A DNA stretch of 57,965 nucleotides, taken from positions 1 through 57,965 of the forward strand of contig JBEICN010000002.1 in the NCBI GenBank assembly GCA_040383945.1, given 5' to 3'. Of the stretch, positions 1 through 57,965 are shown piece by piece. The notes under the pieces were generated by a model. That model was given only the letters and a program-made list of their open reading frames with translations, did not search any database and had not been told where the DNA came from. Within the stretch, counting starts at the first letter, position 1; each line of letters begins with the position of its first letter. This DNA is from Candidatus Peribacteria bacterium. GTDB lineage: Bacteria > Patescibacteriota > Gracilibacteria > BD1-5 > UBA2023. The translations under genes were made by a program, and so were the position numbers.

Positions 1-970
1 CAATATCAAGCGACTCACCGGTTACCGCGAAGTACGCTCTTTGAATGCGATCTTTCGATATTGGAAGATTCTTGTTTGACGGATCCTGAAGAATACTTCG
101 CACCTGTGGTGTCGACCAGGGGGCATTTTGAGCAGAAAAAAGCACATCTACGAGGTCTGTCTTGCCCGCTGTTTCGACGATGCTTCGCTTTCCATCTTGT
201 GCGGTTGTTGGAGTATCTTGATATTCAACTCCCTTGACCTGGCGACTGGTAGCATGTTTTGCATCATCGTATTTGAGAAACGAGAGCATAAGATCTCGAC
301 CGGTTTTTGCAGACAAGTGCTGCTCGGCTCTCGCGAGAAGATTCGGACTACTGAGGATGTGTGCAAAAAACGCATTCGCCTCTTCTAGTTCTGCTTTATC
401 AAAGATATATTGTCCGTCATGGCCGGCAGCTTTCCAGTCTGAAGTTGTAAGTTTTTGGGCGTCAAGTGCAGTTTTTCCAGATTTGGCAAGTTTTACCGTA
501 GCTCGCAGCATATCCAAAAATTCGTCATAGTCAGTGGTTTCTTTGAAGTCACCCGTGTATCCAAAAATTTGAGAGACGACCGGTCCGAGATTTCCGGCTA
601 TTTTTGCTTCGGTATTTTGTTTGACAGAGTCAAGGGCTTGGCGGGTTTCCGTTAAAATAGAATCGATATTCTTATTATTTTCGACTTCTTTCGCTTCTGC
701 TTCTCCAAGTTGTTTTTGGATCAAAGCCAATGCAGCTTGCTTGTCAGCTCATTCCTGAAGGGATTGGAGAGCAGAATACAGACCAAGTTGTTCCCTGGTG
801 GGACTCTTTCCATTCTTGATGTTATCCAGAAGCGATTTGAGAATCGACTCTGCCCTGGGAGTGGATATTGGAGCAGTTGGGGCTTTAACCCCTTCACCGA
901 CTCTATCTGGCCTGCTGGAAGGGCTTACAGGTGGAGTGGTCGAAAGATTTTCTTGAGGTGATGATGACAT
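1..970 (-). CDS. hypothetical protein (N-terminal part; gene runs off the window start)
   Basis: ATG at 968-970. Track ORF 749..970 continues in the same frame through TGA 749-751, with no TAA/TAG down to base 1. Helical K/E/A-rich translation with no recognisable motif. Confidence 0.5.
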
Positions 971-1043
971 ATGACAAAGGGGTTACTCCTCCAACTCTGC
1001 CACATATGCAAAATAAATGCAAAAAATCACTATTTTCAAAAGT

Positions 1044-1080
1044 CAAAAAAGATGATTCCTGATATAATTAGAAATCATCT
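1044..1080 (-). terminator. Rho-independent terminator candidate after the 1157..1921 gene
   Basis: Perfect 8-bp stem agatgatt (1050-1057) / aatcatct (1073-1080). It is followed on the minus strand by a T-run (A-run 1045-1050 on the plus strand). Confidence 0.5.
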
Positions 1081-1156
1081 CTGATTTTTGAGACTCTTGT
1101 AGCATATTTCCCCAACAGTCTTTGAGACTCCCGCTTGGAGAAATGTATAATTTTGC

Positions 1157-1921
1157 CTACACAGATTTTCGCTTTCGAGCAAACATGAACGCAAGTGCGA
1201 GAAGCATGGCAAGTCCCATGAACAGGAAGGTATCTGCTGCCCCAGTTTTTACTTTGGTAGCACCAGCAGGAACTGGCGTAGTGGTTGGAGGAGTTGGCTT
1301 TGGAGCTGGAGGAGTTGCGGCTGCGGCCGTTGCAACACTGAGCTTAAAAGCAGCACACTCTAGGTGGTTCACGAGTTCCCCCGCTTTACCGGTAGTATCA
1401 TCTATGACGCGATAGTTAACCGGAAATTTTACGAGCCCCACATAATCCCCGTCTTTCAAATCAGATCGCTCTAGCTGGTAGTTTGCTCCGAGAGAAGCCT
1501 CGAGCACGGTCACTTCTTTGCCAGCCTTGAGGGTAAATACATCTTTTTTGATAGATGCCTGAGGAGTAAAAATCACTTCGGAACCGATTTTCCAAAAATT
1601 CGTTTCTTTTGACGGATTACTTAACCAAGCAGAATTTTTACCTCCGAGATTTACCATAGAAGGATAGGTAATCTCATCTTTATACAAAACCACCTCTCCG
1701 GAAGCCGTGTTTGTCCAAGTGTCTGAAAGTCCGGTAATCTTTTCACCAACGCGAAGCGAACCACCCTCAAAACACTGTGTATGTTGTGAAACAGGACAAC
1801 CGTTACTGGTAAACACTGGAAGCGAACAATCGGCTGACTTAAAATCACCCATGGTGATAGCGTGGGCAGAGCTCGTAAAGAAAAAAGCTGATACGACAAC
1901 TGCGTATGGGATTACTTTCAT
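1157..1921 (-). CDS. secreted surface protein with C-terminal Pro/Thr linker, xKTG motif, TM helix and basic tail (sortase-substrate-like)
   Basis: ATG 1919-1921 gives the signal peptide MKVIPYAVVVSAFFFTSSAHA. The C-terminus reads ...TPPAPKPTPPTTTPVPAGATKVKTGAADTFLFMGLAMLLALAFMFARKRKSV. Ends in TAG at 1157-1159. Confidence 0.6.
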   Translation of the reverse strand: MKVIPYAVVVSAFFFTSSAHAITMGDFKSADCSLPVFTSNGCPVSQHTQCFEGGSLRVGEKITGLSDTWTNTASGEVVLYKDEITYPSMVNLGGKNSAWLSNPSKETNFWKIGSEVIFTPQASIKKDVFTLKAGKEVTVLEASLGANYQLERSDLKDGDYVGLVKFPVNYRVIDDTTGKAGELVNHLECAAFKLSVATAAAATPPAPKPTPPTTTPVPAGATKVKTGAADTFLFMGLAMLLALAFMFARKRKSV

Positions 1922-1989
1922 AAGGGAGGGAATGACGGAATATGATCCTTTCGATAATAGACTCTCAGGAGTTTTTGTCAAAAAATAAA

Positions 1990-2018
1990 TTGCAAAGTCT
2001 CCGCATCCTCTCTATACT
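1990..2018 (+). promoter_or_regulatory. sigma-70-type promoter candidate for frr-mfd-holA
   Basis: ttgcaa (1990-1995), 17-nt spacer, tatact (2013-2018), about 35 nt upstream of the frr ATG. Confidence 0.4.
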
Positions 2019-2053
2019 ACACCCAGTAATAATATTAGTTATTGACAAGCAAT

Positions 2054-2599
2054 ATGTTGGAATTTTTAACATCCGATCTCAAAAAAGCTGAGGACCACCT
2101 CAAAAATGAATTCGCAAAACTCCAAGTCTGACGGGCTAATCCTGCAATTGTAGAAGGCATTACGGTCTCAGTCTACGGTGGAGTACAGCCACTCAAAAAT
2201 ATTGCCAGTGTTTCCATTATGGACTCACAAACTATTTCGATACAGCCATGGGACAAATCTCTGATTCGAGATATTGACCGAGCTATTACCGAGGCGAATC
2301 TTGGGCTTAATCCACAAAACAACGGGGAATCTATTCTTATCAAGATCCCCACCCTCACCGAAGAACGCCGAAAAGATCTCGTCAAACTCGCAAAAAAACT
2401 TGCAGAAGATGGAAAGGTAGCAGTACGGAACATTCGTGCCGACGTAATGAAAAAGATCAAAATGGCAGAAACAGGGAAAGAAATCTGAGAAGATGTTGCA
2501 AAAAATTATGAAACCAGTCTTCAAAAGCAAATTGACAAAGAAATCGAAAACATCGAAGATATGCTCAGCAAAAAAGAGGCTGACATCATGAAAGTGTAA
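2054..2599 (+). CDS. frr: ribosome recycling factor
   Basis: The translation MLEFLTSDLKKAEDHLKNEFAKLQV-G-RANPAIVEGI...PTLTEERRKDLVKLAKKLAEDGKVAVRNIRAD matches the Frr signature. Two in-frame TGA codons, the first (2129-2131) on the conserved Gly of the TGRA motif. Ends in TAA. Confidence 0.9.
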
Positions 2600-2601
2600 C
2601 C

Positions 2602-5592
2602 ATGAGAATACTGACGCAGAATACTTTATATTCCAGATCGGGTGGCATCCTCACCCGGTCTCTTTTTTGCAAAAGCACTTGGGATGCTCTACAAAAGGAT
2701 GTGAGCGTGCCAAAAAAATTTCTCTTTGTGTTTGATAGTTTCTCCGCAGAAAAAACTTACCGGAGAATTTTGGAGGAAATTTTTTGAATCAATTTTTTCA
2801 GCATCAAAAACACGACGGATATGCTCAAATATGTGGATGCGGAAGATGGATTTTTTTGTGGAACCACTGGTATATTTGACGCACGGCACCGATACCATCA
2901 TCTTCGTAACATCTCAACTTTGCGGATTCGGCGATGAGATATTTTCCCCACGCGCACATTGGTAGAGCGACTGATAGAATTGGGATACGAGCACAGTCCT
3001 CATCTTTCACGATCTCACAGCTATAGCATCCAAGGTTCAGAAGTAAAAATTCGCGAGGTAAAACAGACTCTGCAAATCAGCTACTTTGATGACGAAATTG
3101 ATGATCTGCTGGTGCGAGACGAGTCTGACGCAGCCTTGATTTCTCGCTTGCACGAAGTTACCATATACCATCGTGACGGCGAGTCGTTTGAAGAAAATAG
3201 CTCCACCATACAAAACATTGGGGGTGACTTTTTGTGGACATTTGATTTGGACTTTTTCCAGCATCGTGAAGATTTGCGAGCTCAATTTTCTCGCTGGATA
3301 GGATTTGAAAGCGCTGGGACATCACTGGGAATATCTCCGATTGCGTTCGAAAACTTGGAGGAATTTGGGAAGTATGTATGAGAATATGGCGATAGCATGG
3401 TCATATATACCTCATTGACAAAGTCGGTGCAACGGTATCTCGAGCATAATGGACTTTTCGTATCTGAAGTTATCCAAATACCAAAAATACCACTCGAAAG
3501 TGGCCAGTCGGAAGATACCATATATATAACTGATGATATATTGGGACGACTTTTTGTAGAAAAACGATCAAAAAAACAAAGTCTCAAAAGCCTGGATCTT
3601 CTGATGACGCTTAAGCCGGGGGATTATGTGGTTCATCAAGAGCACGGGATTGGGAAATTTATAGAAATGATAGAAAAAGAAGTCATGGGAATGCGACGGG
3701 AATATGTGGCGATCGCCTATGCAAAAGACGATAAGCTCTATGTTCCGATCACTGAGCTCTACCGAATGACCAAGTATTTGGGGGAAGACCACCCAAAACT
3801 CCACGACCTCGGAGGTACCGTTTGGAAAAAAACCCTCAAAGATACCGAAGCTGAGGTTCTCAAAACTGCCTCAGAACTCCTCGATATTTACGCAAGACGA
3901 AAAATTACCCCTGGATTTGCCTTCAAAAAATTTCTAAAAGAGGAGGAGGCTTTTCGACTCGCATTCCCCTATGAGCATACGGGAGACCAAGTTTTGGCAA
4001 TTCAAGAGGTGTTTGAAGATATGGAAAAACCTGAACCGATGGATCGGCTGCTTTGTGGTGATGTAGGTTTTGGGAAAACCGAGGTAGCAATGAATGCGGC
4101 TTACAAGGCCCTGCTATCAGGAAAACAAGTAGCAGTCATCTCTCCCCTGGTAGTCCTTACCTTAGAGCATTTTGACTCGTTCATCAAGCGGTTCGAAAAA
4201 ACTGGCTTTTCGATTGCCGTCCTTTCACGACTTTCTTCCACAAAGGAAGTGAACCGAGCTCTACAAGGAATACAAGATGGCTCTATACATATCATTGTGG
4301 GAACCCATCGACTCCTCGGTGCTGATGTGCAATTCGCTCGGCTTGGACTCCTTATCATCGATGAAGAGCATCGGTTTGGCGTAATGGACAAGGAGAAAAT
4401 CAAGCGACTTCGAACCGGGATAGACATTCTTAGTCTTTCTGCAACTCCAATACCCCGATCTCTCAATTTATCATTATCTGGACTCAAAAAACTCAGCATT
4501 CTCACCACGCCTCCGCCAAACAAAAAACCAATTCAAACGCAAGTAATCAAATGGAACGAGCACACTCTCAGAGAAGTCATTACCCGAGAACTTGATCGAG
4601 GCGGACAGGTAATATTTCTTCATAATCGAGTCGCCTCGCTCGCTTGAACTGCCAAAGAAATCGAACGGATTGCTGGGCGGAAGCTCCACCCCCTTATGCT
4701 TCACGGACAGATGAAATCAGAAGAAATCGAAAACACCCTTTTGGATTTTCGATCGGGCAAAAGCAATTGTCTCGTAAGCACAACCGTTATCGAAAACGGG
4801 GTAAATTTTTTGAACGCCAATACGATTATTATCGATCATGCTGACGAATTTGGACTCGCCCAGCTCCACCAGCTCCGGGGTCGCGTGGGAAGAAAGGACC
4901 GAGATGCTCACTGTCTACTTGTCTATCGGAAAGAAGTATTGCCCGATGATTCAAAAAAACGACTCATATCAATTGTCGAATATGCGCACCTCGGGGCAGG
5001 ATTTGAAATCGCCATGCGAGATTTGGAAATCCGGGGAGCAGGCGAGATTTTGGGTATAGCACAGTCTGGTAAGTCCCGAGAAACTGGTGTAAGCCTCTAT
5101 CTCAAGCTTCTGGAAAATAAAATGCAAGAGCTTCAAACTGGAGTCGCCCCACATACCACCGATATCAAAATCGAACTCGATATCCAATTTGTGCTACCGG
5201 ATACCCTTTTTCATGGAGATATCGACAAAATTCATTTTTATCGATCTCTGGAAGGCATGGATTCTCTTGAAGACCTTGATAGCATGGAAGTATCACTTAT
5301 GCAAACCCATGGTGACAATGCGGATGTTAAAAGTCTGTTTATGCTTCTGAGAGCCCGGATACTCCTTTCCAAATACGGAGTAACTCATCTCAAAAAAGTC
5401 CTCAAAGATTATGTATTCGATTTTAGAAATGCTACTTCCCAGGACATACGAAATTTTCTAGGCATCGATCGGGAATGAAATTTTTTGGTACAAAATTTGG
5501 AGCGAGTTCGTGTTGCCCAGAATATCTATTCGGGAGACCTCGACTTTTTATCAAAGCTCGTATACTCTCTTGTATCAGCTGATAGACCATAA
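2602..5592 (+). CDS. mfd: transcription-repair coupling factor (996 aa)
   Basis: Track ORFs 2602, 2959, 3397 and 4696 are all in frame 1 and join across TGA codons. Motifs: CarD-like VVHQEHGIGKF, helicase motifs GDVGFGKTEVA, IIDEEHRFG, SATPIPR and QLHQLRGRVGR. The TGA at 5476 is read through to TAA at 5590-5592. Confidence 0.85.
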
Positions 5593-5602
5593 AAAGGCAA
5601 CC

Positions 5603-6613
5603 ATGCCCACCTCTGCTCATATTTTTCATTTTACCGGGAATCTCCAGCTTCAACTCGAATCGGCTCTTGCAGCATGGCAAAAGACGTTTCGAGAAAAACA
5701 CGGCGAGTTGAACTTCAGCCGCTCTTCAATAGAAGACACCTCTCCGGCGGAACTCGCCAGTGAGCTCAGCACACCACCGTTTCTTGCAGAAAAGCGGCTC
5801 ACTCTGGTTCGGATTCCTCCAATCCCAAAACCCAAGGGAGGATTCTGAGAAGCGAAAATTCCAAAAAAAAATTCGTTACCGTCATTTCCTGAATATGAAA
5901 GCTCTGAATACTGGAAACGCGTGCTTACGAATATTCCAGAAAATCATATCGTCGCGTTTGTTGGAGCCCAGTCTATTCCAGAACTAGAAAAATTACTTTC
6001 GGAGTACGCTACTACAAAAAAATACTCGGCAGAAAATGCTTGGGAAATACAGAATCATATACAAGATAAGCTCCCTTTGATTTCTCAAAAAAACGCAGAC
6101 CTTCTCAGTGCGAGAATTGGCGATGATATGCTGTTACTGGAAAATGAAATCCAAAAACTCTCCCTTCTTTCAGCGCTTTCAGAAGCAGACATACGAGAAA
6201 ATACTATCGAATCCATCGAAGTCATAGGATATCATATCACCGATGCGCTCCTGGCAGGAAATATACACAAATCGAGACAGCTCTTGCGACAGTTTCAATC
6301 GAAGTTTGAAAAGGATCAGGAATTTCTCTCGGCAATGCTTTGAGCTATGCGAATGCCGGGACTCTATGCCGGACTCGTGGGAAATGGCCTATCTCCCAAA
6401 ATGGTCGCAGAAGCCTGCAAACTCAAAGATTTCGTCGCAAAAAAATACCTCTCTATTCCCACAAATCGCTTGCGAGCCTTTTGAAGTCTGTATGTATTTT
6501 TCATACAATCCGATATACATATGAAAACCGGGAAACTTATCGGTGAAGATGGAATGCTCCATCATATCGAATCTGGACTGCTGAGATTTAGTTCGGCTTT
6601 GAAAGGAGTCTAA
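5603..6613 (+). CDS. holA: DNA polymerase III delta subunit-like
   Basis: Same-frame ORFs 5510/5921 plus a tail joined over TGA. HolA-like N-terminus (HIFHFTGN..LESALAAWQ) and the LLENEIQKLSLL motif. Position directly after mfd. Ends in TAA at 6611-6613. Confidence 0.6.
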
Positions 6614-6649
6614 TTTGAATACAATCTCAAAAACTATTACCATATATTT

Positions 6650-7570
6650 ATGAAAATTATTCTTCTCCTTCTCACTATCGGACTCCTGCTTTCTGGATGT
6701 ACGCTTGGAAAAAACACTACCAGCACGGGATCGACCGACACTATTGTGCAAAAAAAATCCGATATCGGAAGGGTAGCAAAAGAGGGCGACCAAGTCGCAG
6801 TTGACTACGTTGGACGCTATACGGACGGGAGTGTTTTTGATGCCTCAATAGAATCCGAGGCCATGAAAAACCCTATGTACACTTGAGGAAATGGAAGAAC
6901 CTATGAACCACTCGTAACCAGTTTGCAGGAAGGCGGAGGAACTATTGCTGGATTTTGGAAAGGAATTATCGGCATGAAGATAGGAGAAACCAAAAAAGTA
7001 ACCATTGCACCAGAGGATGCTTATGGGTCAGAATGGATCAATAACGGCGAGAGTACGGTCGATAAAAAGATTTTTGACGAAACGCTCATTCGTACTATAA
7101 AAAAGTCTGAGACGCTCGATGTGATAAAAATGCAGGTTCCAAAAGCAACTTTGGAGCAGGAAGGACAGCTTCCAAAAGTTGGGGACATCCTCACCAACGA
7201 ACGTGGAGTAAAAGCCAAGGTAGAGTCGATTGACGACACAAATGTGTCGGTCAGTATTGATAATTCCAAAAATCCATTCTCAGGCAAAAAGATTGCCGTA
7301 GGAACCAAAATAACTTTTGACGACGGTAATGTTGGTACGATTACCAAGGTGGGCGCAGATGATATTACGCTAAAAATCAAAAATAATTCCAATCCATTTG
7401 CTGGAAAAAAACTAGTAGTTGGACTTGAAGGAATGTACAAAGATTCGCAAAAAGTAAAGATTACGAAAATCGAGAAAGATATGGTAACCATTGCCATACA
7501 AACAAAAAATACGCATGCACTTGCCGGAAAAACCCTAGAATTTGAGCTTACGCTTAAAGAAATTAAATAG
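6650..7570 (+). CDS. FKBP-type peptidyl-prolyl isomerase lipoprotein with a triplicated C-terminal module
   Basis: Lipobox LLLSGC. FKBP core VAVDYVGRYTDGSVFDAS...GMKIGETKKVTIAPEDAYG. Ends in a SlyD-like HALAGKTLEFELTLKEI. One in-frame TGA at 6884-6886. Confidence 0.8.
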
Positions 7571-7577
7571 TTTGCAT

Positions 7578-8225
7578 ATGCGAATTTTCCTGGCCACACT
7601 TTTCCCAAGAGCCCTGGATAGCTATTTTGAAACCAGTATCGTGAAAAAGGCAAGACAGTCAGGAGCGATAGAAATTGTGGTGTGCAATATTGCCGATTTT
7701 AGCACAAAAAACACTCGTAGGTCAGATGATCGGCCCTATGGAGGAATGCCCGGTACGATACTTGCCCCCGAGCCCTGCGGTCAAGCCATAGAATATTGTC
7801 AGTCATTGTCAGAGCATCCTATTCATTGGATTTGTCCCGATCCGCGAGGGGAAATACTCAAACAGAGTACGCTCGCTCAGTTATCCCATTACCAAAATCT
7901 TGGAATTCTCTGTGGACACTACGAAGGCATAGATGAGCGAGTATTGGAAGAGTACCAGATTCAAAAGGTTTCATTGGGCGAATTCATTGTGACGGGAGGG
8001 GAAATTGCCGCAGGAGTCATCATTGACGGAATAAGTCGACTTCTTCCCGGGGTGCTCCGCGAAAACTCACTTATGGAAGAATCGTTTAGCGAGAAGCTCA
8101 AAGGAAGAAAAGAGTACCCTCACTATACTCGTCCAGAAATATGGAGAGGCAGAGTGGTACCATCCGAGCTTCTCTCCGGAAATCCAAAGATCATAGAACA
8201 ATGGAAGCAACATAATATTCTCTAG
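7578..8225 (+). CDS. trmD: tRNA (guanine37-N1)-methyltransferase
   Basis: MRIFLATLFPRALDSYFETSIVKKA...DDRPYGGMPGTIL...ILCGHYEGIDERV...IVTGGEIAA is the typical TrmD SPOUT signature. Ends in TAG. Confidence 0.9.
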   Translation: MRIFLATLFPRALDSYFETSIVKKARQSGAIEIVVCNIADFSTKNTRRSDDRPYGGMPGTILAPEPCGQAIEYCQSLSEHPIHWICPDPRGEILKQSTLAQLSHYQNLGILCGHYEGIDERVLEEYQIQKVSLGEFIVTGGEIAAGVIIDGISRLLPGVLRENSLMEESFSEKLKGRKEYPHYTRPEIWRGRVVPSELLSGNPKIIEQWKQHNIL

Positions 8226-8226
8226 C

Positions 8227-8820
8227 ATGTCATCACTACCACTCTTGCAACTTCAAGAATTACAAAACTTTTTTGTATACCTTTCTACATCGCTCTCGAT
8301 TGAGATGATTATCAAGATCGTCATAAGCTGCTTGCTCATTATTTGGTTTGCCGTTGCCGTATGGGTAATCAAAGATATTACCACTCGATCAACGAGCATT
8401 ATCGTGCAGACCTTCTCGCTGCTGTTGATTATCTTTTTTACGCCAATCTTTTGACTTCCTCTCTATTTACTGATTCGTCCTCGTTCTACACTTTTTGAGC
8501 AGCATTATGAAGAAAATTGGCTCGAAAATTTTGAAGGTCAGTCAGAAATGGAGCTCATACCCTGCAACGATTGTTGAGAAAAAATTGGATGAGATGCCAA
8601 ATTCTGTCCGTACTGCGGAAGCAAGCAATTTGATACCTGCAAAGAATGTTCCGCGAAAATGCTCGTCAACTGGAAATACTGCACCAGCTGCGGAACTCCT
8701 AGAGATACGCAGAAAAAAGAGATTTCTCGTGAAAAATCTCTTAATTCAAAAACAAAAGATAAAAAGTCTAAACGCTGAACATCGGAAGAAACGGGAGAAC
8801 GAGCGAAAGAATCAGAATAA
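8227..8820 (+). CDS. membrane protein with C-terminal double zinc ribbon
   Basis: N-terminal TM helices, then CNDCGEKIGGDAKFCPYCG...CKECSAKMLVNWKYCTSCG. Four in-frame TGA codons. Ends in TAA at 8818-8820. Confidence 0.6.
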
Positions 8821-8871
8821 TTACTACGAAGAGAATAAAAATCTTTTGGAGTTTTTTTGACATAGGAAAAA

Positions 8872-11511
8872 TTAATCAGTATAGGTTATTCCTCAAATAA
8901 TTACGGAATTTGAATTTAGGTCAAGTCGAATATCCGTGTTTTGTGAAGTATAGTGTGTTGAAAGCTTCTCGATAAGACTACCAAGCTTATTCATTTGCAT
9001 TTCGAGGTCCACGGTATTTATGCGCTGAGGAGAAATCTGAATACTCTTCCCGTCAAAGAGTTTTCTTCATTCCGAAGTCTCCACCACAAATTGCATGTTT
9101 GCAAATGCGTTCACATTTGTTTGAAAAATATAATCCGAAGAGAATTTGAGCCGATAGGATTGATTTTTCGTTCTTGCAGTAGCTTCAATTTGGGAAAGTG
9201 AGATCTCATAATCACCGTCAACAATTTTCGCTTGGACATTTCTTATAGAAATTGGAAAAAAACCTGAGACAATTGAAAAATCCTTTTCTATTAATTGACG
9301 CTGTACAAAAACTTGCATTTCAGGAGGCAAGGCAGGTGGGGTCGGTGACACGGTAGGAGGAGGATTTTTTTCATTCTCAACTTCGCCTTCATCCATTTTG
9401 GCAAAGAAGGTGAATTTAAAAAAGTTGTATATATCGTACTTTTCACGCTCTTCTTCCGTATTGGCATTTGATCCACTTTCAAGAAGTATTTTTGCTCGTT
9501 CATCTAGTCAAATGCTCGCGAGTTGATAATTCAAATTTTCGGTTCCATCAGGCTCTACTATAACTATTTGCTGAATTACATTACCTTCTGGTAGTAGCTT
9601 GAATTTGAATAGTCTATCATAAATTTTTACAGAAACGCTATAGAAGCGATCATTTACATAATCATTGGTCAATTGCAAACTCGAGATTTCAACTCCTGAG
9701 AAATTCACGAGATATGATATAATCGCCTCCTGAGAAAGTGGCTTGGACTCGAGTGTGAGCCCCGTGGCTCATTTGCTTTTTTCTGAAAGCTCCATCTTCG
9801 TGCGGTATTCATTATAATCTTTGAGAATCCCAAGAGTTTCGTTCAATTTGGTATTTGAGTTTTTCAGCTGAGTATAGTGGTTCAGATTGGAATCTTCGGT
9901 TTTTCCCAAAGAATTAAGATAAAAGGTTTGATATTTGGATAAAAATAATTTTTGATTTTCGAGCAATACTCAAAACTCCGAAAGAGAATCTGGCGAGATA
10001 TTACTTTGCCCATCAGATCTCAAAAACTCTGGCTTAAGTATAAGATTATCTGTAGAACCAGTAAAATAGTACGACTCTATGCCCGTCTGTAAACGACTCG
10101 AAATGGAGTTAAAGGTAAATAGAAAATTGGAAAGCATGTTGAACTTTTCTCGAACATCTGTGAGAGATTCTATATATGTATCCGCAATGAAGGTCAGCTG
10201 AGAAAAAAGTTTGAAGTTCGACTCATCCGTAGATTGGAGATTATTCAAAAACTCTTTGAGATAGTAGGTAAATCCGAGAAACTCTCGCTCCCCCATGGAT
10301 TTTGAATTGACGAGAAACGTAATGTAGCTCGCAAGATTTTCTTGTATGATCTTGGTGTCTTGGTTCCCAAAAAAATACTGTGAGTATATATCAGAAAGTA
10401 GCTTGTAGACTTTTTTATTTTTGTCTTGTGAATTCCCAAAAACTGCCTGATAGACTATGGTAAGCGTACTCCCTCCTTTTCCATAGTATTCGGCAGAATG
10501 AAGCGCATTTACGGAGCTTCCAAAAGTGATGTATTTTCGTACAAGATTTTTGGCTCGATCATGAGAATCAACATCTATTGCAGCAAGTCCGGCTAAACGA
10601 GATTGTATTTTTTGGGAAATATTAGCGGATGTAATGGATTTATCCTTACAAAATGAACATACATCAGACTCTATAAGCACCATGGCTTGCAGAAGCGATA
10701 TAAGGGAATTTTCCAAAATAATGCGCTTTTTTTGTTTATTCACAAACAGGAGTGAAAACGAATCGAGCGGAGAAAGTCCATTTGACGCAAGTGGCTTAAG
10801 TTTTGAGATGACCTTCTGTATCTCAATCTGTCGATTTTTGTGATACGCCAGAAATTCATCGAACATAAGTCGAGCCGCGGTCGCTTTTGGACCGAAAATT
10901 CTATCAAAACTTTCGGGCACAAATGGGTTTCCAATACTCAAAGTGGCGAGTTGGCCTACGCGAAAAACATCAACCTGCATGAATTTTTCCTCCAAAGATG
11001 GATCATAGACGAAATATTCGGAAGGGAAAATTTCTATTTTGGTGGCAAGCTTGCCCTGTATCCGCAATTGCATACGAAGCAGAGCAGTCATGGAGAAAAC
11101 CCGGATTTCCTCACGAGTGTCGATAAAATAGACTCCATTTGATAGGTGAAGTATTTCAAATTTCTCACTTTTTACTCGATATTCTCGATACGCATCAGCG
11201 AGACTCAACAGGAATAGTCACTTCCCCAATGTTATAGTATTGGACCCCTCTCGTATATCTATTTTTGGAATGGCGGAATCTTTGGAATAAAATACCATGT
11301 CTCCTTCTTCTAGACTTGCCGCGAGAATCTTCGCATTTTTTTTATCTTCACGTAATGCACCTCCCGAGAGTGAATAGGGAATTTTTTGGGGGAAAATTTG
11401 CTCATTTATGGCATCGGGAGCCGTTGCTTGTATGGGCTTTTTGCCAAGTGATATTCCTACTATTCCAAAAGTAAGAAGTGCAATAAGAATTCAATAAATT
11501 AATTTTTTCAT
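8872..11511 (-). CDS. large ORFan protein (879 aa) with an N-terminal signal/anchor
   Basis: Track ORFs 9067, 9508, 9769 and 9970 share one frame. Extension across TGA reaches ATG 11509-11511 (MKKLIYGILIALLTFGIVGISLG) and TAA 8872-8874. I recognise no domain. Confidence 0.6.
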
Positions 11512-11558
11512 ACTGGCATAATATCGAGAAATTTTTTAAGATACAATTTATGATATTT

Positions 11559-12578
11559 CTATCAATCTCGACAATCTTTCATAATTACTTCTCTATATTT
11601 TTTTGCATATCAAGAATTATACATGATCAATCAAATTTCACGATTTTGGTCCAAAGAATTTTGCGTAAAATTCTGGCTTCAAATGAGAAGAATTTGGTCA
11701 TCGATTTCGATGGTCTTTGCGTGTACAAAAGGAGATTTTGCCTGATGAAAGGAAATGTTTTGAGTCTGCATTCGATGCGCAAAACTGAAGCGCTCAGGAC
11801 TCTTTTCATACGCAAGACACATATATACTCGAACTCAAGAAGCTGAAAGAGACTCCAAAAGCACAAGAAGTTGTTCATCCGAAAAAGAAACCGCAAACAC
11901 GCGTATATGTTTTTTGGCATGTTTGAGATAGTGTTCAATTTTTTTTCTAGCGTCAATTGGGGATATGTAGAGAGAAGTGTGAGTTGATCGAAATGGAAAC
12001 CTGTTATAGTCGGCATCAAACAGAGCGTTCATAAACGAAACGATGGAAGCTTCTGAAGTTCCCACTAAAAATTCTCGATTTTTGTGAAATGATGCGTTCG
12101 TGAAATTTCCAGTACTCACGAGCACAAAATCGTCTACAATTACATATTTTGCATGATTGAAGTTCTGTTGAACCTCATCTGCCCATACTACTGCCACCCC
12201 CTCATGTTTGAGGCGTGCAAAGACGGAGGTGTTTCCTTTTGGATTTGCGTATACGGAGCGCTCAAGAATAATGCGAACATGAATTTGTTTTCGATGAGCA
12301 TCAATCAGGGCATCAATAAGCCTCTCGTCTGATAGAAGATATACATTGAGGTTAATTTTTCGTTTTGCCGAATGTATTTTGTCAATAAGAATGTCTCCGG
12401 TCCGGTCGTCTGGTGCTATCCAAATGGAGTGAGGAAATGAGGATCATATCTCCTTTTCAATGGAAACTAGGTGTTGCTTCTGCCAATTTTTTGATGTCTC
12501 ATACTTCTCGTAATTATTCGTACAGCCAAAAAACAGAAAACCACAGCAGACAAAAACACCTAGCGAGAGTGATCTCAT
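11559..12578 (-). CDS. phospholipase D/nuclease-family lipoprotein with two HKD motifs
   Basis: Lipobox GFLFFGC. HKD motifs: HAKYVIVDDFVLVSTGNFT and HAKTIEIDDQILLIGSQNFT. Same-frame joining over TGA. Ends in TAG at 11559-11561. Confidence 0.75.
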
Positions 12579-12835
12579 ACCAAAATACGAATAGAATACG
12601 ATTCCAGAGGTGGAATGGTATGTGAAACTATTCGTATAATATTTTCACCATGCATTCGAATCTCTGTTCTCGCCAAGGTATTCGTAACTCGCAAGAAAAT
12701 ATAAGAATTTTTTAGGAAAACGGTGATAATAGCTTCTGAAAGCTGAATCTGCTGAATACTCAAAAAATAATCCTGGACTTGTTTTGTCAGAAGAGAAGAG
12801 AGTGCGATGGGAGAAAGCCGCTTACCGATTTCCAT
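12560..12835 (-). CDS. small DUF721/DciA-like protein (tentative)
   Basis: 91 aa. The pattern ...IFLRVTNTLARTEIRMHGENIIRIV... resembles the DUF721 C-terminal pattern. TGA at 12575 is read through to TAG at 12560-12562. Overlaps both neighbouring genes. Confidence 0.35.
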
Positions 12836-13496
12836 ATTCTATAATAGCAAATCGTGAAATATCCGAATAATCAGGCCAAGACTGGATGTGATATGCGTGT
12901 TTCTTTGCCCAAGCAGCCACAAGTGGGAGTTGTAGATGTCAAAACTCAAGGGCCACATGCACGGTCTTGGCAATTCCAACAATTTCTTTTGATTGTTCCA
13001 ATAGATTTCGAATGCAATCGAAGCCATCCGTACCGCCTCCGTACAAGGCGATCGGTGGATCTTCGAGTCGCACATCTTCTCCGATTTCTTCATCTTCTCC
13101 GATATACGGGAGATTTGCGACGATGAGCACTCGGCGGCGCATCAGATTTTTTAAGACTCCCGACTCCAAAATTCCATCGAGCAAATTCCCCCGCAAAAAC
13201 ATAATCGGTACAGTATTATGCGCAGCATTACTTTGAGCAACTTGAAGCGCGGACTCAGAAATATCCGTAGCATAGAACTCTGCCAGCTGAAAGCGAGCAT
13301 GCAGTGAAATGGCAATAGCACCAGACCCCGTGCCGACATCTATGATAATTTCTGGAGGTTCCTGGTTTGAGAAAAAACGAGCCACTCCGAGCACCAGCGC
13401 TTCCGTCTCAAGTCTTGGCGTAAGTACGGAGCGATTATATCACAAAGATACATCGAGAAAATCAACTCTTCCGTCAAATATGAGACTATTAGGCAT
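12822..13496 (-). CDS. prmC: release-factor glutamine N5-methyltransferase-like (short form)
   Basis: SAM motif IIDVGTGSGAIAISL, ATDIS, and LIVANLPYI (an NPPY variant). PRLETEALV upstream. Joined across two TGA codons. Ends in TAA at 12822-12824. Confidence 0.7.
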
Positions 13497-14256
13497 TTTC
13501 AAATTTTTTGAATTCGAAAATCAATGAGGCTGCAAAGAGTACCAACACCAGAAAAAGAGCTGCTACTCCAAAGTTGGTGGCGTAAAAACTTGCCTCCAAA
13601 GCTACTGGTGTACCCAAAGTATTTTTTGCAGAATTCAAAGCCTCAAACTGGGGAAATATCGTCATGAGGAATTTGGACAAATAGATCATCGCGGTATTTT
13701 CATTTCGAATTGCCATATCCAAGACTCCGGTAATTGAGTGGGCAGATATGTATACACCCAAAGTAAAAAGTATCGATAATAGCGGAGAGCTGAAGGTAGA
13801 AAAAAATAGGATAATAGCAAAAACAAGGAGGAGTTTTACGGCAATGGAAACTATGGCGATAAAAATAAGTGGATCGAACGTCAGAGACTGAAACGCCAAA
13901 ATTCCGAGCAAAACCAAGCCCTGAATACCAATAATCAATAGTACGACCGCTCAGAAACCTATGAATTTTCCAAGTATATAGTCTTTTCTTGCTATGGGCT
14001 TTGAAAGGATTAAATAGATAGTCCTCCCCTCAATCTCCCGAAAAAGTATCTGTCCACCCACAAAAATTACTGCGATAAGCCCCCCGATTTCAATCATTGA
14101 GAGCCCAAAATCAACAATGATTCTCTTGGTTTCCCCAAGTGAAAGCGTGGCAAGAACGAGAGAAAATCCAATGAGTGCGCAAGCAAAAAGCAAAATCACC
14201 GACAAAATTCGATTTCGGAGTAGTTCGCGAAGCGTGTTTATAGCAATATTATACAT
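13489..14256 (-). CDS. ABC-2-type transporter permease (no ATPase partner in this window)
   Basis: Track ORFs 13951 and 13489 join in frame over TGA. Six predicted TM helices. The N-terminus MYNIAINTLRELLRNRIL is typical of ABC-2/NosY-like permeases. Confidence 0.55.
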
Positions 14257-14310
14257 GTGGCACAGTATAAAAATAATAGAGGAAAGTTCAAATGGAAGGA
14301 TAGAAAAAAC

Positions 14311-15240
14311 CTAGCTTTCAAAGGATCATATATTGAGAATTTCTATCGCCCTACGCTTGCCCTTTCCTTCTATGACTATCTCGCCGAGCTCGATAACTCA
14401 TTCGCGTGTGGCCACCAAAAGATGTTCTTCCTCTCTCCAAAAAGAACCGGGAAGGTGATCTTTTTCTCAACCAACTACATCCCATATTCTGCAATCAAGT
14501 ATTTTGCACCGCTTTCCTTGATACATAGTCCACGCACCTGGCCAAGAGGTATATGCTTGCCAAAGTCGATGTATTTGTGAGGCGGTGGTAGTTGTCCAAA
14601 AAATTTGTCCATCTTCTCGGGTTAATTTTTTTGTGTAAGTCGCGAGTGCATGATCCTGTTCTCGAATACCTATCTCCTTCGCAAGGTACTTGCGCAATGT
14701 TTGAAAAAGTATGGCTCCAGAAATTTTACAAAATTTTGTAAACAATGAATCGCTCGTTTCTTCGTCGACAATAGAAATTATAGCAGTATCCAAGATTCCC
14801 CCCTCATCCATTCATTCGGTCATTTCCATGATAGTGATACCCGTCTCGCGCTCTCATTCCAAGAGTGCTCATTGAATGGGCGAGGCTCCGCGATACTTTG
14901 GCAAGAGAGAAGCATGTACATTGATGGGCAATACCTTAGGAAGGGTTAAAATTTCAGCAGGTAAAATTTTGCCATAGGCAACAACGACCAAAAAGTCTAC
15001 CTCAAAATCTTGTAACTTGACCAAAAAATCAGGATTACCACGAATTTTCTCCGGACGAAAGAGTGTGATATTGTGACGGAGAGCGAGCTGAGACACCGGG
15101 CTTGGAGTGAGTGTTGCATGTCTTCCCACTGGGCGGTCTGGCTGACTTACGACATATACCACCTCCACATCTTCAGCAGCTATACCATCTGCAAGAACTG
15201 CGGCAGCAAGTTCTGGAGTACCAAAAAAACCTATTTTCAT
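14311..15240 (-). CDS. fmt: methionyl-tRNA formyltransferase
   Basis: MKIGFFGTPELAA...VVSQPDRPVGR...INVHASLLPKYRGASPIQ-G-ALLE. Track ORFs 14869 and 14467 are in the same frame. Ends in TAG at 14311-14313. Confidence 0.9.
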
Positions 15241-15926
15241 GAGGAAATTACATATGAAAATTTTGAATCTCAGCGGAATATATCAAGCGTCACCCCCGTA
15301 TAACTCGCTCCGCTTGCGTCATAAATAGATTTTTGAGAGCGCATATTTTTGAGTGTTACTCCCGTCATAGCATTTGGAAGTGCTATAGTTGATAAAAATT
15401 TTGTCCCGGAAATCTCTGTATCCAATGGATACACAAAGAATGTATTTTTTTGAGTTGCATCATCTGCCGTAACAATTTGCTGAGGAATATCAAAGGTGCC
15501 ACTCATCGTAAATGCAATGGTATTTGCAGGAGCATTTCTCATCTCTCGATAATATGTTCTATTCTCGGATATAAGTGCAAATCCTGGTTTGGTGGCACCA
15601 GAAAACGTCAGCACTCCGCTTTGAGTATTCCAATTATAATCAAGTCGCACCGAATCATGTACTCGATAGGTATTGGTATCTACTATGATACCGGGAGCGT
15701 CTTTGAAAAATCGCATGGAATAGTCAGAAATCACTCCTTCTGCCACTTTCCTATCCATTTCTTGAATAAGAGTTTGTATGCGCCTTTGCACAAAAGCATT
15801 TTTATTTGATTCTTCCAAAGTGCTGAAAGTTTTGAAGCCAACGACAGAAACCGTGGCAATAATAATTGTTACAATGAGTAATTCTATCAAGGAAAAACCT
15901 CACTTTGAAGACGTTTTCAGGGACAA
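15231..15926 (-). CDS. type IV prepilin-like protein (start unresolved; in frame with the upstream GT4 gene)
   Basis: Prepilin signature K-G-G|FSLIELLIVTIIIATVSVVGF, with the first Gly of the KGG pair (position -2 from the cleavage site) encoded by TGA 15900-15902. The candidate TTG start at 15924-15926 gives the leader MSLKTSSKGG. The standard-code stop TGA 15270 is read through to TAG 15231-15233. Confidence 0.7.
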
Positions 15927-17069
15927 GATTTTGGTGATAAAAACTATCACGATGATGAGGGCGATAAATAGAAGGACTTTCCCGATTTTATCGAGAAAAA
16001 CTGCAGAAATTCCAAAAAATAAAGCAATGGAGTATACAAAATTGCGAATGAAAGCGTCAGACATGCCGATCGCTTTGAGGCGATAGTGTAAATGATGGAT
16101 TCGATCTCACTTCAGCGGATTTTTCTTATTTGAAATGCGGGCAAAAATAACATAAATTGCGTCCACCAGATATACTCAAAGCGCCGTAGCGACGGTAGCC
16201 ACTTTTCCACCGACCAGTATGGCAAGAGATGCTATCATAAAAGCCAAAAACATAGTACCACTGTCTCCAAGAAGCATTTTTGGGGTAAGATTATAATACC
16301 ATGCCCAAATGAGCGAGGGAAGAAGTATCGAAAGAATACCAAAAACAAACATGGCATTTTGACGGAGCGCGGGAGTAGTATCGAGCAAATAAAAACGAAT
16401 GGTGGATATGAGTATTATAAAAAGTGTGATGGTCGTCAGTCAAATCGTAAGCCCAGGAACTCCATCACTCCAATTCACACTATTGAAAACGAGTACATAC
16501 CAAAAAATCGTAAAAAATAGAGGTATAAGAAATACTTCGTATCAAAAAAGCGAGACAGAAAAAAAATCTAAGTAGAGAATGCCTCAGAAAATATTGGATA
16601 TATAACTAATTTTTATACTGGTCAGCCCCACTATCAGTCCGACGAGAATCTGCATGGCCAATCGAACTTTTGGGGATATCGCAAATCCTGTTTTTCGAAT
16701 TTTTCAGAGGTCTTCCATGGTAAACTTCTGAGCGCTTTTTTCTGACCGATCGAACTTAAAAATAGTATCGAGGTCATCTACAAAACTCAACCCCGTAACC
16801 AATGCTCATAGTATGATCAATACTAAAAGCTTATCCGTTACCTCCATATACCCGAGCGCTATGCAAATCACGCAAACTGCTACAAAATTCAAGTATAGCA
16901 GCAATCCAAATCCAAAAGGCACCGGATCTCGATCATGTCCATATGGGCCAGGATTATCGAGAAGTCAGAATTTTCGAAACCACTTTCCTCCGAGGAAAAA
17001 CGAATAATAACTGACGATTGTTGAAAGCATTACTATCCCCAGAAATGTAATTGGATTTGCCAAAACCAT
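15903..17069 (-). CDS. glycosyltransferase family 4 (WecA/MraY-like phospho-sugar transferase); 3' boundary unresolved
   Basis: ATG 17067-17069. Polytopic membrane protein. Motifs: VNWSDGVPGL, LLGDSGTMFLAFM, HHLHYRL. There is no TAA/TAG before the prepilin domain; I checked this triplet by triplet over 15891-16178. Confidence 0.75.
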
Positions 17070-17070
17070 A

Positions 17071-17763
17071 TTATTCTTGTAATTCTTTTTGTTTTTCCTT
17101 GAGATATCCCAAAAACTCTTTTCGCTTGAACATGGCTATGTATCATACCAAAAGCAATATTACACCAAAAAAGAACCAAGATATCCAGTCCAATACTATA
17201 TCGATGTGGGTGGTAAAGAAAACTCAGAGTACCAAAATCGTACAAGACCAAATTATTGAACCTATGATATTGAACATCCAAAACTTCTCGTTCTTCATAG
17301 AAAAAGTTCCAGCGAGAAATGGAACAAAGGTGCGGGTAAAACTATGGAATTTTCATAAAATGATAAAAACCGCCCCATTTTTCTGTATTTGCTTGGATAA
17401 TATTTTTTGTTCTGTTTTACCAAGTGCAAAAGAGTCCCCGTAATTTTTTAGAAACACGAGTCCGTATCTCACGCCGAGCATGTAACCGATCCAATTTCAT
17501 AATATTGCCCCAATACATGCTCAGAGCACTGCAAGAGGGAAGTGCGACTGACCATAGAATCATCCAACCACGAGCATAATCTGCTGACCCGGCACGAGAA
17601 TCCCGATAACTGGAAAGGACTCTATCAGACTTGTTGTAAGCACAATGGGGAAATTCCAATGCCCAAGTCGCACGGAAAGATCTCCCATCCATCGGATTGC
17701 ATGCTCCGCCAAATCTGGACGAAAAATAGCGATACCCAAGAGCAGGAGCAATAACGTGGTCAT
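17071..17763 (-). CDS. dedA: DedA-family membrane protein
   Basis: ATG 17761-17763. LIESFPVIGILVPGQQIMLVVG-G-FYG... is a DedA/SNARE-associated pattern. Six in-frame TGA codons. TAA 17071-17073 lies one base before the GT4 ATG. Confidence 0.75.
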
Positions 17764-17794
17764 TCCTCACTGTAAGATTTGAACCAAAAAAGAA

Positions 17795-17848
17795 GAAGTT
17801 GATTTTTTCATGCATACACGATAGTGCAGAATCCAAAAAATCAACTTC
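17795..17848 (-). terminator. Rho-independent terminator candidate
   Basis: Perfect 14-bp inverted repeat gaagttgatttttt (17795-17808) / aaaaaatcaacttc (17835-17848). A T-rich tract follows on the minus strand. It lies just after TAG 17866. Confidence 0.5.
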
Positions 17849-17865
17849 TAATTTTTTACCCCGTT

Positions 17866-19239
17866 CTACTGTTTGATTCGCTTAGTCGAGATGTTTGGTG
17901 CTCGGTAAGTGTTTATGCTCGTTTGAACTCAGCCTGAAGCAGTTATGCCAGTTTGTGTTACACTCTCAGAAGCAACCGCAATAGCGGTGACTCCAGAGAA
18001 CGCTACGGTGGTCACATCAGTCTGAATAACACTTGGAGTAGTTGTGTCAGTTACCCCAGATTGGGTAGTATCAGCACTATTTTCAATACCAGAGACAGGC
18101 ATAGTAGCTTCTTTTGGTGCTTCCTCAGTATTTTTTGCCACCGTTGGTGATGACTCCATGACACTTGATTTCGTTACATCAACCTTGCCGAAGACTCCGA
18201 GTCAAAACATCAGTGCCACAACCCCGAGTGAAAGCATGGCAGATACTCCATATATAGCTTTTTTCTTATTCTCAAACAATGTCGCAAGCCCCCCCTTTCG
18301 GTCTCTTGAAATATTATTCTCCACCGATTCAACTGGTTCATGAGAAGTGCTAGCAGAGATGGGTTCTGAAGCATCAGAAGCTATACCAGGCACTTGGGCA
18401 TCAGAAACTATTTCTGAAATAACTGGCTCTGATTGGCTCACCACCATAGGCAGCTCCGCGGAAGGGTTTGAGGCCTCGGGTGGAAGTGGCTGATGGTCTA
18501 CTCATTGAGAAGATGTGTCAACGATCAAAGTTTCCGCGCTCACATTGCTGGCAACTGGGTTATGAGCTTGTTCCAGAGATTTGGAGCTCACCTCCAACTC
18601 TGCTACTACGAGACTTTCTTGATCATTTTTTTCTACCTTTTCAGCTTTTGTTTCTGTTAAAGAGCCCATTTCCATGATATCGCTAAAAAGCTCGTTATTC
18701 TCAAATCCCAAGTTCGGAAAAAATTCTGATGAAAAAGATTTGGAGTGAGCTTTGGATGTGTCGTTCGCATGGAGACTAGCATCTGATATACCCCCTTCGC
18801 TACTTGGTTTCTCATAGTCATGGTCTTGAGAAATATGTAGTAAGGTTGTGGTTGATCCAGTGGATAGAGCGGTAATTGCGTCATTTTTTTCTGGTGTGAT
18901 CGATGTTTTGGTTACATTTTCGGTAACACCCGCACTACTGAATTCCGTAGTGGCTTCCGTTACTGATTCAGCCGTACTTTCAACAGAAGCATCAGATGTT
19001 GAGACGGCTCACGCACTCGAGACTCATGGCTTTTTGACAGTCAAAAGTGAAATTTTCGCTTTCGAAGCTGGAGCATCTGTTTTTGCAGAAGCTATTTCAA
19101 CCACGGGTGGCGCGGTGTTTGTGTCAGCGGCATTTTCCTTCGCAACACTCTCAGCCTGTGGACTAGGAGAAAATGAGGCAGGAGGTATTTCATTCGCAGT
19201 ATTCTGCTTTTTGAGGGCGGTGAGGTCGAGTTTAGCCAT
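17866..19239 (-). CDS. acidic Ser/Thr/Ala/Glu-rich low-complexity protein with one central TM helix
   Basis: Track ORFs 19024, 18502, 18202 and 17929 share one frame and join over TGA. Central helix AIYGVSAMLSLGVVALMFGLGVFG. Ends in TAG at 17866-17868. Confidence 0.55.
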
Positions 19240-19387
19240 GGGAAAAAAGTACATAAATATTCTATGGTATGTTTTTTCAGAAGTCAAAAAAATTACACTT
19301 TCGTGATTTCTTCTTTACAAGATGGGATTTTTGATACAATTACCGCAACTTTTTTCCGAAAGGGTGTTTTACTTTGAACTGATTATT

Positions 19388-21187
19388 ATGTTATATAGAA
19401 ATATCGCAATTATTGCCCACGTTGACCATGGGAAAACTACGCTCGTTGACGCACTCCTCAAACAATCCGGTGTATTTCGGGACAATGAAGCGGTAGAAGT
19501 GTGTGTTATGGACTCTAATGACCAAGAAAAGGAGCGAGGAATTACTATCTATGCAAAAAACACTGCTGTTTTCTACAAAGATGTCAAAATTAACATTGTA
19601 GACACTCCCGGTCATGCGGATTTTGGTTCAGAAGTGGAACGAGTTCTTCGAATGGTAGACTCTGTTTGTCTCGTGGTTGATGCCTACGAAGGACCCATGC
19701 CACAGACAAAATTTGTCTTGAAAAAAGCATTAAGTCTTGGACTTCGACCTATAGTTATTATCAACAAAATCGATAAACCAACCGCTCGACCTGACGAAGT
19801 AGTTGATATGCTATTTGATCTTTTTGTGCAGCTTGGAGCTACAGATGAACAACTCGACTTCCCAGTGGTGTATGCGATTGCTCGAGAAGGAATTGCTGTA
19901 AGAAAGCTCACCGATGAAAAAAAGGATATATCTCCTATTTTTGACCTCATTCTGGAGCATGTAGCTGCTGCTGACAACGATCTCGAAAAGCCATTCCGAA
20001 TGCAAATTGCCAATCTTGCCTATGACAACTATCTCGGTCGACTGGGTATCGGTCGTGTCTACGAAGGGGTGGTGAAAGTTGGCCAAACAGTAACCATCCT
20101 TGGGAATAATGGAGTGAAGCGATCTGGAAAAATCTCAAAATGTTTCACCTCTCTCGGTCTCAAGAGAAATGAAGTAACTACTGCTGAAGCTGGTGATATC
20201 GTCACCATTGCTGGAATTTCTGATATTTATGTTGGAGAAACCGTATCAAGCGTACCTGAATTTGAAGCCATGCCAGCCATCACCATTGACGAGCCAACGC
20301 TCAAAATGGAATTCCGGGTAAATGATTCTCCATTTGCTGGAAAGGAAGGCAAATATGTCACTTCTAGAAATATTCGAGAACGACTTGAAAAAGAGCTAGA
20401 AATGAACGTAGGACTCAAGGTTGACTTTGAGGGATCGGATGGAAACGGATACAATGTATCTGGACGCGGAGAGCTGCACTTGTCGGTGCTCATCGAATCT
20501 ATGAGGCGTGAAGGATTTGAGCTTTGTGTTGGAGCTCCACAGGTCATCTTCCACGAAGAAGGAGGGAAAAAACAAGAGCCCATAGAGCAAGTAACCGTTT
20601 TTGTACCAGAATCTGATGCAGGATCAATTATCGAAGCCTTGTGAAAAAGAAAGGGTCTTGTAAAAAATATGGATACAAAGAATGGGATCACCAATCTTGA
20701 ATTTGAAGTCCCAACTCGAGGCCTTCTTGGATTCCGATCCCAATTCGTTACCCAAACAAAGGGGGAAGGTATCATTTATTCTGCCTTCTCTCATTACGAA
20801 GACTACAAAGGGGCTATCGAAAAACGGGAGGTTGGGTCCATGATTTCAGGAGTTGGAGGAAGCGCCATGGCCTACTCTCTTTGGAAACTCGAAGAGCGAG
20901 GACCAATATTCATCGATCCTCAGACCGAAGTCTACGAAGGTATGGTTATCGGGGAACATCTGAAGTGAGGCGATCTCGTGGTAAATCCTACGAAGAACAA
21001 ACAGCTTACAAATATGCGAGCATCGGGAACCGATGAAGCAGTTCGACTCACCCCTCCTCGAAAGTTTACTCTCGAAGAAGCACTCGACTACATTTCCTCG
21101 AGTGAGTATGTGGAAGTCACCCCTCTCAATATTCGCATTCGGAAAAAGGGCCTTACAGAAGCAGAAAGAAAGCGGGAAGGAAAATAG
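19388..21187 (+). CDS. typA: translational GTPase TypA/BipA
   Basis: [33 protein letters not shown]. Track ORFs 19322, 20669 and 20978 are in one frame, joined over two TGA codons. Ends in TAG. Confidence 0.92.
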
Positions 21188-21216
21188 GGCAACCTGCTTT
21201 TCATAAAGACAATTTT

Positions 21217-21244
21217 TTGACAAAGTAAATGCCTTTCATACAAT
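21217..21244 (+). promoter_or_regulatory. sigma-70-type promoter candidate for rpsU
   Basis: ttgaca (21217-21222), 16-nt spacer, tacaat (21239-21244), 28 nt upstream of the ATG. Confidence 0.45.
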
Positions 21245-21271
21245 ACTCGTCATTATAACTCAAAACATCAC

Positions 21272-21475
21272 ATGATCGTATACGCGATTAAAAACTCTAC
21301 CGAGTCCAACGAAAAATTGGTTCTCCGTTACAAAAAAATGTTCTTTCAAACTCGAACAGCAAACAAGCTTAAGGCTGAAGCTCAAGAGCAAAGAAAGGTA
21401 AGTCGCAGGAAAATTCGTGAAGCAGCTATCGTTCGAAGTTTTTATCGAGCGGCTAACAAAAATAATGCTGCGTAA
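21272..21475 (+). CDS. rpsU: 30S ribosomal protein S21-like
   Basis: 67-aa basic protein. VYAIKNSTESNEKLVLRYKKMF...RRKIREAAIVR resembles S21. Confidence 0.6.
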   Translation: MIVYAIKNSTESNEKLVLRYKKMFFQTRTANKLKAEAQEQRKVSRRKIREAAIVRSFYRAANKNNAA

Positions 21476-21574
21476 TATTTGTATATTATACGACAAAAAA
21501 ACAGATCTGTAATGGTCTGTTTTTTTGACCCTTGTCAAAATATAGGGTACTCTGAGTATGGTAAACACATATCA

Positions 21575-22645
21575 ATGCAAAACACGACTATTATCGACAT
21601 CCTTGCCGACCTGGAAAACACAAATTCTTCTGTTTCAAGCGAGACACGCCTCACTGTGAATCCTGCTGAAGACCAGACTTCAATCACATCAGGTTTTGAG
21701 AAAAACGAAACTTTCATTCAACAATATGAGCATGCGCTGCTCGATTTGGAATTGGCCAATACGACAGATCTCATTTGTCAAAGCGAATCGAATACTCCAG
21801 CACAAACTCCTCACTCGTTTGCAAAAAATACCCTGTCGAATTTGAAGTCAGGGATCTCAATTTTTTCCCGATATATTACGGTATCTGGTGTGGTATTTGC
21901 GGTACTACTTCTTGCAACAAATTGGTCTGCCTACTACACGGTTGCCATTAACTTTATCCATCCGGAAGGGCTCTATGCAACGAGTCAACAAATACAAAAT
22001 ACTCTTTCAAACTCAAAAATCACCATATATGCAAACGAAGTAGGCGCCACCGTCTTTGAAAAGAAAGAAAAAGCAGAAGATATAAAAAAACAGCTCGATG
22101 CAGAAAACATAAAAGTTAACGAGGAGCCGTTTTCCATGAAAAATCTCATTCCGACAGAGCCAAATGTCTCTGCAAGATTTGATATCACCCCCTACGAAAA
22201 CAGGATAATTATTCCGCGAATAGGCAAGAATATTCCGTTGGTGGATATTTCCATGACGAGATCGTTCGATTTTGATCACATGGAAAACATCTTTATGCAA
22301 GAATTGGAGAAGGGAGTCGTGCGCTACCCAGGATCTGCGGTTCCTGGAGAAAAGGGAAATGCGTTTATATTTTGACATTCTTCTAACTATCCTTGGCTGA
22401 AAGGAGACTTTAATGATGTCTTCGCACTACTCGATAATGTGGAATTCGGGGATCAGATCATTGTATTCTACAACCAAAAGAAATTTGTATATACGGTGCG
22501 TGAGAAAAAAATCGTACGACCCGGTGATGTGAAAGTTTTAGAAAGAAATCCTGAAGCAAGAGAGCTTTCTCTGATGACCTGCTGGCCGATTGGAACGACC
22601 CTTAAGCGTATGCTCGTATTTGCTGAATTAACCGAAAACCCATAG
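21575..22645 (+). CDS. sortase (membrane-anchored transpeptidase)
   Basis: TM helix VSGVVFAVLLLATNW. Motifs IIPRIGKNIPLV, NAFIF-G-HSS (TGA 22373-22375), LSLMTCWPIG (the TLxTC Cys motif) and a conserved Arg region. Ends in TAG. Confidence 0.8.
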
Positions 22646-22685
22646 TATGAACTTCTTCTGATCCTCATATTCATATGACAGCTCT

Positions 22686-22946
22686 ATGCTTCTTGCTCTA
22701 GAGCCAAGTGAATACGCTTATATTGGCGGAATAGTCGCAGTGGGAATACTTCTCTATTTCATACTCCCAATTCTCAAAAAAATGCGAGATACACAGAAAA
22801 TACAAAAAGAAAAAAAGCTAAATAAACAAAGAATTCAGGATCTTATTACCATGAAGGAGATTCAGTGAGAAATCGATCAAGAAATGCGAGAGGCACTTAT
22901 TCACTCGGAACTTCGTTCCAAGAAGGAGCACCAGCCCGAAGCGTAA
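22686..22946 (+). CDS. small membrane protein (hypothetical)
   Basis: ATG start. One TM helix (IGGIVAVGILLYFILPIL) followed by a K/E-rich tail. TGA 22866 is read through to TAA 22944-22946. Confidence 0.35.
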
Positions 22947-23553
22947 ATATGTGAGTGCGTTCGCGAGGAAGACCATTCCACCCTCGCCCGAGCGCGTAGG
23001 CAAGTCGCTGCAATTGCACATGGGACTGGGCGAGATACTGAGTCAAATACGCATCTTCCTTTTTTGCATAAATTCGAGTGATAATGCCATCATTGAGTGC
23101 TGCGATATTTGCTCGAATAGCTCATTGGGAAATATACAGTGATGACCTTGATGAGCAAGTATACACAAGATTTTTTATATCGACACCGAGAGAAATTTTT
23201 GCATGTTCTGGAACGAGAAACCTGTTTAATGTGGCATTATAGAAGCCGAGTTCAAGATATATTTTTCGAATGTGATCGAAAATTTTTTTGGTAAATGTTC
23301 CATTCAAAAAAAGCCGATCTTCTCAATGTATTTTGGGAATCACTTGGGACTGAAAAAGATCCCACATATATGCTTCTCTACGAACTTCTGAAAAATCAAA
23401 GAGCATCTGAGAAATATGAGGATGTTCCATGGTATCAAAATATAGATATCACGGTATCGCCTCCAGTAGATCCAACGGCTGACGGCAATCAAAAACATAA
23501 TCCGTAGTACCGTCCTCAAAATATAAAATCGATTGCGTTCAAACGTGGTGCAT
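22897..23553 (-). CDS. hypothetical protein (218 aa)
   Basis: ATG 23551-23553 lies one base after the rlmH stop. Same-frame joining over four TGA codons. Ends in TAA at 22897-22899. Globular-looking sequence; I recognise no motif. Confidence 0.5.
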
Positions 23554-23554
23554 G

Positions 23555-24007
23555 CTATTCGTGATGATATTTTGACCCCTTCCAGATTTCATGGATTCTA
23601 TATATTTGCTCAGAAAGCACCAAAAGCGCCAGTCCGTGGGGTAATGTAAAATCAGAAATAGATAGTGTCTGTTCGGTATGTGGAGCAAGAAGTTCGCGAT
23701 CCAATCCAAAACTACCACCAACTACAAAAATTACTTCATGCCCCTCGTTTCGGAGTGTTTGCATATTTTTTGAAAAATCTAGCGTAGTATACTGAGTACC
23801 GAATTCATCCAAAACCCAGGCTTTTTTTCGGAATTTCGAAAGTATTTCTATAACCTTCTGTGTCTCTTGCCGAATGACAAAAGATCGGTCAACATGCTTA
23901 ATCGGGCGAATGCGAATCCATTCTACCAATCCTTTCAACCGTTTTTCATATATTCCCACTTCGGAAATAAAATGACCCCCCGCATCGGCAACATACAAAA
24001 TTTTCAT
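23555..24007 (-). CDS. rlmH: 23S rRNA (pseudouridine1915-N3)-methyltransferase
   Basis: 150 aa. FVVGGSFGLD...TLSISDFTLPHGLALLVLSEQIYR is the RlmH SPOUT signature. Confidence 0.85.
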   Translation of the reverse strand: MKILYVADAGGHFISEVGIYEKRLKGLVEWIRIRPIKHVDRSFVIRQETQKVIEILSKFRKKAWVLDEFGTQYTTLDFSKNMQTLRNEGHEVIFVVGGSFGLDRELLAPHTEQTLSISDFTLPHGLALLVLSEQIYRIHEIWKGSKYHHE

Positions 24008-24047
24008 GAAAGGATTCTATGAAGTTACAAAAAAATAGAAAGAGTTT

Positions 24048-24075
24048 TTGACTCTCTTGAGAGTTTCAATACAAT
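24048..24075 (+). promoter_or_regulatory. sigma-70-type promoter candidate for the tRNA/rpmE cluster
   Basis: ttgact (24048-24053), 16-nt spacer, tacaat (24070-24075), 10 nt before tRNA-Thr. Confidence 0.5.
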
Positions 24076-24085
24076 GCGCCCACTT

Positions 24086-24161
24086 GCCACTTTAGCTCAG
24101 CTGGTAGAGCAACGGTCTTGTAAACCGTAGGTCGTCGGTTCGAATCCGACAAGTGGCTCCA
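24086..24161 (+). tRNA. tRNA-Thr (anticodon UGU), CCA encoded
   Basis: Cloverleaf by hand: acceptor GCCACTT/AAGTGGC, D arm GCTC..GAGC, anticodon stem ACGGT/ACCGT with loop CTTGTAA, T arm GTCGG-TTCGAAT-CCGAC. Confidence 0.9.
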
Positions 24162-24229
24162 GTAATATCAACGAGCAGGTAGCTTCGATTTGGAATACTA
24201 TATTCTAGTCGTGGCTTCTCTGTCTTTAT

Positions 24230-24314
24230 GGGTCGGTTCCAGAGCGGTCAAATGGGGAGGACTGTAAATCCTTTGGCTTCGCCTTCGTAGGTTCGAATCC
24301 TACCCGGCCCACCA
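24230..24314 (+). tRNA. tRNA-Tyr (anticodon GUA), long variable arm, CCA encoded
   Basis: Acceptor GGGTCGG/CCGGCCC, anticodon loop CTGTAAA, T arm GTAGG-TTCGAAT-CCTAC. Confidence 0.9.
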
Positions 24315-24366
24315 TTACATATCAAAAGTCGTATAGACAAGAAGTAATATTTGAAGAAAAACACTC

Positions 24367-24450
24367 GCCCGGATGGTGGAATGGTAGACACGACGGTCTT
24401 AGAAGCCGTTGCCGCGAGGTGTGAGAGTTCAAGTCTCTCTTCGGGCACCA
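24367..24450 (+). tRNA. tRNA-Leu (anticodon UAG), long variable arm, CCA encoded
   Basis: Acceptor GCCCGGA/TTCGGGC, anticodon stem ACGGT/GCCGT with loop CTTAGAA, T arm GAGAG-TTCAAGT-CTCTC. Confidence 0.9.
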
Positions 24451-24558
24451 AGTTGAATGAACAGCATCGAGTCTATTCTAGTAGGTTCTATGTTGTCCAT
24501 TGGACAATCCTTTACTCCGGCTCACCCGTATTAAGCGGAAGCGACAAATTTTTTTCTT

Positions 24559-24777
24559 ATGAAAAAGGATATCCATCCAAATACCTATAAAATTAAGGTA
24601 AGCTGTTCTTGCTGACACAGCTTTGAAACTCTCAGCACTATCAAGGGAGGAGAGCTCAAAGTGGAAACATGCCAGAACTGTCACCCATTCTACACTGGGG
24701 AAAAACGACTTCTTAAGACTTCTAGCGTCGACAAGTTTTACGCACGACAGAAGAAAGCGGAAAAGCTCCAAAAATAA
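24559..24777 (+). CDS. rpmE: 50S ribosomal protein L31 (zinc-binding C+ form)
   Basis: [27 protein letters not shown]...[10 protein letters not shown]. The TGA at 24613-24615 sits on the conserved Gly after CxC. Ends in TAA. Confidence 0.9.
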
Positions 24778-24793
24778 AGCTGTACCTATACAA

Positions 24794-24827
24794 AAACTTC
24801 CCATGAGCTATCTGGGAAGTTTTTTTT
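24794..24827. terminator. bidirectional Rho-independent terminator between convergent genes
   Basis: Perfect 10-bp stem aaacttccca (24794-24803) / tgggaagttt (24813-24822), 9-nt loop, T-run to 24827, and an A-run on the other side. Confidence 0.65.
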
Positions 24828-24838
24828 GAAAAAATTTA

Positions 24839-25837
24839 TTACGGCGTAGGTTGCGCCCCAGATGCCAGAAAAAAGTTAAATATAATATAGCTCGCAACGA
24901 GAAGAAGCACTCCAATAACCACATATTTCACGATATTTTTTGCCTTTTTCATTTTCTCGTCATCTCCACCAGAAGTCAAAACCAAAAACCCAGAATACAG
25001 TATGAGAATAACAATCACCAAAGCCAAAAACCCATTGATATAGTTCACTATATCCGTAAATATGGTGATCGTTTTGGAAATATTCGGATCTTCGATTTTA
25101 CAAATATTTACCAAAAGTACTCGTTCACACTTTGCTTCGCCATAAATAGACTTAATGAGCAGACCTGGCACCTTCAATAGAAAAAACCCCAGAATCGCGT
25201 AAATGATGGTTTTTTTACCACTCTTGGCCTTTTCTTCGTCTCCGCCAGCAGTTACGATCTTATAAAATGCCAGAAATGCCATCGCAAGAAATGCAAAAGA
25301 CGCCAAAATTTCTAAGAGATGTACAAACGGGTAGAGAATTTTATCTGAGAAATTCAAAGCGAGATTACCATCTATATTTTTGTCATACAAAAGGTCTACC
25401 ACCACAAAGGCTGATTGCATGACCACTATTCCGAGGGTGGTCCAGATGATAGTTGTTTTCCATTTTTTTATGTCTTCTTCTCACCCGGCACTAAAAAGAA
25501 TTCTGAGGGCAGAAATGATGAGGTAAATGATGGCAAATCCAAATATGACATTCTTAAGATCTCTGGCGATACGAATAAACAAATAATACGCCCCTCGCTC
25601 TCCCGTTTCTTGGTAAGAAAAAAACCTAAACCCTCCGTCAGCAGACTCTACTGAGGTTTTGAAATCCGCAGTATGGTCGGCTCTATTCTGTCCACTCTGC
25701 CTCCCGACACTCTGGAGGTCCAAATTGGTAGGTTGACCGCTCGAATCTACTTCTACCGCAGCAAACGCAAACGGCACCACCAGACATGTGGTCATGAAGA
25801 TAGAAAGCAGTATAAGAACTTGAGAAAATTTTTTCAT
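24839..25837 (-). CDS. secreted/membrane protein built from three tandem T4SS-pilin-like (TrbC/VirB2-type) helical hairpins
   Basis: Signal peptide MKKFSQVLILLSIFMTTCLVVPFAFA. Three repeats of a TM helix, an (S/T)(A/S)GG(D/E)(D/E)(D/E)(K/I)xKxxK motif, then a second TM helix: ILFSAGGEEDIKKWKTTIIW, KIVTAGGDEEKAKSGKKTIIY, LVLTSGGDDEKMKKAKNIVKY. Track ORFs 25481 and 24839 join over TGA. Confidence 0.6.
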
Positions 25838-25882
25838 AGGTGCATTGTAATCTAGGGCTCGCAAAGCGCAACCTTGACCTGC

Positions 25883-28795
25883 TTAATTGGTGGTAATTCC
25901 AAGTCGAGCCTCTATTTCCATATCGACATATTCTTTCTTTCGTCCATACATTTTCCGTGAATACTCCTTGATAAGCTTAGCGAGTTCGAGGTTCTTAAAG
26001 GTGTTATCCCAAATCGTTTTGAGGTCAAAAGGTCGAGTGGTGGCATTGTCGATATTCAATTTGCAATACGTAGTAAAATTTGCAATTCCGATAATATCTT
26101 GTTGAGAAAGTAGCGGCGAATATTCTTTTTCTAAGTATTCGGCATCATCCGCACCGACCTTAAAACTCATAATAGTACCAGCATTTCCAAATACCGCGTC
26201 TTTGATGGATGGTTTGCCGTCTTTATTATTGTTGCCTCCAATTTGAGCGATAAATTGATGCGCCATGATAAGGGCTAGATGGTACTTGCGGGCCTCGGAA
26301 AGAATTTCTCCAAAAGTATCTGTTGCAAAATTTTGAAACTCATCCACATAGAGAAAAAAGTCTTTTCTTTGGTCTTCTGGGGTATCGGCACGGCTCATGG
26401 CCGCCATATTGATTTTTGAGACAAATATCAAACCGAGAAGCTGGGCGTTGAGATCTCCGATCATTCCTTTGGAAAGATTCACCATCAATACTTTCTGATC
26501 ATCCATAACGCGGCGAAGATTGAAGGCGGATTTTGGCTGACCGATAATGTTACGAATCGTGGTATTGGTAACGAACGGTCCAAATTTTGAGCTGAAATAC
26601 GGGATCATTTCTTGCTTTTCTCGATCGCCAGTGTTTGCATATTCATGGTCCCAAAAGGCTTTTACTACAGGATTTTTTACCTTTGACACCTTGTACTTCA
26701 TAAACGCATCGTCAACGAACAGTCGTGGCACATCGATCAAAGTACCCCCTTCGTCATCATCGTCCATAAGCGTAAGACAACCGTTTCGGAAATAGTGCTG
26801 TATACGCGGCCCAAATATCTCCTCATTAAATATCTTAATGAAAATAGAGGTGGCATCCAGCGCTGCTCGATCTTTCTCTACGGCTCGAAGTGCTGGATCT
26901 GTTGCGATAATCTCGAGCATGTTCAGCCCCATTGGGCGTTCAAAGTCTCCAGGATTGAATATGACAATATCTTTGACTCGCTCTTTCGGAGTAAATGCAA
27001 TAATATCTTCTACCAGGTCACCATGAGGATCGATAACCGCAAGTCCGTCACCATTCCAGAGGTCTTGACGAGCAAGGTAGGAGAGAAATACTGACTTTCC
27101 TCCTCATGATTTTCCAATGATATAATGGTGTCTTCCTCGGTCTTTTCGAGAAAAATATACGGGAGTTTTCACATTACGATATTCGTTCCAGCCCATAAGC
27201 ACGCCGTCTGTATACAAGGGAAATCCTGCAAGTTTACGTGGTACATTAATCTCTACCGGCTGTTTTCCTGGATCTATGGTTTTTCCCTTGTTATCTCCAT
27301 CCTGATGGACTGGATAGGCCGTTCCATCAACACCATAAAAACTTCTTTGTTCATCGCGGACCAAGACTTTGTTCTCATCAACCTGCAAAAGCGTTCCATC
27401 TTGAGTAAAGACTTTGCCCGAAGGATCTCGTTTGTAATCTGAAAGCACCAACGGGTTTTTGAGAGTCTTAAGATTGTGGGGTGGTGCGAGCATTTTATAA
27501 TCCAACCACTTGATAATGGGAGATTTGTTGTAGTTGATATCAGGAAAATGGTACAAAGTGGAAAGTTCATCTACTGAAAAAACTGACTTGGATTGTAAAA
27601 ATCCAATCATGCGAAAGCGGTAGGCAAAATAACGGATTGGCGTAAAGATGAATGCGAGCAAATCCTCCCACTGTGGATTATCAAGCTTATTGTTGTACTC
27701 ATCAGTATACATAGACATGGCGCCAACCACTGACTCTAGGGCATTTTTGGTACTTTCTTGATCTTCTGAAGAAACGAGCAGTCGAACCGAAACCAAGAAC
27801 GCTGGCTGCCCCGCAGACTCTCCAACTGCCTTGTGGGACTCTTGTTCCGCTTGGTTGAATATTTTGTAAGAGTCTCACGAACTCGCACCAGGAGCACTGG
27901 TGCCATCCTCTTTCCCCGTGCTAAAAAAATCAACGAGCCAAATCAAAAATGCAAACGGCGCCTTGATGGCTTCCCAAAGAAAGTTTGCTTTGTACCCCTT
28001 GGTGTACTCACCTTTTGCTACTTTACTCGCCGCAGTTTTAGCATGGCGATTCCAGGCGCTTCATCGTGGCTTGATAACAAACTGAAGTGCGGCGTTATCA
28101 AACTTTTTCAAGGTACCAAAATTGTTCGTCAAAGTAGAAAGCGGATCATCCTCAAAATACTTGTATGTTTTAATTGGGAAAATATCATCATTAATTTTGC
28201 CAATAGAAGAAGCTCTCAGTGTATAATTATCTGGTTTGATATCAGGAAACTCGGAGGCGGGTATTTCTTTTACTTCAGCATCGGGGTAGTTGGAAGTAAT
28301 CTGCTGTGAGACCAAGTGCACATAATCACGGTACGTCACTACAAAAAATGAAAGCTGCCCCTTGTTATAGACCAACTCCATGGATATTTTGGCGTGATCA
28401 AATATAAAATCGCGAACGCTATCCCAGAAGGTAATATTCGAAATTTTGATAATTGATTTATAGAAAATGGACATAATTCCCATTTTTTCCTTAAAATCCT
28501 TTTTCGTCTCTTTTTCTTTGTCTAATTTGGAATCGGCTCGCGGTAGTGTAATTTGCATGTATACCAATCGACGGGCATTGTAAATTTCATACATGATTCG
28601 CATGAGCTTCAAGAGCAAATATCCCAGGAATATGAGGAGCAGGATTAGCACGATCTTTTCCGAAAGGAACAACAGAAGATCGCCTACTCCGAGTCAAGTG
28701 TCGGGAGTGGGTGAAGCGCTTGGGGTAGTTGTGGGCCTATTTGAGACGCCGGAAATACCGGCAGCCTCAGCTGTTGCTATAAATTGATGTATCAT
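25883..28795 (-). CDS. membrane-anchored VirD4/TraG-superfamily (FtsK/HerA-like) ATPase, paralog A (970 aa)
   Basis: Track ORFs 28061, 27104 and 25883 are in one frame. N-terminal TM helix. Walker A IIGKS-G-GGKS (TGA 27104-27106), AVIDPHGDL, Walker B FFLYVDEFQNF, and a coupling-protein-like KYHLALIMAHQFIAQ. Starts at ATG 28793-28795 and ends in TAA at 25883-25885. Confidence 0.8.
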
Positions 28796-28915
28796 ATTTT
28801 TTTGATATGCTACCAGTTCCGGACACTATGGGCAACTTTTGTGGACATTTTTCGTAACTTTTTCCTTTACGATTATCCAGGTGGTGGTATGGTTATGACC
28901 TAACCCCATTAATAT

Positions 28916-30409
28916 ATGAGACTTTTGCGCTCCATGGTGCTTCAGGGAATATTTGGAATTCCCATAGATATAGAAATAGATACCCAGCCAGGAATACCCT
29001 GTTTTACCATTGTCGGCCTGTGAGATGCCTCAATCCAAGAAAGCCGGGAACGCATTCGTTCTGCTATAAAAAATTCAAAATGTAGCTTCCCCTTGCGTCG
29101 GATCACTATCAATTTGGCCCCGGCACACATCAAAAAAACAGGAAGTCACTTTGATCTCGCCATCGCGCTTGGGCTCACGATAGATGAAGATTCAAACCTG
29201 GAGACAAAAAAACGATTAGAATCTACACTTATACTATGAGAGCTGGCGCTCGATGGCAAACTGCGCCCTCTTGTGGGAGCACTCCCGTTTATTGTATCAG
29301 CAAAAAAACAAGGCATACAAAAGGTCATGCTACCGCGAGAAAATATGCCCGAAGTTTTGCGGATTCCTGATATCGAAATATTACCCGTGGAAAGTTTGCT
29401 GGAGGGTATTGAGTATTTCGAAAAAGGAGAAATTCGTTCGTATGAGGCGGTGACAGCTCCAGAGTCAAATGCTGTGGTTTCTGTAAAATTTGAATCAATC
29501 ATTGGACAAGAATCAGTAAAACGCGGCCTTATTATTGCGGCAAGCTGAGGACACAATGTGCTCCTTGAATGACCCCCGGGCTCTGGCAAAAGCATGCTTT
29601 GTAGTGCACTTCAGTGAATCCTTCCAGATTTACAGAGTGACGAAGAATTAGAAGTTTCTCAGATCTATTCCATACTCGGCCTCGGCCAGCAAATACGATC
29701 AACTCTGCGCCCATTCCGCCATGTACACCACACCGCGAGTATAGCGAGCATTATATGATGATGAAAACACTGCCGGCCGTGAGAAATTAGTCTTGCGCAT
29801 CATGGGGTGTTATTTATGGATGAAATACTGGAGTTTGATCGATCTGCCATAGAATCCTTGCGAGAACCTCTAGAATCAAGAGAAATACGCATTTCACGAG
29901 CATATGGCACCTACGCATATCCAGCATCGTTTATGTTGGTGGGAGCTATGAATCCTTGCCCGTGTGGATATCTTTGAGATACCATCCAGGCCTGCAAAGA
30001 TACCGCAAGTGAGATTTCAAAATATCGTGGAAAGCTTTCCTGACCGATATTGGATCGTATCGATCTATTTTTGCAAGTACCTCGCCCCCGCTTGGAAGAA
30101 ATAAAAAAACAGAATTCTTCGAATGCACTCACCACCGAATGCGCCAAACAAAAAGTATCGGAAGCGTCTCAAATAGCCATGCAGAGGCAAGGAAAGCTCA
30201 ACGCCAACCTTCGCCCCCATGAATTGGATAAGCTGGAAATTGAAGAGGAGGCACATCAACTCCTGCTTCGTGCCATTGAACAACTCTCACTCTCGCTACG
30301 AGCGTACCATCGACTCTTGCGAGTGAGTCGGACCATTGCAGATTTAGAAAATCATAAAAAAATCGCTCCTGCCCATGTGGCAGAGGCGATGTGATATCGA
30401 CAAAATTAG
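28916..30409 (+). CDS. comM: Mg-chelatase-like ATPase ComM/YifB
   Basis: [35 protein letters not shown], Walker [38 protein letters not shown] (three consecutive TGA codons at 29756-29764), and the zinc-finger-like NPCPCGY. Ends in TAG at 30407-30409. Confidence 0.9.
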
Positions 30410-31455
30410 CTCTTTTTTAACTGATACATATTTCGCCCAACTCGTTCTATGTATTTTCGGTTTTGTAGATTCATATAGATGGTACTCGTTTTTACTTGAC
30501 GAACCTTGAGCACCTTTGTAATGATATCCTCAGTAGATAGGGGGAGTTTTGCCTTGTTGAAAACATCTATGATGACGTCAAGGACGGTTCCTGGTTTGTA
30601 GCCCCACTCCTTAAGAACATAGATTCATCGTCAAATCAATACAAACTCATTATTTCGTATGAGCTCATTATGAATAGTAGCCACCTTCACCGGCTCTTTA
30701 AAATGCTCAGCGATAGCGTTGGTCATATCAACAAAATGAGTAGGCTCTTTTTTCTTTTTCAAAATATAAATTGCCTTGTCTTTGAGCGTAGAAGGGTTCA
30801 GAATCTTCCACTTCTCAAGTCCTACAAATTTTTCTTCACCCTTTACTATATCCAAGAATACATCTAAGGCAGAGTCCACGAGTAAGGTGTCAATTTTTCA
30901 GAATTGTGCAAAGAGGTTGATTTTTATCATCTCATACAGCACGGCATTTTCTATAATATCTCCGCGCTTTTTGAGAATCTTCAAAGCTTCCTTGTGAATC
31001 TCGGCAATCACACGCTTGTTTACCTCAGGAAGAGTGAAATATGTATGAGTTCAGAGTTGTGGCTTTGATTTTTGAATGTTAAAATCTGACTGTAGCACAA
31101 TTTCCACAATTCCATCGTTAATATCCTCCGATCTCAGACCCAGCTCACTAATTACATTTGAGACAAGCCTGTCGCGAGTAAGAAGGCCTCCATGCTCTCG
31201 CAAAATTTTACCTCCATAAGTTTGAATCTCTAAAAGTCTTGAAGATTTAACAATTCGTCCAATTTTTCGGATTCATACATCTTCGATTTGTCGAACTCTT
31301 TCTCGGGTAATGCCGTAGTCATCTCCAATAGATTGCAAGGTCTCTCGCTCTCAAGAAAGGCCAATACGACGAGTAATCACGGATTTTTCTTTTTCGGTGA
31401 GACCCTCCAAGACTGCTAGAAAACCGGAATGTACTTCGCTAGATACGAGGGCCAT
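30406..31455 (-). CDS. sigma-70 region-4 HTH protein with a C-terminal HARE-HTH-like domain
   Basis: LTEKEKSVITRRIGLS-G-ERETLQSIGDDYGITRERVRQIEDV-G-IRKI is a region-4 signature. The tail ...PTHFVDMTNAIAEHF...IHNELIRNNEFVLI-G-R.. looks like HARE-HTH. Same-frame joining. Ends in TAA at 30406-30408. Confidence 0.6.
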
Positions 31456-31541
31456 AGAGGGAAAAATAAAATAACTTATACATCTATATATGGTTAATCG
31501 AACAAAAGTCAAGAAAGTTGAAAACTTCTGTAAAATCTTCC

Positions 31542-32033
31542 CTAGATAGGGAGTGTCATGTTTGTTTTGTCATTGCTCTTCTCCAAAATAGCACGATACT
31601 CTTCGAATTGAGCGTCAGTAGTAGGATTATTTTCTATATAGAGAGAAGAAAGCGCTTCTTTTTTTTGCTCTCTGTACGCCAATACCCCTCAAAAAAGGAG
31701 CAGTATAGAGCCAAAAATAGAAAATATCGGCGCTTCATAAAACACAATATCTTTGGTAAACGCAGAAAGTGATCTCAAGAAACTCAATCACATTATGAGT
31801 ATGGCCGTTTGGAAAATTCCAAAAAAAATCATGACGACCGGATCAGAAACTCGAACTCAAAGTTTAAATTTTAACACTTCCTTGGTGGTATTGGAAAATA
31901 TAAGAATCAGCGAACCGATGATGCTCAAAGAAAGAAGCACTCCCGCTCCTCCGAGAAACCTGGAAAACACAAAGTATTTTTCTACTCCGTCGATTGCAAA
32001 CCATGGAAACAAACAACTCCCCAAGACAAACAT
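31542..32033 (-). CDS. hypothetical membrane protein (163 aa)
   Basis: ATG 32031-32033. Four hydrophobic helices. Three in-frame TGA codons. Ends in TAG at 31542-31544. It becomes visible only under table 25. Confidence 0.45.
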
Positions 32034-32459
32034 TTGTCAAAAAAAAGCGATTCTTGAGGAAATCTTTAAGTGTATAAAATTAAAGGAAAGTCCCGATGCT
32101 ATTTTTAAAAGGCGAAGCCTAATTTTTCGGTACGATGTGGCAGTAGAAAGATTCATATTTGAGGGAATGTATACTGAATTATGGTGAATAGTAAATGTAG
32201 GGAATATTGACTTTGAGAAATTCTGTCGTTATATGGGTATATGTCAATACGAAAACCTGAGGACAATCTTTGGTTCCATGTATACCAACTCGTAGTTGGA
32301 TTTTTTTCGGTTATACGAAACATGTTACTTATGATTGTTGACAGGATACTTCGCAAAAAAACCAGCCGGAGAGTTGAAGCAAATCATCTCCTTTCGAGTC
32401 TACATTTTCTGGCGTATCAATTTCCAAAATCCTTTTGGAAAAAACCTACCGGAATAGGA

Positions 32460-33755
32460 ATGGGGAGAGGGATTGGCACTATCATGCTCTATTTTTTGGG
32501 GAAACGTGTATTTTTTTTGGAAAAAACGGGTTCTAGCGAAGATTTGGCATCAACCACGACTGACACGAAGGGGGCTCCATCTATCCATAATTCTGGATTC
32601 ACACTCATTGAGATGATGATCTCCATAACTCTATTTTCAGGCATACTTATCGGAGCATTTTCAGCATTTGGAAATATCACTCAGTTGAAAAACAAGGTCA
32701 TTGCTGATGTTGATGTATATGAGCAATTGTATGTAGCTGTGGAAAGCCTAAATACCTTGATCAAAGATGGATGAGATATCGATTATGAAGAATATTTCAA
32801 CCGATCCCTCGTCGGCACAACGCTTTCTGGCTGACACTATGTGACATCAAGCTGATTTGGAAATTTTGGCGCTGGATGAGCCATATCTGCGACTCCGAAT
32901 TTTGGCGATGATGTCTATTATTGTCGAAGTATTGTTGGATCTAGTGTTACCAATGCAGGATGTGCCTTGACGGGCGCACTCAATACCAGTGGGAATTCTC
33001 AAGCAGGAAGCATGCAAAGATATGGTCAGTATCAGCTCCAATTTACTGACTTTAATAGCCCAGGGAACAACGATACTCAGCTTTGTACCAACAAAGTTCC
33101 TTCTATACCAGGGATGCCACTGGGCGATGAAGATTGTGATGGGAACATTACCGGAGACTCCGACGATGAGTCGCTCGGACTTTGACCGGTAGCCTTTCCT
33201 CAAAATACAGCAATGCCCGAATTATATCTCATCAAAAAAAACAGCTCCAATCCGACGCGAATTTTGATCCGACTGAAGATAGAAAGAGATCCAGACGCTC
33301 CAGCAACAGCCCATTGTAATACTCAGGCTGGAACTGGTACGGGTTGTATTGGAAGACTTCAGATATTACGACTGATCGGAAGAGATCTTGGGGCAAGCCA
33401 TGGGTCGGGTAGTAGAAGTTACAACGGAAGAATTGACACTTGGGAATGTCAGCCCGATTTCCCATGTGTCACCATGCCAAATCAAACACTCGATGGTGTA
33501 CAGCGATATTTGCCAACTGGGAATGCTTCAGAATGGGTTGATATTTTTAGCAAGGATATTTCGGTAAATTCGGCAAATTTCTTTCTCAGTCCTAATATCG
33601 ATTATACCCTTGCGTGGAAGGGAGGATCTGATATGCTCGCAAACTCCATGCTTCGCATGCAGTTACGACTTGGATATAGTTGGAAAAAAAGGAAGCTGGT
33701 ACAGTTTAGGGTGCCAGAAATCGACGTCACCACCACTATCAACCTTAGAAAATAA
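32460..33755 (+). CDS. large Cys-rich type IV pilin-like protein (start uncertain)
   Basis: Prepilin motif NSG|FTLIEMMISITLFSGILIGAF. Track ORFs 32241, 32967 and 33213 are in one frame. Possible starts: 32241, 32460, 32484, or a TTG nearer the cleavage site. Four Cys pairs and an acidic DEDCDGNITGDSDDE loop. Ends in TAA at 33753-33755. Confidence 0.7.
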
Positions 33756-33759
33756 TACT

Positions 33760-34803
33760 ATGGAACCTTGCTGCAAAAATCATTCTGGCTCTGCTCTGAT
33801 AGTCACTCTGCTACTAATAGGGGTACTCTCGCTTGTCATGATACTGCTTATGGAAAAAATAATTCCGACCAGTCAAGCAATTCGAGGCATAGAAAACAGC
33901 ACTATTTGACTCTATCACAGCGCCTCCGCTATTGAGAAAGCATTTGCCAGTATGAACTATAGACAACCCGGACTCGCTGCGGGCACAGGGAATATTACGG
34001 TAAGTAGTGCTCAAGAGGAGGGGAAATATAATGTTTCTCAATCCAGCACAATTGTCCCAATTCCCGGGAAAGGAACGAGCGAATATGACTCAAACTGGAA
34101 TCGTATAAATACAGGAAATCCTGTTCAACTACGAATATCATCTCAAAGCTTGCTGACAAGTTTGGAAGATATGGTATTTGATCTTCGTATGCCAAAAATA
34201 GGAACTAGTGACTCACGTGCTGGATATACCGCAAGCACAAGATATTTCACCAGTAACGCTACCACCCCCGTGATTAATGTCATACTCAGCAATTCCAGCA
34301 TATCACTCATTTCAGACTATGGAACAAGCTGCTCCACATCGGGAGCCCAGAATAATGGACTTACCGCTGACCGAGTAAATGACCCAGATACTATAGCCCT
34401 TGGGAAGCTTTGCATGAAAAACACGAGCGTAATAGGATCAAGCCGAACCCTGGAAGAAATGCTTGATTTGACAGAAAATACAAACTTTTGCTCAGGCTGA
34501 TGCACGCTAAAGTTCAGCTTGGTAAATAAGCTAGAAAATGCTCAAAATCAAGAAGTTCCATATCTAGAGTACCGTATAAGAAAACAAATTTCACTTGGTT
34601 CAACGAACTGAGAAAATTGTTTTTTGAAGTATCCACCTATTACCACGGCCTGTAGCGTGGATATGAACCTTGCCGGGCAACTTGGGCTACCAATAACAAC
34701 GGTTGATTCAGAATGAATAGCATACGGCTATAGGCGGACTAACACAAGAGATCTACAACAGCTTACCACAAACGAAGCGTTCGACTTCGCCGTATTCAAA
34801 TAG
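33760..34803 (+). CDS. PilX/GspK-like minor pilin candidate
   Basis: The N-terminus MEPCCKNHSGSALIVTLLLIGVLSLVMILL resembles the PilX_N / GspK hydrophobic segment. Same-frame ORFs 33610 and 33952 plus a tail joined over TGA. Ends in TAG at 34801-34803. Confidence 0.5.
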
Positions 34804-34804
34804 C

Positions 34805-35788
34805 ATGAAAACCCTACTAATAGACAAGGCCGACGAGGGGCAGCGTCTCGATCGATACTTGAGAAAGTATCTCCCTAGCGCCCCGCTCTCTGCTATTTAC
34901 AAACTTGCCCGAACCGGAAAAATCAAAATAAACGGAAAGCGAGTTATTAACGAGTACCGTGTCGAAGAAGGGGATCTTATGGACCTGCACGTATCTGACG
35001 ATATGTTGATGGCATATCAAAAAACATCCGCGACTCCCGTGCTTCCCACTCAGACAAAAGCTCGTCTTTCTGATTGGATTTTATACGAAGATGCATCGAT
35101 ACTTGCCATCAACAAGCCCTCCAAAATAAATGTCCATCCTGGCGACCATAAGAGCAATGAGGTGTCGATTATACAAATGGCACATGATTACTTTGAGGGG
35201 AAGTATAGTAGCCCTATGTTTTCCCCATCCCTCGTACATCGTATCGACCGAAACACAACGGGAGTTCTCTTAATTGCCAAAGATCGACACTGACTAAATT
35301 TTTTGCTTGATGAACTTCAGTCACATCGCATGCGGAAGAAATATCTCGCACTGGTTACGGGAAAATTGCAAGGCAACCAAACAATCCGCAGTCCACTACT
35401 GCGAATTGAAAACGCCAAAAATGAATCAAAAGTACGAGTCGATCCAAATGGACAAAAGGCGATAACTCACTATAAGTCCCTCTTTGCATCAGACAAAATA
35501 AGTCTGCTTGAGGTAGAGCTAGAAACCGGAAGAATGCACCAAATCAGAGTGCATCTCAGCTCTATCTGACACCCGATATTGGGAGACTCCGTATACGGAA
35601 AACGAGAAAAAAACCGAGAGCTCCAGATCGCTTGAGAGTCCTTTCGACAAATGCTCCACGCCAGAGAATTAGCCTTTGTTCATCCTGTCACTCGAAAATT
35701 GACCACTATAATAGCACCGATACCCGAAGATATGAGGATAGCTCTAGAGTACTACTTTCCTTTACTCGAAGCGTTTGACGCCTTGTAG
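34805..35788 (+). CDS. rluD: RluA-family 23S rRNA pseudouridine synthase (RluC/RluD-like)
   Basis: S4 domain (RLDRYLRKYL...KLARTGKIKINGKRV). Catalytic HRIDRNTTGVLLIAK. GRMHQIRVHLSSI-G-HPILGDSVYG. Ends in TAG at 35786-35788. Confidence 0.85.
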
Positions 35789-36765
35789 ATAACCTGTCCT
35801 ATGGGATTCATAGTATCTCTGAGGTATTCGCGTATCATGAGATATCGATCCTCGATGAGCACCATGAGAATATGAGAAGCGTACGTTTGCTCAAAATCTC
35901 GATATGCATCAAATGCATCATCAAATACTCTTTGGGTATGGGCAATTTCGTTTGTGGCTCGACTGGAAACACTTCCCAGTGAAGCCGCCAAAGACTCGCT
36001 GCTTGGAAATCTCTCGTACGGAGCATTGGGATCAGCCTGACGCTGTGCTCGGAGCTTATCCTCGTTTTGAATCACTCTAGACAATTGATTTTTGACATTG
36101 TCGTCAACATATTTGAGATAATGTCTATAATTACAGTACTCCATGGTCGCCGAGCGTATAAGAGATCGCTTCATACTGAGCTCAGCGCCATCGCCCTCCT
36201 CTTTTGATACATTTTTACATCCACGCTGTTTCATCTGTGATTCTATTTGCTGAGTTGCTCGCTCCAAATTGCGCACCATATTGGTGCCTTCTGGATGAAA
36301 TTCTTTCACGAGCCTCGTGTGAATTTTGTACTTGGTGTTGAGAACTGCACACGCATAAAGTGCGTTCATTCGCTCTTTATATACGAGAGAAGCCTTTTCG
36401 ATTTGGGAAGCGAGTGGGAGATTCTGGCTCTCTAGCGCAATAATTCCTTGGATCTCTAGTGGATCCGCCTTTATGGCATCAATACCTTCTCTAAACTTTT
36501 TATCTGCGTTGGCATCGTATATATCGGGATAAAAATATTCCGGAAAAACAATAAGATCCTTTGGGATTTCCTGCTGCGAGCCTATCGGTGAGTTCCAAGG
36601 AGCGGCGCTCTCTCACTTAGCGTAGCAGAGAGTCTTCACAGACTCTGTATAGCTTTGATGCGTATAAAGTCCAGGGGCATCAACTGCCCAAAGGGGCAAT
36701 GAAATTCCGCACAAGCTCAAGGCAAAGCAAAGACGCAGTGGTAAAAAAGGGCCTACATGACTCAT
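35752..36765 (-). CDS. secreted ORFan protein (337 aa) coupled to ATPase B
   Basis: ATG 36763-36765 overlaps the stop of ATPase B by 13 nt. Signal peptide MSHVGPFLPLRLCFALSLCGISLPLWA. Helical body. Ends in TAG at 35752-35754. Confidence 0.55.
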
Positions 36766-39149
36766 ATTCTAAAATTAATTTCCTTCTCTATAAATTCTCG
36801 CTCCCGACCGTACTTCAAACGAGAAATCTCACGGTAGGCTTTTGCAAGCTTGGGGTTTCCTGCTTCAAGATACGGATTAGTTGGAGTTAAGCTAAATGCT
36901 GTCGAAGGTTGTCCATCAATGGCAATTTTTGTCACTCATTTAAATTTATCCATATTCACCAGATCCATATCTGAAAATGCCGGACTAAACTGCTTGGCGA
37001 GAAATTCTGCATCCTCTGGGCCAACCTTATACGCCATCATGGACCCCACATTACCAAATATCGCATCTTTAAGATTTACATTGGACTTCGTAAGTGCATC
37101 TGACTTCTGGAGTTGCCCCAGATACTGATGGGCCACAATAAGTCACAATCGATACTTTCTGGCCTCTGAAAGTATCGATTCGATAGACTCGGTGATGTAA
37201 TTTTGAAATTCGTCAATATACAAGAAAAAATCGTGTCGATCTTGTCGATCAATGCTCTGTCGTCGCATAGCAGCCATTTGGATTTTTGATACCAGTATCA
37301 GTCCCAAAAGATTGGAATTAAAATCTCATAAAATCCCTTTGGAAAGATTAATAAAGAGTATCTTTGATGTCTGCATACAGTCATACACATCAAACGAGCT
37401 TTTGGTCTGACCGATGATGTTACGCATCAGTTTATTAGTAATAAATCCTCCGAACTTTGCTGCAAAATATGGGATAATTTCACCCTTTTCTCTTTCTCAC
37501 ATTTTCGCATATGTTTGGTCCCACCAACCACGAACGACAGGATCTTTGAGGGTTCTTCTGCGCTCCTTCTGAAATTCATCATCCGTAAAAAGTCGAAGTA
37601 TGTCCGTAAGGGCACAGCCACCGGGATAATCCATCAAAGTGAGCACTCCATTGCGGAAATAGTCTTGTATTCGAGGACCAAATATTTCGGAACCAAAAAG
37701 CTTGATCATAATGTTGAGCGCGTCTTGCGCCACTATTTGCTTCTCGTCGTCAGATGCTGCCTCGAGGATATTAATTCCAAGAGGTCGCGCCATATCTGCA
37801 GGATCAAAGTAGACAATATCGTCAGACCGAGACTTTGGAACAAACGGAAGAAGATCTTTGGCAAGATCCCCGTGAGGATCGATAACCGCAAGTCATCGTC
37901 ACGAACGAATATCCTGCCGTGCCATCGATTGGAGAATAGACGACTTCCCCGTACCAGTCTGCCCCACCACATAAAAATGACGGAAGCGGTCTTCATTCTT
38001 AAGAAAAATATCCTTTGTGACTCCTTGATAGGTATTAGTTCCGAGTAGCAACCCTTCAGTTGGTATATTGATTGGAGCCTTTACGATTTTGAAGTTTTGC
38101 CAGCGAATTTCTGCTATACGATTGTATTTGGAATGAGGAAAATGAAAGAGGGACGCGAGCTCCTCGGTCGTAAAAATGGTGGAATGCGAAGAGTTGGAGG
38201 ATCTCGCGAGATACTGTGTCAAAAATTGATCAAACGCACGAATTCGAGTAAGTTTGAGACTGTTATATCCGGGAGCACCGTACTGGGCATATGCAGCGGC
38301 AATGTTCGAGACGATGGACTCTATAGAATTTTCTTGGACCCCTGCAGCAAGCACCCGTATCGAAGTCCGAAACCCCGTCTTCTTCGCTTTTTCACGTATT
38401 CACTCCTTCTCAGTGAGGTGATCGTCAGAGTCGTGGGAATCCTTTGAATCATGATCGTCTACTCCACCAAAAAGTGTTCCAAAAAGACTTCCAATTCCGA
38501 ACCCATGGTGTGACTTTCCGAGCGACTTTTCAAACTTAAGTGCTTTGGATTGCCAAGTATCATGCATGGGAGATATGGCGATTTGAACTACCGCACTCTC
38601 AGCAGAAGAAAGCTTTGCCAGGGCTCAGAATACGGCATTCATGGGATCAGACTCGAGCTTTTGGTAGGACTTGATCGGCTCAAAATATGATTTTTTGGTT
38701 ATGAGCTGTCACCCTCTCACAACATTGCGCCCCTCAAATATGTTGAGCTCATCAACTGCTTCAACAAGCGCATCGGAGTACATGCTCGTAATGAGCTTCT
38801 CTATCGATCCTCGGATACTTGCCGGGGTCACGACTATCAAAGAAATTTCTCACGCATGAGACACTACCTCAAGCGACAGACTCGTATTGCCAAAAAAACG
38901 ATTGAGAAATCCGGCCTCACTCAAAGATCGAAAGCCCACCAGCAACTGCTCCATAAGACTGATCTGCTCCTTGAAATCGCGTGTAGTCTCTCGCTTCTCA
39001 TCACTATCACTATCTTTGCGTGGCAAAAGCACTCTCAAAAAAACAATGTCCAGCATTTGATCAAATCGACGTCGCCGATAATACCACGCAAGCCATATGG
39101 CAAAAACGATACAAATTCCGAGGGGAATTGCTACAAGGATTCCATTCAT
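36753..39149 (-). CDS. membrane-anchored VirD4/TraG-superfamily ATPase, paralog B (798 aa)
   Basis: Track ORFs 38850, 37899, 37497 and 36936 are in one frame. N-terminal TM helix. Walker A VVGQTGTGKSS, RS-G-R-G-LAVIDPHGDL, Walker B FFLYIDEFQNY, and KYRL-G-LIVAHQYLGQL. It is collinear with paralog A, including the N-terminal L(L)PR.DS...K/RE..DFKE motif. Confidence 0.8.
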
Positions 39150-39181
39150 GTATAGAGTATAGCAGACAACGCCCAAAACAC

Positions 39182-39219
39182 AAAAAATCCCCCGTCTCCG
39201 AAGAGATGAGGGATTTTTG
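39182..39219 (-). terminator. Rho-independent terminator after the S-layer gene
   Basis: GC-containing hairpin aaaaatccc...gggattttt. The minus-strand hairpin is followed by tttttt. It lies between TAG 39257 and the ATPase B start. Confidence 0.6.
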
Positions 39220-39256
39220 TATCAAGTAGATCAATTAGGTGAACCTAAGAGAAAAA

Positions 39257-42200
39257 CTAGAAGCTAAGAACCGCGCCAGCAACAGTGTAGCTATCAGAAG
39301 TATTGATAGTACCAGAAGCACCACCATTAGAATCTGTATAGCTGTATGAAACAGCATTAGTTCCAGAAGCCACACCTTGAACTCCTTCAAGAGAAGTACC
39401 GAAAGTGAGAGTTCCATTTGAAGGAGGAACGATACTAGAAGTATCAGCTCGAACCATAAATGTAACAGTTTGTCCAGCAGTAACAACGATAGCAGAAGCA
39501 AAAGTGAATGTAACATCACTTCCACTTACAGAACCAGTTGCGTAGTCAGTATTGTTGTATCGGAGTCGGTAGTTGGATCCAGATGCAGATGCATTACCAG
39601 AAAGGCGAACCTTAATAGCAGAAACTGAAACATCTCGAGTTCCTTCAGCCTTAATTGAGTAAGTCGCGATATCGTGATTGGTGCTTCCTACAACCTTTCC
39701 AGATGGAGTAGGCATAGTAGAAGCGAGAACAACCTTTGAATCTTGAACCAACATAGTAGCAGAAGGAGCAACAGTATTGGCAATAACATTAGAAGCAAGA
39801 GTAGAAAGATTTCCACCAGCAACTCCAGTATATTCAATAGCCGTAGGTGCAATTACCACTTCTCGACCCTTTTCGAGAGTTACAGAAGCAGTAGTGTCAG
39901 CTCGAACTGAGATTGACTTAGTACCTGCCTTAGGAATTACGAAGTTAAGACCCGTAAATTGAGCAGTGTTACCAACGAAGGTAGCAGTAGCTGAACCAAT
40001 TTGAGTTGAACCATCAAAAAGTTTTACATTAGTGAGGTTTCGTCCAAGATCAGTAACTCCAGTTAGAGTAGATCCTGTTCCAAGATTGAGTTTATCAAGT
40101 CGGATATCTTCATTGTTTGATGCTCGAACCTTGAATCAGAGAATTTCAACATTAGTCATTCCAGCAACAAGAATTTGCTTAGAAGGAGTAAGTGAATCAG
40201 CCTCAACGGTAAGAGTACCATTTGAAACGATTGAAACAGCTGAAGAAGATGCATTTGATGCAGGACCAGTTACGGAAACTGCAGTCTTAACACCTACAGC
40301 AGAAGTTCGACCAGATTCAAGAATTACCTGAAGTGATGTTGCAGTAGCAGCAGAAGTTACATCAGCGTAAACATCAATGGTAACCGTAGAGTTAGCTCCA
40401 ACATTGAGAGCACCTGCATTTACAGAGAAAGTGTTTCCTGTAGATTGTGGGTTAGCTACAGATGTGGCAATAGAGTTAACACCTACCTTAAGGGTAAGAT
40501 TGTTAATACCAGTCACACCTCCTGAAAGGGCTACTCCAACGGTAGTAACATTGAGATCATCAGCATTGGAAGCTTGAAGATTGAATGAACCAATCTTAGC
40601 GTTTGACTGTCCCTTAACGAGATTAGTCGTGCTGAATCCTCCATTTGCCGAAGCAGTAAGAGCAACATTTTCTACAGCAATAGTGTTTCCATTAGTACCT
40701 GTAAGAGTAAGTGTCTTGATTGAGTTGGACGAAATGAGCTTGTAAGAAGCGTCAATAAGTTCAGCTCGGTAACTATCTGAACTTGTAGCAGAAGTACCGA
40801 TAGAAGCTACGATAGCAACCTTAGCCGTAGCTCCAGCCTTGATGGTGAAGTAGGTGGAAAGGTAACCAGTATTTGCTCCAGACCCGTAGTTAGCTGCGTT
40901 AGCAGCATCCGTAGAGAATACTGTTTGTCCATCTACCGTAAGCTTAAGGGTTCCTCGGAGATTTGTAGTACCAGAAACTTTATTCACCTTGAAGTTAAGT
41001 TTTTGGAATTCCATATCCTCACCAGATGCCTTAACATCGAATGTTCCAAGAACTACATCATCAATACCAGGAGCAGCGCTCTGTGATCGTGAATCAGTAG
41101 CCTTAGCTACAGTAACTGTACCCTCTCGAACCTTGTACCAGTATTGGGTAGAAGGAAGAGAAGTAGCAAGAACGTAGTTTCCCGTAACCGCACCCTTAGC
41201 TACGATATCAAAATCATCTCGGATCTTTGCAGAGAAAGTTCGAGTTGAATTGTATTTACCAGTAGCTACTGAAGCCTTAACGGTGAAGAATCGGCTAGAA
41301 CCTTGAGGAATAGTGTAAGGAGCAGTAAATTGGAAATTTACATATCGTCCTACAGAAGCTGTTGCAGAAGCAAGAACATTTCCTTCTTGTGAAATAATTT
41401 GGAAAGTATCAAGGTCTCCGTCAGAAACAGAACCTTCTACGAACACATTAACTCCTTCAACAACGAGGTCTTCCTTAGAGTTCGTTTGCTCAACCTTGAA
41501 CTTTGCTACCTCAGTAGATTGTCCAATGTCGAGGGAAACTGCAGCACCCTCAGTTGAAGCACCACCTACTGCGATTGCAGTAACGTTGTATTGAACGAGA
41601 GCAGAAGAACCGTCAACTACAGAGTGAACTGCAGAAGAAACTGGAGCACCAGTAACAGTACCACCAGCAAGAACCTTAGAAAGAGTAAGACCTACGGTAC
41701 CAGAGTAAACTCCAGATCGTACATTGAGTGCGATAGTAACCGTCTTAGTTTCACCAGCCTTGATTTGAAGTGGAGTAGTTCCAAATGAAACGGTAGCCTT
41801 TCCATCAGAAGTGAGAGATTGAGCAACGTTTCCAAGTCGTGAACCACCTACCCAAGCTGAGATACCTGCAACATTAGTGTTGGAAAGGAGTCCAGATCGA
41901 GTAACTTCAACACCAGTAACCGTAGCATCCTTAGATCCAGCCTTGATGTCTACCACAAGAACCTTGTTGTAAGCAGAACCAGTTGCAAGGGTAGTTGCAG
42001 CAGGAGTAGCAGGATTTACAGAAACCATAACATCACCAGTAGCAACGGTGGTATCAGTACCAACGGTTACACCAGTATTTGTTGTAGGAGTTGTAGGAGT
42101 GGTAGTTCCAGTGTTAGTATCTGGAGTAACTGGAGGCTCAACCATATCAGTAGTGTCAAGCGCAAGAGCACCTGCAGCTACCTTGAATGCTTCACCACGA

Positions 42201-42748
42201 GTTGAGGTAGCATTTGGTCGGAATGAAGTACCAGACTTAATAAGCCCTTCTTCAACCGCAGCGTTAACGTAACCGTAAAGGTCACCCATAGACGCAGGAA
42301 CATCAGTGAAACCAGCAGAAACATCAGTAGGAGCTACTCCTCGGGCAGAGAGAAGCATCTTTACCATTTCGGCTCGAGTAACGAGATCCATTGGTCGGAA
42401 TTTTGCATTAGCTGATGAAACAATTTCAAGATCAGCTGCAGCTTCGATGTATCCACAAAGGTCACCCAAAGCAGAAGTTACATCAGAAAAGTAGTTTCCT
42501 GCACATTCAGCTGCTGATTCATCAGCGAGCTTAACTGCAATTTTTGCCATTTCAGCTCGAGTGATATTATCACCGAGTCGGTATCCGGCTTCGCTAGACT
42601 GAGTGTTAATAACACCAGCTTCAGCAAGGGCTTCAGCATTAACGGCAAACTCAGAAGCTGCGAGAGCGGTGAGCGATGAGCTCATTGCCGTTGCAACGAT
42701 TGCGAGTGCGCTAGTTGTTGAAGTTACCTTTTTAAAAAGATTACTCAT
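39257..42748 (-). CDS. S-layer-like surface protein: signal peptide, three SLH-type repeats, Thr/Pro linker, then tandem beta-sandwich-like repeats (1163 aa)
   Basis: MSNLFKKVTSTTSALAIVATAMSSSLTALA. SLH-like segments ..ITRAEMAKIAV.., ..VTRAEMVKMLL.., ..STRGEAFKVAA... Linker PPVTPDTNTGTTTPTTPTTNTG. Recurrent modules of the form xLGxFxVxAsxxEDhxhxxhxh. Track ORFs 40136 and 39257 join over TGA 40136-40138. Confidence 0.85.
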
Positions 42749-43163
42749 AGAGCGACTATAAGTTAAGAATAAAATATCGTACTGCATGAATCTTGGGTCT
42801 GCCAACCTTCAAAACATGTCTACGACCAGGTATACTTCCTGGGAAGTTAAAGCTTTAACCTCTGTAAGTTTCCTTGACGAGAGGAAACATTCGACGATTG
42901 TTTTTCAAGCGCAAAATATTTCCTCCCGTTTTCAGAAGCGGGAGGAGGAAAAGAAGATGTTCAATTTGATACGCGTTCGCACACGTACTCCGTCGTTTTG
43001 AACAAAACAACGGATGCAGAGAGTGTTAACGAACGTGAAAAGGATTGAACACCTTTTCGTGCCTCGAATTATATAGAGAATGGAGTGATGTCAAACGCAA
43101 TACTGGGCTCTTCACACTTTTTTCACACATCATTCGGGGAAGAACGCGTCTTCAAACTAGAGC

Positions 43164-43898
43164 CTATAATATATCTTTTTTATTTGCAAATATTGTGATT
43201 TCAAGAAGTTTTTGCCTTTCTAATGCTGAAAGCTTGGAATGTTGACCTTCTTGTAAATTTCATAATTCTATATTTTCAATGCGAATTCGCTTTAGTTTTT
43301 TCACGTCATGCCCAATAGCTTCCACCATGCGTCGGATCTGCCTATTTTTTCCCTCTCGAAGAATTATAGTGAAGGCTCACGATGCTGCGCGCTTAACCTC
43401 TGCGGGGAGCACCCTTTCCCCAAGCACCTCAAGGGTTCATGAAGCAAGTCGCTTGAGATCAAAATCTTCAATACGTCAATATACTTCAACCAGGTATTCC
43501 TTCTCGTGCATATACCTGGGGTGCATCAGGTAGTTTGAGAGTCGACCGTCATTGGTCAAGAGAAGCAGTCCTGTGGTATCCTTGTCAAGTCTTCCGATAG
43601 GAAATACTCGCTCTTTGATGTCGACAATGTCCATGATGCCGGTATCGTTTTGACTCACACAGGTGGTTACGATACCACGAGGCTTATTGATTTTGTAGTA
43701 GACAAAATCAGCGATTTCCAAAATAGCCTCATCTCCGACTACTACCCGATCCACCTCTGGATTGATCATCTGACCGATAGTAGCAACTTGGCCATTCACC
43801 GTGACAAGGCCTCGTGCAATAAATTCCTCTGCCTTTCTCCGAGAAGCAAAACCAGACTGCGCGAGATATTTATGAATTCTAAGAGAAGAGCTTTCCAT
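43164..43898 (-). CDS. rluB: RsuA/RluB-family pseudouridine synthase
   Basis: S4 domain (RIHKYLAQSGFASRRKAEEFIARGLVTVNG). Catalytic GRLDKDTTGLLLLTNDG. REGKNRQIRRM. Four in-frame TGA codons. Ends in TAG at 43164-43166. Confidence 0.85.
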
Positions 43899-43904
43899 GA
43901 TGTA

Positions 43905-44792
43905 TTATGTAATGATACGGACTTCTTCGTGAAGCTGAATCTGAAATTGTTCACGAACTTTGGACTTTGCTATTTCTGCAATTTCAAGAACATCTTGCCA
44001 CCTAGCACCCACGGAACTTACAAAAAAATTAGCATGGTGTGGAGAAATTTGCATGCCACCAACACGAAATCCTTTGAGTCCAGCCTCATCAATAAGCCTC
44101 CCCGCGCTCGTGCCGGGAGGATTGGTAAAATAGGATCCGCAAGAAAGGCCGGGGGGCTGTTTGGTCCGTCTGGTTTCTTGCATTTCTACCATGGACATTT
44201 TGGTAAACGGATTCTCCGCCTGACGATATTCCAAGTTGAACACGGCAGACAAAACGAGGTATCGATCTTGTCATTTGAGAGCAGAGAATCGGTACGAATA
44301 TTTCATGTCAGAATTCAAAAGTCTGGACACTTTGCCAGTATGGGTATCCAAAACCTCGACATGTTCGACAATTTGGCTAGAATCGAGTCAAAAGCATCCA
44401 GCATTCCCCACCACAGCGCCGCCAACAGTGCCAGGAAGACCTACCCAAGGAAGCAGTGTGGGGGTTTCGAATTTTTTTATGCTTTCAGAAACAAGCGGTC
44501 AAAAGGTGGCACCAGACTCCGCGGCAAGCATAAGCACTTCTCAATGCCTTGAGAACTCAAATGATTTGATTGCGACATGAATGATAATGCCAGGGAAATG
44601 GTCGAAGGCAAATAGGCAGTTTGTGCCTGATGCAATATAAACAATGGGGAGTTGGGAATTTCTAGCAAGCTCGATTGCCTGAAGAAGGTTCGGTACTTGA
44701 TCTCGGCTCGTGAAGTCAAAAAAATATTCCGCCATAGCAGGTGTTTTGAAGGCTGAGAATCGAGAAATATCTTTATTTTGTTCCAATGCCAT
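43905..44792 (-). CDS. murB: UDP-N-acetylenolpyruvoylglucosamine reductase
   Basis: Track ORFs 44541 and 43905 are in one frame. LPGTVGGAVVGNAGCF-G, and SCGSYFTNPPGTSAGRLIDEAGLKG. Ends in TAA at 43905-43907. Confidence 0.85.
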
Positions 44793-47634
44793 GTATGGTA
44801 TGTGTAGTAAAATAACGGCGCAGTGCATCGGCCGTGTAGGAATGTTTTACCTTGAGAATATTGTGTAGTGGACCGCTATAGAGCAAGTTTCCTCACTTAT
44901 GTCATCATTCCGGTCCAATGTCTATGATGTAGTCCGCATTGGCAATAATGTCGAGATTATGCTCAATAACCACGATGGTATTCCCCTTCTCCACCAAGCG
45001 TTCCAGAATTTCCAATAATTTTTGAACATCGGAAAAATGTAGTCAAGTTGTGGGCTCATCAAGAATATACAAGGTTTTTGAAGTAGATCGCTTGGAGAGA
45101 TCAAAAGCAAGCTTTATGCGTTGAGCCTCCCCACCAGATAGCGTTGGGGCAGATTGACCAAGTCGAATATACCCAAGCCCAACATCTACCAAAACTTGGA
45201 GAATGCGAGTAATACGAGGGAATGCAGCAAAAAACTCAAGCGCATCCTCACAGGTCATAGCAAGAACATCGGCAATAGTCTTCCCCTTGAATCTGACTTC
45301 TAATGTTTCAGGATTGTATCGACTTCCGTGACAAGATTCGCACTCAACAAATACATCTGGAAGAAAGTGCATTTCGATCTTTTTTACCCCCGATCCTTCA
45401 CATATTTCACATCGACCACCTCGGGTATTAAAACTGAATCTACCTGGTCCAAAACCTCGCTTTTGAGCCTCAAGAGAACTAGCAAAAACTTCTCGAACAA
45501 AAGTAAAGAGTCATGTATATGTCGCGATATTTGAATGTGGCGTTTTTCCTATGGGTGCCTGATCAATAATGATCGACTTATCGATGAGGTCGAGTCCGGA
45601 GATTTTTTTATGCTTTCCTGGTTCATCAGAATTATTTCCAAAAAAGCGTGTGACTGAATTGGCAAGAATGTCCATAATCAATGATGATTTTCCAGATCCA
45701 GACACTCCCGTTACCACGGTGAGCATGCCCAGTGGCAGAGAAACATCTATATTCTTGAGATTGTTTTCCGAAGCTCAAAAAATTTCTATATGTCATTGTG
45801 GCTTACGCTTTGACTTTTTGACATATACCTGCTTTCTTCCGGAGAGATAGGCTCAGGTTTCAGAGGCAGTATCAGCACAAATCTGATCATACGATCCCTG
45901 GAAAATAATCTCTCAACCGTGCACTCAAGCCTGAGGTCCTATGTCAATAATATGATCTGAGGCCGCCATAATATCCTCGTCGTGCTCTACCACAATGACC
46001 GTGTTGCCAATTTTAACCAGTTTTTTGATGTTCGAAATCAGCATATCATTATCTCGTGGGTGGAGTCCTATGGATGGCTCATCAAGTACATAGATAATGC
46101 CTTCGAGCCGGGTGCCTATTTGGGTAGCAAGACGAATGCGCTGGGACTCGCCTCAAGAGAGAGTCTGCGCCTTTCGAGAAAGAGACATATACTCCAGGCC
46201 TACACCCTTCAGGAACTCCAAACGCTCTCTCACATTTTTGAGAATAGGCTCTACGATTTTTTCTTGCATTTGACTGGTACGAAGTTCTTGGAAAAAATCG
46301 ATTGCCTCACCTACAGAGAGTTCGCACAACTCCCCGATATGCTTACCGCCCACAAAAATCGAGAGAAACTCCTGCTTGAGTCGATATCCATGACAAACTG
46401 GACAGCTAATTTCAGTGACAAATTGTGAGATTTTTTTGATAAATGGATCACCTGGGTCGGTTTCACGATACCTTCGGCTCAAGGTGGGCAAAACCCCCTC
46501 GTACTTACTTTGATAGGTCCTTACTCAGTCACCAAATTTTGAATCTGGAACTATTTCATAATGCTCTCCGGGAGTTCCGTAAAGCACTTTATGTTTGTGT
46601 TCCTTTTTGAGCTGAGCGTATGGTACATTCATTGGAATTTTGTGGCGTTTCGCCATTTCCTCGATAATTTTAGAATAGTATGGGTGGCTTGCCCAAGGGA
46701 GAATAGCCCCCTCTGCCAAAGTTAAATCAAAGTTTATAATACGATCTTCTAAAAATGCCACCTCAGACCCGAGACCGTGGCAAGATTCACAGGCTCCATA
46801 ATGAGAATTGAAAGAGAAATTTGAAATGGTGAGATCTTTGAGCTCATAATCACAAATCGGACAAGCAGCGCTTTCGTGAAATGCTTTTCTTGATTTGTCA
46901 GAAAGACGATATAGGGTAAGTCGACCCTCACCTGCTTCATAGGCAGACTGAAGAGAATCTTTCAATCTTGTCAAAAACTCTGGCTCATCCTTACGAGAAA
47001 GTCGATCAATCACTATATCTGCAACGTCATCTTCCGTAAGAAGTTTTTCTGGGGGAGTATCTCCAACCGAAAACACCAATTCACCCACCTGATATCGAAC
47101 AAATCCTCGGTCTAATACGGTTTTTCACACAACCTCCAGTGTAGGATATGGCACGCTGTGAAGCAGGGGGGCAAGAATATGAAATTTCTCACCAATATCA
47201 AAACCTTGGACATATTCGACAATATCGGCAATCGTGTTTTTACGCAATTCGACCTCAGGATGGTTTGGACACTTTTGAACTCAAACGGTGGTATACAACA
47301 ACCGTAGGTAATCATAGATTTCGGTAATCGTGCCAACAGTAGATCGAGGGTTTGTAGATACGGTTTTCTGATGTATGGCAATCGTCGGCGAAAGTCCATG
47401 AATTTCACGAACTTTCGTTTCGTCATTAATCGAACTAATGATCATTCTTGCATAGGTCGACAGGCTTTCCAGATACCTGCGCTGTCCTTCGGCATAAATA
47501 GTGTCAAATGCAAGCGATGACTTTCATGATCCGGAAACTCCTGTCACTACAACAAGGGCATTCTTTGGAATATCGATGTCAATATTTTTGAGATTGTGGG
47601 TGTTCGCTCCGCGAATCGAAATTTGGTCTGACAT
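44773..47634 (-). CDS. uvrA: excinuclease ABC subunit A
   Basis: [23 protein letters not shown]. Walker [14 protein letters not shown] (TGA 47524-47526). Zinc-finger Cys pairs. Second Walker [31 protein letters not shown]. All fragments share one frame. Ends in TAA at 44773-44775. Confidence 0.92.
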
Positions 47635-47786
47635 AGCCCAAAAGTATAGTCAAATTCCAGCAAAAGCGAAAAAAAAATAAAGAATATTCTGGCTCTGGGG
47701 GATACTCCACCATGCGTGTAGATTGGGCATCATGAGAGCACTCAAGCACCCGTCCCAATTCCTTTGCAAAAATTATACTTTCTGCA

Positions 47787-48407
47787 CTAGGCAGAACGCG
47801 CCAGAGCAATGATGTAGACTCTTTTGCAACCTTGTTTCACAAGCGAGTGTGCACAGGCTCGCAGTGTTGATCAAGTAGAGATAACATCGTCGACTAGGAT
47901 AACTTCTTCTGGAACTCTAAAAAATGGAAGAATTCCAAATGAAAAGTTTCGGCCCATTCGTTCATTTTTGGAAATTCAGGCTTGGTGCTGCCCACTCCAG
48001 AACCTATATAGACCACGAAATACGGGGATTCAGAACTCGTTATGGACAATATTAGACAAGCACTTTGACTGATTGAATCCCCGCTCATACCAACGATCTA
48101 CCCCAAGAGGAACATATGAAACCGCGGTATGTTTTGATACAACAGGAATGCTTCTTAGTGCCTTTCCAAAAGCTTGCTCTAAGGCTATTTTGGAATTCTC
48201 ATTTCCCTCATACTTCCATCTTTTCAAAATTTGAGATATATCTTGGTATTCAAAAAGTACCCAAACTGACACTACTTCCTTTGGCATTCCAACATCTTTA
48301 TACCAAGTCACAAAATTTTTTGGAGAAATAGGAAGTTCCGGAGGGGTTGGGGAGACTTTTGGTACATATCCAAAAATTTCTTGAATCAACAAAGAAAAAA
48401 TAGACAT
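47787..48407 (-). CDS. comF: ComF-family phosphoribosyltransferase-domain protein
   Basis: PRTase motif VILVDDVIST-G-STLRACAHSLV, and a ComF-like N-terminal region. Starts at ATG 48405-48407 and ends in TAG at 47787-47789. Confidence 0.75.
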
Positions 48408-48415
48408 CCTACTCT

Positions 48416-49816
48416 CTAGCCAAGAATGTATTCAATGAGTATTTCCGTGCCAAAACCGGTGCCTTCGGCAGGAAAAATCCCTCTCGGCTTGTTTCTATAG
48501 GAAGGCCCTGCGATATCGAGATGTGCATATTTTGTGGGAGGTTTTACGAATTGTGCAATAAAGGCAGCGCCCATGCTTGCTCCTGCCATATGTTCAGAAG
48601 ATAGGTTTTTCCTGTCGGCAATCTTTGCGTGAGTGTTCTTCATCATAAATTCATCAAGAGGAAGCGTCCACACTGACTCATGGGTGCGAGTGGCAGCGGA
48701 CTGTATTGATTGTAACAACTCGTGATTCACCGACATTAATCCCGCATAATCATATCCAAGTGCATGCATACAAGCTCATGTGAGGGTAGCAATGCTTACC
48801 ATGGTCTTTGGTGCATATAATTCAGATATATAGGCGGCAAGGTCGCCAAGTACGAGTCTTCATTCAGCATCAGTATGATGGATCTCAACGGTCAATCCAT
48901 TTTGTGCCCGAACAATATCCAGTGGTTTGAAAGCACTTCCTCAAAGCAAATTCTCCACGAGCCCAACGGCACCAACTACTGATGTAGAATTATTACACTG
49001 ATCCAGGTACCAAAATGCGGCTATAGTTGCGGCAGCACCTGCCATGTCGGTTTTCATGTCGAGCATTCCCTTGTCAGGTTTTATCTGCAATCCTCCTGCG
49101 TCAAAAGTTACCCCCTTACCCAGAACAGAAACATTCGGGGAGGTGCCGGAGACAACATTTCTCTCCAAAACAATCACAGATGCAGGAATATCTGAACCTT
49201 TTGCTACTGCCAGCAACATTCAAAAACCACTTCTATTTAGCTCGTCAGCTGAAATAACACGCACCAGTGTACTTTTCCATGGAAGCGACTGGATGATTTG
49301 GGTAAGTTTTGCTGGATTTTTCTCATTTGGTGGCATATTTACCAAATCTCTTGCGAGATAGAGTGACTGAATTTTTGTACATAACTCTGGGGAAATCTGG
49401 TAGGAGTTTTGAACCAAATCATAACTGAGAGCAGGCTTCTCTTTGGTTAAGTAAGTGCTAAATCGGTATGTCCCCATGGCAAAGCCAAAAATGACTTCTT
49501 GAGCATCTAGGGAGGCGCCAATGTATACGCTGGTCGATTGCTCAAATCCTCGAGCCACCTCGGCAACCTGATGAGCGATAGGAGTATTGGGATCAATTCG
49601 GAGAATGCCAAGCTTGTCCACCCCCGCAAACATTCATTCTATCAACAAATACTTGCTGTCAGACGACCTAGAGGCGTCAAGGCTTGATGTAAGAATATCG
49701 TTACCAAAAGGGGTTGGCAGCTCAGAGCTGTCTCGCACTATCAAAAGAATTTCTTTTTGATGGAAGGTCTCGGTAACAGAAAGTGAAAAATCACGAAGCA
49801 CAAAGGAAGATTTCAT
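48416..49816 (-). CDS. pepA: leucyl aminopeptidase (M17)
   Basis: GKGVTFDAGGLQIKP, MKTDMAGAAA, HTDAE-G-RLVLGD. Four same-frame fragments. Ends in TAG at 48416-48418. Confidence 0.9.
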
Positions 49817-49817
49817 A

Positions 49818-51017
49818 TTATTTTCGTATTTGAAGATAGCTCATAAAAATGAGAAAAGAGAAAAGAAGTAGGAGAATAGAGTATTCGAATATCCCCGCAA
49901 TTCCTACACTCCAGCCATAGTACACTATATTTCCAATAAGCACGAGGAGGGCAACCGACTGAAACACATATTCATCTCATCGGTACGGCGTTCGAATGAT
50001 TCGTCAAAAAAAGGTAAGTCAAATAGTGACGAGAAAAGATGATATCAGAAAGGTCCAGAAATTCTCGGAAATTCCAAAGAAAAAATAGTAGAGCGGCACG
50101 GGAATAATGGTAGAAAATACCAGACTTGGGTAGTTTTCGAAGCGAGAATGCACATACACATTAAAAGCAAGTGAGAGTAAAAGCCCCAAAACAAACCAGT
50201 ACGAGTCATCTATGAACAAAAGCACTCAAAAAGCTATGGTAGATATATACAGTCAAATCAAGGAAATAGCTCGAATCGGCTCTCGAAGCATTTTGAAATA
50301 CTCCACAGAAACCCCCTCAAAAAAAATTACCGAATAACAAAACAATAACATGAAGGCCACCTCTCAAGAAACTGAGCCGTTCAAAAAAAGTATCCAAAGT
50401 AAGGTTGCGAGATACAAGATGATCCAAAAAACGAGAGCGTAGATCATTTTTAGCGACAACTCATATTCTCATTTGACTATTACTACTCATAAAAAAAATA
50501 AACTCGTGGAAAATGCCATCAAATACAGTACATCTGGTAGAGAATTTTGTAGAAAATATCCAACGCACAAGAGTAATCCGATGATCGGAACGTGTAATTT
50601 TACTATTGACTTAATCGTATCCGATTTGAAATATCTCAAATAAATAGCAGCAATTCCAGATAGCGAGATGGCGATGGTAAAGTAAGAAATAAACGAAGAA
50701 ATCGGTATATTAAAAATAGATTCTCCGCCATACACTATTCCAATAATAGCAATGTCGGCGGTTATAATTGAGAAAAATAATGCTTGTTTGGAAAAAAAAG
50801 AAATTACCGTTTTTACCAAAGAGGTATTGAACTTACTTACAGAGTTTTCTGAAAAATCTTTTTTTCGGCTTTCTTTCTGAGCTCATATTTTATGCGGAGA
50901 AAATAAAACCAGTGATCCAATTCCCAAAATAACAAAAGCTATTGCCTCAAATGTTGCGTGGAGCAAATACATCAAATAGGCAAAAAATATATGAACGACA
51001 AAAAAAAGTATATACAC
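49818..51017 (-). CDS. polytopic (about 10 TM) ORFan membrane protein
   Basis: Track ORFs 50487 and 50019 plus flanks are in one frame across about nine TGA codons. Start is GTG 51015-51017 or ATG 50970-50972. TAA 49818-49820 lies one base before the pepA ATG. Confidence 0.5.
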
Positions 51018-51019
51018 TC

Positions 51020-52360
51020 TTAGAAATTAATCTGAAGTGCCAAAGAAACAAGAAAAAATATTCAAGAACCGAGCGATATGGTAATAAAACTTCGTAATCC
51101 GTTGAAAATTACGACAAAACTGCTCAAAACACTTCCCACAAACACAATAGAAAAGAGTTGTTGTGATAACGAAGTATTAAAAATAGAGAGGGCCGCTAAA
51201 ACAAGAATAGCTAGCGCGAGCGAATACAAAACAATATCAGTAATAGATTTTATAATAAATACTATTACATCTTCATAGTATCAAATACCTTTTGCGAGTT
51301 TTGTATAAGAAAATGTTTTTTTTGAAATTCGGGATTCTATAATTTGAATATTTTGTTCTATAAGACGCTTTTTTAGAATCAATCTCTTGCGCTTGGCTGA
51401 ATTTCAAAACAAAGAACGAAGTATTTCTTTTTTGGTAGCAGCCAATCTTTCTTTATAGATAGATAACTCCCTGAGATTTTTAAGAATTACAAAACTACCC
51501 GTATCCGCTTTTTGCACCGGAGTCTTTGGGTTCTGAGGCTCAACAGAAGCGAAGATATCCTGAAAAATTTGAGAAATTTTCTTTTTTGCTACACTAAAAT
51601 CATTTCAAACACGACGTGTCGATCAAAGATCTTTCAAGAGTGCATTCGTTTCTTTCAAAAATTGTGACCGCTCTAGATTTTTATTTAACGCAAGCAGTTC
51701 TATTTCCAATTCTCAAATTTTTAAAAGAGAAGCCTCTCAGACTATACGAAGCTTATCAATATTTGATCCCTGTCTCATTTGTCGAAGCACCGGGAGTAAT
51801 TCTTTGATTTTTGAAATTCTTTCCTCTCCGAGGATTTCGGAGTGAGTGTTGATAAATAGCTCCATCTTGTTGTACACCGCGGAGATAATTGTTTGATATT
51901 TTTTAACTTCTCGAGCCAAATATCCATCTTGATCGGTTGATTCCGTTACTTCGTTCTTTTTTGACTCAACTGTTTTTTGTTTTTCTGTCTCAGTATTTCG
52001 CCTTTTGTACTCATCGTAGGCTTCTCGAACTTTTGCTGTGGTATAGGCCTTATCTTCTTGGCTAGCATCAGGAGAAGTAGATATGCTAATAAGTTCGTAT
52101 TTTAATTCATCAACGAGCTTCTTGTAGGCTTTTAAGATATCGTCTGATTGAATTTTTCAGCTTTTCCTCTGTCACTGATGAATAATTTCAAAATAAAAAA
52201 CACCGCTTGTTATATCTACTGGAGCAGTGGTTTCATGGATTTCAATGATAGAATATCCGTCCTTATGGAGGGATGCTCGAGCTATCTCAGCAGTGTCGAA
52301 CTTTGCCGTGAGCTCAACCTTTTTTCCATTTATCGCCGCTACTACTTTGTAAAAAGGCAT
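51020..52360 (-). CDS. membrane protein with a PilC/GspF-like N-terminal domain, long coiled coil and three C-terminal TM helices
   Basis: MPFYKVVAAINGKKVELTAKFDTAEIARASLHKDGYSIIEIHE follows the FxYxA..GK.V.G...A....A...L...G..I..I.E pattern of T2SS/T4P platform-protein N-termini. About 300 aa of K/E-rich helix, then three TM helices. Track ORFs 52172 and 51737 are in the same frame. Ends in TAA at 51020-51022. Confidence 0.5.
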
Positions 52361-52373
52361 ATTTTAGGTGTGT

Positions 52374-52529
52374 TTACGCCTTGCTCGTACTTCAAACATT
52401 GAAAGCCTGAGCAAATAGATTTTCGAGTTGATTCGTTTGCTCTTTTGAGAGGTTTTTTGTAAATTCAAGAGCTTGCATTTTATGAGAAGCCTCTACGATT
52501 TGCGGAAATTTTGATTGCTCGATGCTCAT
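52374..52529 (-). CDS. small helical protein (51 aa, hypothetical)
   Basis: ATG 52527-52529. One TGA read-through. Ends in TAA at 52374-52376. Lies 13 nt upstream of the next gene in the same orientation. Confidence 0.3.
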
Positions 52530-52538
52530 ATGAATGGA

Positions 52539-52853
52539 TTATATACTATCAAGTAAAATATTAAAAGAATTTTGTGTTTTTTTCTTTTCCAAATTTTCAA
52601 GTTCCTCGATTTCTGTATATTTTTTTTGATTTGTAGATCATCTTTTCTGCAATTTTTCATCTTCTACCATCTCTACAAATTTTGTTATCTTAAGATACAA
52701 GCTTTCTAGAGCTTTTTCATCGAGAAGGTCTAAAGAATCCAAAAACAAATTTTTTTGAGTCGTATCTATCGAAAGCCCTTGTATCATTTTTTCCAAAAGA
52801 TCCTTTCTATAGCTTTGTTTTGTATACTTTCGTAGAATTGTTCCAAATAACAT
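52539..52853 (-). CDS. small helical protein (104 aa, hypothetical)
   Basis: Track ORF 52638..52853 extended over TGA to TAA 52539-52541. First gene after the AT-rich divergent intergenic region. Confidence 0.35.
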
Positions 52854-53075
52854 ATATATAAGTACTTATACTTTTAGTATTATAGTATATACAAGATTTT
52901 CTTTTTAAGAATTTTAAAATAGAAGTAATTCGCATTTTTTCATATATCTTTTTAACATTCCCTTGTAAATAATTTTTCTCAATGCGCTTCAGATACAGAT
53001 GCTCGTAAGTAATTCACATTTTATTGTACATAAGTATTTACGATTTGCATATATCTCTAAAACGCATAAAAACAG

Positions 53076-53104
53076 TTAGTAAATTTGTGGAATCGGAATA
53101 CAAT
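53076..53104 (+). promoter_or_regulatory. weak sigma-70-type promoter candidate for ctpA-glyA
   Basis: ttagta (53076-53081), 17-nt spacer, tacaat (53099-53104). Confidence 0.3.
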
Positions 53105-53128
53105 TTTTTTGACCTATAACTTTTTCTC

Positions 53129-54394
53129 TTGCGTAACTTTTTAAATAAAAATCCATTTTTGAAATATTTTTTTACTGGAGTGTCTACTTTTTGTCTGGGA
53201 TTTCTCATTGCTCATGCGATACCTTCAGAAAATACCCTTTCTGAAGTGGTAAATTCAAACATTCCATTTGTAAAGACAGATTCAAATAATTTGGATGATC
53301 TTCCGACTCAAACACTCACAGAAGCCTATCGAGCACTGAAAAATAATTATTATGGTTTTTCTACGGTACAAAAGGAAACATTGATCGAGTGAATGATACA
53401 AGGAATGATGGAATCTTTAAATGATAAACATTCTGTATATTTTGATGCGACTGAAACTCAAGAATTCAACCAAACGATACGGGGGAATTTTGAAGGAATT
53501 TGAGCGTATGTATGAAAAACTCAATCTGGAGTTTTGGTTCGTGCTACTTTTGAAAACTCTCCAGCTCGTGAAGCACAAATACAAGATGGAGATATTATTA
53601 CCAAAGTAAATTCAGAGTCTGTGGTGAATATAGATTTGGAATCAGCAGTTCGTAAAATCCGATGACCTGCTGGAACACAGGTTGACCTTCAAATTGTACG
53701 ACCAAGCGAGAACTGGAAATCTTACACCAAGCAAGTAACTCGAAGAAGTGTCAAAGTTCCTTCGGTTATATCCAAAATAACCGAAGATAAGATAGGAATA
53801 ATCACGGTGGGGATCTTTGGTGAAACCACCCCGAATGAATTTCTTACAGCGTATATCAACCTTACTGGTTCTTGAGCGAAAGGATTGATACTTGATCTTC
53901 GTGATAATCCAGGCGGTTTGCTTGAGAGTTCAACCGCACTTTTACAAACCTTTATTCCAAAAGGAAAATTACTCGTTCAAACAAAGTCAAACACACGAGA
54001 ACTCGAGCAAAAATATTTCTCAGAAGGTCCCGGCATTGAAACGCTCCCTATAGTGGTTCTCATAAATGAAAATTCAGCATCGGCCTCAGAAATTTTTGCT
54101 GGAGCTATCCAGGATTATGAACGAGGTATTGTTGTGGGAAGTAAGTCACACGGAAAAGGATCTGTTCAAATAACCTACCCATTGAAAAATGACGGAGAAT
54201 TAAAAATTACAGTGGCACGCTGGTACACTCCCAAGGAGCGTGGTATTGATGGTGTAGGGATTCAGCCAGACATAGAATCAACCGTACAAGCTTCAGATTT
54301 TGAGAAACAATACGATCGAGTCCTTGACGAAGGCGTAAAAACGATTAAAAAATTGATCTGAGGAACTCCAGTTTTAGAAATTAAAAAACAATAA
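53129..54394 (+). CDS. ctpA: carboxyl-terminal processing protease (S41)
   Basis: TTG start; no ATG is available after the upstream TAA. Signal anchor, PDZ-like segment, LILDLRDNPGGLL, NENSASASEIFAGAIQD, HGKGSVQ. Six in-frame TGA codons. Ends in TAA at 54392-54394. Confidence 0.85.
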
Positions 54395-54395
54395 T

Positions 54396-55619
54396 ATGAC
54401 AACAGTACCACAAATTTTTTCTCTCATAGAGTGAGAAAAACACCGACAAGAGTGTGAACTTGAGCTCATTGCTTCTGAAAATTATGTATCTTCTGATGTT
54501 TTGAGGGCAAATGGGTCGGTCCTTACCAATAAATATTCTGAAGGATATCCAGGTAAGAGATACTACGCGGGTCAAATCTATATAGATCAAGTTGAAAATA
54601 TTGCCATTGATCTTGCAAAAAAACTTTTTCAAGCCGAATACGCTAATGTACAACCACTCTCGGGTTCTCCTGCAAATTTGGCGGTGTATAGCGCCTTTCT
54701 TGAGCCAGGAGACACAGTACTTTGACTGCGCTTAGATCATGGGGGTCATTTGACTCACGGCCACCCGCTTAATGAATCAGGGCGCCTATATAAGTTTGAA
54801 TTTTACGGAGTCGACTCAAAAACAGAACGCATTGATATGGATGAAGTCCGCGAGATTGCCCGCAGGGTTCGTCCAAAAATGATAATTACCGGCTTTTCTG
54901 CATATTCTCGATCCCTTGATTGGAAATGATTCCGAGAAATTGCTGACGAAGTAGGTGCCTTTTTGATGGCAGATATTGCCCATATTGCTGGTCTAGTGGC
55001 AGGAAAAGTTTTGGAAAATCCGGTGCCATACTGTGATGTAGTCACCACTACCACCCACAAAACTCTCAGGTGACCACGAGGAGCTCTTATTCTTTCACGG
55101 GCCCAGTACGAAAAACAAATTGCACGAGCTGTTTTCCCGGGTTTTCAGTGAGGACCTCACGAACATACGATAGCCGCAAAAGCTATAGCCTTTGCAGAAG
55201 CTTTGACACCTGAGTTTGAAATATATTCCCAACAGGTGATTAAAAATGCTCAAGCATTATGCCAAAATCTTATTGATTTGGGCGCAAGAATTGTTTCTGG
55301 TGGAACAGATAATCACTTATTTTGTATCGACGTTGCTTCAAGTTATGGTATTGGTGGAAAGTTTGCCGAAGAATCACTCGAAGCGATAGGAATTTCTGTC
55401 AACAAAAACATGATTCCATTTGATGAGAGAAAGCCAATGGATCCGTCGGGGATTCGCATAGGAACTCCAGCATTGACTACTCGTGGTATGAAGGAAGAGC
55501 ACATGAAGGAGTTGGCCATCATTATTGACTCCGCTCTTCGGTTTCCTGATAAAAGAGATGAGCTCAAGCGCAATGTTGAAAATATTTGTCGGCTATTCCC
55601 TATTTATTTGACACAATAA
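54396..55619 (+). CDS. glyA: serine hydroxymethyltransferase
   Basis: [37 protein letters not shown] (TGA 55071-55073). Fragments share one frame. Ends in TAA at 55617-55619. Confidence 0.93.
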
Positions 55620-56326
55620 TGGACACTTTTGACAACTTTGACTCTATAGACATATCTCAAGAGAGTCAATGAAGCAGTCCCGAGAAACCCGCAGAGGCTG
55701 CGAGAGAACACAGCGAAAAACAGAAAGAAAAGGCTTCTAGGGCGCTTTCTGGAATACGTCGAACTCAGAAGGATGAGAAAAAAAGCAAGAGACATTCCAC
55801 TTTGCTTGCGAGGATCATATCTCATATTGTGGAAAATGATGATCGAAGTGCGGCACTTCCGAATGTGCTCGAGTTGTTGGAGCTTGGAGTGCCCTCAAAC
55901 ATCATTATTAGCTTTTGTATTATCATCCATCCCACATCGCTTGAAATAGTTTTGTGAGAATTTGGATACTCCAATACTTTTCCCAAGCTTCGACCAAGAA
56001 GTCAGCCAGTAGTATTTGATGCAGATCAACTTACTGTTGATGAAAAAAATTATATCAATCTTTGGTTGGAAATAGTTTTTGTGATTATTACACAAGAAGT
56101 ATCAAGCGTGATGACTTGTAGATTTTTGGAGCAGCTCCGTTGAGATAAAAGAAAAAGCATAGTCAATTCTCTTACCGTATTTCTCTCCCTATTTTTTGAA
56201 TCAATCAACATAAAATCTACTACCGATCTCCATGCTTATGCAAACTTCATCATTGATCAGATGGAGCTCAAGATTCATCAGATACCACTGGAAGATGTAG
56301 ATACCTGAGAGAAAATCAACTGGTAA
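55619..56326 (+). CDS. hypothetical protein (235 aa)
   Basis: The ATG overlaps the glyA stop (TAATG). Acidic, disordered N-terminus followed by a hydrophobic/helical body. Four in-frame TGA codons. Ends in TAA at 56324-56326. Confidence 0.45.
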
Positions 56327-57575
56327 TTCCAAAAATTACAAAAGCGAATAAGGATTGTAGTTGTGGATCAAATTGTATTTGCATCGGCAGAGCTGAGAGC
56401 ACTTCAGCAACTTTGTGTATCCATGCGAGTGTAAAATAGGGGATATATCACAGCGCGTATCACACCGATGAATTGATAGCATCAGCAAGTATAGCAAATC
56501 CTCATAAAAACATTGAAATCTGAACCGTGGGACCAACGAGTATATTTGCGGGTATAGACCAAAGGTGAAAGGTTCAAAATGTGCCGATGCTGATGGGAAG
56601 TGTCCATATTCCTGCAAATATACTTACGCCGAGAGCTTGCAATAGTATACCTTTTTTTCTAAATGCTCGAATGCTTACCAGGATTCCGAGAGTAGCGAGA
56701 AAGGACAACTGAAATCCGGCATCGTATATCAAGCTCAACGGAGAGGAGAGAGTAAGCACCACTGCGGTAAATAGTAAAATTCTAAAAGAATCAACCCTAT
56801 CTCCGTAGGCCAGTGCTACCAAAGATATACTTCCCATGACTAGGGCTCGTAGTACCGGCGGATCCACTCCGACGAGTAGCACATAGATGCCTACTCATAT
56901 CAGGCTTATGATTATTTTGAGATACTGAGAAAGTTTGGCAAGCAGGAGTCCAAGTATGGCGAGTACGGCTGCGATATTTGAGCCGCTCACCACAGTAATA
57001 TGGCTGAGTCAAATACTTCTGTATAAATTGGTAAAATCCTCATCCATCAGGCTATCATCACCTACCAGAATTCCGTTTAGCAGCGCAGACTCCGGATGAG
57101 GAAACAGCCTTGTTATTTGATCCTTAATAGAGTTTCTTATGTGTAAGAGTCCATATCATCGCTGGAATTCACCTATCTTGTATTCCGAATACTTTACCTC
57201 TCAAATACTACCGCGTGAGAACTGGAATAGTCCTCACTTTTTTAAGGAGACCTCACTAAAGGTTACCTTTCTTCCGAGTGAAGAGGTGTGCTGAGACGGA
57301 ATATAGGCGTATACCTTTTCTCGATTTTCCAACTCAATCGTAGCTCGCTTTTGTCATTTTTTTGAACTTCAAACATCTACAATAATCCCAGAAATTTCTT
57401 TTTTATCCTGAAAAAATTTTTGGACTGCTTCTTGTTTTGTATGCATTGAACTTACATGGAATTGTATCAGCACCCCTGCAAGCAGAGGGAGTAGAGATCC
57501 AAAGCAAAGAATATACCTTTTTGAAATGAGTCAAAATAGCAGAACTCAGCCTCATAACCCCAGACTCCAATACAA
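56220..57575 (-). CDS. comEC: competence protein ComEC/Rec2 (channel domain only; start unresolved)
   Basis: GLSHITVVSGSNIAAV, then DAGFQLSFLATLGILV (ComEC competence-domain motifs), preceded by an OB-like region. The frame is open from about 57679. The first canonical start in frame is TTG 57573-57575. TAG 56220-56222 lies inside the convergent gene. Confidence 0.75.
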
Positions 57576-57679
57576 AATTTGATCCAGAGAAACACTTAAA
57601 ATAGCACACGAAAATAAAAAAAGGAAGGAAAAGAAGATGAAATATTTTCCATTTCAAAATCCAGTGGACCCGCCTGCTT

Positions 57680-57965
57680 CTACTTTACTCCTTTGGAGTA
57701 ATCCTGCATGTCCTGTTTTACTCTTCCCTCTATCTTCTGAATTTTTCTGAGCAGCCATATTCCAGATATAAGAATACCGATTATGGAGCCAACCTGCGTG
57801 AGATTCACCCCGAGCGTTATGCGAAATATATCTTCCGTTCCCGAAAAGAATTCTCCAATTAATAGGAAAACCGAAAACATGCCGATCCCCATATAGCCGA
57901 TGAATCCTGGGATTCTAAATAGCTCCTTGGCAATATAGAGAATGGTAAAAGTTACAAACGAGAGG
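57680..57965 (-). CDS. membrane protein, C-terminal part (gene enters from beyond the window end)
   Basis: Open frame from base 57965 to TAG 57680-57682. Two hydrophobic helices (IGMFSVFLLIGEFF, VGSIIGILISGIWLL). Confidence 0.4.
   Translation of the reverse strand, partial: LSFVTFTILYIAKELFRIPGFIGYMGIGMFSVFLLIGEFFSGTEDIFRITLGVNLTQVGSIIGILISGIWLLRKIQKIEGRVKQDMQDYSKGVK

Follow-up and report, generated by a model that had tools for sequence, protein, structure and literature searches.

Does a WecA/MraY-like transferase gene of a gracilibacterium really continue, in a single reading frame, into a pilin-like protein, and, if it does, what is made from such a frame? The question is raised by a minus-strand locus of the window (the whole stretch of DNA that was analysed, 57,965 nucleotides). 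The initial annotation had read this gene, without TAA or TAG, straight into a prepilin domain, and had offered two ways in which a pilin might arise from it: cleavage of a fused precursor by prepilin peptidase, or translation from an internal start.

The fused reading frame and its parts

With TAA and TAG as the sole stops, the minus strand can be read without interruption from 17135 to the terminal TAG, and a start at ATG 17067-17069 gives 612 codons, in full agreement with the coordinates and codons first proposed (Table 1). The frame contains eleven in-frame TGA codons, including 15900-15902, which had been taken to encode glycine. When the TGA sites of the window were compared with 36 relatives, 187 of the 235 homologous codons other than TGA were GGN-Gly and none was Trp. 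As judged from these alignments, the genome uses code 25, with TGA as Gly; TGA as a stop, or as Trp (code 4), was considered and ruled out by the same comparison. Table-11 gene callers break the locus at its TGA codons (P0103-P0105), a warning for annotation, as the fused gene is split or mistranslated under tables 11 and 4. Full-length orthologues were identified in P0001 (612 aa, 98% identical) and P0002 (610 aa, 72% identical), and we are highly confident that the fused ORF exists and is conserved.

Table 1 Features of the fused locus and its neighbours in the window
Feature	Position	Strand	Basis or remark
DedA/VTT-family membrane protein gene, upstream	17071..17811	-	PF09335 on orthologues
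Whole fused ORF	15231..17069	-	612 codons + TAG stop 15231-15233, code 25
PNPT (WecA/MraY-like, Pfam Glycos_transf_4) body, residues 1-384	15918..17069	-	PF00953; 11 predicted TM helices
DDLD (DDxxD motif), residues 98-101	16767..16778	-	K/R-rich inside loop; sequence reading
NWSDGVPGL, residues 199-207	16449..16475	-	PNPT cytoplasmic loop 3
HHLH, residues 325-328	16086..16097	-	Last cytoplasmic loop
TTG (Leu382), candidate internal start	15924..15926	-	Not conserved as start codon
Linker KTSSKGG, residues 385-391	15897..15917	-	Basic, predicted cytoplasmic, modelled as coil
Predicted prepilin-peptidase scissile bond, Gly391/Phe392	15894..15899	-	TIGR02532 above cutoff; cleavage predicted
Pilin-like module, residues 392-612 (221 residues)	15234..15896	-	AF2 models; motif
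Hydrophobic alpha1N/TM segment, residues 392-412	15834..15896	-	Glu396 = +5; part of ~50-residue helix
fmt (methionyl-tRNA formyltransferase), downstream	14311..15240	-	PF00551/PF02911 on orthologues

The N-terminal half matches PF00953 over residues 82-286 (47.6 bits, cutoff 27). This Pfam family, 'Glycos_transf_4', is the MraY/WecA polyprenyl-phosphate phosphosugar transferase (PNPT) superfamily, and not CAZy family GT4. The cytoplasmic loops of PNPT enzymes canonically carry three motifs, DDxxD, N-x-x-N-x-x-D-G-x-D-G and, in a His-rich loop, HHxH. DDLD and HHLH are both present and conserved, with D98 and D99 nearly invariant among orthologues; loop 3 reads NSVNWSDGVPGL, where, set against the canonical motif, the first Asp is kept and Pro replaces the second. 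Hydropathy and positive-inside analysis predicted 11 TM helices with the N-terminus outside and the C-terminus inside. The K/R-rich inside loops hold the DDxxD, NWSDG and HHLH motifs, and two TM helices follow HHLH, which likewise places the C-terminus inside. In the AF2 model of the orthologue P0002 (pLDDT 85, pTM 0.72), the 11 TM helices are followed by a linker in coil conformation, by a helix of 51 residues and by a β-rich head. Foldseek with this model retrieved MraY structures (E 4e-9, TMt 0.73-0.76) and DPAGT1 (TMt 0.55-0.61). Sequence searches of the PDB with the transferase half (phmmer and a profile search) gave no match, the fold search alone being successful, and no MraY equivalog was matched in NCBIfam. 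Features of the WecA/TagO subtype, namely 11 TM helices, two of them past the His loop, and a cytoplasmic C-terminus, were found by prediction only. The tail ...VFITKILSL is common to fused and unfused orthologues, which bears out the earlier claim that the transferase part is complete at its C-terminus. In some source databases the orthologues are named UDP-GlcNAc:undecaprenyl-phosphate GlcNAc-1-P transferase.

The junction carries a genuine class III (prepilin) signal, as proposed: TIGR02532 (IV_pilin_GFxxxE) finds it at residues 390-411 with a score of 18.7 bits, above the cutoff of 16.3; the score of PF07963, 19.1, is slightly below its cutoff of 21.2. In the motif KGG↓FSLIELLIV (arrow, predicted scissile bond), Gly at -1 is encoded by GGT 15897-15899 and Phe at +1 by TTT 15894-15896. 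The TGA at 15900-15902 corresponds to residue 390: it does supply a glycine of the motif, as had been stated, but at -2 and not at the essential position -1. Relatives have N, S or R at -2, and the TGA at the junction is incidental. Among fused relatives the linker is 6-9 residues long, variable in sequence and always in frame. G-1, F+1 and E+5 are unchanged in all fused sequences (at least 11 distinct), and in the eight fused loci with DNA G-1, F+1, S+2, L+3, E+5, L+6 and L+7 are invariant, with -2 to -7 free to vary. Prepilin processing depends critically on Gly-1, and assembly needs Glu5 (PMC4471445). Both hydropathy and AF2 predict the junction on the cytoplasmic face, in support of the topology that prepilin leaders require. 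The predicted layout, with the basic linker in the cytoplasm, the pilin-like helix spanning from inside to outside and the β-rich head outside, would provide the geometry that prepilin peptidase needs.

The pilin-like half itself is modelled by AF2 with a long helix (residues 394-444 in P0002, 7-56 in the stand-alone P0108) and an all-β head with pLDDT >90. A fold search of the pilin-like protein against the PDB gave no significant match, the best being Ig/FN3-like with E >= 0.02. A word-based homologue search with this half returned five matches and an exhaustive HMMER search of 1.84 billion proteins 16 representatives of the family; the family is tiny, and the pilin-like protein is fast-evolving, confined to Gracilibacteria and invariably linked to PNPT.

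Gene neighbourhood and origin of the fusion

The fused ORF is closely packed between its neighbours. The stop of the DedA gene lies one base ahead of the PNPT start (TAA-T-ATG), and the last 10 nt of the fused ORF also belong to fmt, whose ATG is at 15238-15240. Across Gracilibacteria, the gene order, where linked, is always DedA - PNPT - pilin-like - fmt. A pilin-like gene is situated immediately 3' of PNPT in 30 of about 78 scorable loci, and all five stand-alone pilin-like homologues whose context was examined (P0108, P0110, P0112, P0115 and P0121) are located between PNPT and fmt. The partnership of PNPT and pilin-like protein is thereby shown as a genomic association only. Their joint role might be glycosylation of the pilin-like protein, although no oligosaccharyltransferase of Wzy_C/PglL type was found in the conserved gene neighbourhood, or else the formation of an envelope structure of the pseudopilus type, coupled to a glycan pathway linked to undecaprenyl phosphate. 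The DedA family includes undecaprenyl-phosphate flippases (PMC9876793, PMC10127716).

The fusion is present in the window (WIN) and in L006, L001, L004, L005, L007, L008 and L009, for which DNA is available, and in the proteins P0006, P0109, P0111 and P0117. A neighbour-joining tree built solely from the PF00953 domain places the fused loci in one clade, whose sister is the unfused pair L002/L013 with two genes and a TAATG junction. A single fused clade with an unfused TAATG sister means that there was one fusion event, retained since. Related genomes had been named as the place to check the fusion, and their answer is twofold: the whole clade keeps it, whereas the outgroups have separate genes with real TAA or TAG stops. 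Among 86 loci, no second independent fusion was found elsewhere in Gracilibacteria; L078, which looked fused by tblastn, turned out to be two overlapping genes.

Comparison of these junctions shows what the ancestral state was. A WecA/TagO-like gene ending ...TKILSLKK-TAA overlapped, through TAATG, a dedicated partner gene, and the partner was a pilin-like protein of ~225 aa whose class III signal, for instance MKNG↓FTLVELL, was minimal. Tiny leaders of this kind (e.g., MKNG↓F) are found in the nearest unfused relatives, and the linker codons AAG AAT GGA TTT of L001 match the L002 leader ATG AAA AAT GGA TTT. A small change at TAATG abolished the stop and joined the frames, so that the enzyme tail now passes into the old leader (K-x-G) and on into the pilin-like TM helix; the linker KTSSKGG is, by this comparison, what is left of the ancestral prepilin leader.

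Estimates from codon changes show that purifying selection acts on both halves and has gone on since the fusion, with dN/dS of 0.04-0.06 in the transferase half and 0.05-0.17 in the pilin-like half, synonymous sites being saturated between sublineages. On the evidence of the sequences, the fusion is evolutionarily fixed in one Gracilibacteria clade. Its parts are known and their combination is new: a literature search found no paper co-mentioning PF00953 and PF07963 and none describing a PNPT-pilin-like architecture.

Possible products of the fused frame

We lean slightly towards a reading with cleavage: prepilin peptidase would act on the fused precursor between Gly391 and Phe392. The precursor would be inserted co-translationally as a 12-TM protein, and the peptidase would cut after Gly391, releasing a transferase that ends ...KGG and a mature 221-residue pilin-like protein that starts at Phe, in a fixed 1:1 ratio; the enzyme would in effect be a 391-residue 'leader'. 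The fuller proposition, that of a natural polyprotein in which an 11-TM enzyme serves as prepilin leader, an internal class III signal is cut and stoichiometry is strictly 1:1, seems to us evenly balanced. No gene for prepilin peptidase or pilus assembly was found in the 58-kb window, and a look for RNA-seq runs covering the locus and for proteomic data turned up none. A second protein with a class III signal is encoded in the window, and Gracilibacteria express type IV pili (PMC11452946), which makes a prepilin peptidase in this organism plausible.

The fusion may instead be permanent and uncut, a tentative reading to which we give less than even weight. The pilin-like helix would then be a twelfth TM helix that tethers a β-rich extracytoplasmic domain to the transferase. 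The ancestral partners would already have formed a membrane complex, which the fusion hard-wires in the manner of a 'Rosetta-stone' protein, and the class III motif would survive as a relic or for the sake of packing. We know of no prepilin-peptidase substrate with a polytopic N-terminal domain. Leader peptides of known prepilins are hydrophilic and 6-26 residues long (PMC4471445), and on both counts the peptidase might not accept the fused precursor. The tight PNPT/pilin-like pairing, widespread and with stop/start overlaps, suggests a physical or functional complex. The head is unlike any solved pilin head, with only weak Ig/FN3-like matches, and the protein may for that reason not be a filament subunit. 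A permanent tether is also favoured by the very short ancestral leaders (3-4 residues), by Ala at -1 in some relatives, by the pTM of 0.72 of the full-length model and by the lack of a peptidase gene within the window. Conservation of G-1 and F+1 could, moreover, be structural, as a helix cap or a turn between TM11 and TM12. Against a permanent tether, these two residues stay invariant at saturating divergence, whereas adjacent linker positions are free. The buried Glu at +5 is likewise retained, and pilins need it for assembly, not for membrane anchoring (PMC4471445). Prepilin peptidases accept both Ala and Gly at -1 (PMC10191384), and the outgroups with Ala therefore still resemble substrates.

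Initiation within the linker or TM11, the second possibility raised by the initial annotation, we regard as improbable. It would yield an ordinary short-leader prepilin, with the fusion as a minor or tolerated by-product. The window, L006 and L004 do have a TTG ten codons before F+1, which would give the leader MSLKTSSKGG, and as none of the 50 predicted starts in the window has a Shine-Dalgarno-like motif, its absence here is no argument against the TTG. This codon is, however, not kept: L001 and L005 have CTC/CTT in its place and no ATG, GTG or TTG anywhere in the linker. In the fused loci, one has to go back 10 to 58 codons from G-1 to reach a canonical start in frame (16 in L001 and L007, 23 in L005, 27 in L009 and 58 in L008), and this start is mostly within hydrophobic TM11 or ahead of TM10. 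A scan for promoters and terminators showed no enrichment, with six promoter-like sites found against 7.7 expected from shuffled sequence. Internal initiation would also leave unexplained why the frame is kept open through linker indels in every lineage, and the transferase would retain a pilin-like tail anyway. A GAGG before TTG 15888-15890, the start of a table-11 'ORF' (15270-15890), was considered as a Shine-Dalgarno sequence and rejected, given the 0/50 count above and the CTG at that position in L001 and L005.

That the fusion is an artefact, created by an assembly or sequencing indel or by termination of the transferase at TGA 15900-15902, is effectively refuted and retains a negligible probability: the split calls of table-11 programs would fit it, but three independent runs, each from a different study, gave contigs that cross the junction without any indel and that, together with the eight fused loci from different samples, rule out assembly error, L001, L004, L005, L007, L008 and L009 have an AAT, TCA or CGC-type sense codon instead of the TGA, TGA aligns with Gly throughout, and selection acts on both halves in a single frame.

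What lies upstream of Gly-1 in a prepilin peptidase substrate follows rules that are poorly known. A conserved natural protein with 391 residues and 11 membrane helices before the motif is a ready-made test of these rules, and also of how a pilin helix is inserted as a twelfth TM helix rather than as an SRP-targeted N-terminus. If the cleavage reading is true, this one would be the first class III signal known to lie inside a protein, and the peptidase would read only the membrane-proximal G↓F...E helix, indifferent to what precedes it. Cleavage would also hint that, in Gracilibacteria, a pilin-like envelope protein is functionally coupled to an undecaprenyl-phosphate glycan pathway, a coupling that has gone unrecognised. 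The fusion is also a 'Rosetta-stone' clue that the pilin-like protein works with a WecA/TagO-like initiating transferase adjoining a DedA-family gene, and offers a lead into envelope biogenesis of an uncultivated, host-dependent lineage.

Comparison with known systems

The enzyme half resembles PNPT enzymes of the WecA/TagO/WbpL type in its PF00953 domain, its DDxxD and HHxH motifs and its MraY/DPAGT1 fold. Escherichia coli WecA is reported to have 11 TM helices and a C-terminus in the cytoplasm, and MraY has 10 TM helices; by its predicted topology, the enzyme half is like the former and unlike the latter. It differs from known PNPT enzymes in the 221-residue pilin-like module beyond the C-terminal tail, in a divergence too great for sequence searches to reach PDB entries, and in NWSDGVPGL, where Pro takes the place of the second Asp of the canonical DGxDG.

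With type IV pilins and pseudopilins, the second half shares the G↓F(S/T)L(I/V)E signature (Glu at +5), a ~21-residue hydrophobic stretch and, by prediction, a ~50-residue helix that precedes a globular β-rich head. The leader of the unfused orthologues is an ordinary N-terminal one, if very short. The fused protein, by contrast, has its signal internally, behind 391 residues and 11 TM helices, whereas the prepilin signal has been described as invariably N-terminal (PMC4471445, PMC10191384). Unlike solved pilin heads, to which it has no detectable similarity, the head of this module stands apart.

Modular pilins, such as PilB of Streptococcus sanguinis, also join a pilin module to an unrelated functional domain, as a case of evolutionary 'tinkering' through gene fusion; there the pilin module is N-terminal and the filament displays the extra module, which is grafted onto the C-terminal side (PMC8179133). 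The polarity is reversed in the fused protein, with a membrane enzyme N-terminal of the cleavage site, and a module in that position cannot belong to the filament subunit.

Another parallel in gene layout is the Bradyrhizobium fbcH cytochrome b-c1 precursor, in which leader peptidase acts on a class I internal signal at the outer face and two membrane proteins arise 1:1. In both cases a single ORF encodes a multi-spanning protein and, after it, a partner that brings a signal of its own. They differ in that the signal here is of class III, the enzyme would be prepilin peptidase and the cut, predicted for the fused protein, would fall on the cytoplasmic face.

The pilin O-glycosylation pathway of Pseudomonas aeruginosa 1244, which leads from WbpL to TfpO/PilO, likewise places an initiating PNPT functionally upstream of a pilin, through genes that are neither fused nor adjacent. 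What it has in common with the gracilibacterial locus is the pairing of an initiating WecA-family enzyme with a pilin or pilin-like protein.

The fused frame and its genetic code

Read from ATG 17067-17069 on the minus strand, the frame comprises 612 sense codons, 11 of them TGA, before the first TAA or TAG, which is the TAG at 15231-15233; codon reading thus bears out the uninterrupted frame proposed in the initial annotation. Its transferase half (residues 1-384) matches Pfam Glycos_transf_4 (PF00953, residues 82-286; score 47.6 bits, cutoff 27), and across the linker (385-391) into the pilin-like half (392-612) lies a match to the NCBIfam prepilin cleavage/methylation domain TIGR02532 (residues 390-411; score 18.7 bits, cutoff 16.3). 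Glycos_transf_4 denotes the MraY/WecA phosphosugar-transferase (PNPT) superfamily and is distinct from CAZy family GT4.

Table 11 breaks up the ORFs of the window, and reading TGA as sense yields long ones. At the TGA sites of the window, 187 of the 235 non-TGA homologous codons from 36 related loci were GGN (Gly) and none was Trp, so the genetic code is 25 and the earlier reading of TGA as Gly stands. The best matches came from genomes bearing the label Candidatus Gracilibacteria or Patescibacteria. No tRNA-Gly(UCA) was found in the window. At its 3' end the fused ORF shares 15231-15240 (minus strand) with the start of fmt (methionyl-tRNA formyltransferase); this stretch reads tcATGAaaaTAG, an overlap of the classic ATGA stop/start type; since the TGA of this overlap is now Gly, the upstream ORF extends two codons more, to TAG. 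Translation initiation appears to be SD-independent in this genome: an SD-like 4-mer at -18 to -5 preceded 0 of 50 predicted starts in the window, taken from a crude greedy ORF pick, versus 12.5% of random 14-mers.

Contigs of three independent sequencing runs, from three different studies, span 15700-16150 without insertion or deletion, which supports the assembly at the junction, a point raised in the initial annotation. The in-frame fusion also occurs in seven other DNA loci, each of a separate sample or genome, and in the protein fragments P0006, P0109, P0111 and P0117. At the site of the junction TGA, six of the seven fused DNA relatives encode Asn, Ser or Arg by ordinary sense codons, and TGA recurs only in L006 (98% identical), so a hidden TGA stop cannot account for the fusion. 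With indel-free contigs and seven further loci, an artefact, or TGA acting as a stop, is effectively excluded.

Features of the window, fused relatives and junctions of unfused relatives (arrow, predicted cut)
Feature or locus	Position, accession or sequence	Strand	Remark
TGA codon	15900-15902	minus	Residue 390 of fused ORF; codon singled out in the initial annotation
GGT codon	15897-15899	minus	Gly391, position -1
TTT codon	15894-15896	minus	Phe392, position +1
GAA codon	15882-15884	minus	Glu396, position +5
Loop-3 motif	16449-16475	minus	NWSDGVPGL
DedA/VTT-family gene	17071-17811	minus	Ends one base before transferase ATG (TAA-T-ATG)
tRNA cluster	24086-24450	plus	Thr(TGT), Tyr(GTA), Leu(TAG)
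Second class III signal protein	32181-33755	plus	…IHNSG↓FTLIEMMISITLF; PF07963, 23.6 bits; G-1 codon at 32595
L006	SRR8088698		98% identical, fused
L001	SRR22387765		Fused
L004	SRR22387779		Fused
L005	DRR424548		Fused
L007	CAIVSN010000142		Fused
L008	JAQTZK010000034		Fused
L009	JAVHRB010000073		Fused
L002 junction	AAG AAA TAATG AAA AAT GGA TTT		Leader MKNG↓FTLVELL
L003 junction	TAATG		MQRG↓FSLIEIL
L013 junction	TAATG		MKRG↓F
L087 junction	TAATG		MRG↓F
L011 / L012 junctions	TAACATG / TAGCATG		MKG↓F
L010 junction	TAGATG		MVSQKA↓F

Origin and maintenance of the fusion

Stand-alone transferase orthologues (366-395 aa) all terminate in ...VFITKILSLKK followed by TAA or TAG, and the closest relatives without the fusion carry a separate pilin-like gene (~225 aa) that starts at, or a few bases from, this stop. 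The conserved gene order is DedA/VTT - PNPT - pilin-like - fmt - ABC2 permease - methyltransferase - PLD. Among ~78 scorable loci of 86 related ones, the fusion is seen in 7, a separate pilin-like gene stands directly downstream of the transferase in 30, and 41 lack one there; the stand-alone homologues P0108, P0110, P0112, P0115 and P0121 lie between transferase and fmt in all five contexts inspected. In a neighbour-joining tree of the transferase domain only, the fused loci form a single clade, with the unfused TAATG loci L002 and L013 as its sister group. The old leader persists in the fused linker, as seen from AAG AAT GGA TTT (K-N-G-F) in L001 against ATG AAA AAT GGA TTT in L002. Together, this match and the position of the clade indicate that one small change at TAATG abolished the stop, moved the reading frame and so merged two genes whose translation was coupled already. 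The fusion is real, conserved and of single origin; the kinds of protein it joins are both known, and their arrangement is new. The conservation asked about in the initial annotation holds across one clade, whereas the closest outgroups have separate genes with TAA/TAG stops.

The fused linker is 6-9 residues long and variable in sequence (KTSSKGG, KTTSKNG, KHPAKSG, KNPGKSG, KGNNRRG, NTKSQSKSG, SPKKSTNGG, KNAKSG, KNTGKSG, KGNKQG), its frame always intact; G-1, F+1 and E+5 do not vary in at least 11 distinct fused sequences. Synonymous sites are saturated between sublineages of the clade, with dN/dS of 0.04-0.06 in the transferase half and 0.05-0.17 in the pilin-like half. Selection has maintained the fusion.

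The pilin-like family evolves fast and is very small: a set of 1.84 billion proteins contains 16 representatives at E <= 1e-3. It is missing from L015 and L070, in which fmt directly follows the transferase (TAATG in L015), so some Gracilibacteria can do without the partner. At -1, Ala takes the place of Gly in many unfused partners (among L010, L016, L017, L022, L023, L039, L067, L078), and others have Gly with very short leaders of 3-4 residues (MKG↓F, MRG↓F, MKNG↓F). In L014 (JANOQA010000148.1, ~locus position 5057), the pilin-like gene that follows the transferase lacks ATG, GTG or TTG before A↓FSLVELL and lies in the +1 frame immediately after CAC AAA AAA TAA, possibly reflecting a non-canonical start (ATC), an A-run frameshift or a recent defect.

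Topology and proposed processing

Hydropathy and the positive-inside rule predict 11 TM helices in the transferase half, with the N-terminus outside and K/R-rich inside loops holding DDLD (98-101), NWSDGVPGL (199-207) and HHLH (325-328). With two further helices after the His loop, a cytoplasmic position is predicted for the tail ...TKILSL and for the basic linker, and the hydrophobic stretch 392-412 is predicted to cross from inside to outside, in agreement with the cytoplasmic junction that the initial annotation had expected of a prepilin leader. The enzyme half is a PNPT superfamily member, by predicted topology of the WecA/TagO type, with one unusual loop-3 motif. This motif is the majority consensus of these Gracilibacteria orthologues (N199, S201 and D202 near-invariant), its Pro presumably occupying the site of the second Asp in the canonical MraY/WecA DGxDG motif.

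The AlphaFold2 model of the full-length fused orthologue P0002 (610 aa; pLDDT 85, pTM 0.72) has 11 TM helices, a linker coil (385-393) among its lower-confidence parts (pLDDT about 65-70), one 51-residue helix (394-444) and an all-beta head, where pLDDT exceeds 90. Its enzyme half matches solved structures of MraY (TMt up to 0.76) and of DPAGT1. The stand-alone partner P0108 is likewise modelled (pLDDT 88) with a 50-residue helix and beta-rich head; for this head no solved pilin was matched, and only weak Ig/FN3-like similarity (E >= 0.02) was found. As modelled, the fused protein presents the cleavage motif in the correct orientation.

Prepilin peptidases cut after a conserved Gly (or Ala) at the cytoplasmic membrane face; Gly-1 is critical for processing, Glu5 is unneeded for it but required for assembly, and known leaders are 6-26 hydrophilic residues long, the signal being, by these accounts, always at the N-terminus (PMC4471445, PMC10191384). 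The fused clade retains the residues for cleavage and assembly while positions just upstream drift; given this pattern and the motif orientation, we infer that cleavage by prepilin peptidase between Gly391 and Phe392 is the best-supported mechanism. The precursor would be inserted co-translationally as a 12-TM protein and cut there, so that transferase and mature pilin-like protein (221 residues) arise at a ratio of 1:1. No prepilin peptidase gene was found in the window, and a search for proteomic or RNA data gave none. Indirect support for such cleavage comes from the second class III signal protein encoded there and from the type IV pili expression reported for Gracilibacteria (PMC11452946). 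In that second protein the motif is preceded by 162 open codons, which puts it well beyond residue 100 of the open frame, and the mature part is ~385 aa; candidate leaders from the nearest canonical starts, of 18, 27 and 34 aa (TTG) or 38 and 46 aa (ATG), suggest a leader unusually long for a prepilin.

Alternatively, the fusion may stay permanently uncut, the pilin-like helix serving as TM12 and the head as an extracytoplasmic domain of the enzyme. We consider this possible, though rather doubtful: it fits the long-standing partnership of the two proteins, the head unlike pilins and the very short ancestral leaders, but leaves the strict invariance of G-1, F+1 and E+5 unexplained. Internal initiation at TTG 15924-15926 (Leu382), the second option of the initial annotation, is very improbable, as L001 and L005 have CTC/CTT in place of this codon, canonical in-frame starts lie no nearer than 16 (L001, L007), 23 (L005), 27 (L009) and 58 (L008) codons upstream, mostly within TM11 or ahead of TM10, and a promoter-like scan gave no excess over shuffled sequence. 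If cleaved, the precursor would provide the first case of a class III signal placed internally, and with it a natural probe of how specific the prepilin peptidase is; if uncut, it would still tie, in Rosetta-stone fashion, an initiating glycan transferase to a pilin-like envelope protein specific to the lineage.

Gene neighbourhood and known systems

The adjacency of DedA and transferase genes is kept in all relatives examined. Since undecaprenyl-phosphate flippases occur among DedA-family members (PMC9876793, PMC10127716), this neighbour is consistent with a transferase in an undecaprenyl-phosphate-dependent pathway. The window also encodes envelope and DNA-transfer proteins at 24839-25837 (-), 25883-28795 (-), 36753-39149 (-), 39257-43126 (-), 21512-22645 (+) and 56220-57758 (-), including a T4SS_pilin (PF18895) protein, a sortase, ComEC and a surface protein with an SLH domain, ~1,200 aa in length; a VirD4/TraG-like coupling ATPase is present (Pfam-tested), and a second, at 36753-39149 (-), is similar by eye only. 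Secondary cell-wall polymers, to which SLH proteins bind, are in Firmicutes made by a pathway that a TagO/WecA-type enzyme initiates; by analogy, the transferase could possibly start a polymer for SLH-protein binding.

A literature search of incomplete coverage returned no paper describing a transferase-pilin architecture. In P. aeruginosa, WbpL feeds TfpO in pilin glycosylation, a precedent for the role suggested in the initial annotation; no oligosaccharyltransferase was found in the conserved gene neighbourhood. The closest mechanistic analogy appears to be the cytochrome b-c1 precursor of Bradyrhizobium, a polytopic/secreted polyprotein split at an internal signal, there of class I. The C-terminal half resembles class III signal proteins by its signal motif, but the N-terminal position and short leader that define prepilins are absent from the fused form, and its head is not recognisably pilin-like. 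In modular pilins the pilin module comes first and the cargo is C-terminal (PMC8179133), whereas the fused protein has the reverse order.

Follow-up and report, generated by a model that had tools for sequence, protein, structure and literature searches.

Paralogous coupling-protein-like ATPases and a fused triple pilin as probable dispersed parts of a chromosomal, relaxase-less type IV secretion system in Gracilibacteria

Results

Overview and genetic code of the window

The window, i.e., the whole 57,965-nucleotide stretch of DNA analyzed here, probably carries dispersed parts of a chromosomal, relaxase-less type IV secretion system (T4SS) of Gracilibacteria. This reading draws on related genomes, since the window itself has no VirB4 gene. 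The features concerned are presented in Table 1.

Under translation table 11, the open reading frames were broken up at both ATPase genes, and reading through TGA gave proteins of 970 and 798 residues. We counted 4 in-frame TGA codons in ATPase A and 11 in ATPase B, and some of them coincide with invariant glycines (the Walker-A G564 of A, G417/G419 of B). TGA at invariant glycines supports its translation as glycine (code 25) in this organism. All the features located by a preliminary description of this DNA, made from the sequence alone, were present, only under the recoded code. Its assignment to a CPR cell also held: the window is a piece of the chromosome of a patescibacterium of the Gracilibacteria/JAEDAM01 type that uses code 25.

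Table 1. Features of the window, with positions and strand.
Feature	Position	Strand	Remarks
tRNA-Thr/Tyr/Leu cluster (24086-24450) and rpmE (24559-24777)	24086..24777	+	ARAGORN; L31 sequence
Fused triple VirB2-like T4SS pilin	24839..25837	-	332 aa; Pfam T4SS_pilin, NCBIfam Mbov_0395
ATPase A	25883..28795	-	970 aa, code 25; Pfam T4SS-DNA_transf
comM, Mg-chelatase-like helicase	28916..30409	+	Pfam Mg_chelatase 6.2e-83, ChlI, Mg_chelatase_C
Sigma70 region-4 and HARE-HTH protein	30406..31455	-	Pfam Sigma70_r4 1.2e-11, HARE-HTH 5e-5
Small polytopic membrane protein	31542..32156	-	about 4 hydrophobic segments; syntenic with sigma-like gene
Large, Cys-rich prepilin-type protein of type IV pilus (not T4SS) kind	32322..33755	+	Pfam N_methyl 3.2e-5, NCBIfam IV_pilin_GFxxxE 8.2e-5
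PilX-like candidate minor pilin	33760..34803	+	one N-terminal hydrophobic helix
RluD-like pseudouridine synthase	34805..35788	+	housekeeping; left out of the preliminary description
Secreted Cys-containing all-helical protein (ORFanB)	35752..36765	-	13-nt overlap with end of B
ATPase B	36753..39149	-	798 aa; paralog of A; Pfam T4SS-DNA_transf, DUF87
Weak terminator-like hairpin	39189..39204	-	between S-layer gene and B; 6-bp stem, 3 GC pairs, T-run
SLH-domain surface-layer-like protein	39257..42748	-	Pfam SLH 8.3e-13; 5' of B

Two paralogous ATPases of the VirD4/TrwB class

A and B are paralogs that resemble coupling proteins; they belong to the VirD4/TrwB class of ATPases, in the FtsK/HerA/VirB4 superfamily. 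They were collinear by BLASTP, as the preliminary description had proposed: their ATPase parts are 48% identical over 456 aa (E 2e-142), their N-domains 24% identical over about 400 aa (E 7e-28). It had also listed a series of shared motifs (LPRxDS..E..DFKE, Walker A, AVIDPHGDL, FFLY(V/I)DEFQN, KYxLxLIxAHQ and a basic tail), every one of which we found, and an N-terminal transmembrane (TM) helix, of which each protein has one. In both, this helix is oriented N-out/C-in and is followed by a cytoplasmic, family-specific DUF8128 domain of ~300 aa and a VirD4/TrwB-like ATPase domain that contains a helical insert. The layout of A runs from a Pro/Thr-rich N-tail through the TM helix, the DUF8128 domain and a ~70-aa insert to the T4CP-like ATPase domain. 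Distant family members were collinear with B, which has the shorter and apparently ancestral architecture of the pair.

In the profile searches, A matched T4SS-DNA_transf (3e-10, 40 bits for a cut-off of 20.1), DUF87, TrwB_AAD_bind and TraG-D_C, and B matched T4SS-DNA_transf above the cut-off (8.5e-7) and DUF87 (3.1e-7). Both are thus members of the VirD4/TraG superfamily, as previously suggested, and they are divergent from every curated family: all curated NCBIfam T4CP models scored far below their cut-offs, by 10-20 times. The VirB4 families of Pfam and NCBIfam did not match either protein (TIGR00929, 15.9 bits for a cut-off of 643), and the archaeal DNA-translocating ATPase CedD (NCBIfam) gave a weak match to the P-loop only (34 bits for a cut-off of 600). 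Homologs of A (60-91% identical) carry PF26449 DUF8128 and PF02534, and those of B (55-96%) carry DUF8128.

Among solved structures, TrwB was the top sequence match for the ATPases. Using an AF2 model of B (pLDDT 83), Foldseek recovered TrwB (E 2e-13, TMt 0.63), HerA and Cagbeta, and the best E-value was that of full-length VirB4 (6e-16, TM-score 0.30). Both ATPases evolve slowly: in locus L001 they were 88-94% identical to those of the window, on par with typA, and the pilin, comM and the helical protein after B were 62-71% identical.

Partner genes and intervening genes

The gene located 45 nt 3' of A codes for a single polypeptide made of three fused VirB2-like hairpins, which bears out its earlier designation as a triple T4SS pilin. 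We identified a signal peptide and three TM hairpins (six TM segments), each with a GG(D/E)EE..KK loop; T4SS_pilin matched over three stretches (E 7.6e-23) and the NCBIfam Mbov_0395 pilin-like model at 2.5e-15. The protein is probably the pilus subunit.

Behind B, the preliminary description placed a signal-peptide ORFan. The 13-nt overlap and the hydrophobic N-terminus were found again, but the term ORFan does not apply, as 31 homologous clusters exist, in relatives only. None of these clusters matched Pfam, and their alignment showed an invariant C-terminal motif, NPIGQVIY.A.N. The AF2 prediction is a long helical bundle (pLDDT 75), for which Foldseek returned nothing below E 0.2.

Between the modules, Pfam matches were obtained for comM, the Sigma70_r4/HARE-HTH protein and the N_methyl pilin, all three as expected. 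The sigma-like protein is strongly conserved (92% identity in L001). Pfam and NCBIfam gave no match for the small membrane protein, nor any family match in favor of the PilX-like assignment, which is thus putative; that candidate gene is kept beside the RluD-like and pilin genes in relatives. The L089 homolog of the RluD-like gene carries PF00849 PseudoU_synth_2; its match to the gene of the window has an E-value of 3.2e-81. Upstream of B, the SLH domain of the S-layer-like protein was recovered, but the proposed terminator is just a weak consensus match; in most other genomes the S-layer-like gene is not 5' of B. ComF-like and ComEC genes are also present in the window.

Neighborhoods of A and B in related Gracilibacteria

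We analyzed 76 related Gracilibacteria A-loci with enough 3' sequence, 64 with enough 5' sequence for comM, and 17 sampled B-centered loci. A T4SS gene was immediately 3' of the A ortholog in 76/76 loci: the triple pilin in 36, a membrane SpoIIE-like phosphatase with a VirB4-like ATPase in 38, and both modules in two. Consequently, a pilin homolog adjoins A in 38/76 loci, and a VirB4-like ATPase (P-loop_TraG 1.2e-24, AAA_10 6.5e-10) lies on the same strand, 1.2-4.2 kb 3' of A, in 40/76. The helical protein was immediately 3' of B in 12/17 B-loci. Conservation of the adjacency of each ATPase to its partner was thereby confirmed.

The pilin is not tied to A. It was immediately 5' of B in L084, L087 and L088; L088 shares a contig with L034, where A has SpoIIE/VirB4 and no pilin. 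Conversely, on the contig shared by L089 and L058, the pilin was beside A and none was beside B.

Divergent comM was found 5' of A in 50/64 loci, as in the window. In other genomes A and B are far apart, and the sigma-like gene, the membrane ORF and the type IV pilin block move as a group, separately from the ATPases. These results do not support the earlier idea of one system bracketing this block. The comM/regulator/type IV pilus block represents chromosomal synteny that has been conserved, and it probably does not belong to the machine.

The 58-kb window holds no VirB4-like gene and no VirB3, VirB6 or VirB8 gene, so the case for a machine shared with VirB4 comes from the synteny seen in relatives. 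Relaxase and integrase families had no match among the window proteins scanned, and the other ORFs were judged housekeeping by eye only; to this extent, the reported lack of relaxase, VirB and integrase genes stood. In L073 and L011 the gene order is A-pilin-radA-rpmE-SpoIIE-VirB4, and the window breaks from this order at its tRNA-Thr/Tyr/Leu cluster and rpmE. The absence of VirB4 would fit a rearrangement at this place.

Discussion

In Patescibacteria, 5,713 VirD4-type T4CP homologues have been catalogued in 2,918 genomes, so that coupling-protein homologues mostly far from virB4 are already known; VirB2-like pilins are present and relaxases are almost absent (PMC12102498). The window resembles these MPF-FATA-related chromosomal systems (Quinonero-Coronel et al., 2025, PMC12102498; Wang et al., 2023, PMC10633639) in being chromosomal and relaxase-less, with PF18895 pilins in a monoderm, about two T4CP homologues per genome and the dispersed organization of Gracilibacteria. 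In contrast, the pilin array is here fused into one three-hairpin polypeptide, A adjoins virB4 via a SpoIIE-like phosphatase gene in about half of the Gracilibacteria species sampled, and the two papers describe neither a DUF8128 domain nor the paralogy of A and B. A and B share with canonical T4CPs (VirD4/TrwB/TraG/TraD; PF02534, PF10412, PF12696) the TrwB-like P-loop fold, the helical insert between Walker A and Walker B, an N-terminal membrane anchor and, for A, linkage with other T4SS genes. However, canonical T4CPs are anchored by two TM helices, lack a DUF8128 domain between anchor and ATPase, and usually have no directly adjoining pilin gene, whereas A and B lack a relaxase partner and are two fixed paralogs with core-like chromosomal conservation. 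Some observations count against a T4SS-coupling reading: a T4SS gene was beside B in just 3/17 sampled loci, full-length VirB4 holds the best Foldseek E-values, the curated T4CP models score far below cut-off, and the T4CP homologue of S. epibionticum is not essential although its T4SS is (PMC12102498).

The best Foldseek E-values to full-length VirB4 led us to keep an assembly role as a rival, in which A and B would extract the triple pilin and drive its polymerization with no substrate coupling. The structural alignment with TrwK/VirB4 (PDB 7o42, 8rtd; N-terminal domain plus C-terminal P-loop ATPase) spans about 860-900 columns, past the ATPase domain, and the lineage-dependent tie of the pilin gene to A or B is unusual for coupling proteins. 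We nevertheless consider this role unlikely: the Pfam matches favor the coupling families, the TM-score is lower than that of TrwB, profile-profile comparison with Gracilibacteria VirB4-like proteins aligned the P-loop alone (38% probability), and the same lineages have a separate bona fide VirB4-like gene. VirB4 also differs from A and B in lacking a TM helix. The preliminary description saw in each ATPase and its exported partner a minimal machine for filaments or transfer that is self-sufficient, without VirB4/VirB6-type partners. The conserved adjacencies and the window without VirB genes agree with such a machine, which is however improbable given the VirB4-like gene close to A in over half of the related loci, the VirB4-positive genomes of the same class (PMC12102498, Table S1), and partners that are not paralogous, one of them going with either ATPase. 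Least credible of all is a remnant of an integrated conjugative or other mobile element. The Pfam/NCBIfam names are indeed those of conjugative transfer proteins, but the scanned flanking genes are housekeeping, without integrase, relaxase or replication gene, the GC content is even throughout the locus, and A/B orthologs (60-96% identical) occur with conserved chromosomal synteny in 80/80 sampled species-level genomes, in line with the earlier view that this is no conventional conjugative element.

T4SS-like systems that import DNA, the archaeal Ced system and Helicobacter ComB, use T4SS-related ATPases outside conjugative export, and ComB is not known to have a coupling protein. A and/or B could be competence or recombination translocases that, together with ComM and RadA, take up DNA or RNA of the host or export DNA, rather than generic effector couplers. 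The synteny with comM, and in L011 and L073 with radA between the pilin and the SpoIIE-VirB4 module, would fit nucleic-acid handling, as would the ComF-like and ComEC genes, the comF, recG and radA genes of class ABY1 T4SS loci (PMC12102498), the weak CedD match, and a 2026 preprint proposing host-RNA feeding with T4SS-like tubes at the host interface. We hold this to be improbable, as synteny within a class may be inherited without function (it extends to uvrA and rluD), the CedD similarity stops at the P-loop, no DNA-binding domain was identified, and S. epibionticum is viable without comEC, its T4SS being essential independently of ComEC (PMC12857230).

In the literature searched, DUF8128 is not mentioned, nor does it describe the DUF8128 architecture, the pair of slowly evolving paralogs, the fused pilin alternating between A and B or the SpoIIE-VirB4 linkage. 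For S. epibionticum, both the T4SS and its pilin array are essential (PMC10633639; PMC12857230). In the dispersed T4SS that we favor, the VirB4-like motor and the membrane SpoIIE-type phosphatase, which flank A in sister lineages, would presumably be encoded elsewhere in the genome, split off by rearrangement. A and B may assemble into hexamers associated with the membrane, at the base of a channel or pilus that is powered by VirB4 and lies at the interface with the host cell. There they would recruit or translocate macromolecular substrates, the two paralogs possibly providing two substrate or assembly specificities. One pilin would serve both ATPases, since its gene goes with one paralog or the other according to lineage, and the secreted helical protein after B may be a lineage-restricted extracellular accessory.

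Genetic code and gene content

Gene calls under translation table 11 broke the ATPase genes at TGA codons into pieces of 200-350 aa and were rejected. When TGA was read through, the summed length of the ORFs of at least 100 aa increased from 13.6 k to 40.7 k residues, and single ORFs were restored at exactly the coordinates of the preliminary description. Glycines that are invariant between the two paralogs are encoded by TGA (Walker-A G564 in A, G417/G419 in B), which indicates code 25 (TGA = Gly), the code of Gracilibacteria and Absconditabacteria. The coordinates of the features are presented in the table below.

The scanned remainder of the window consists of ordinary chromosomal genes, including those for a sortase, a ComF-like protein and ComEC; frr, mfd, holA, trmD, typA, fmt, uvrA, murB and glyA were assigned by eye from translations. 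Three competence-related genes, comM and those for ComEC and a ComF-like phosphoribosyltransferase, lie on the same 58-kb contig as the T4SS parts. GC content was uniform along the window, and no relaxase or integrase family matched the window proteins scanned. A mobile-element reading was rejected on the basis of context and conservation. We also observed an unusual fusion, an MraY-like glycosyltransferase-4 membrane protein whose C-terminal extension starts with a prepilin-type N_methyl motif, and two proteins with no Pfam match, one large and secreted and the other a coiled-coil protein with C-terminal TM helices.

Coordinates of the features (in the window, unless a related locus is named) and identity of the window proteins to those of the closest relative, locus L001
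Feature	Coordinates	Strand	Length (aa)	Identity in L001
ATPase A	25883-28795	-	970	88%
ATPase B	36753-39149	-	798	94%
Fused triple pilin	24839-25837	-		62%
ORFanB, secreted helical protein	35752-36765	-		64%
comM	28916-30409	+		71%
Sigma70 region-4/HARE-HTH (sigma-like) protein	30406-31455	-		92%
typA				93%
rpmE and three tRNA genes (Thr/Tyr/Leu)	24086-24777	+		
RluD-like gene	34805-35788			
ComF-like phosphoribosyltransferase	47787-48407			
ComEC	56220-57758			
MraY-like membrane protein	15231-17069	-		
Large secreted protein	8872-11511	-	879	
Coiled-coil protein	51020-52360	-	446	
SpoIIE/PP2C-type phosphatase gene, locus L017	12887-14095			
Toxin-like gene, locus L084	11195-14334			
Toxin-like gene, locus L090	1-443			

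A and B are paralogous coupling-protein-like ATPases

A and B had been described as collinear paralogs, and the comparison agreed: their ATPase parts are 48% identical (E 2e-142) and their N-terminal parts align over about 400 aa at 24% identity (E 7e-28). All the motifs quoted in the preliminary description were recovered in both proteins, with GxxGxGKS and DEFQN invariant. Each protein also carries the single N-terminal hydrophobic helix previously noticed, with a stretch of basic residues after it; according to the positive-inside rule, this suggests an N-out/C-in topology, with the entire remainder of A and B in the cytoplasm.

At the family level, Pfam T4SS-DNA_transf (PF02534) matched A with 40.0 bits and B with 28.6 bits, for a gathering cut-off of 20.1. 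Weaker matches common to both proteins were DUF87, TrwB_AAD_bind and TraG-D_C, and the PF10412 match was confined to the P-loop part of the profile. The curated T4CP equivalogs (NCBIfam TraD and CD1115 VirD4-like) reached at best 32-40 bits against cut-offs of 250-647, in the P-loop region only; taken together with the CedD, VirB4 and HerA models, the NCBIfam matches lay near the P-loop only and 10-40-fold under cut-off. None of the VirB4 models (TIGR00929, AAA_10, CagE_TrbE_VirB) reached its cut-off: TIGR00929 gave 15.9 bits (E 0.0029) for a cut-off of 643, and AAA_10 did not match. As to FtsK/SpoIIIE or HerA translocases, a profile search of A and B gave no FtsK_SpoIIIE match, DUF87 (HerA central) was limited to some 70 residues surrounding the P-loop, and both HerA_C and NCBIfam HerA remained under cut-off. 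When PDB sequences were searched with B or the family profile as query, the only matches were to the P-loops of TrwB, HerA and DotL.

In canonical T4CPs two TM helices directly precede the ATPase domain, whereas A and B have one TM helix and then the DUF8128 domain of about 300 aa. Hundreds of homologs were found for each protein, with a precomputed Pfam content of DUF8128 (PF26449) and T4CP/HerA families; the DUF8128 label is taken from these annotations, the N-domain being unmatched in a Pfam set without a DUF8128 model. The named homologs are Gracilibacteria proteins called 'type IV secretory system conjugative DNA transfer family protein' or 'DUF87 domain-containing protein'. With the N-half of DUF8128 as a query, supplied by a TGA-free DNA stretch of A, only 467 representatives were recovered among 1.84 billion proteins, and DUF8128 was mentioned nowhere in the literature searched. 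Full-length distant members of the family are collinear with B, suggesting that the layout of B is ancestral and that A gained an N-tail and an insert of about 70 aa.

To place the fold, we used an AlphaFold2 model of a B ortholog (96% identical; 52-sequence alignment, pLDDT 83, pTM 0.68). The model comprises a long TM helix, an alpha/beta domain (about 35-335) and a RecA-like domain into which an all-helical segment (467-593) is inserted, separating Walker A from Walker B; the conserved PRxDS..E..DFKE motif of A and B lies in a juxtamembrane loop predicted to be disordered. Foldseek retrieved full-length TrwK/VirB4 (E 6e-16) over about 860-900 aligned columns with a TM of only 0.30, TrwB (1e9s; E 2e-13) with a TMt of 0.63, indicative of a TrwB-like fold, HerA (E 2e-12) and Cagbeta (E 5e-11). 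At the sequence level, no similarity of DUF8128 to the VirB4 N-terminal domain was seen: when the A/B family was compared by hhalign with the VirB4-like proteins of Gracilibacteria, the alignment was confined to the P-loop. Taken together, A and B are divergent members of the T4CP/VirB4/HerA radiation, closest to coupling proteins, from which they differ by their single TM helix and extra N-domain.

Exported partners and other neighbours

The gene lying 45 nt downstream of A encodes three T4SS_pilin repeats (E 7.6e-23), as had been proposed. It matches PF18895 in three stretches with 80.8 bits (cut-off 26.6) and also a mycoplasma ICE pilin-like family, and consists of a signal-peptide-like N-terminus and six TM segments forming three hairpins, each with a GG(D/E)EE..KK loop. 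The locus combines a VirB2-like pilin (PF18895) with a monoderm bearer, a chromosomal context and no relaxase match among the proteins scanned, features that Quinonero-Coronel et al. (2025; PMC12102498) used as criteria for the Patescibacteria-type chromosomal T4SS.

In agreement with the preliminary description, the ORFanB gene overlaps B by 13 nt; its product contains Cys and has a hydrophobic segment at the N-terminus. Only 31 homologous clusters were found, in which cysteines are conserved and the C-terminal motif NPIGQVIY.A.N is invariant; the predicted structure of ORFanB, a long bundle of helices, had no significant neighbour. A relation of ORFanB to VirB5-like or other known proteins was rejected: Pfam and NCBIfam gave no match, and the fold search returned generic helical bundles (E > 0.2). 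The comM gene, the sigma70-r4/HARE-HTH protein, the N_methyl prepilin and the SLH-domain protein were all recognized again, the PilX-like call received no family support, and the terminator placed upstream of B is a weak match to the consensus. The RluD-like gene had been missed. The sigma-like protein, as conserved in L001 as typA, also weakly matches RNA polymerase delta and may be a core transcription factor of the lineage, not a local regulator.

As presented in the table, A and B evolve like core housekeeping proteins; the fast evolution of the exported pilin and ORFanB is as expected for surface-exposed proteins.

Gene neighbourhoods of A and B in related genomes

A scan of a genome collection yielded 80 species-level loci with A orthologs (60-88% identity), in which code-25 ORFs were called and labelled via BLAST and HMMER. 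In the closest complete genome (OY970170.1), A shows 81% identity. In 76 loci the sequence extended 1 kb or more beyond A; here the gene directly downstream was the triple pilin in 36 and a membrane SpoIIE/PP2C-like protein, followed by a VirB4-like ATPase of about 650 aa, in 38; the last two (L073 and L011) had the order pilin, radA, (rpmE), SpoIIE-like and VirB4-like, and no locus had anything else. A VirB4-like gene was therefore adjacent to A in 40/76 loci, and a pilin or VirB4-like gene in 76/76. These identifications are based on Pfam SpoIIE (2.8e-40) for the phosphatase and on P-loop_TraG (1.2e-24) and AAA_10 (6.5e-10) for the ATPase. The membrane-anchored phosphatase gene stands between the coupling-like and VirB4-like ATPase genes in L017-L064, outside the window, and the window itself, which is the whole 57,965-bp contig, holds no VirB4-like gene. 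Here the pilin gene is followed by the convergent rpmE and tRNA genes, the very site at which L073 and L011 run on to SpoIIE-VirB4, suggesting a rearrangement point. The comM gene was divergent from A in 50/64 loci, and in other genomes the block of sigma-like protein, membrane ORF, type IV pilin and RluD relocates separately from A and B. Two of the loci (L021 and L022) lie at opposite ends of one contig (JAYWCE010000131.1) and have identical gene order in the ORF map, which may reflect either an assembly artefact or a long inverted duplication of the contig ends.

Around B, an ORFanB homolog was directly 3' in 12/17 loci; ORFanB was rejected as a universal partner, being absent after B in L082, L083, L085, L087 and L088. 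In three of the 17 loci (L084, L087 and L088), the gene directly upstream of B is strongly homologous to the triple pilin gene (E about 1e-68). L088 shares its contig with L034, where A precedes SpoIIE/VirB4 without a pilin; on the contig shared by L089 and L058, the pilin accompanies A, and B is without one. The triple pilin gene is joined to one paralog or the other in the sampled genomes, and this alternation suggests that both ATPases act with the pilin. In L084 and L090, large SpvB/TcdB/RHS-type toxin-like genes were observed a few kb from the B-ORFanB pair.

Relation to known systems, mechanism and cargo

A and B are paralogous membrane-anchored T4CP-type P-loop ATPases, the adjoining gene encodes a fused VirB2-like pilin, and the A, B, pilin, SpoIIE-like and VirB4-like genes are tightly linked in arrangements that alternate by lineage. 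The observation of two ATPases with exported partners was borne out; its interpretation was supported in part only, and the gene neighbourhoods, which were decisive, did not support a minimal ATPase-plus-pilin machine without VirB4. Judged by comparative genomics, A and B are most likely a divergent coupling-protein architecture inside the known Patescibacteria T4SS, and not a new system or machine class. A monophyletic MPF-FATA-related VirB4 clade has been described throughout Patescibacteria; VirB2-like pilins (PF18895) occur with it, frequently as arrays, relaxases are almost absent, and T4SS components are dispersed in Gracilibacteria (Quinonero-Coronel et al., 2025). The same study counted 5,713 VirD4-type T4CP homologues in 2,918 genomes, of which no more than 148 lay near virB4, and remarked that the homologues may have been exapted; the window genes therefore belong to an already catalogued, functionally uncharacterised set. 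In S. epibionticum, a T4SS and its pilin array are essential, and that T4SS cluster has no recognisable coupling protein or relaxase (Wang et al., 2023; PMC10633639). The T4CP homologue of S. epibionticum was reported to be non-essential (PMC12102498). In the literature searched, we found no account of the DUF8128 architecture or the fixed A/B paralogy, of three pilin hairpins fused in one protein, of a pilin alternating between A and B, or of the frequent A-SpoIIE-VirB4 operon-like order in Gracilibacteria.

In the proposed mechanism, A and B would assemble into hexameric rings on the cytoplasmic side of a channel or pilus that VirB4 energises and that touches the host cell, where they would select or drive macromolecular cargo, or help to handle pilin; having two paralogs might allow for two specificities. 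The SpoIIE-like phosphatase and the juxtamembrane PRxDS motif, seen in gene order and in the predicted model, hint at a possible phospho-regulation.

Protein effectors are the default expectation for the cargo. Nucleic acid is the minority reading, kept in play by the recurring synteny with comM and radA, by a similar synteny observation in class ABY1 (PMC12102498) and by a 2026 preprint on host-RNA feeding. In another scenario, the DUF8128 ATPases would not be classical coupling proteins: they would serve a T4SS devoted to parasitic feeding, either as motors for nucleic-acid import or as translocases coupled to the pilin. A fused-pilin tube would tap the host, A and B would pull its DNA or RNA into the epibiont, ComM/RadA-type helicases would receive it and the membrane SpoIIE-type phosphatase would regulate the ATPases through the conserved PRxDS motif beside the membrane; we consider this scenario improbable.

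No T4SS before that of Patescibacteria had been shown to be essential for its own bearer, and the question of what this system does is currently active. Our results raise the questions of the binding partner of DUF8128, of the respective substrates of A and B, of phospho-regulation and of nucleic acid as a cargo. Overall, the 'orphan' coupling-protein homologues of Gracilibacteria probably belong with VirB4 and pilin genes. The coupling-like ATPases are two paralogs that evolve slowly and share a domain which none of the studied coupling proteins has, one fused triple pilin is linked genetically to one or the other paralog, and a membrane PP2C/SpoIIE-type phosphatase gene is wedged between the coupling-like and VirB4-like ATPase genes.
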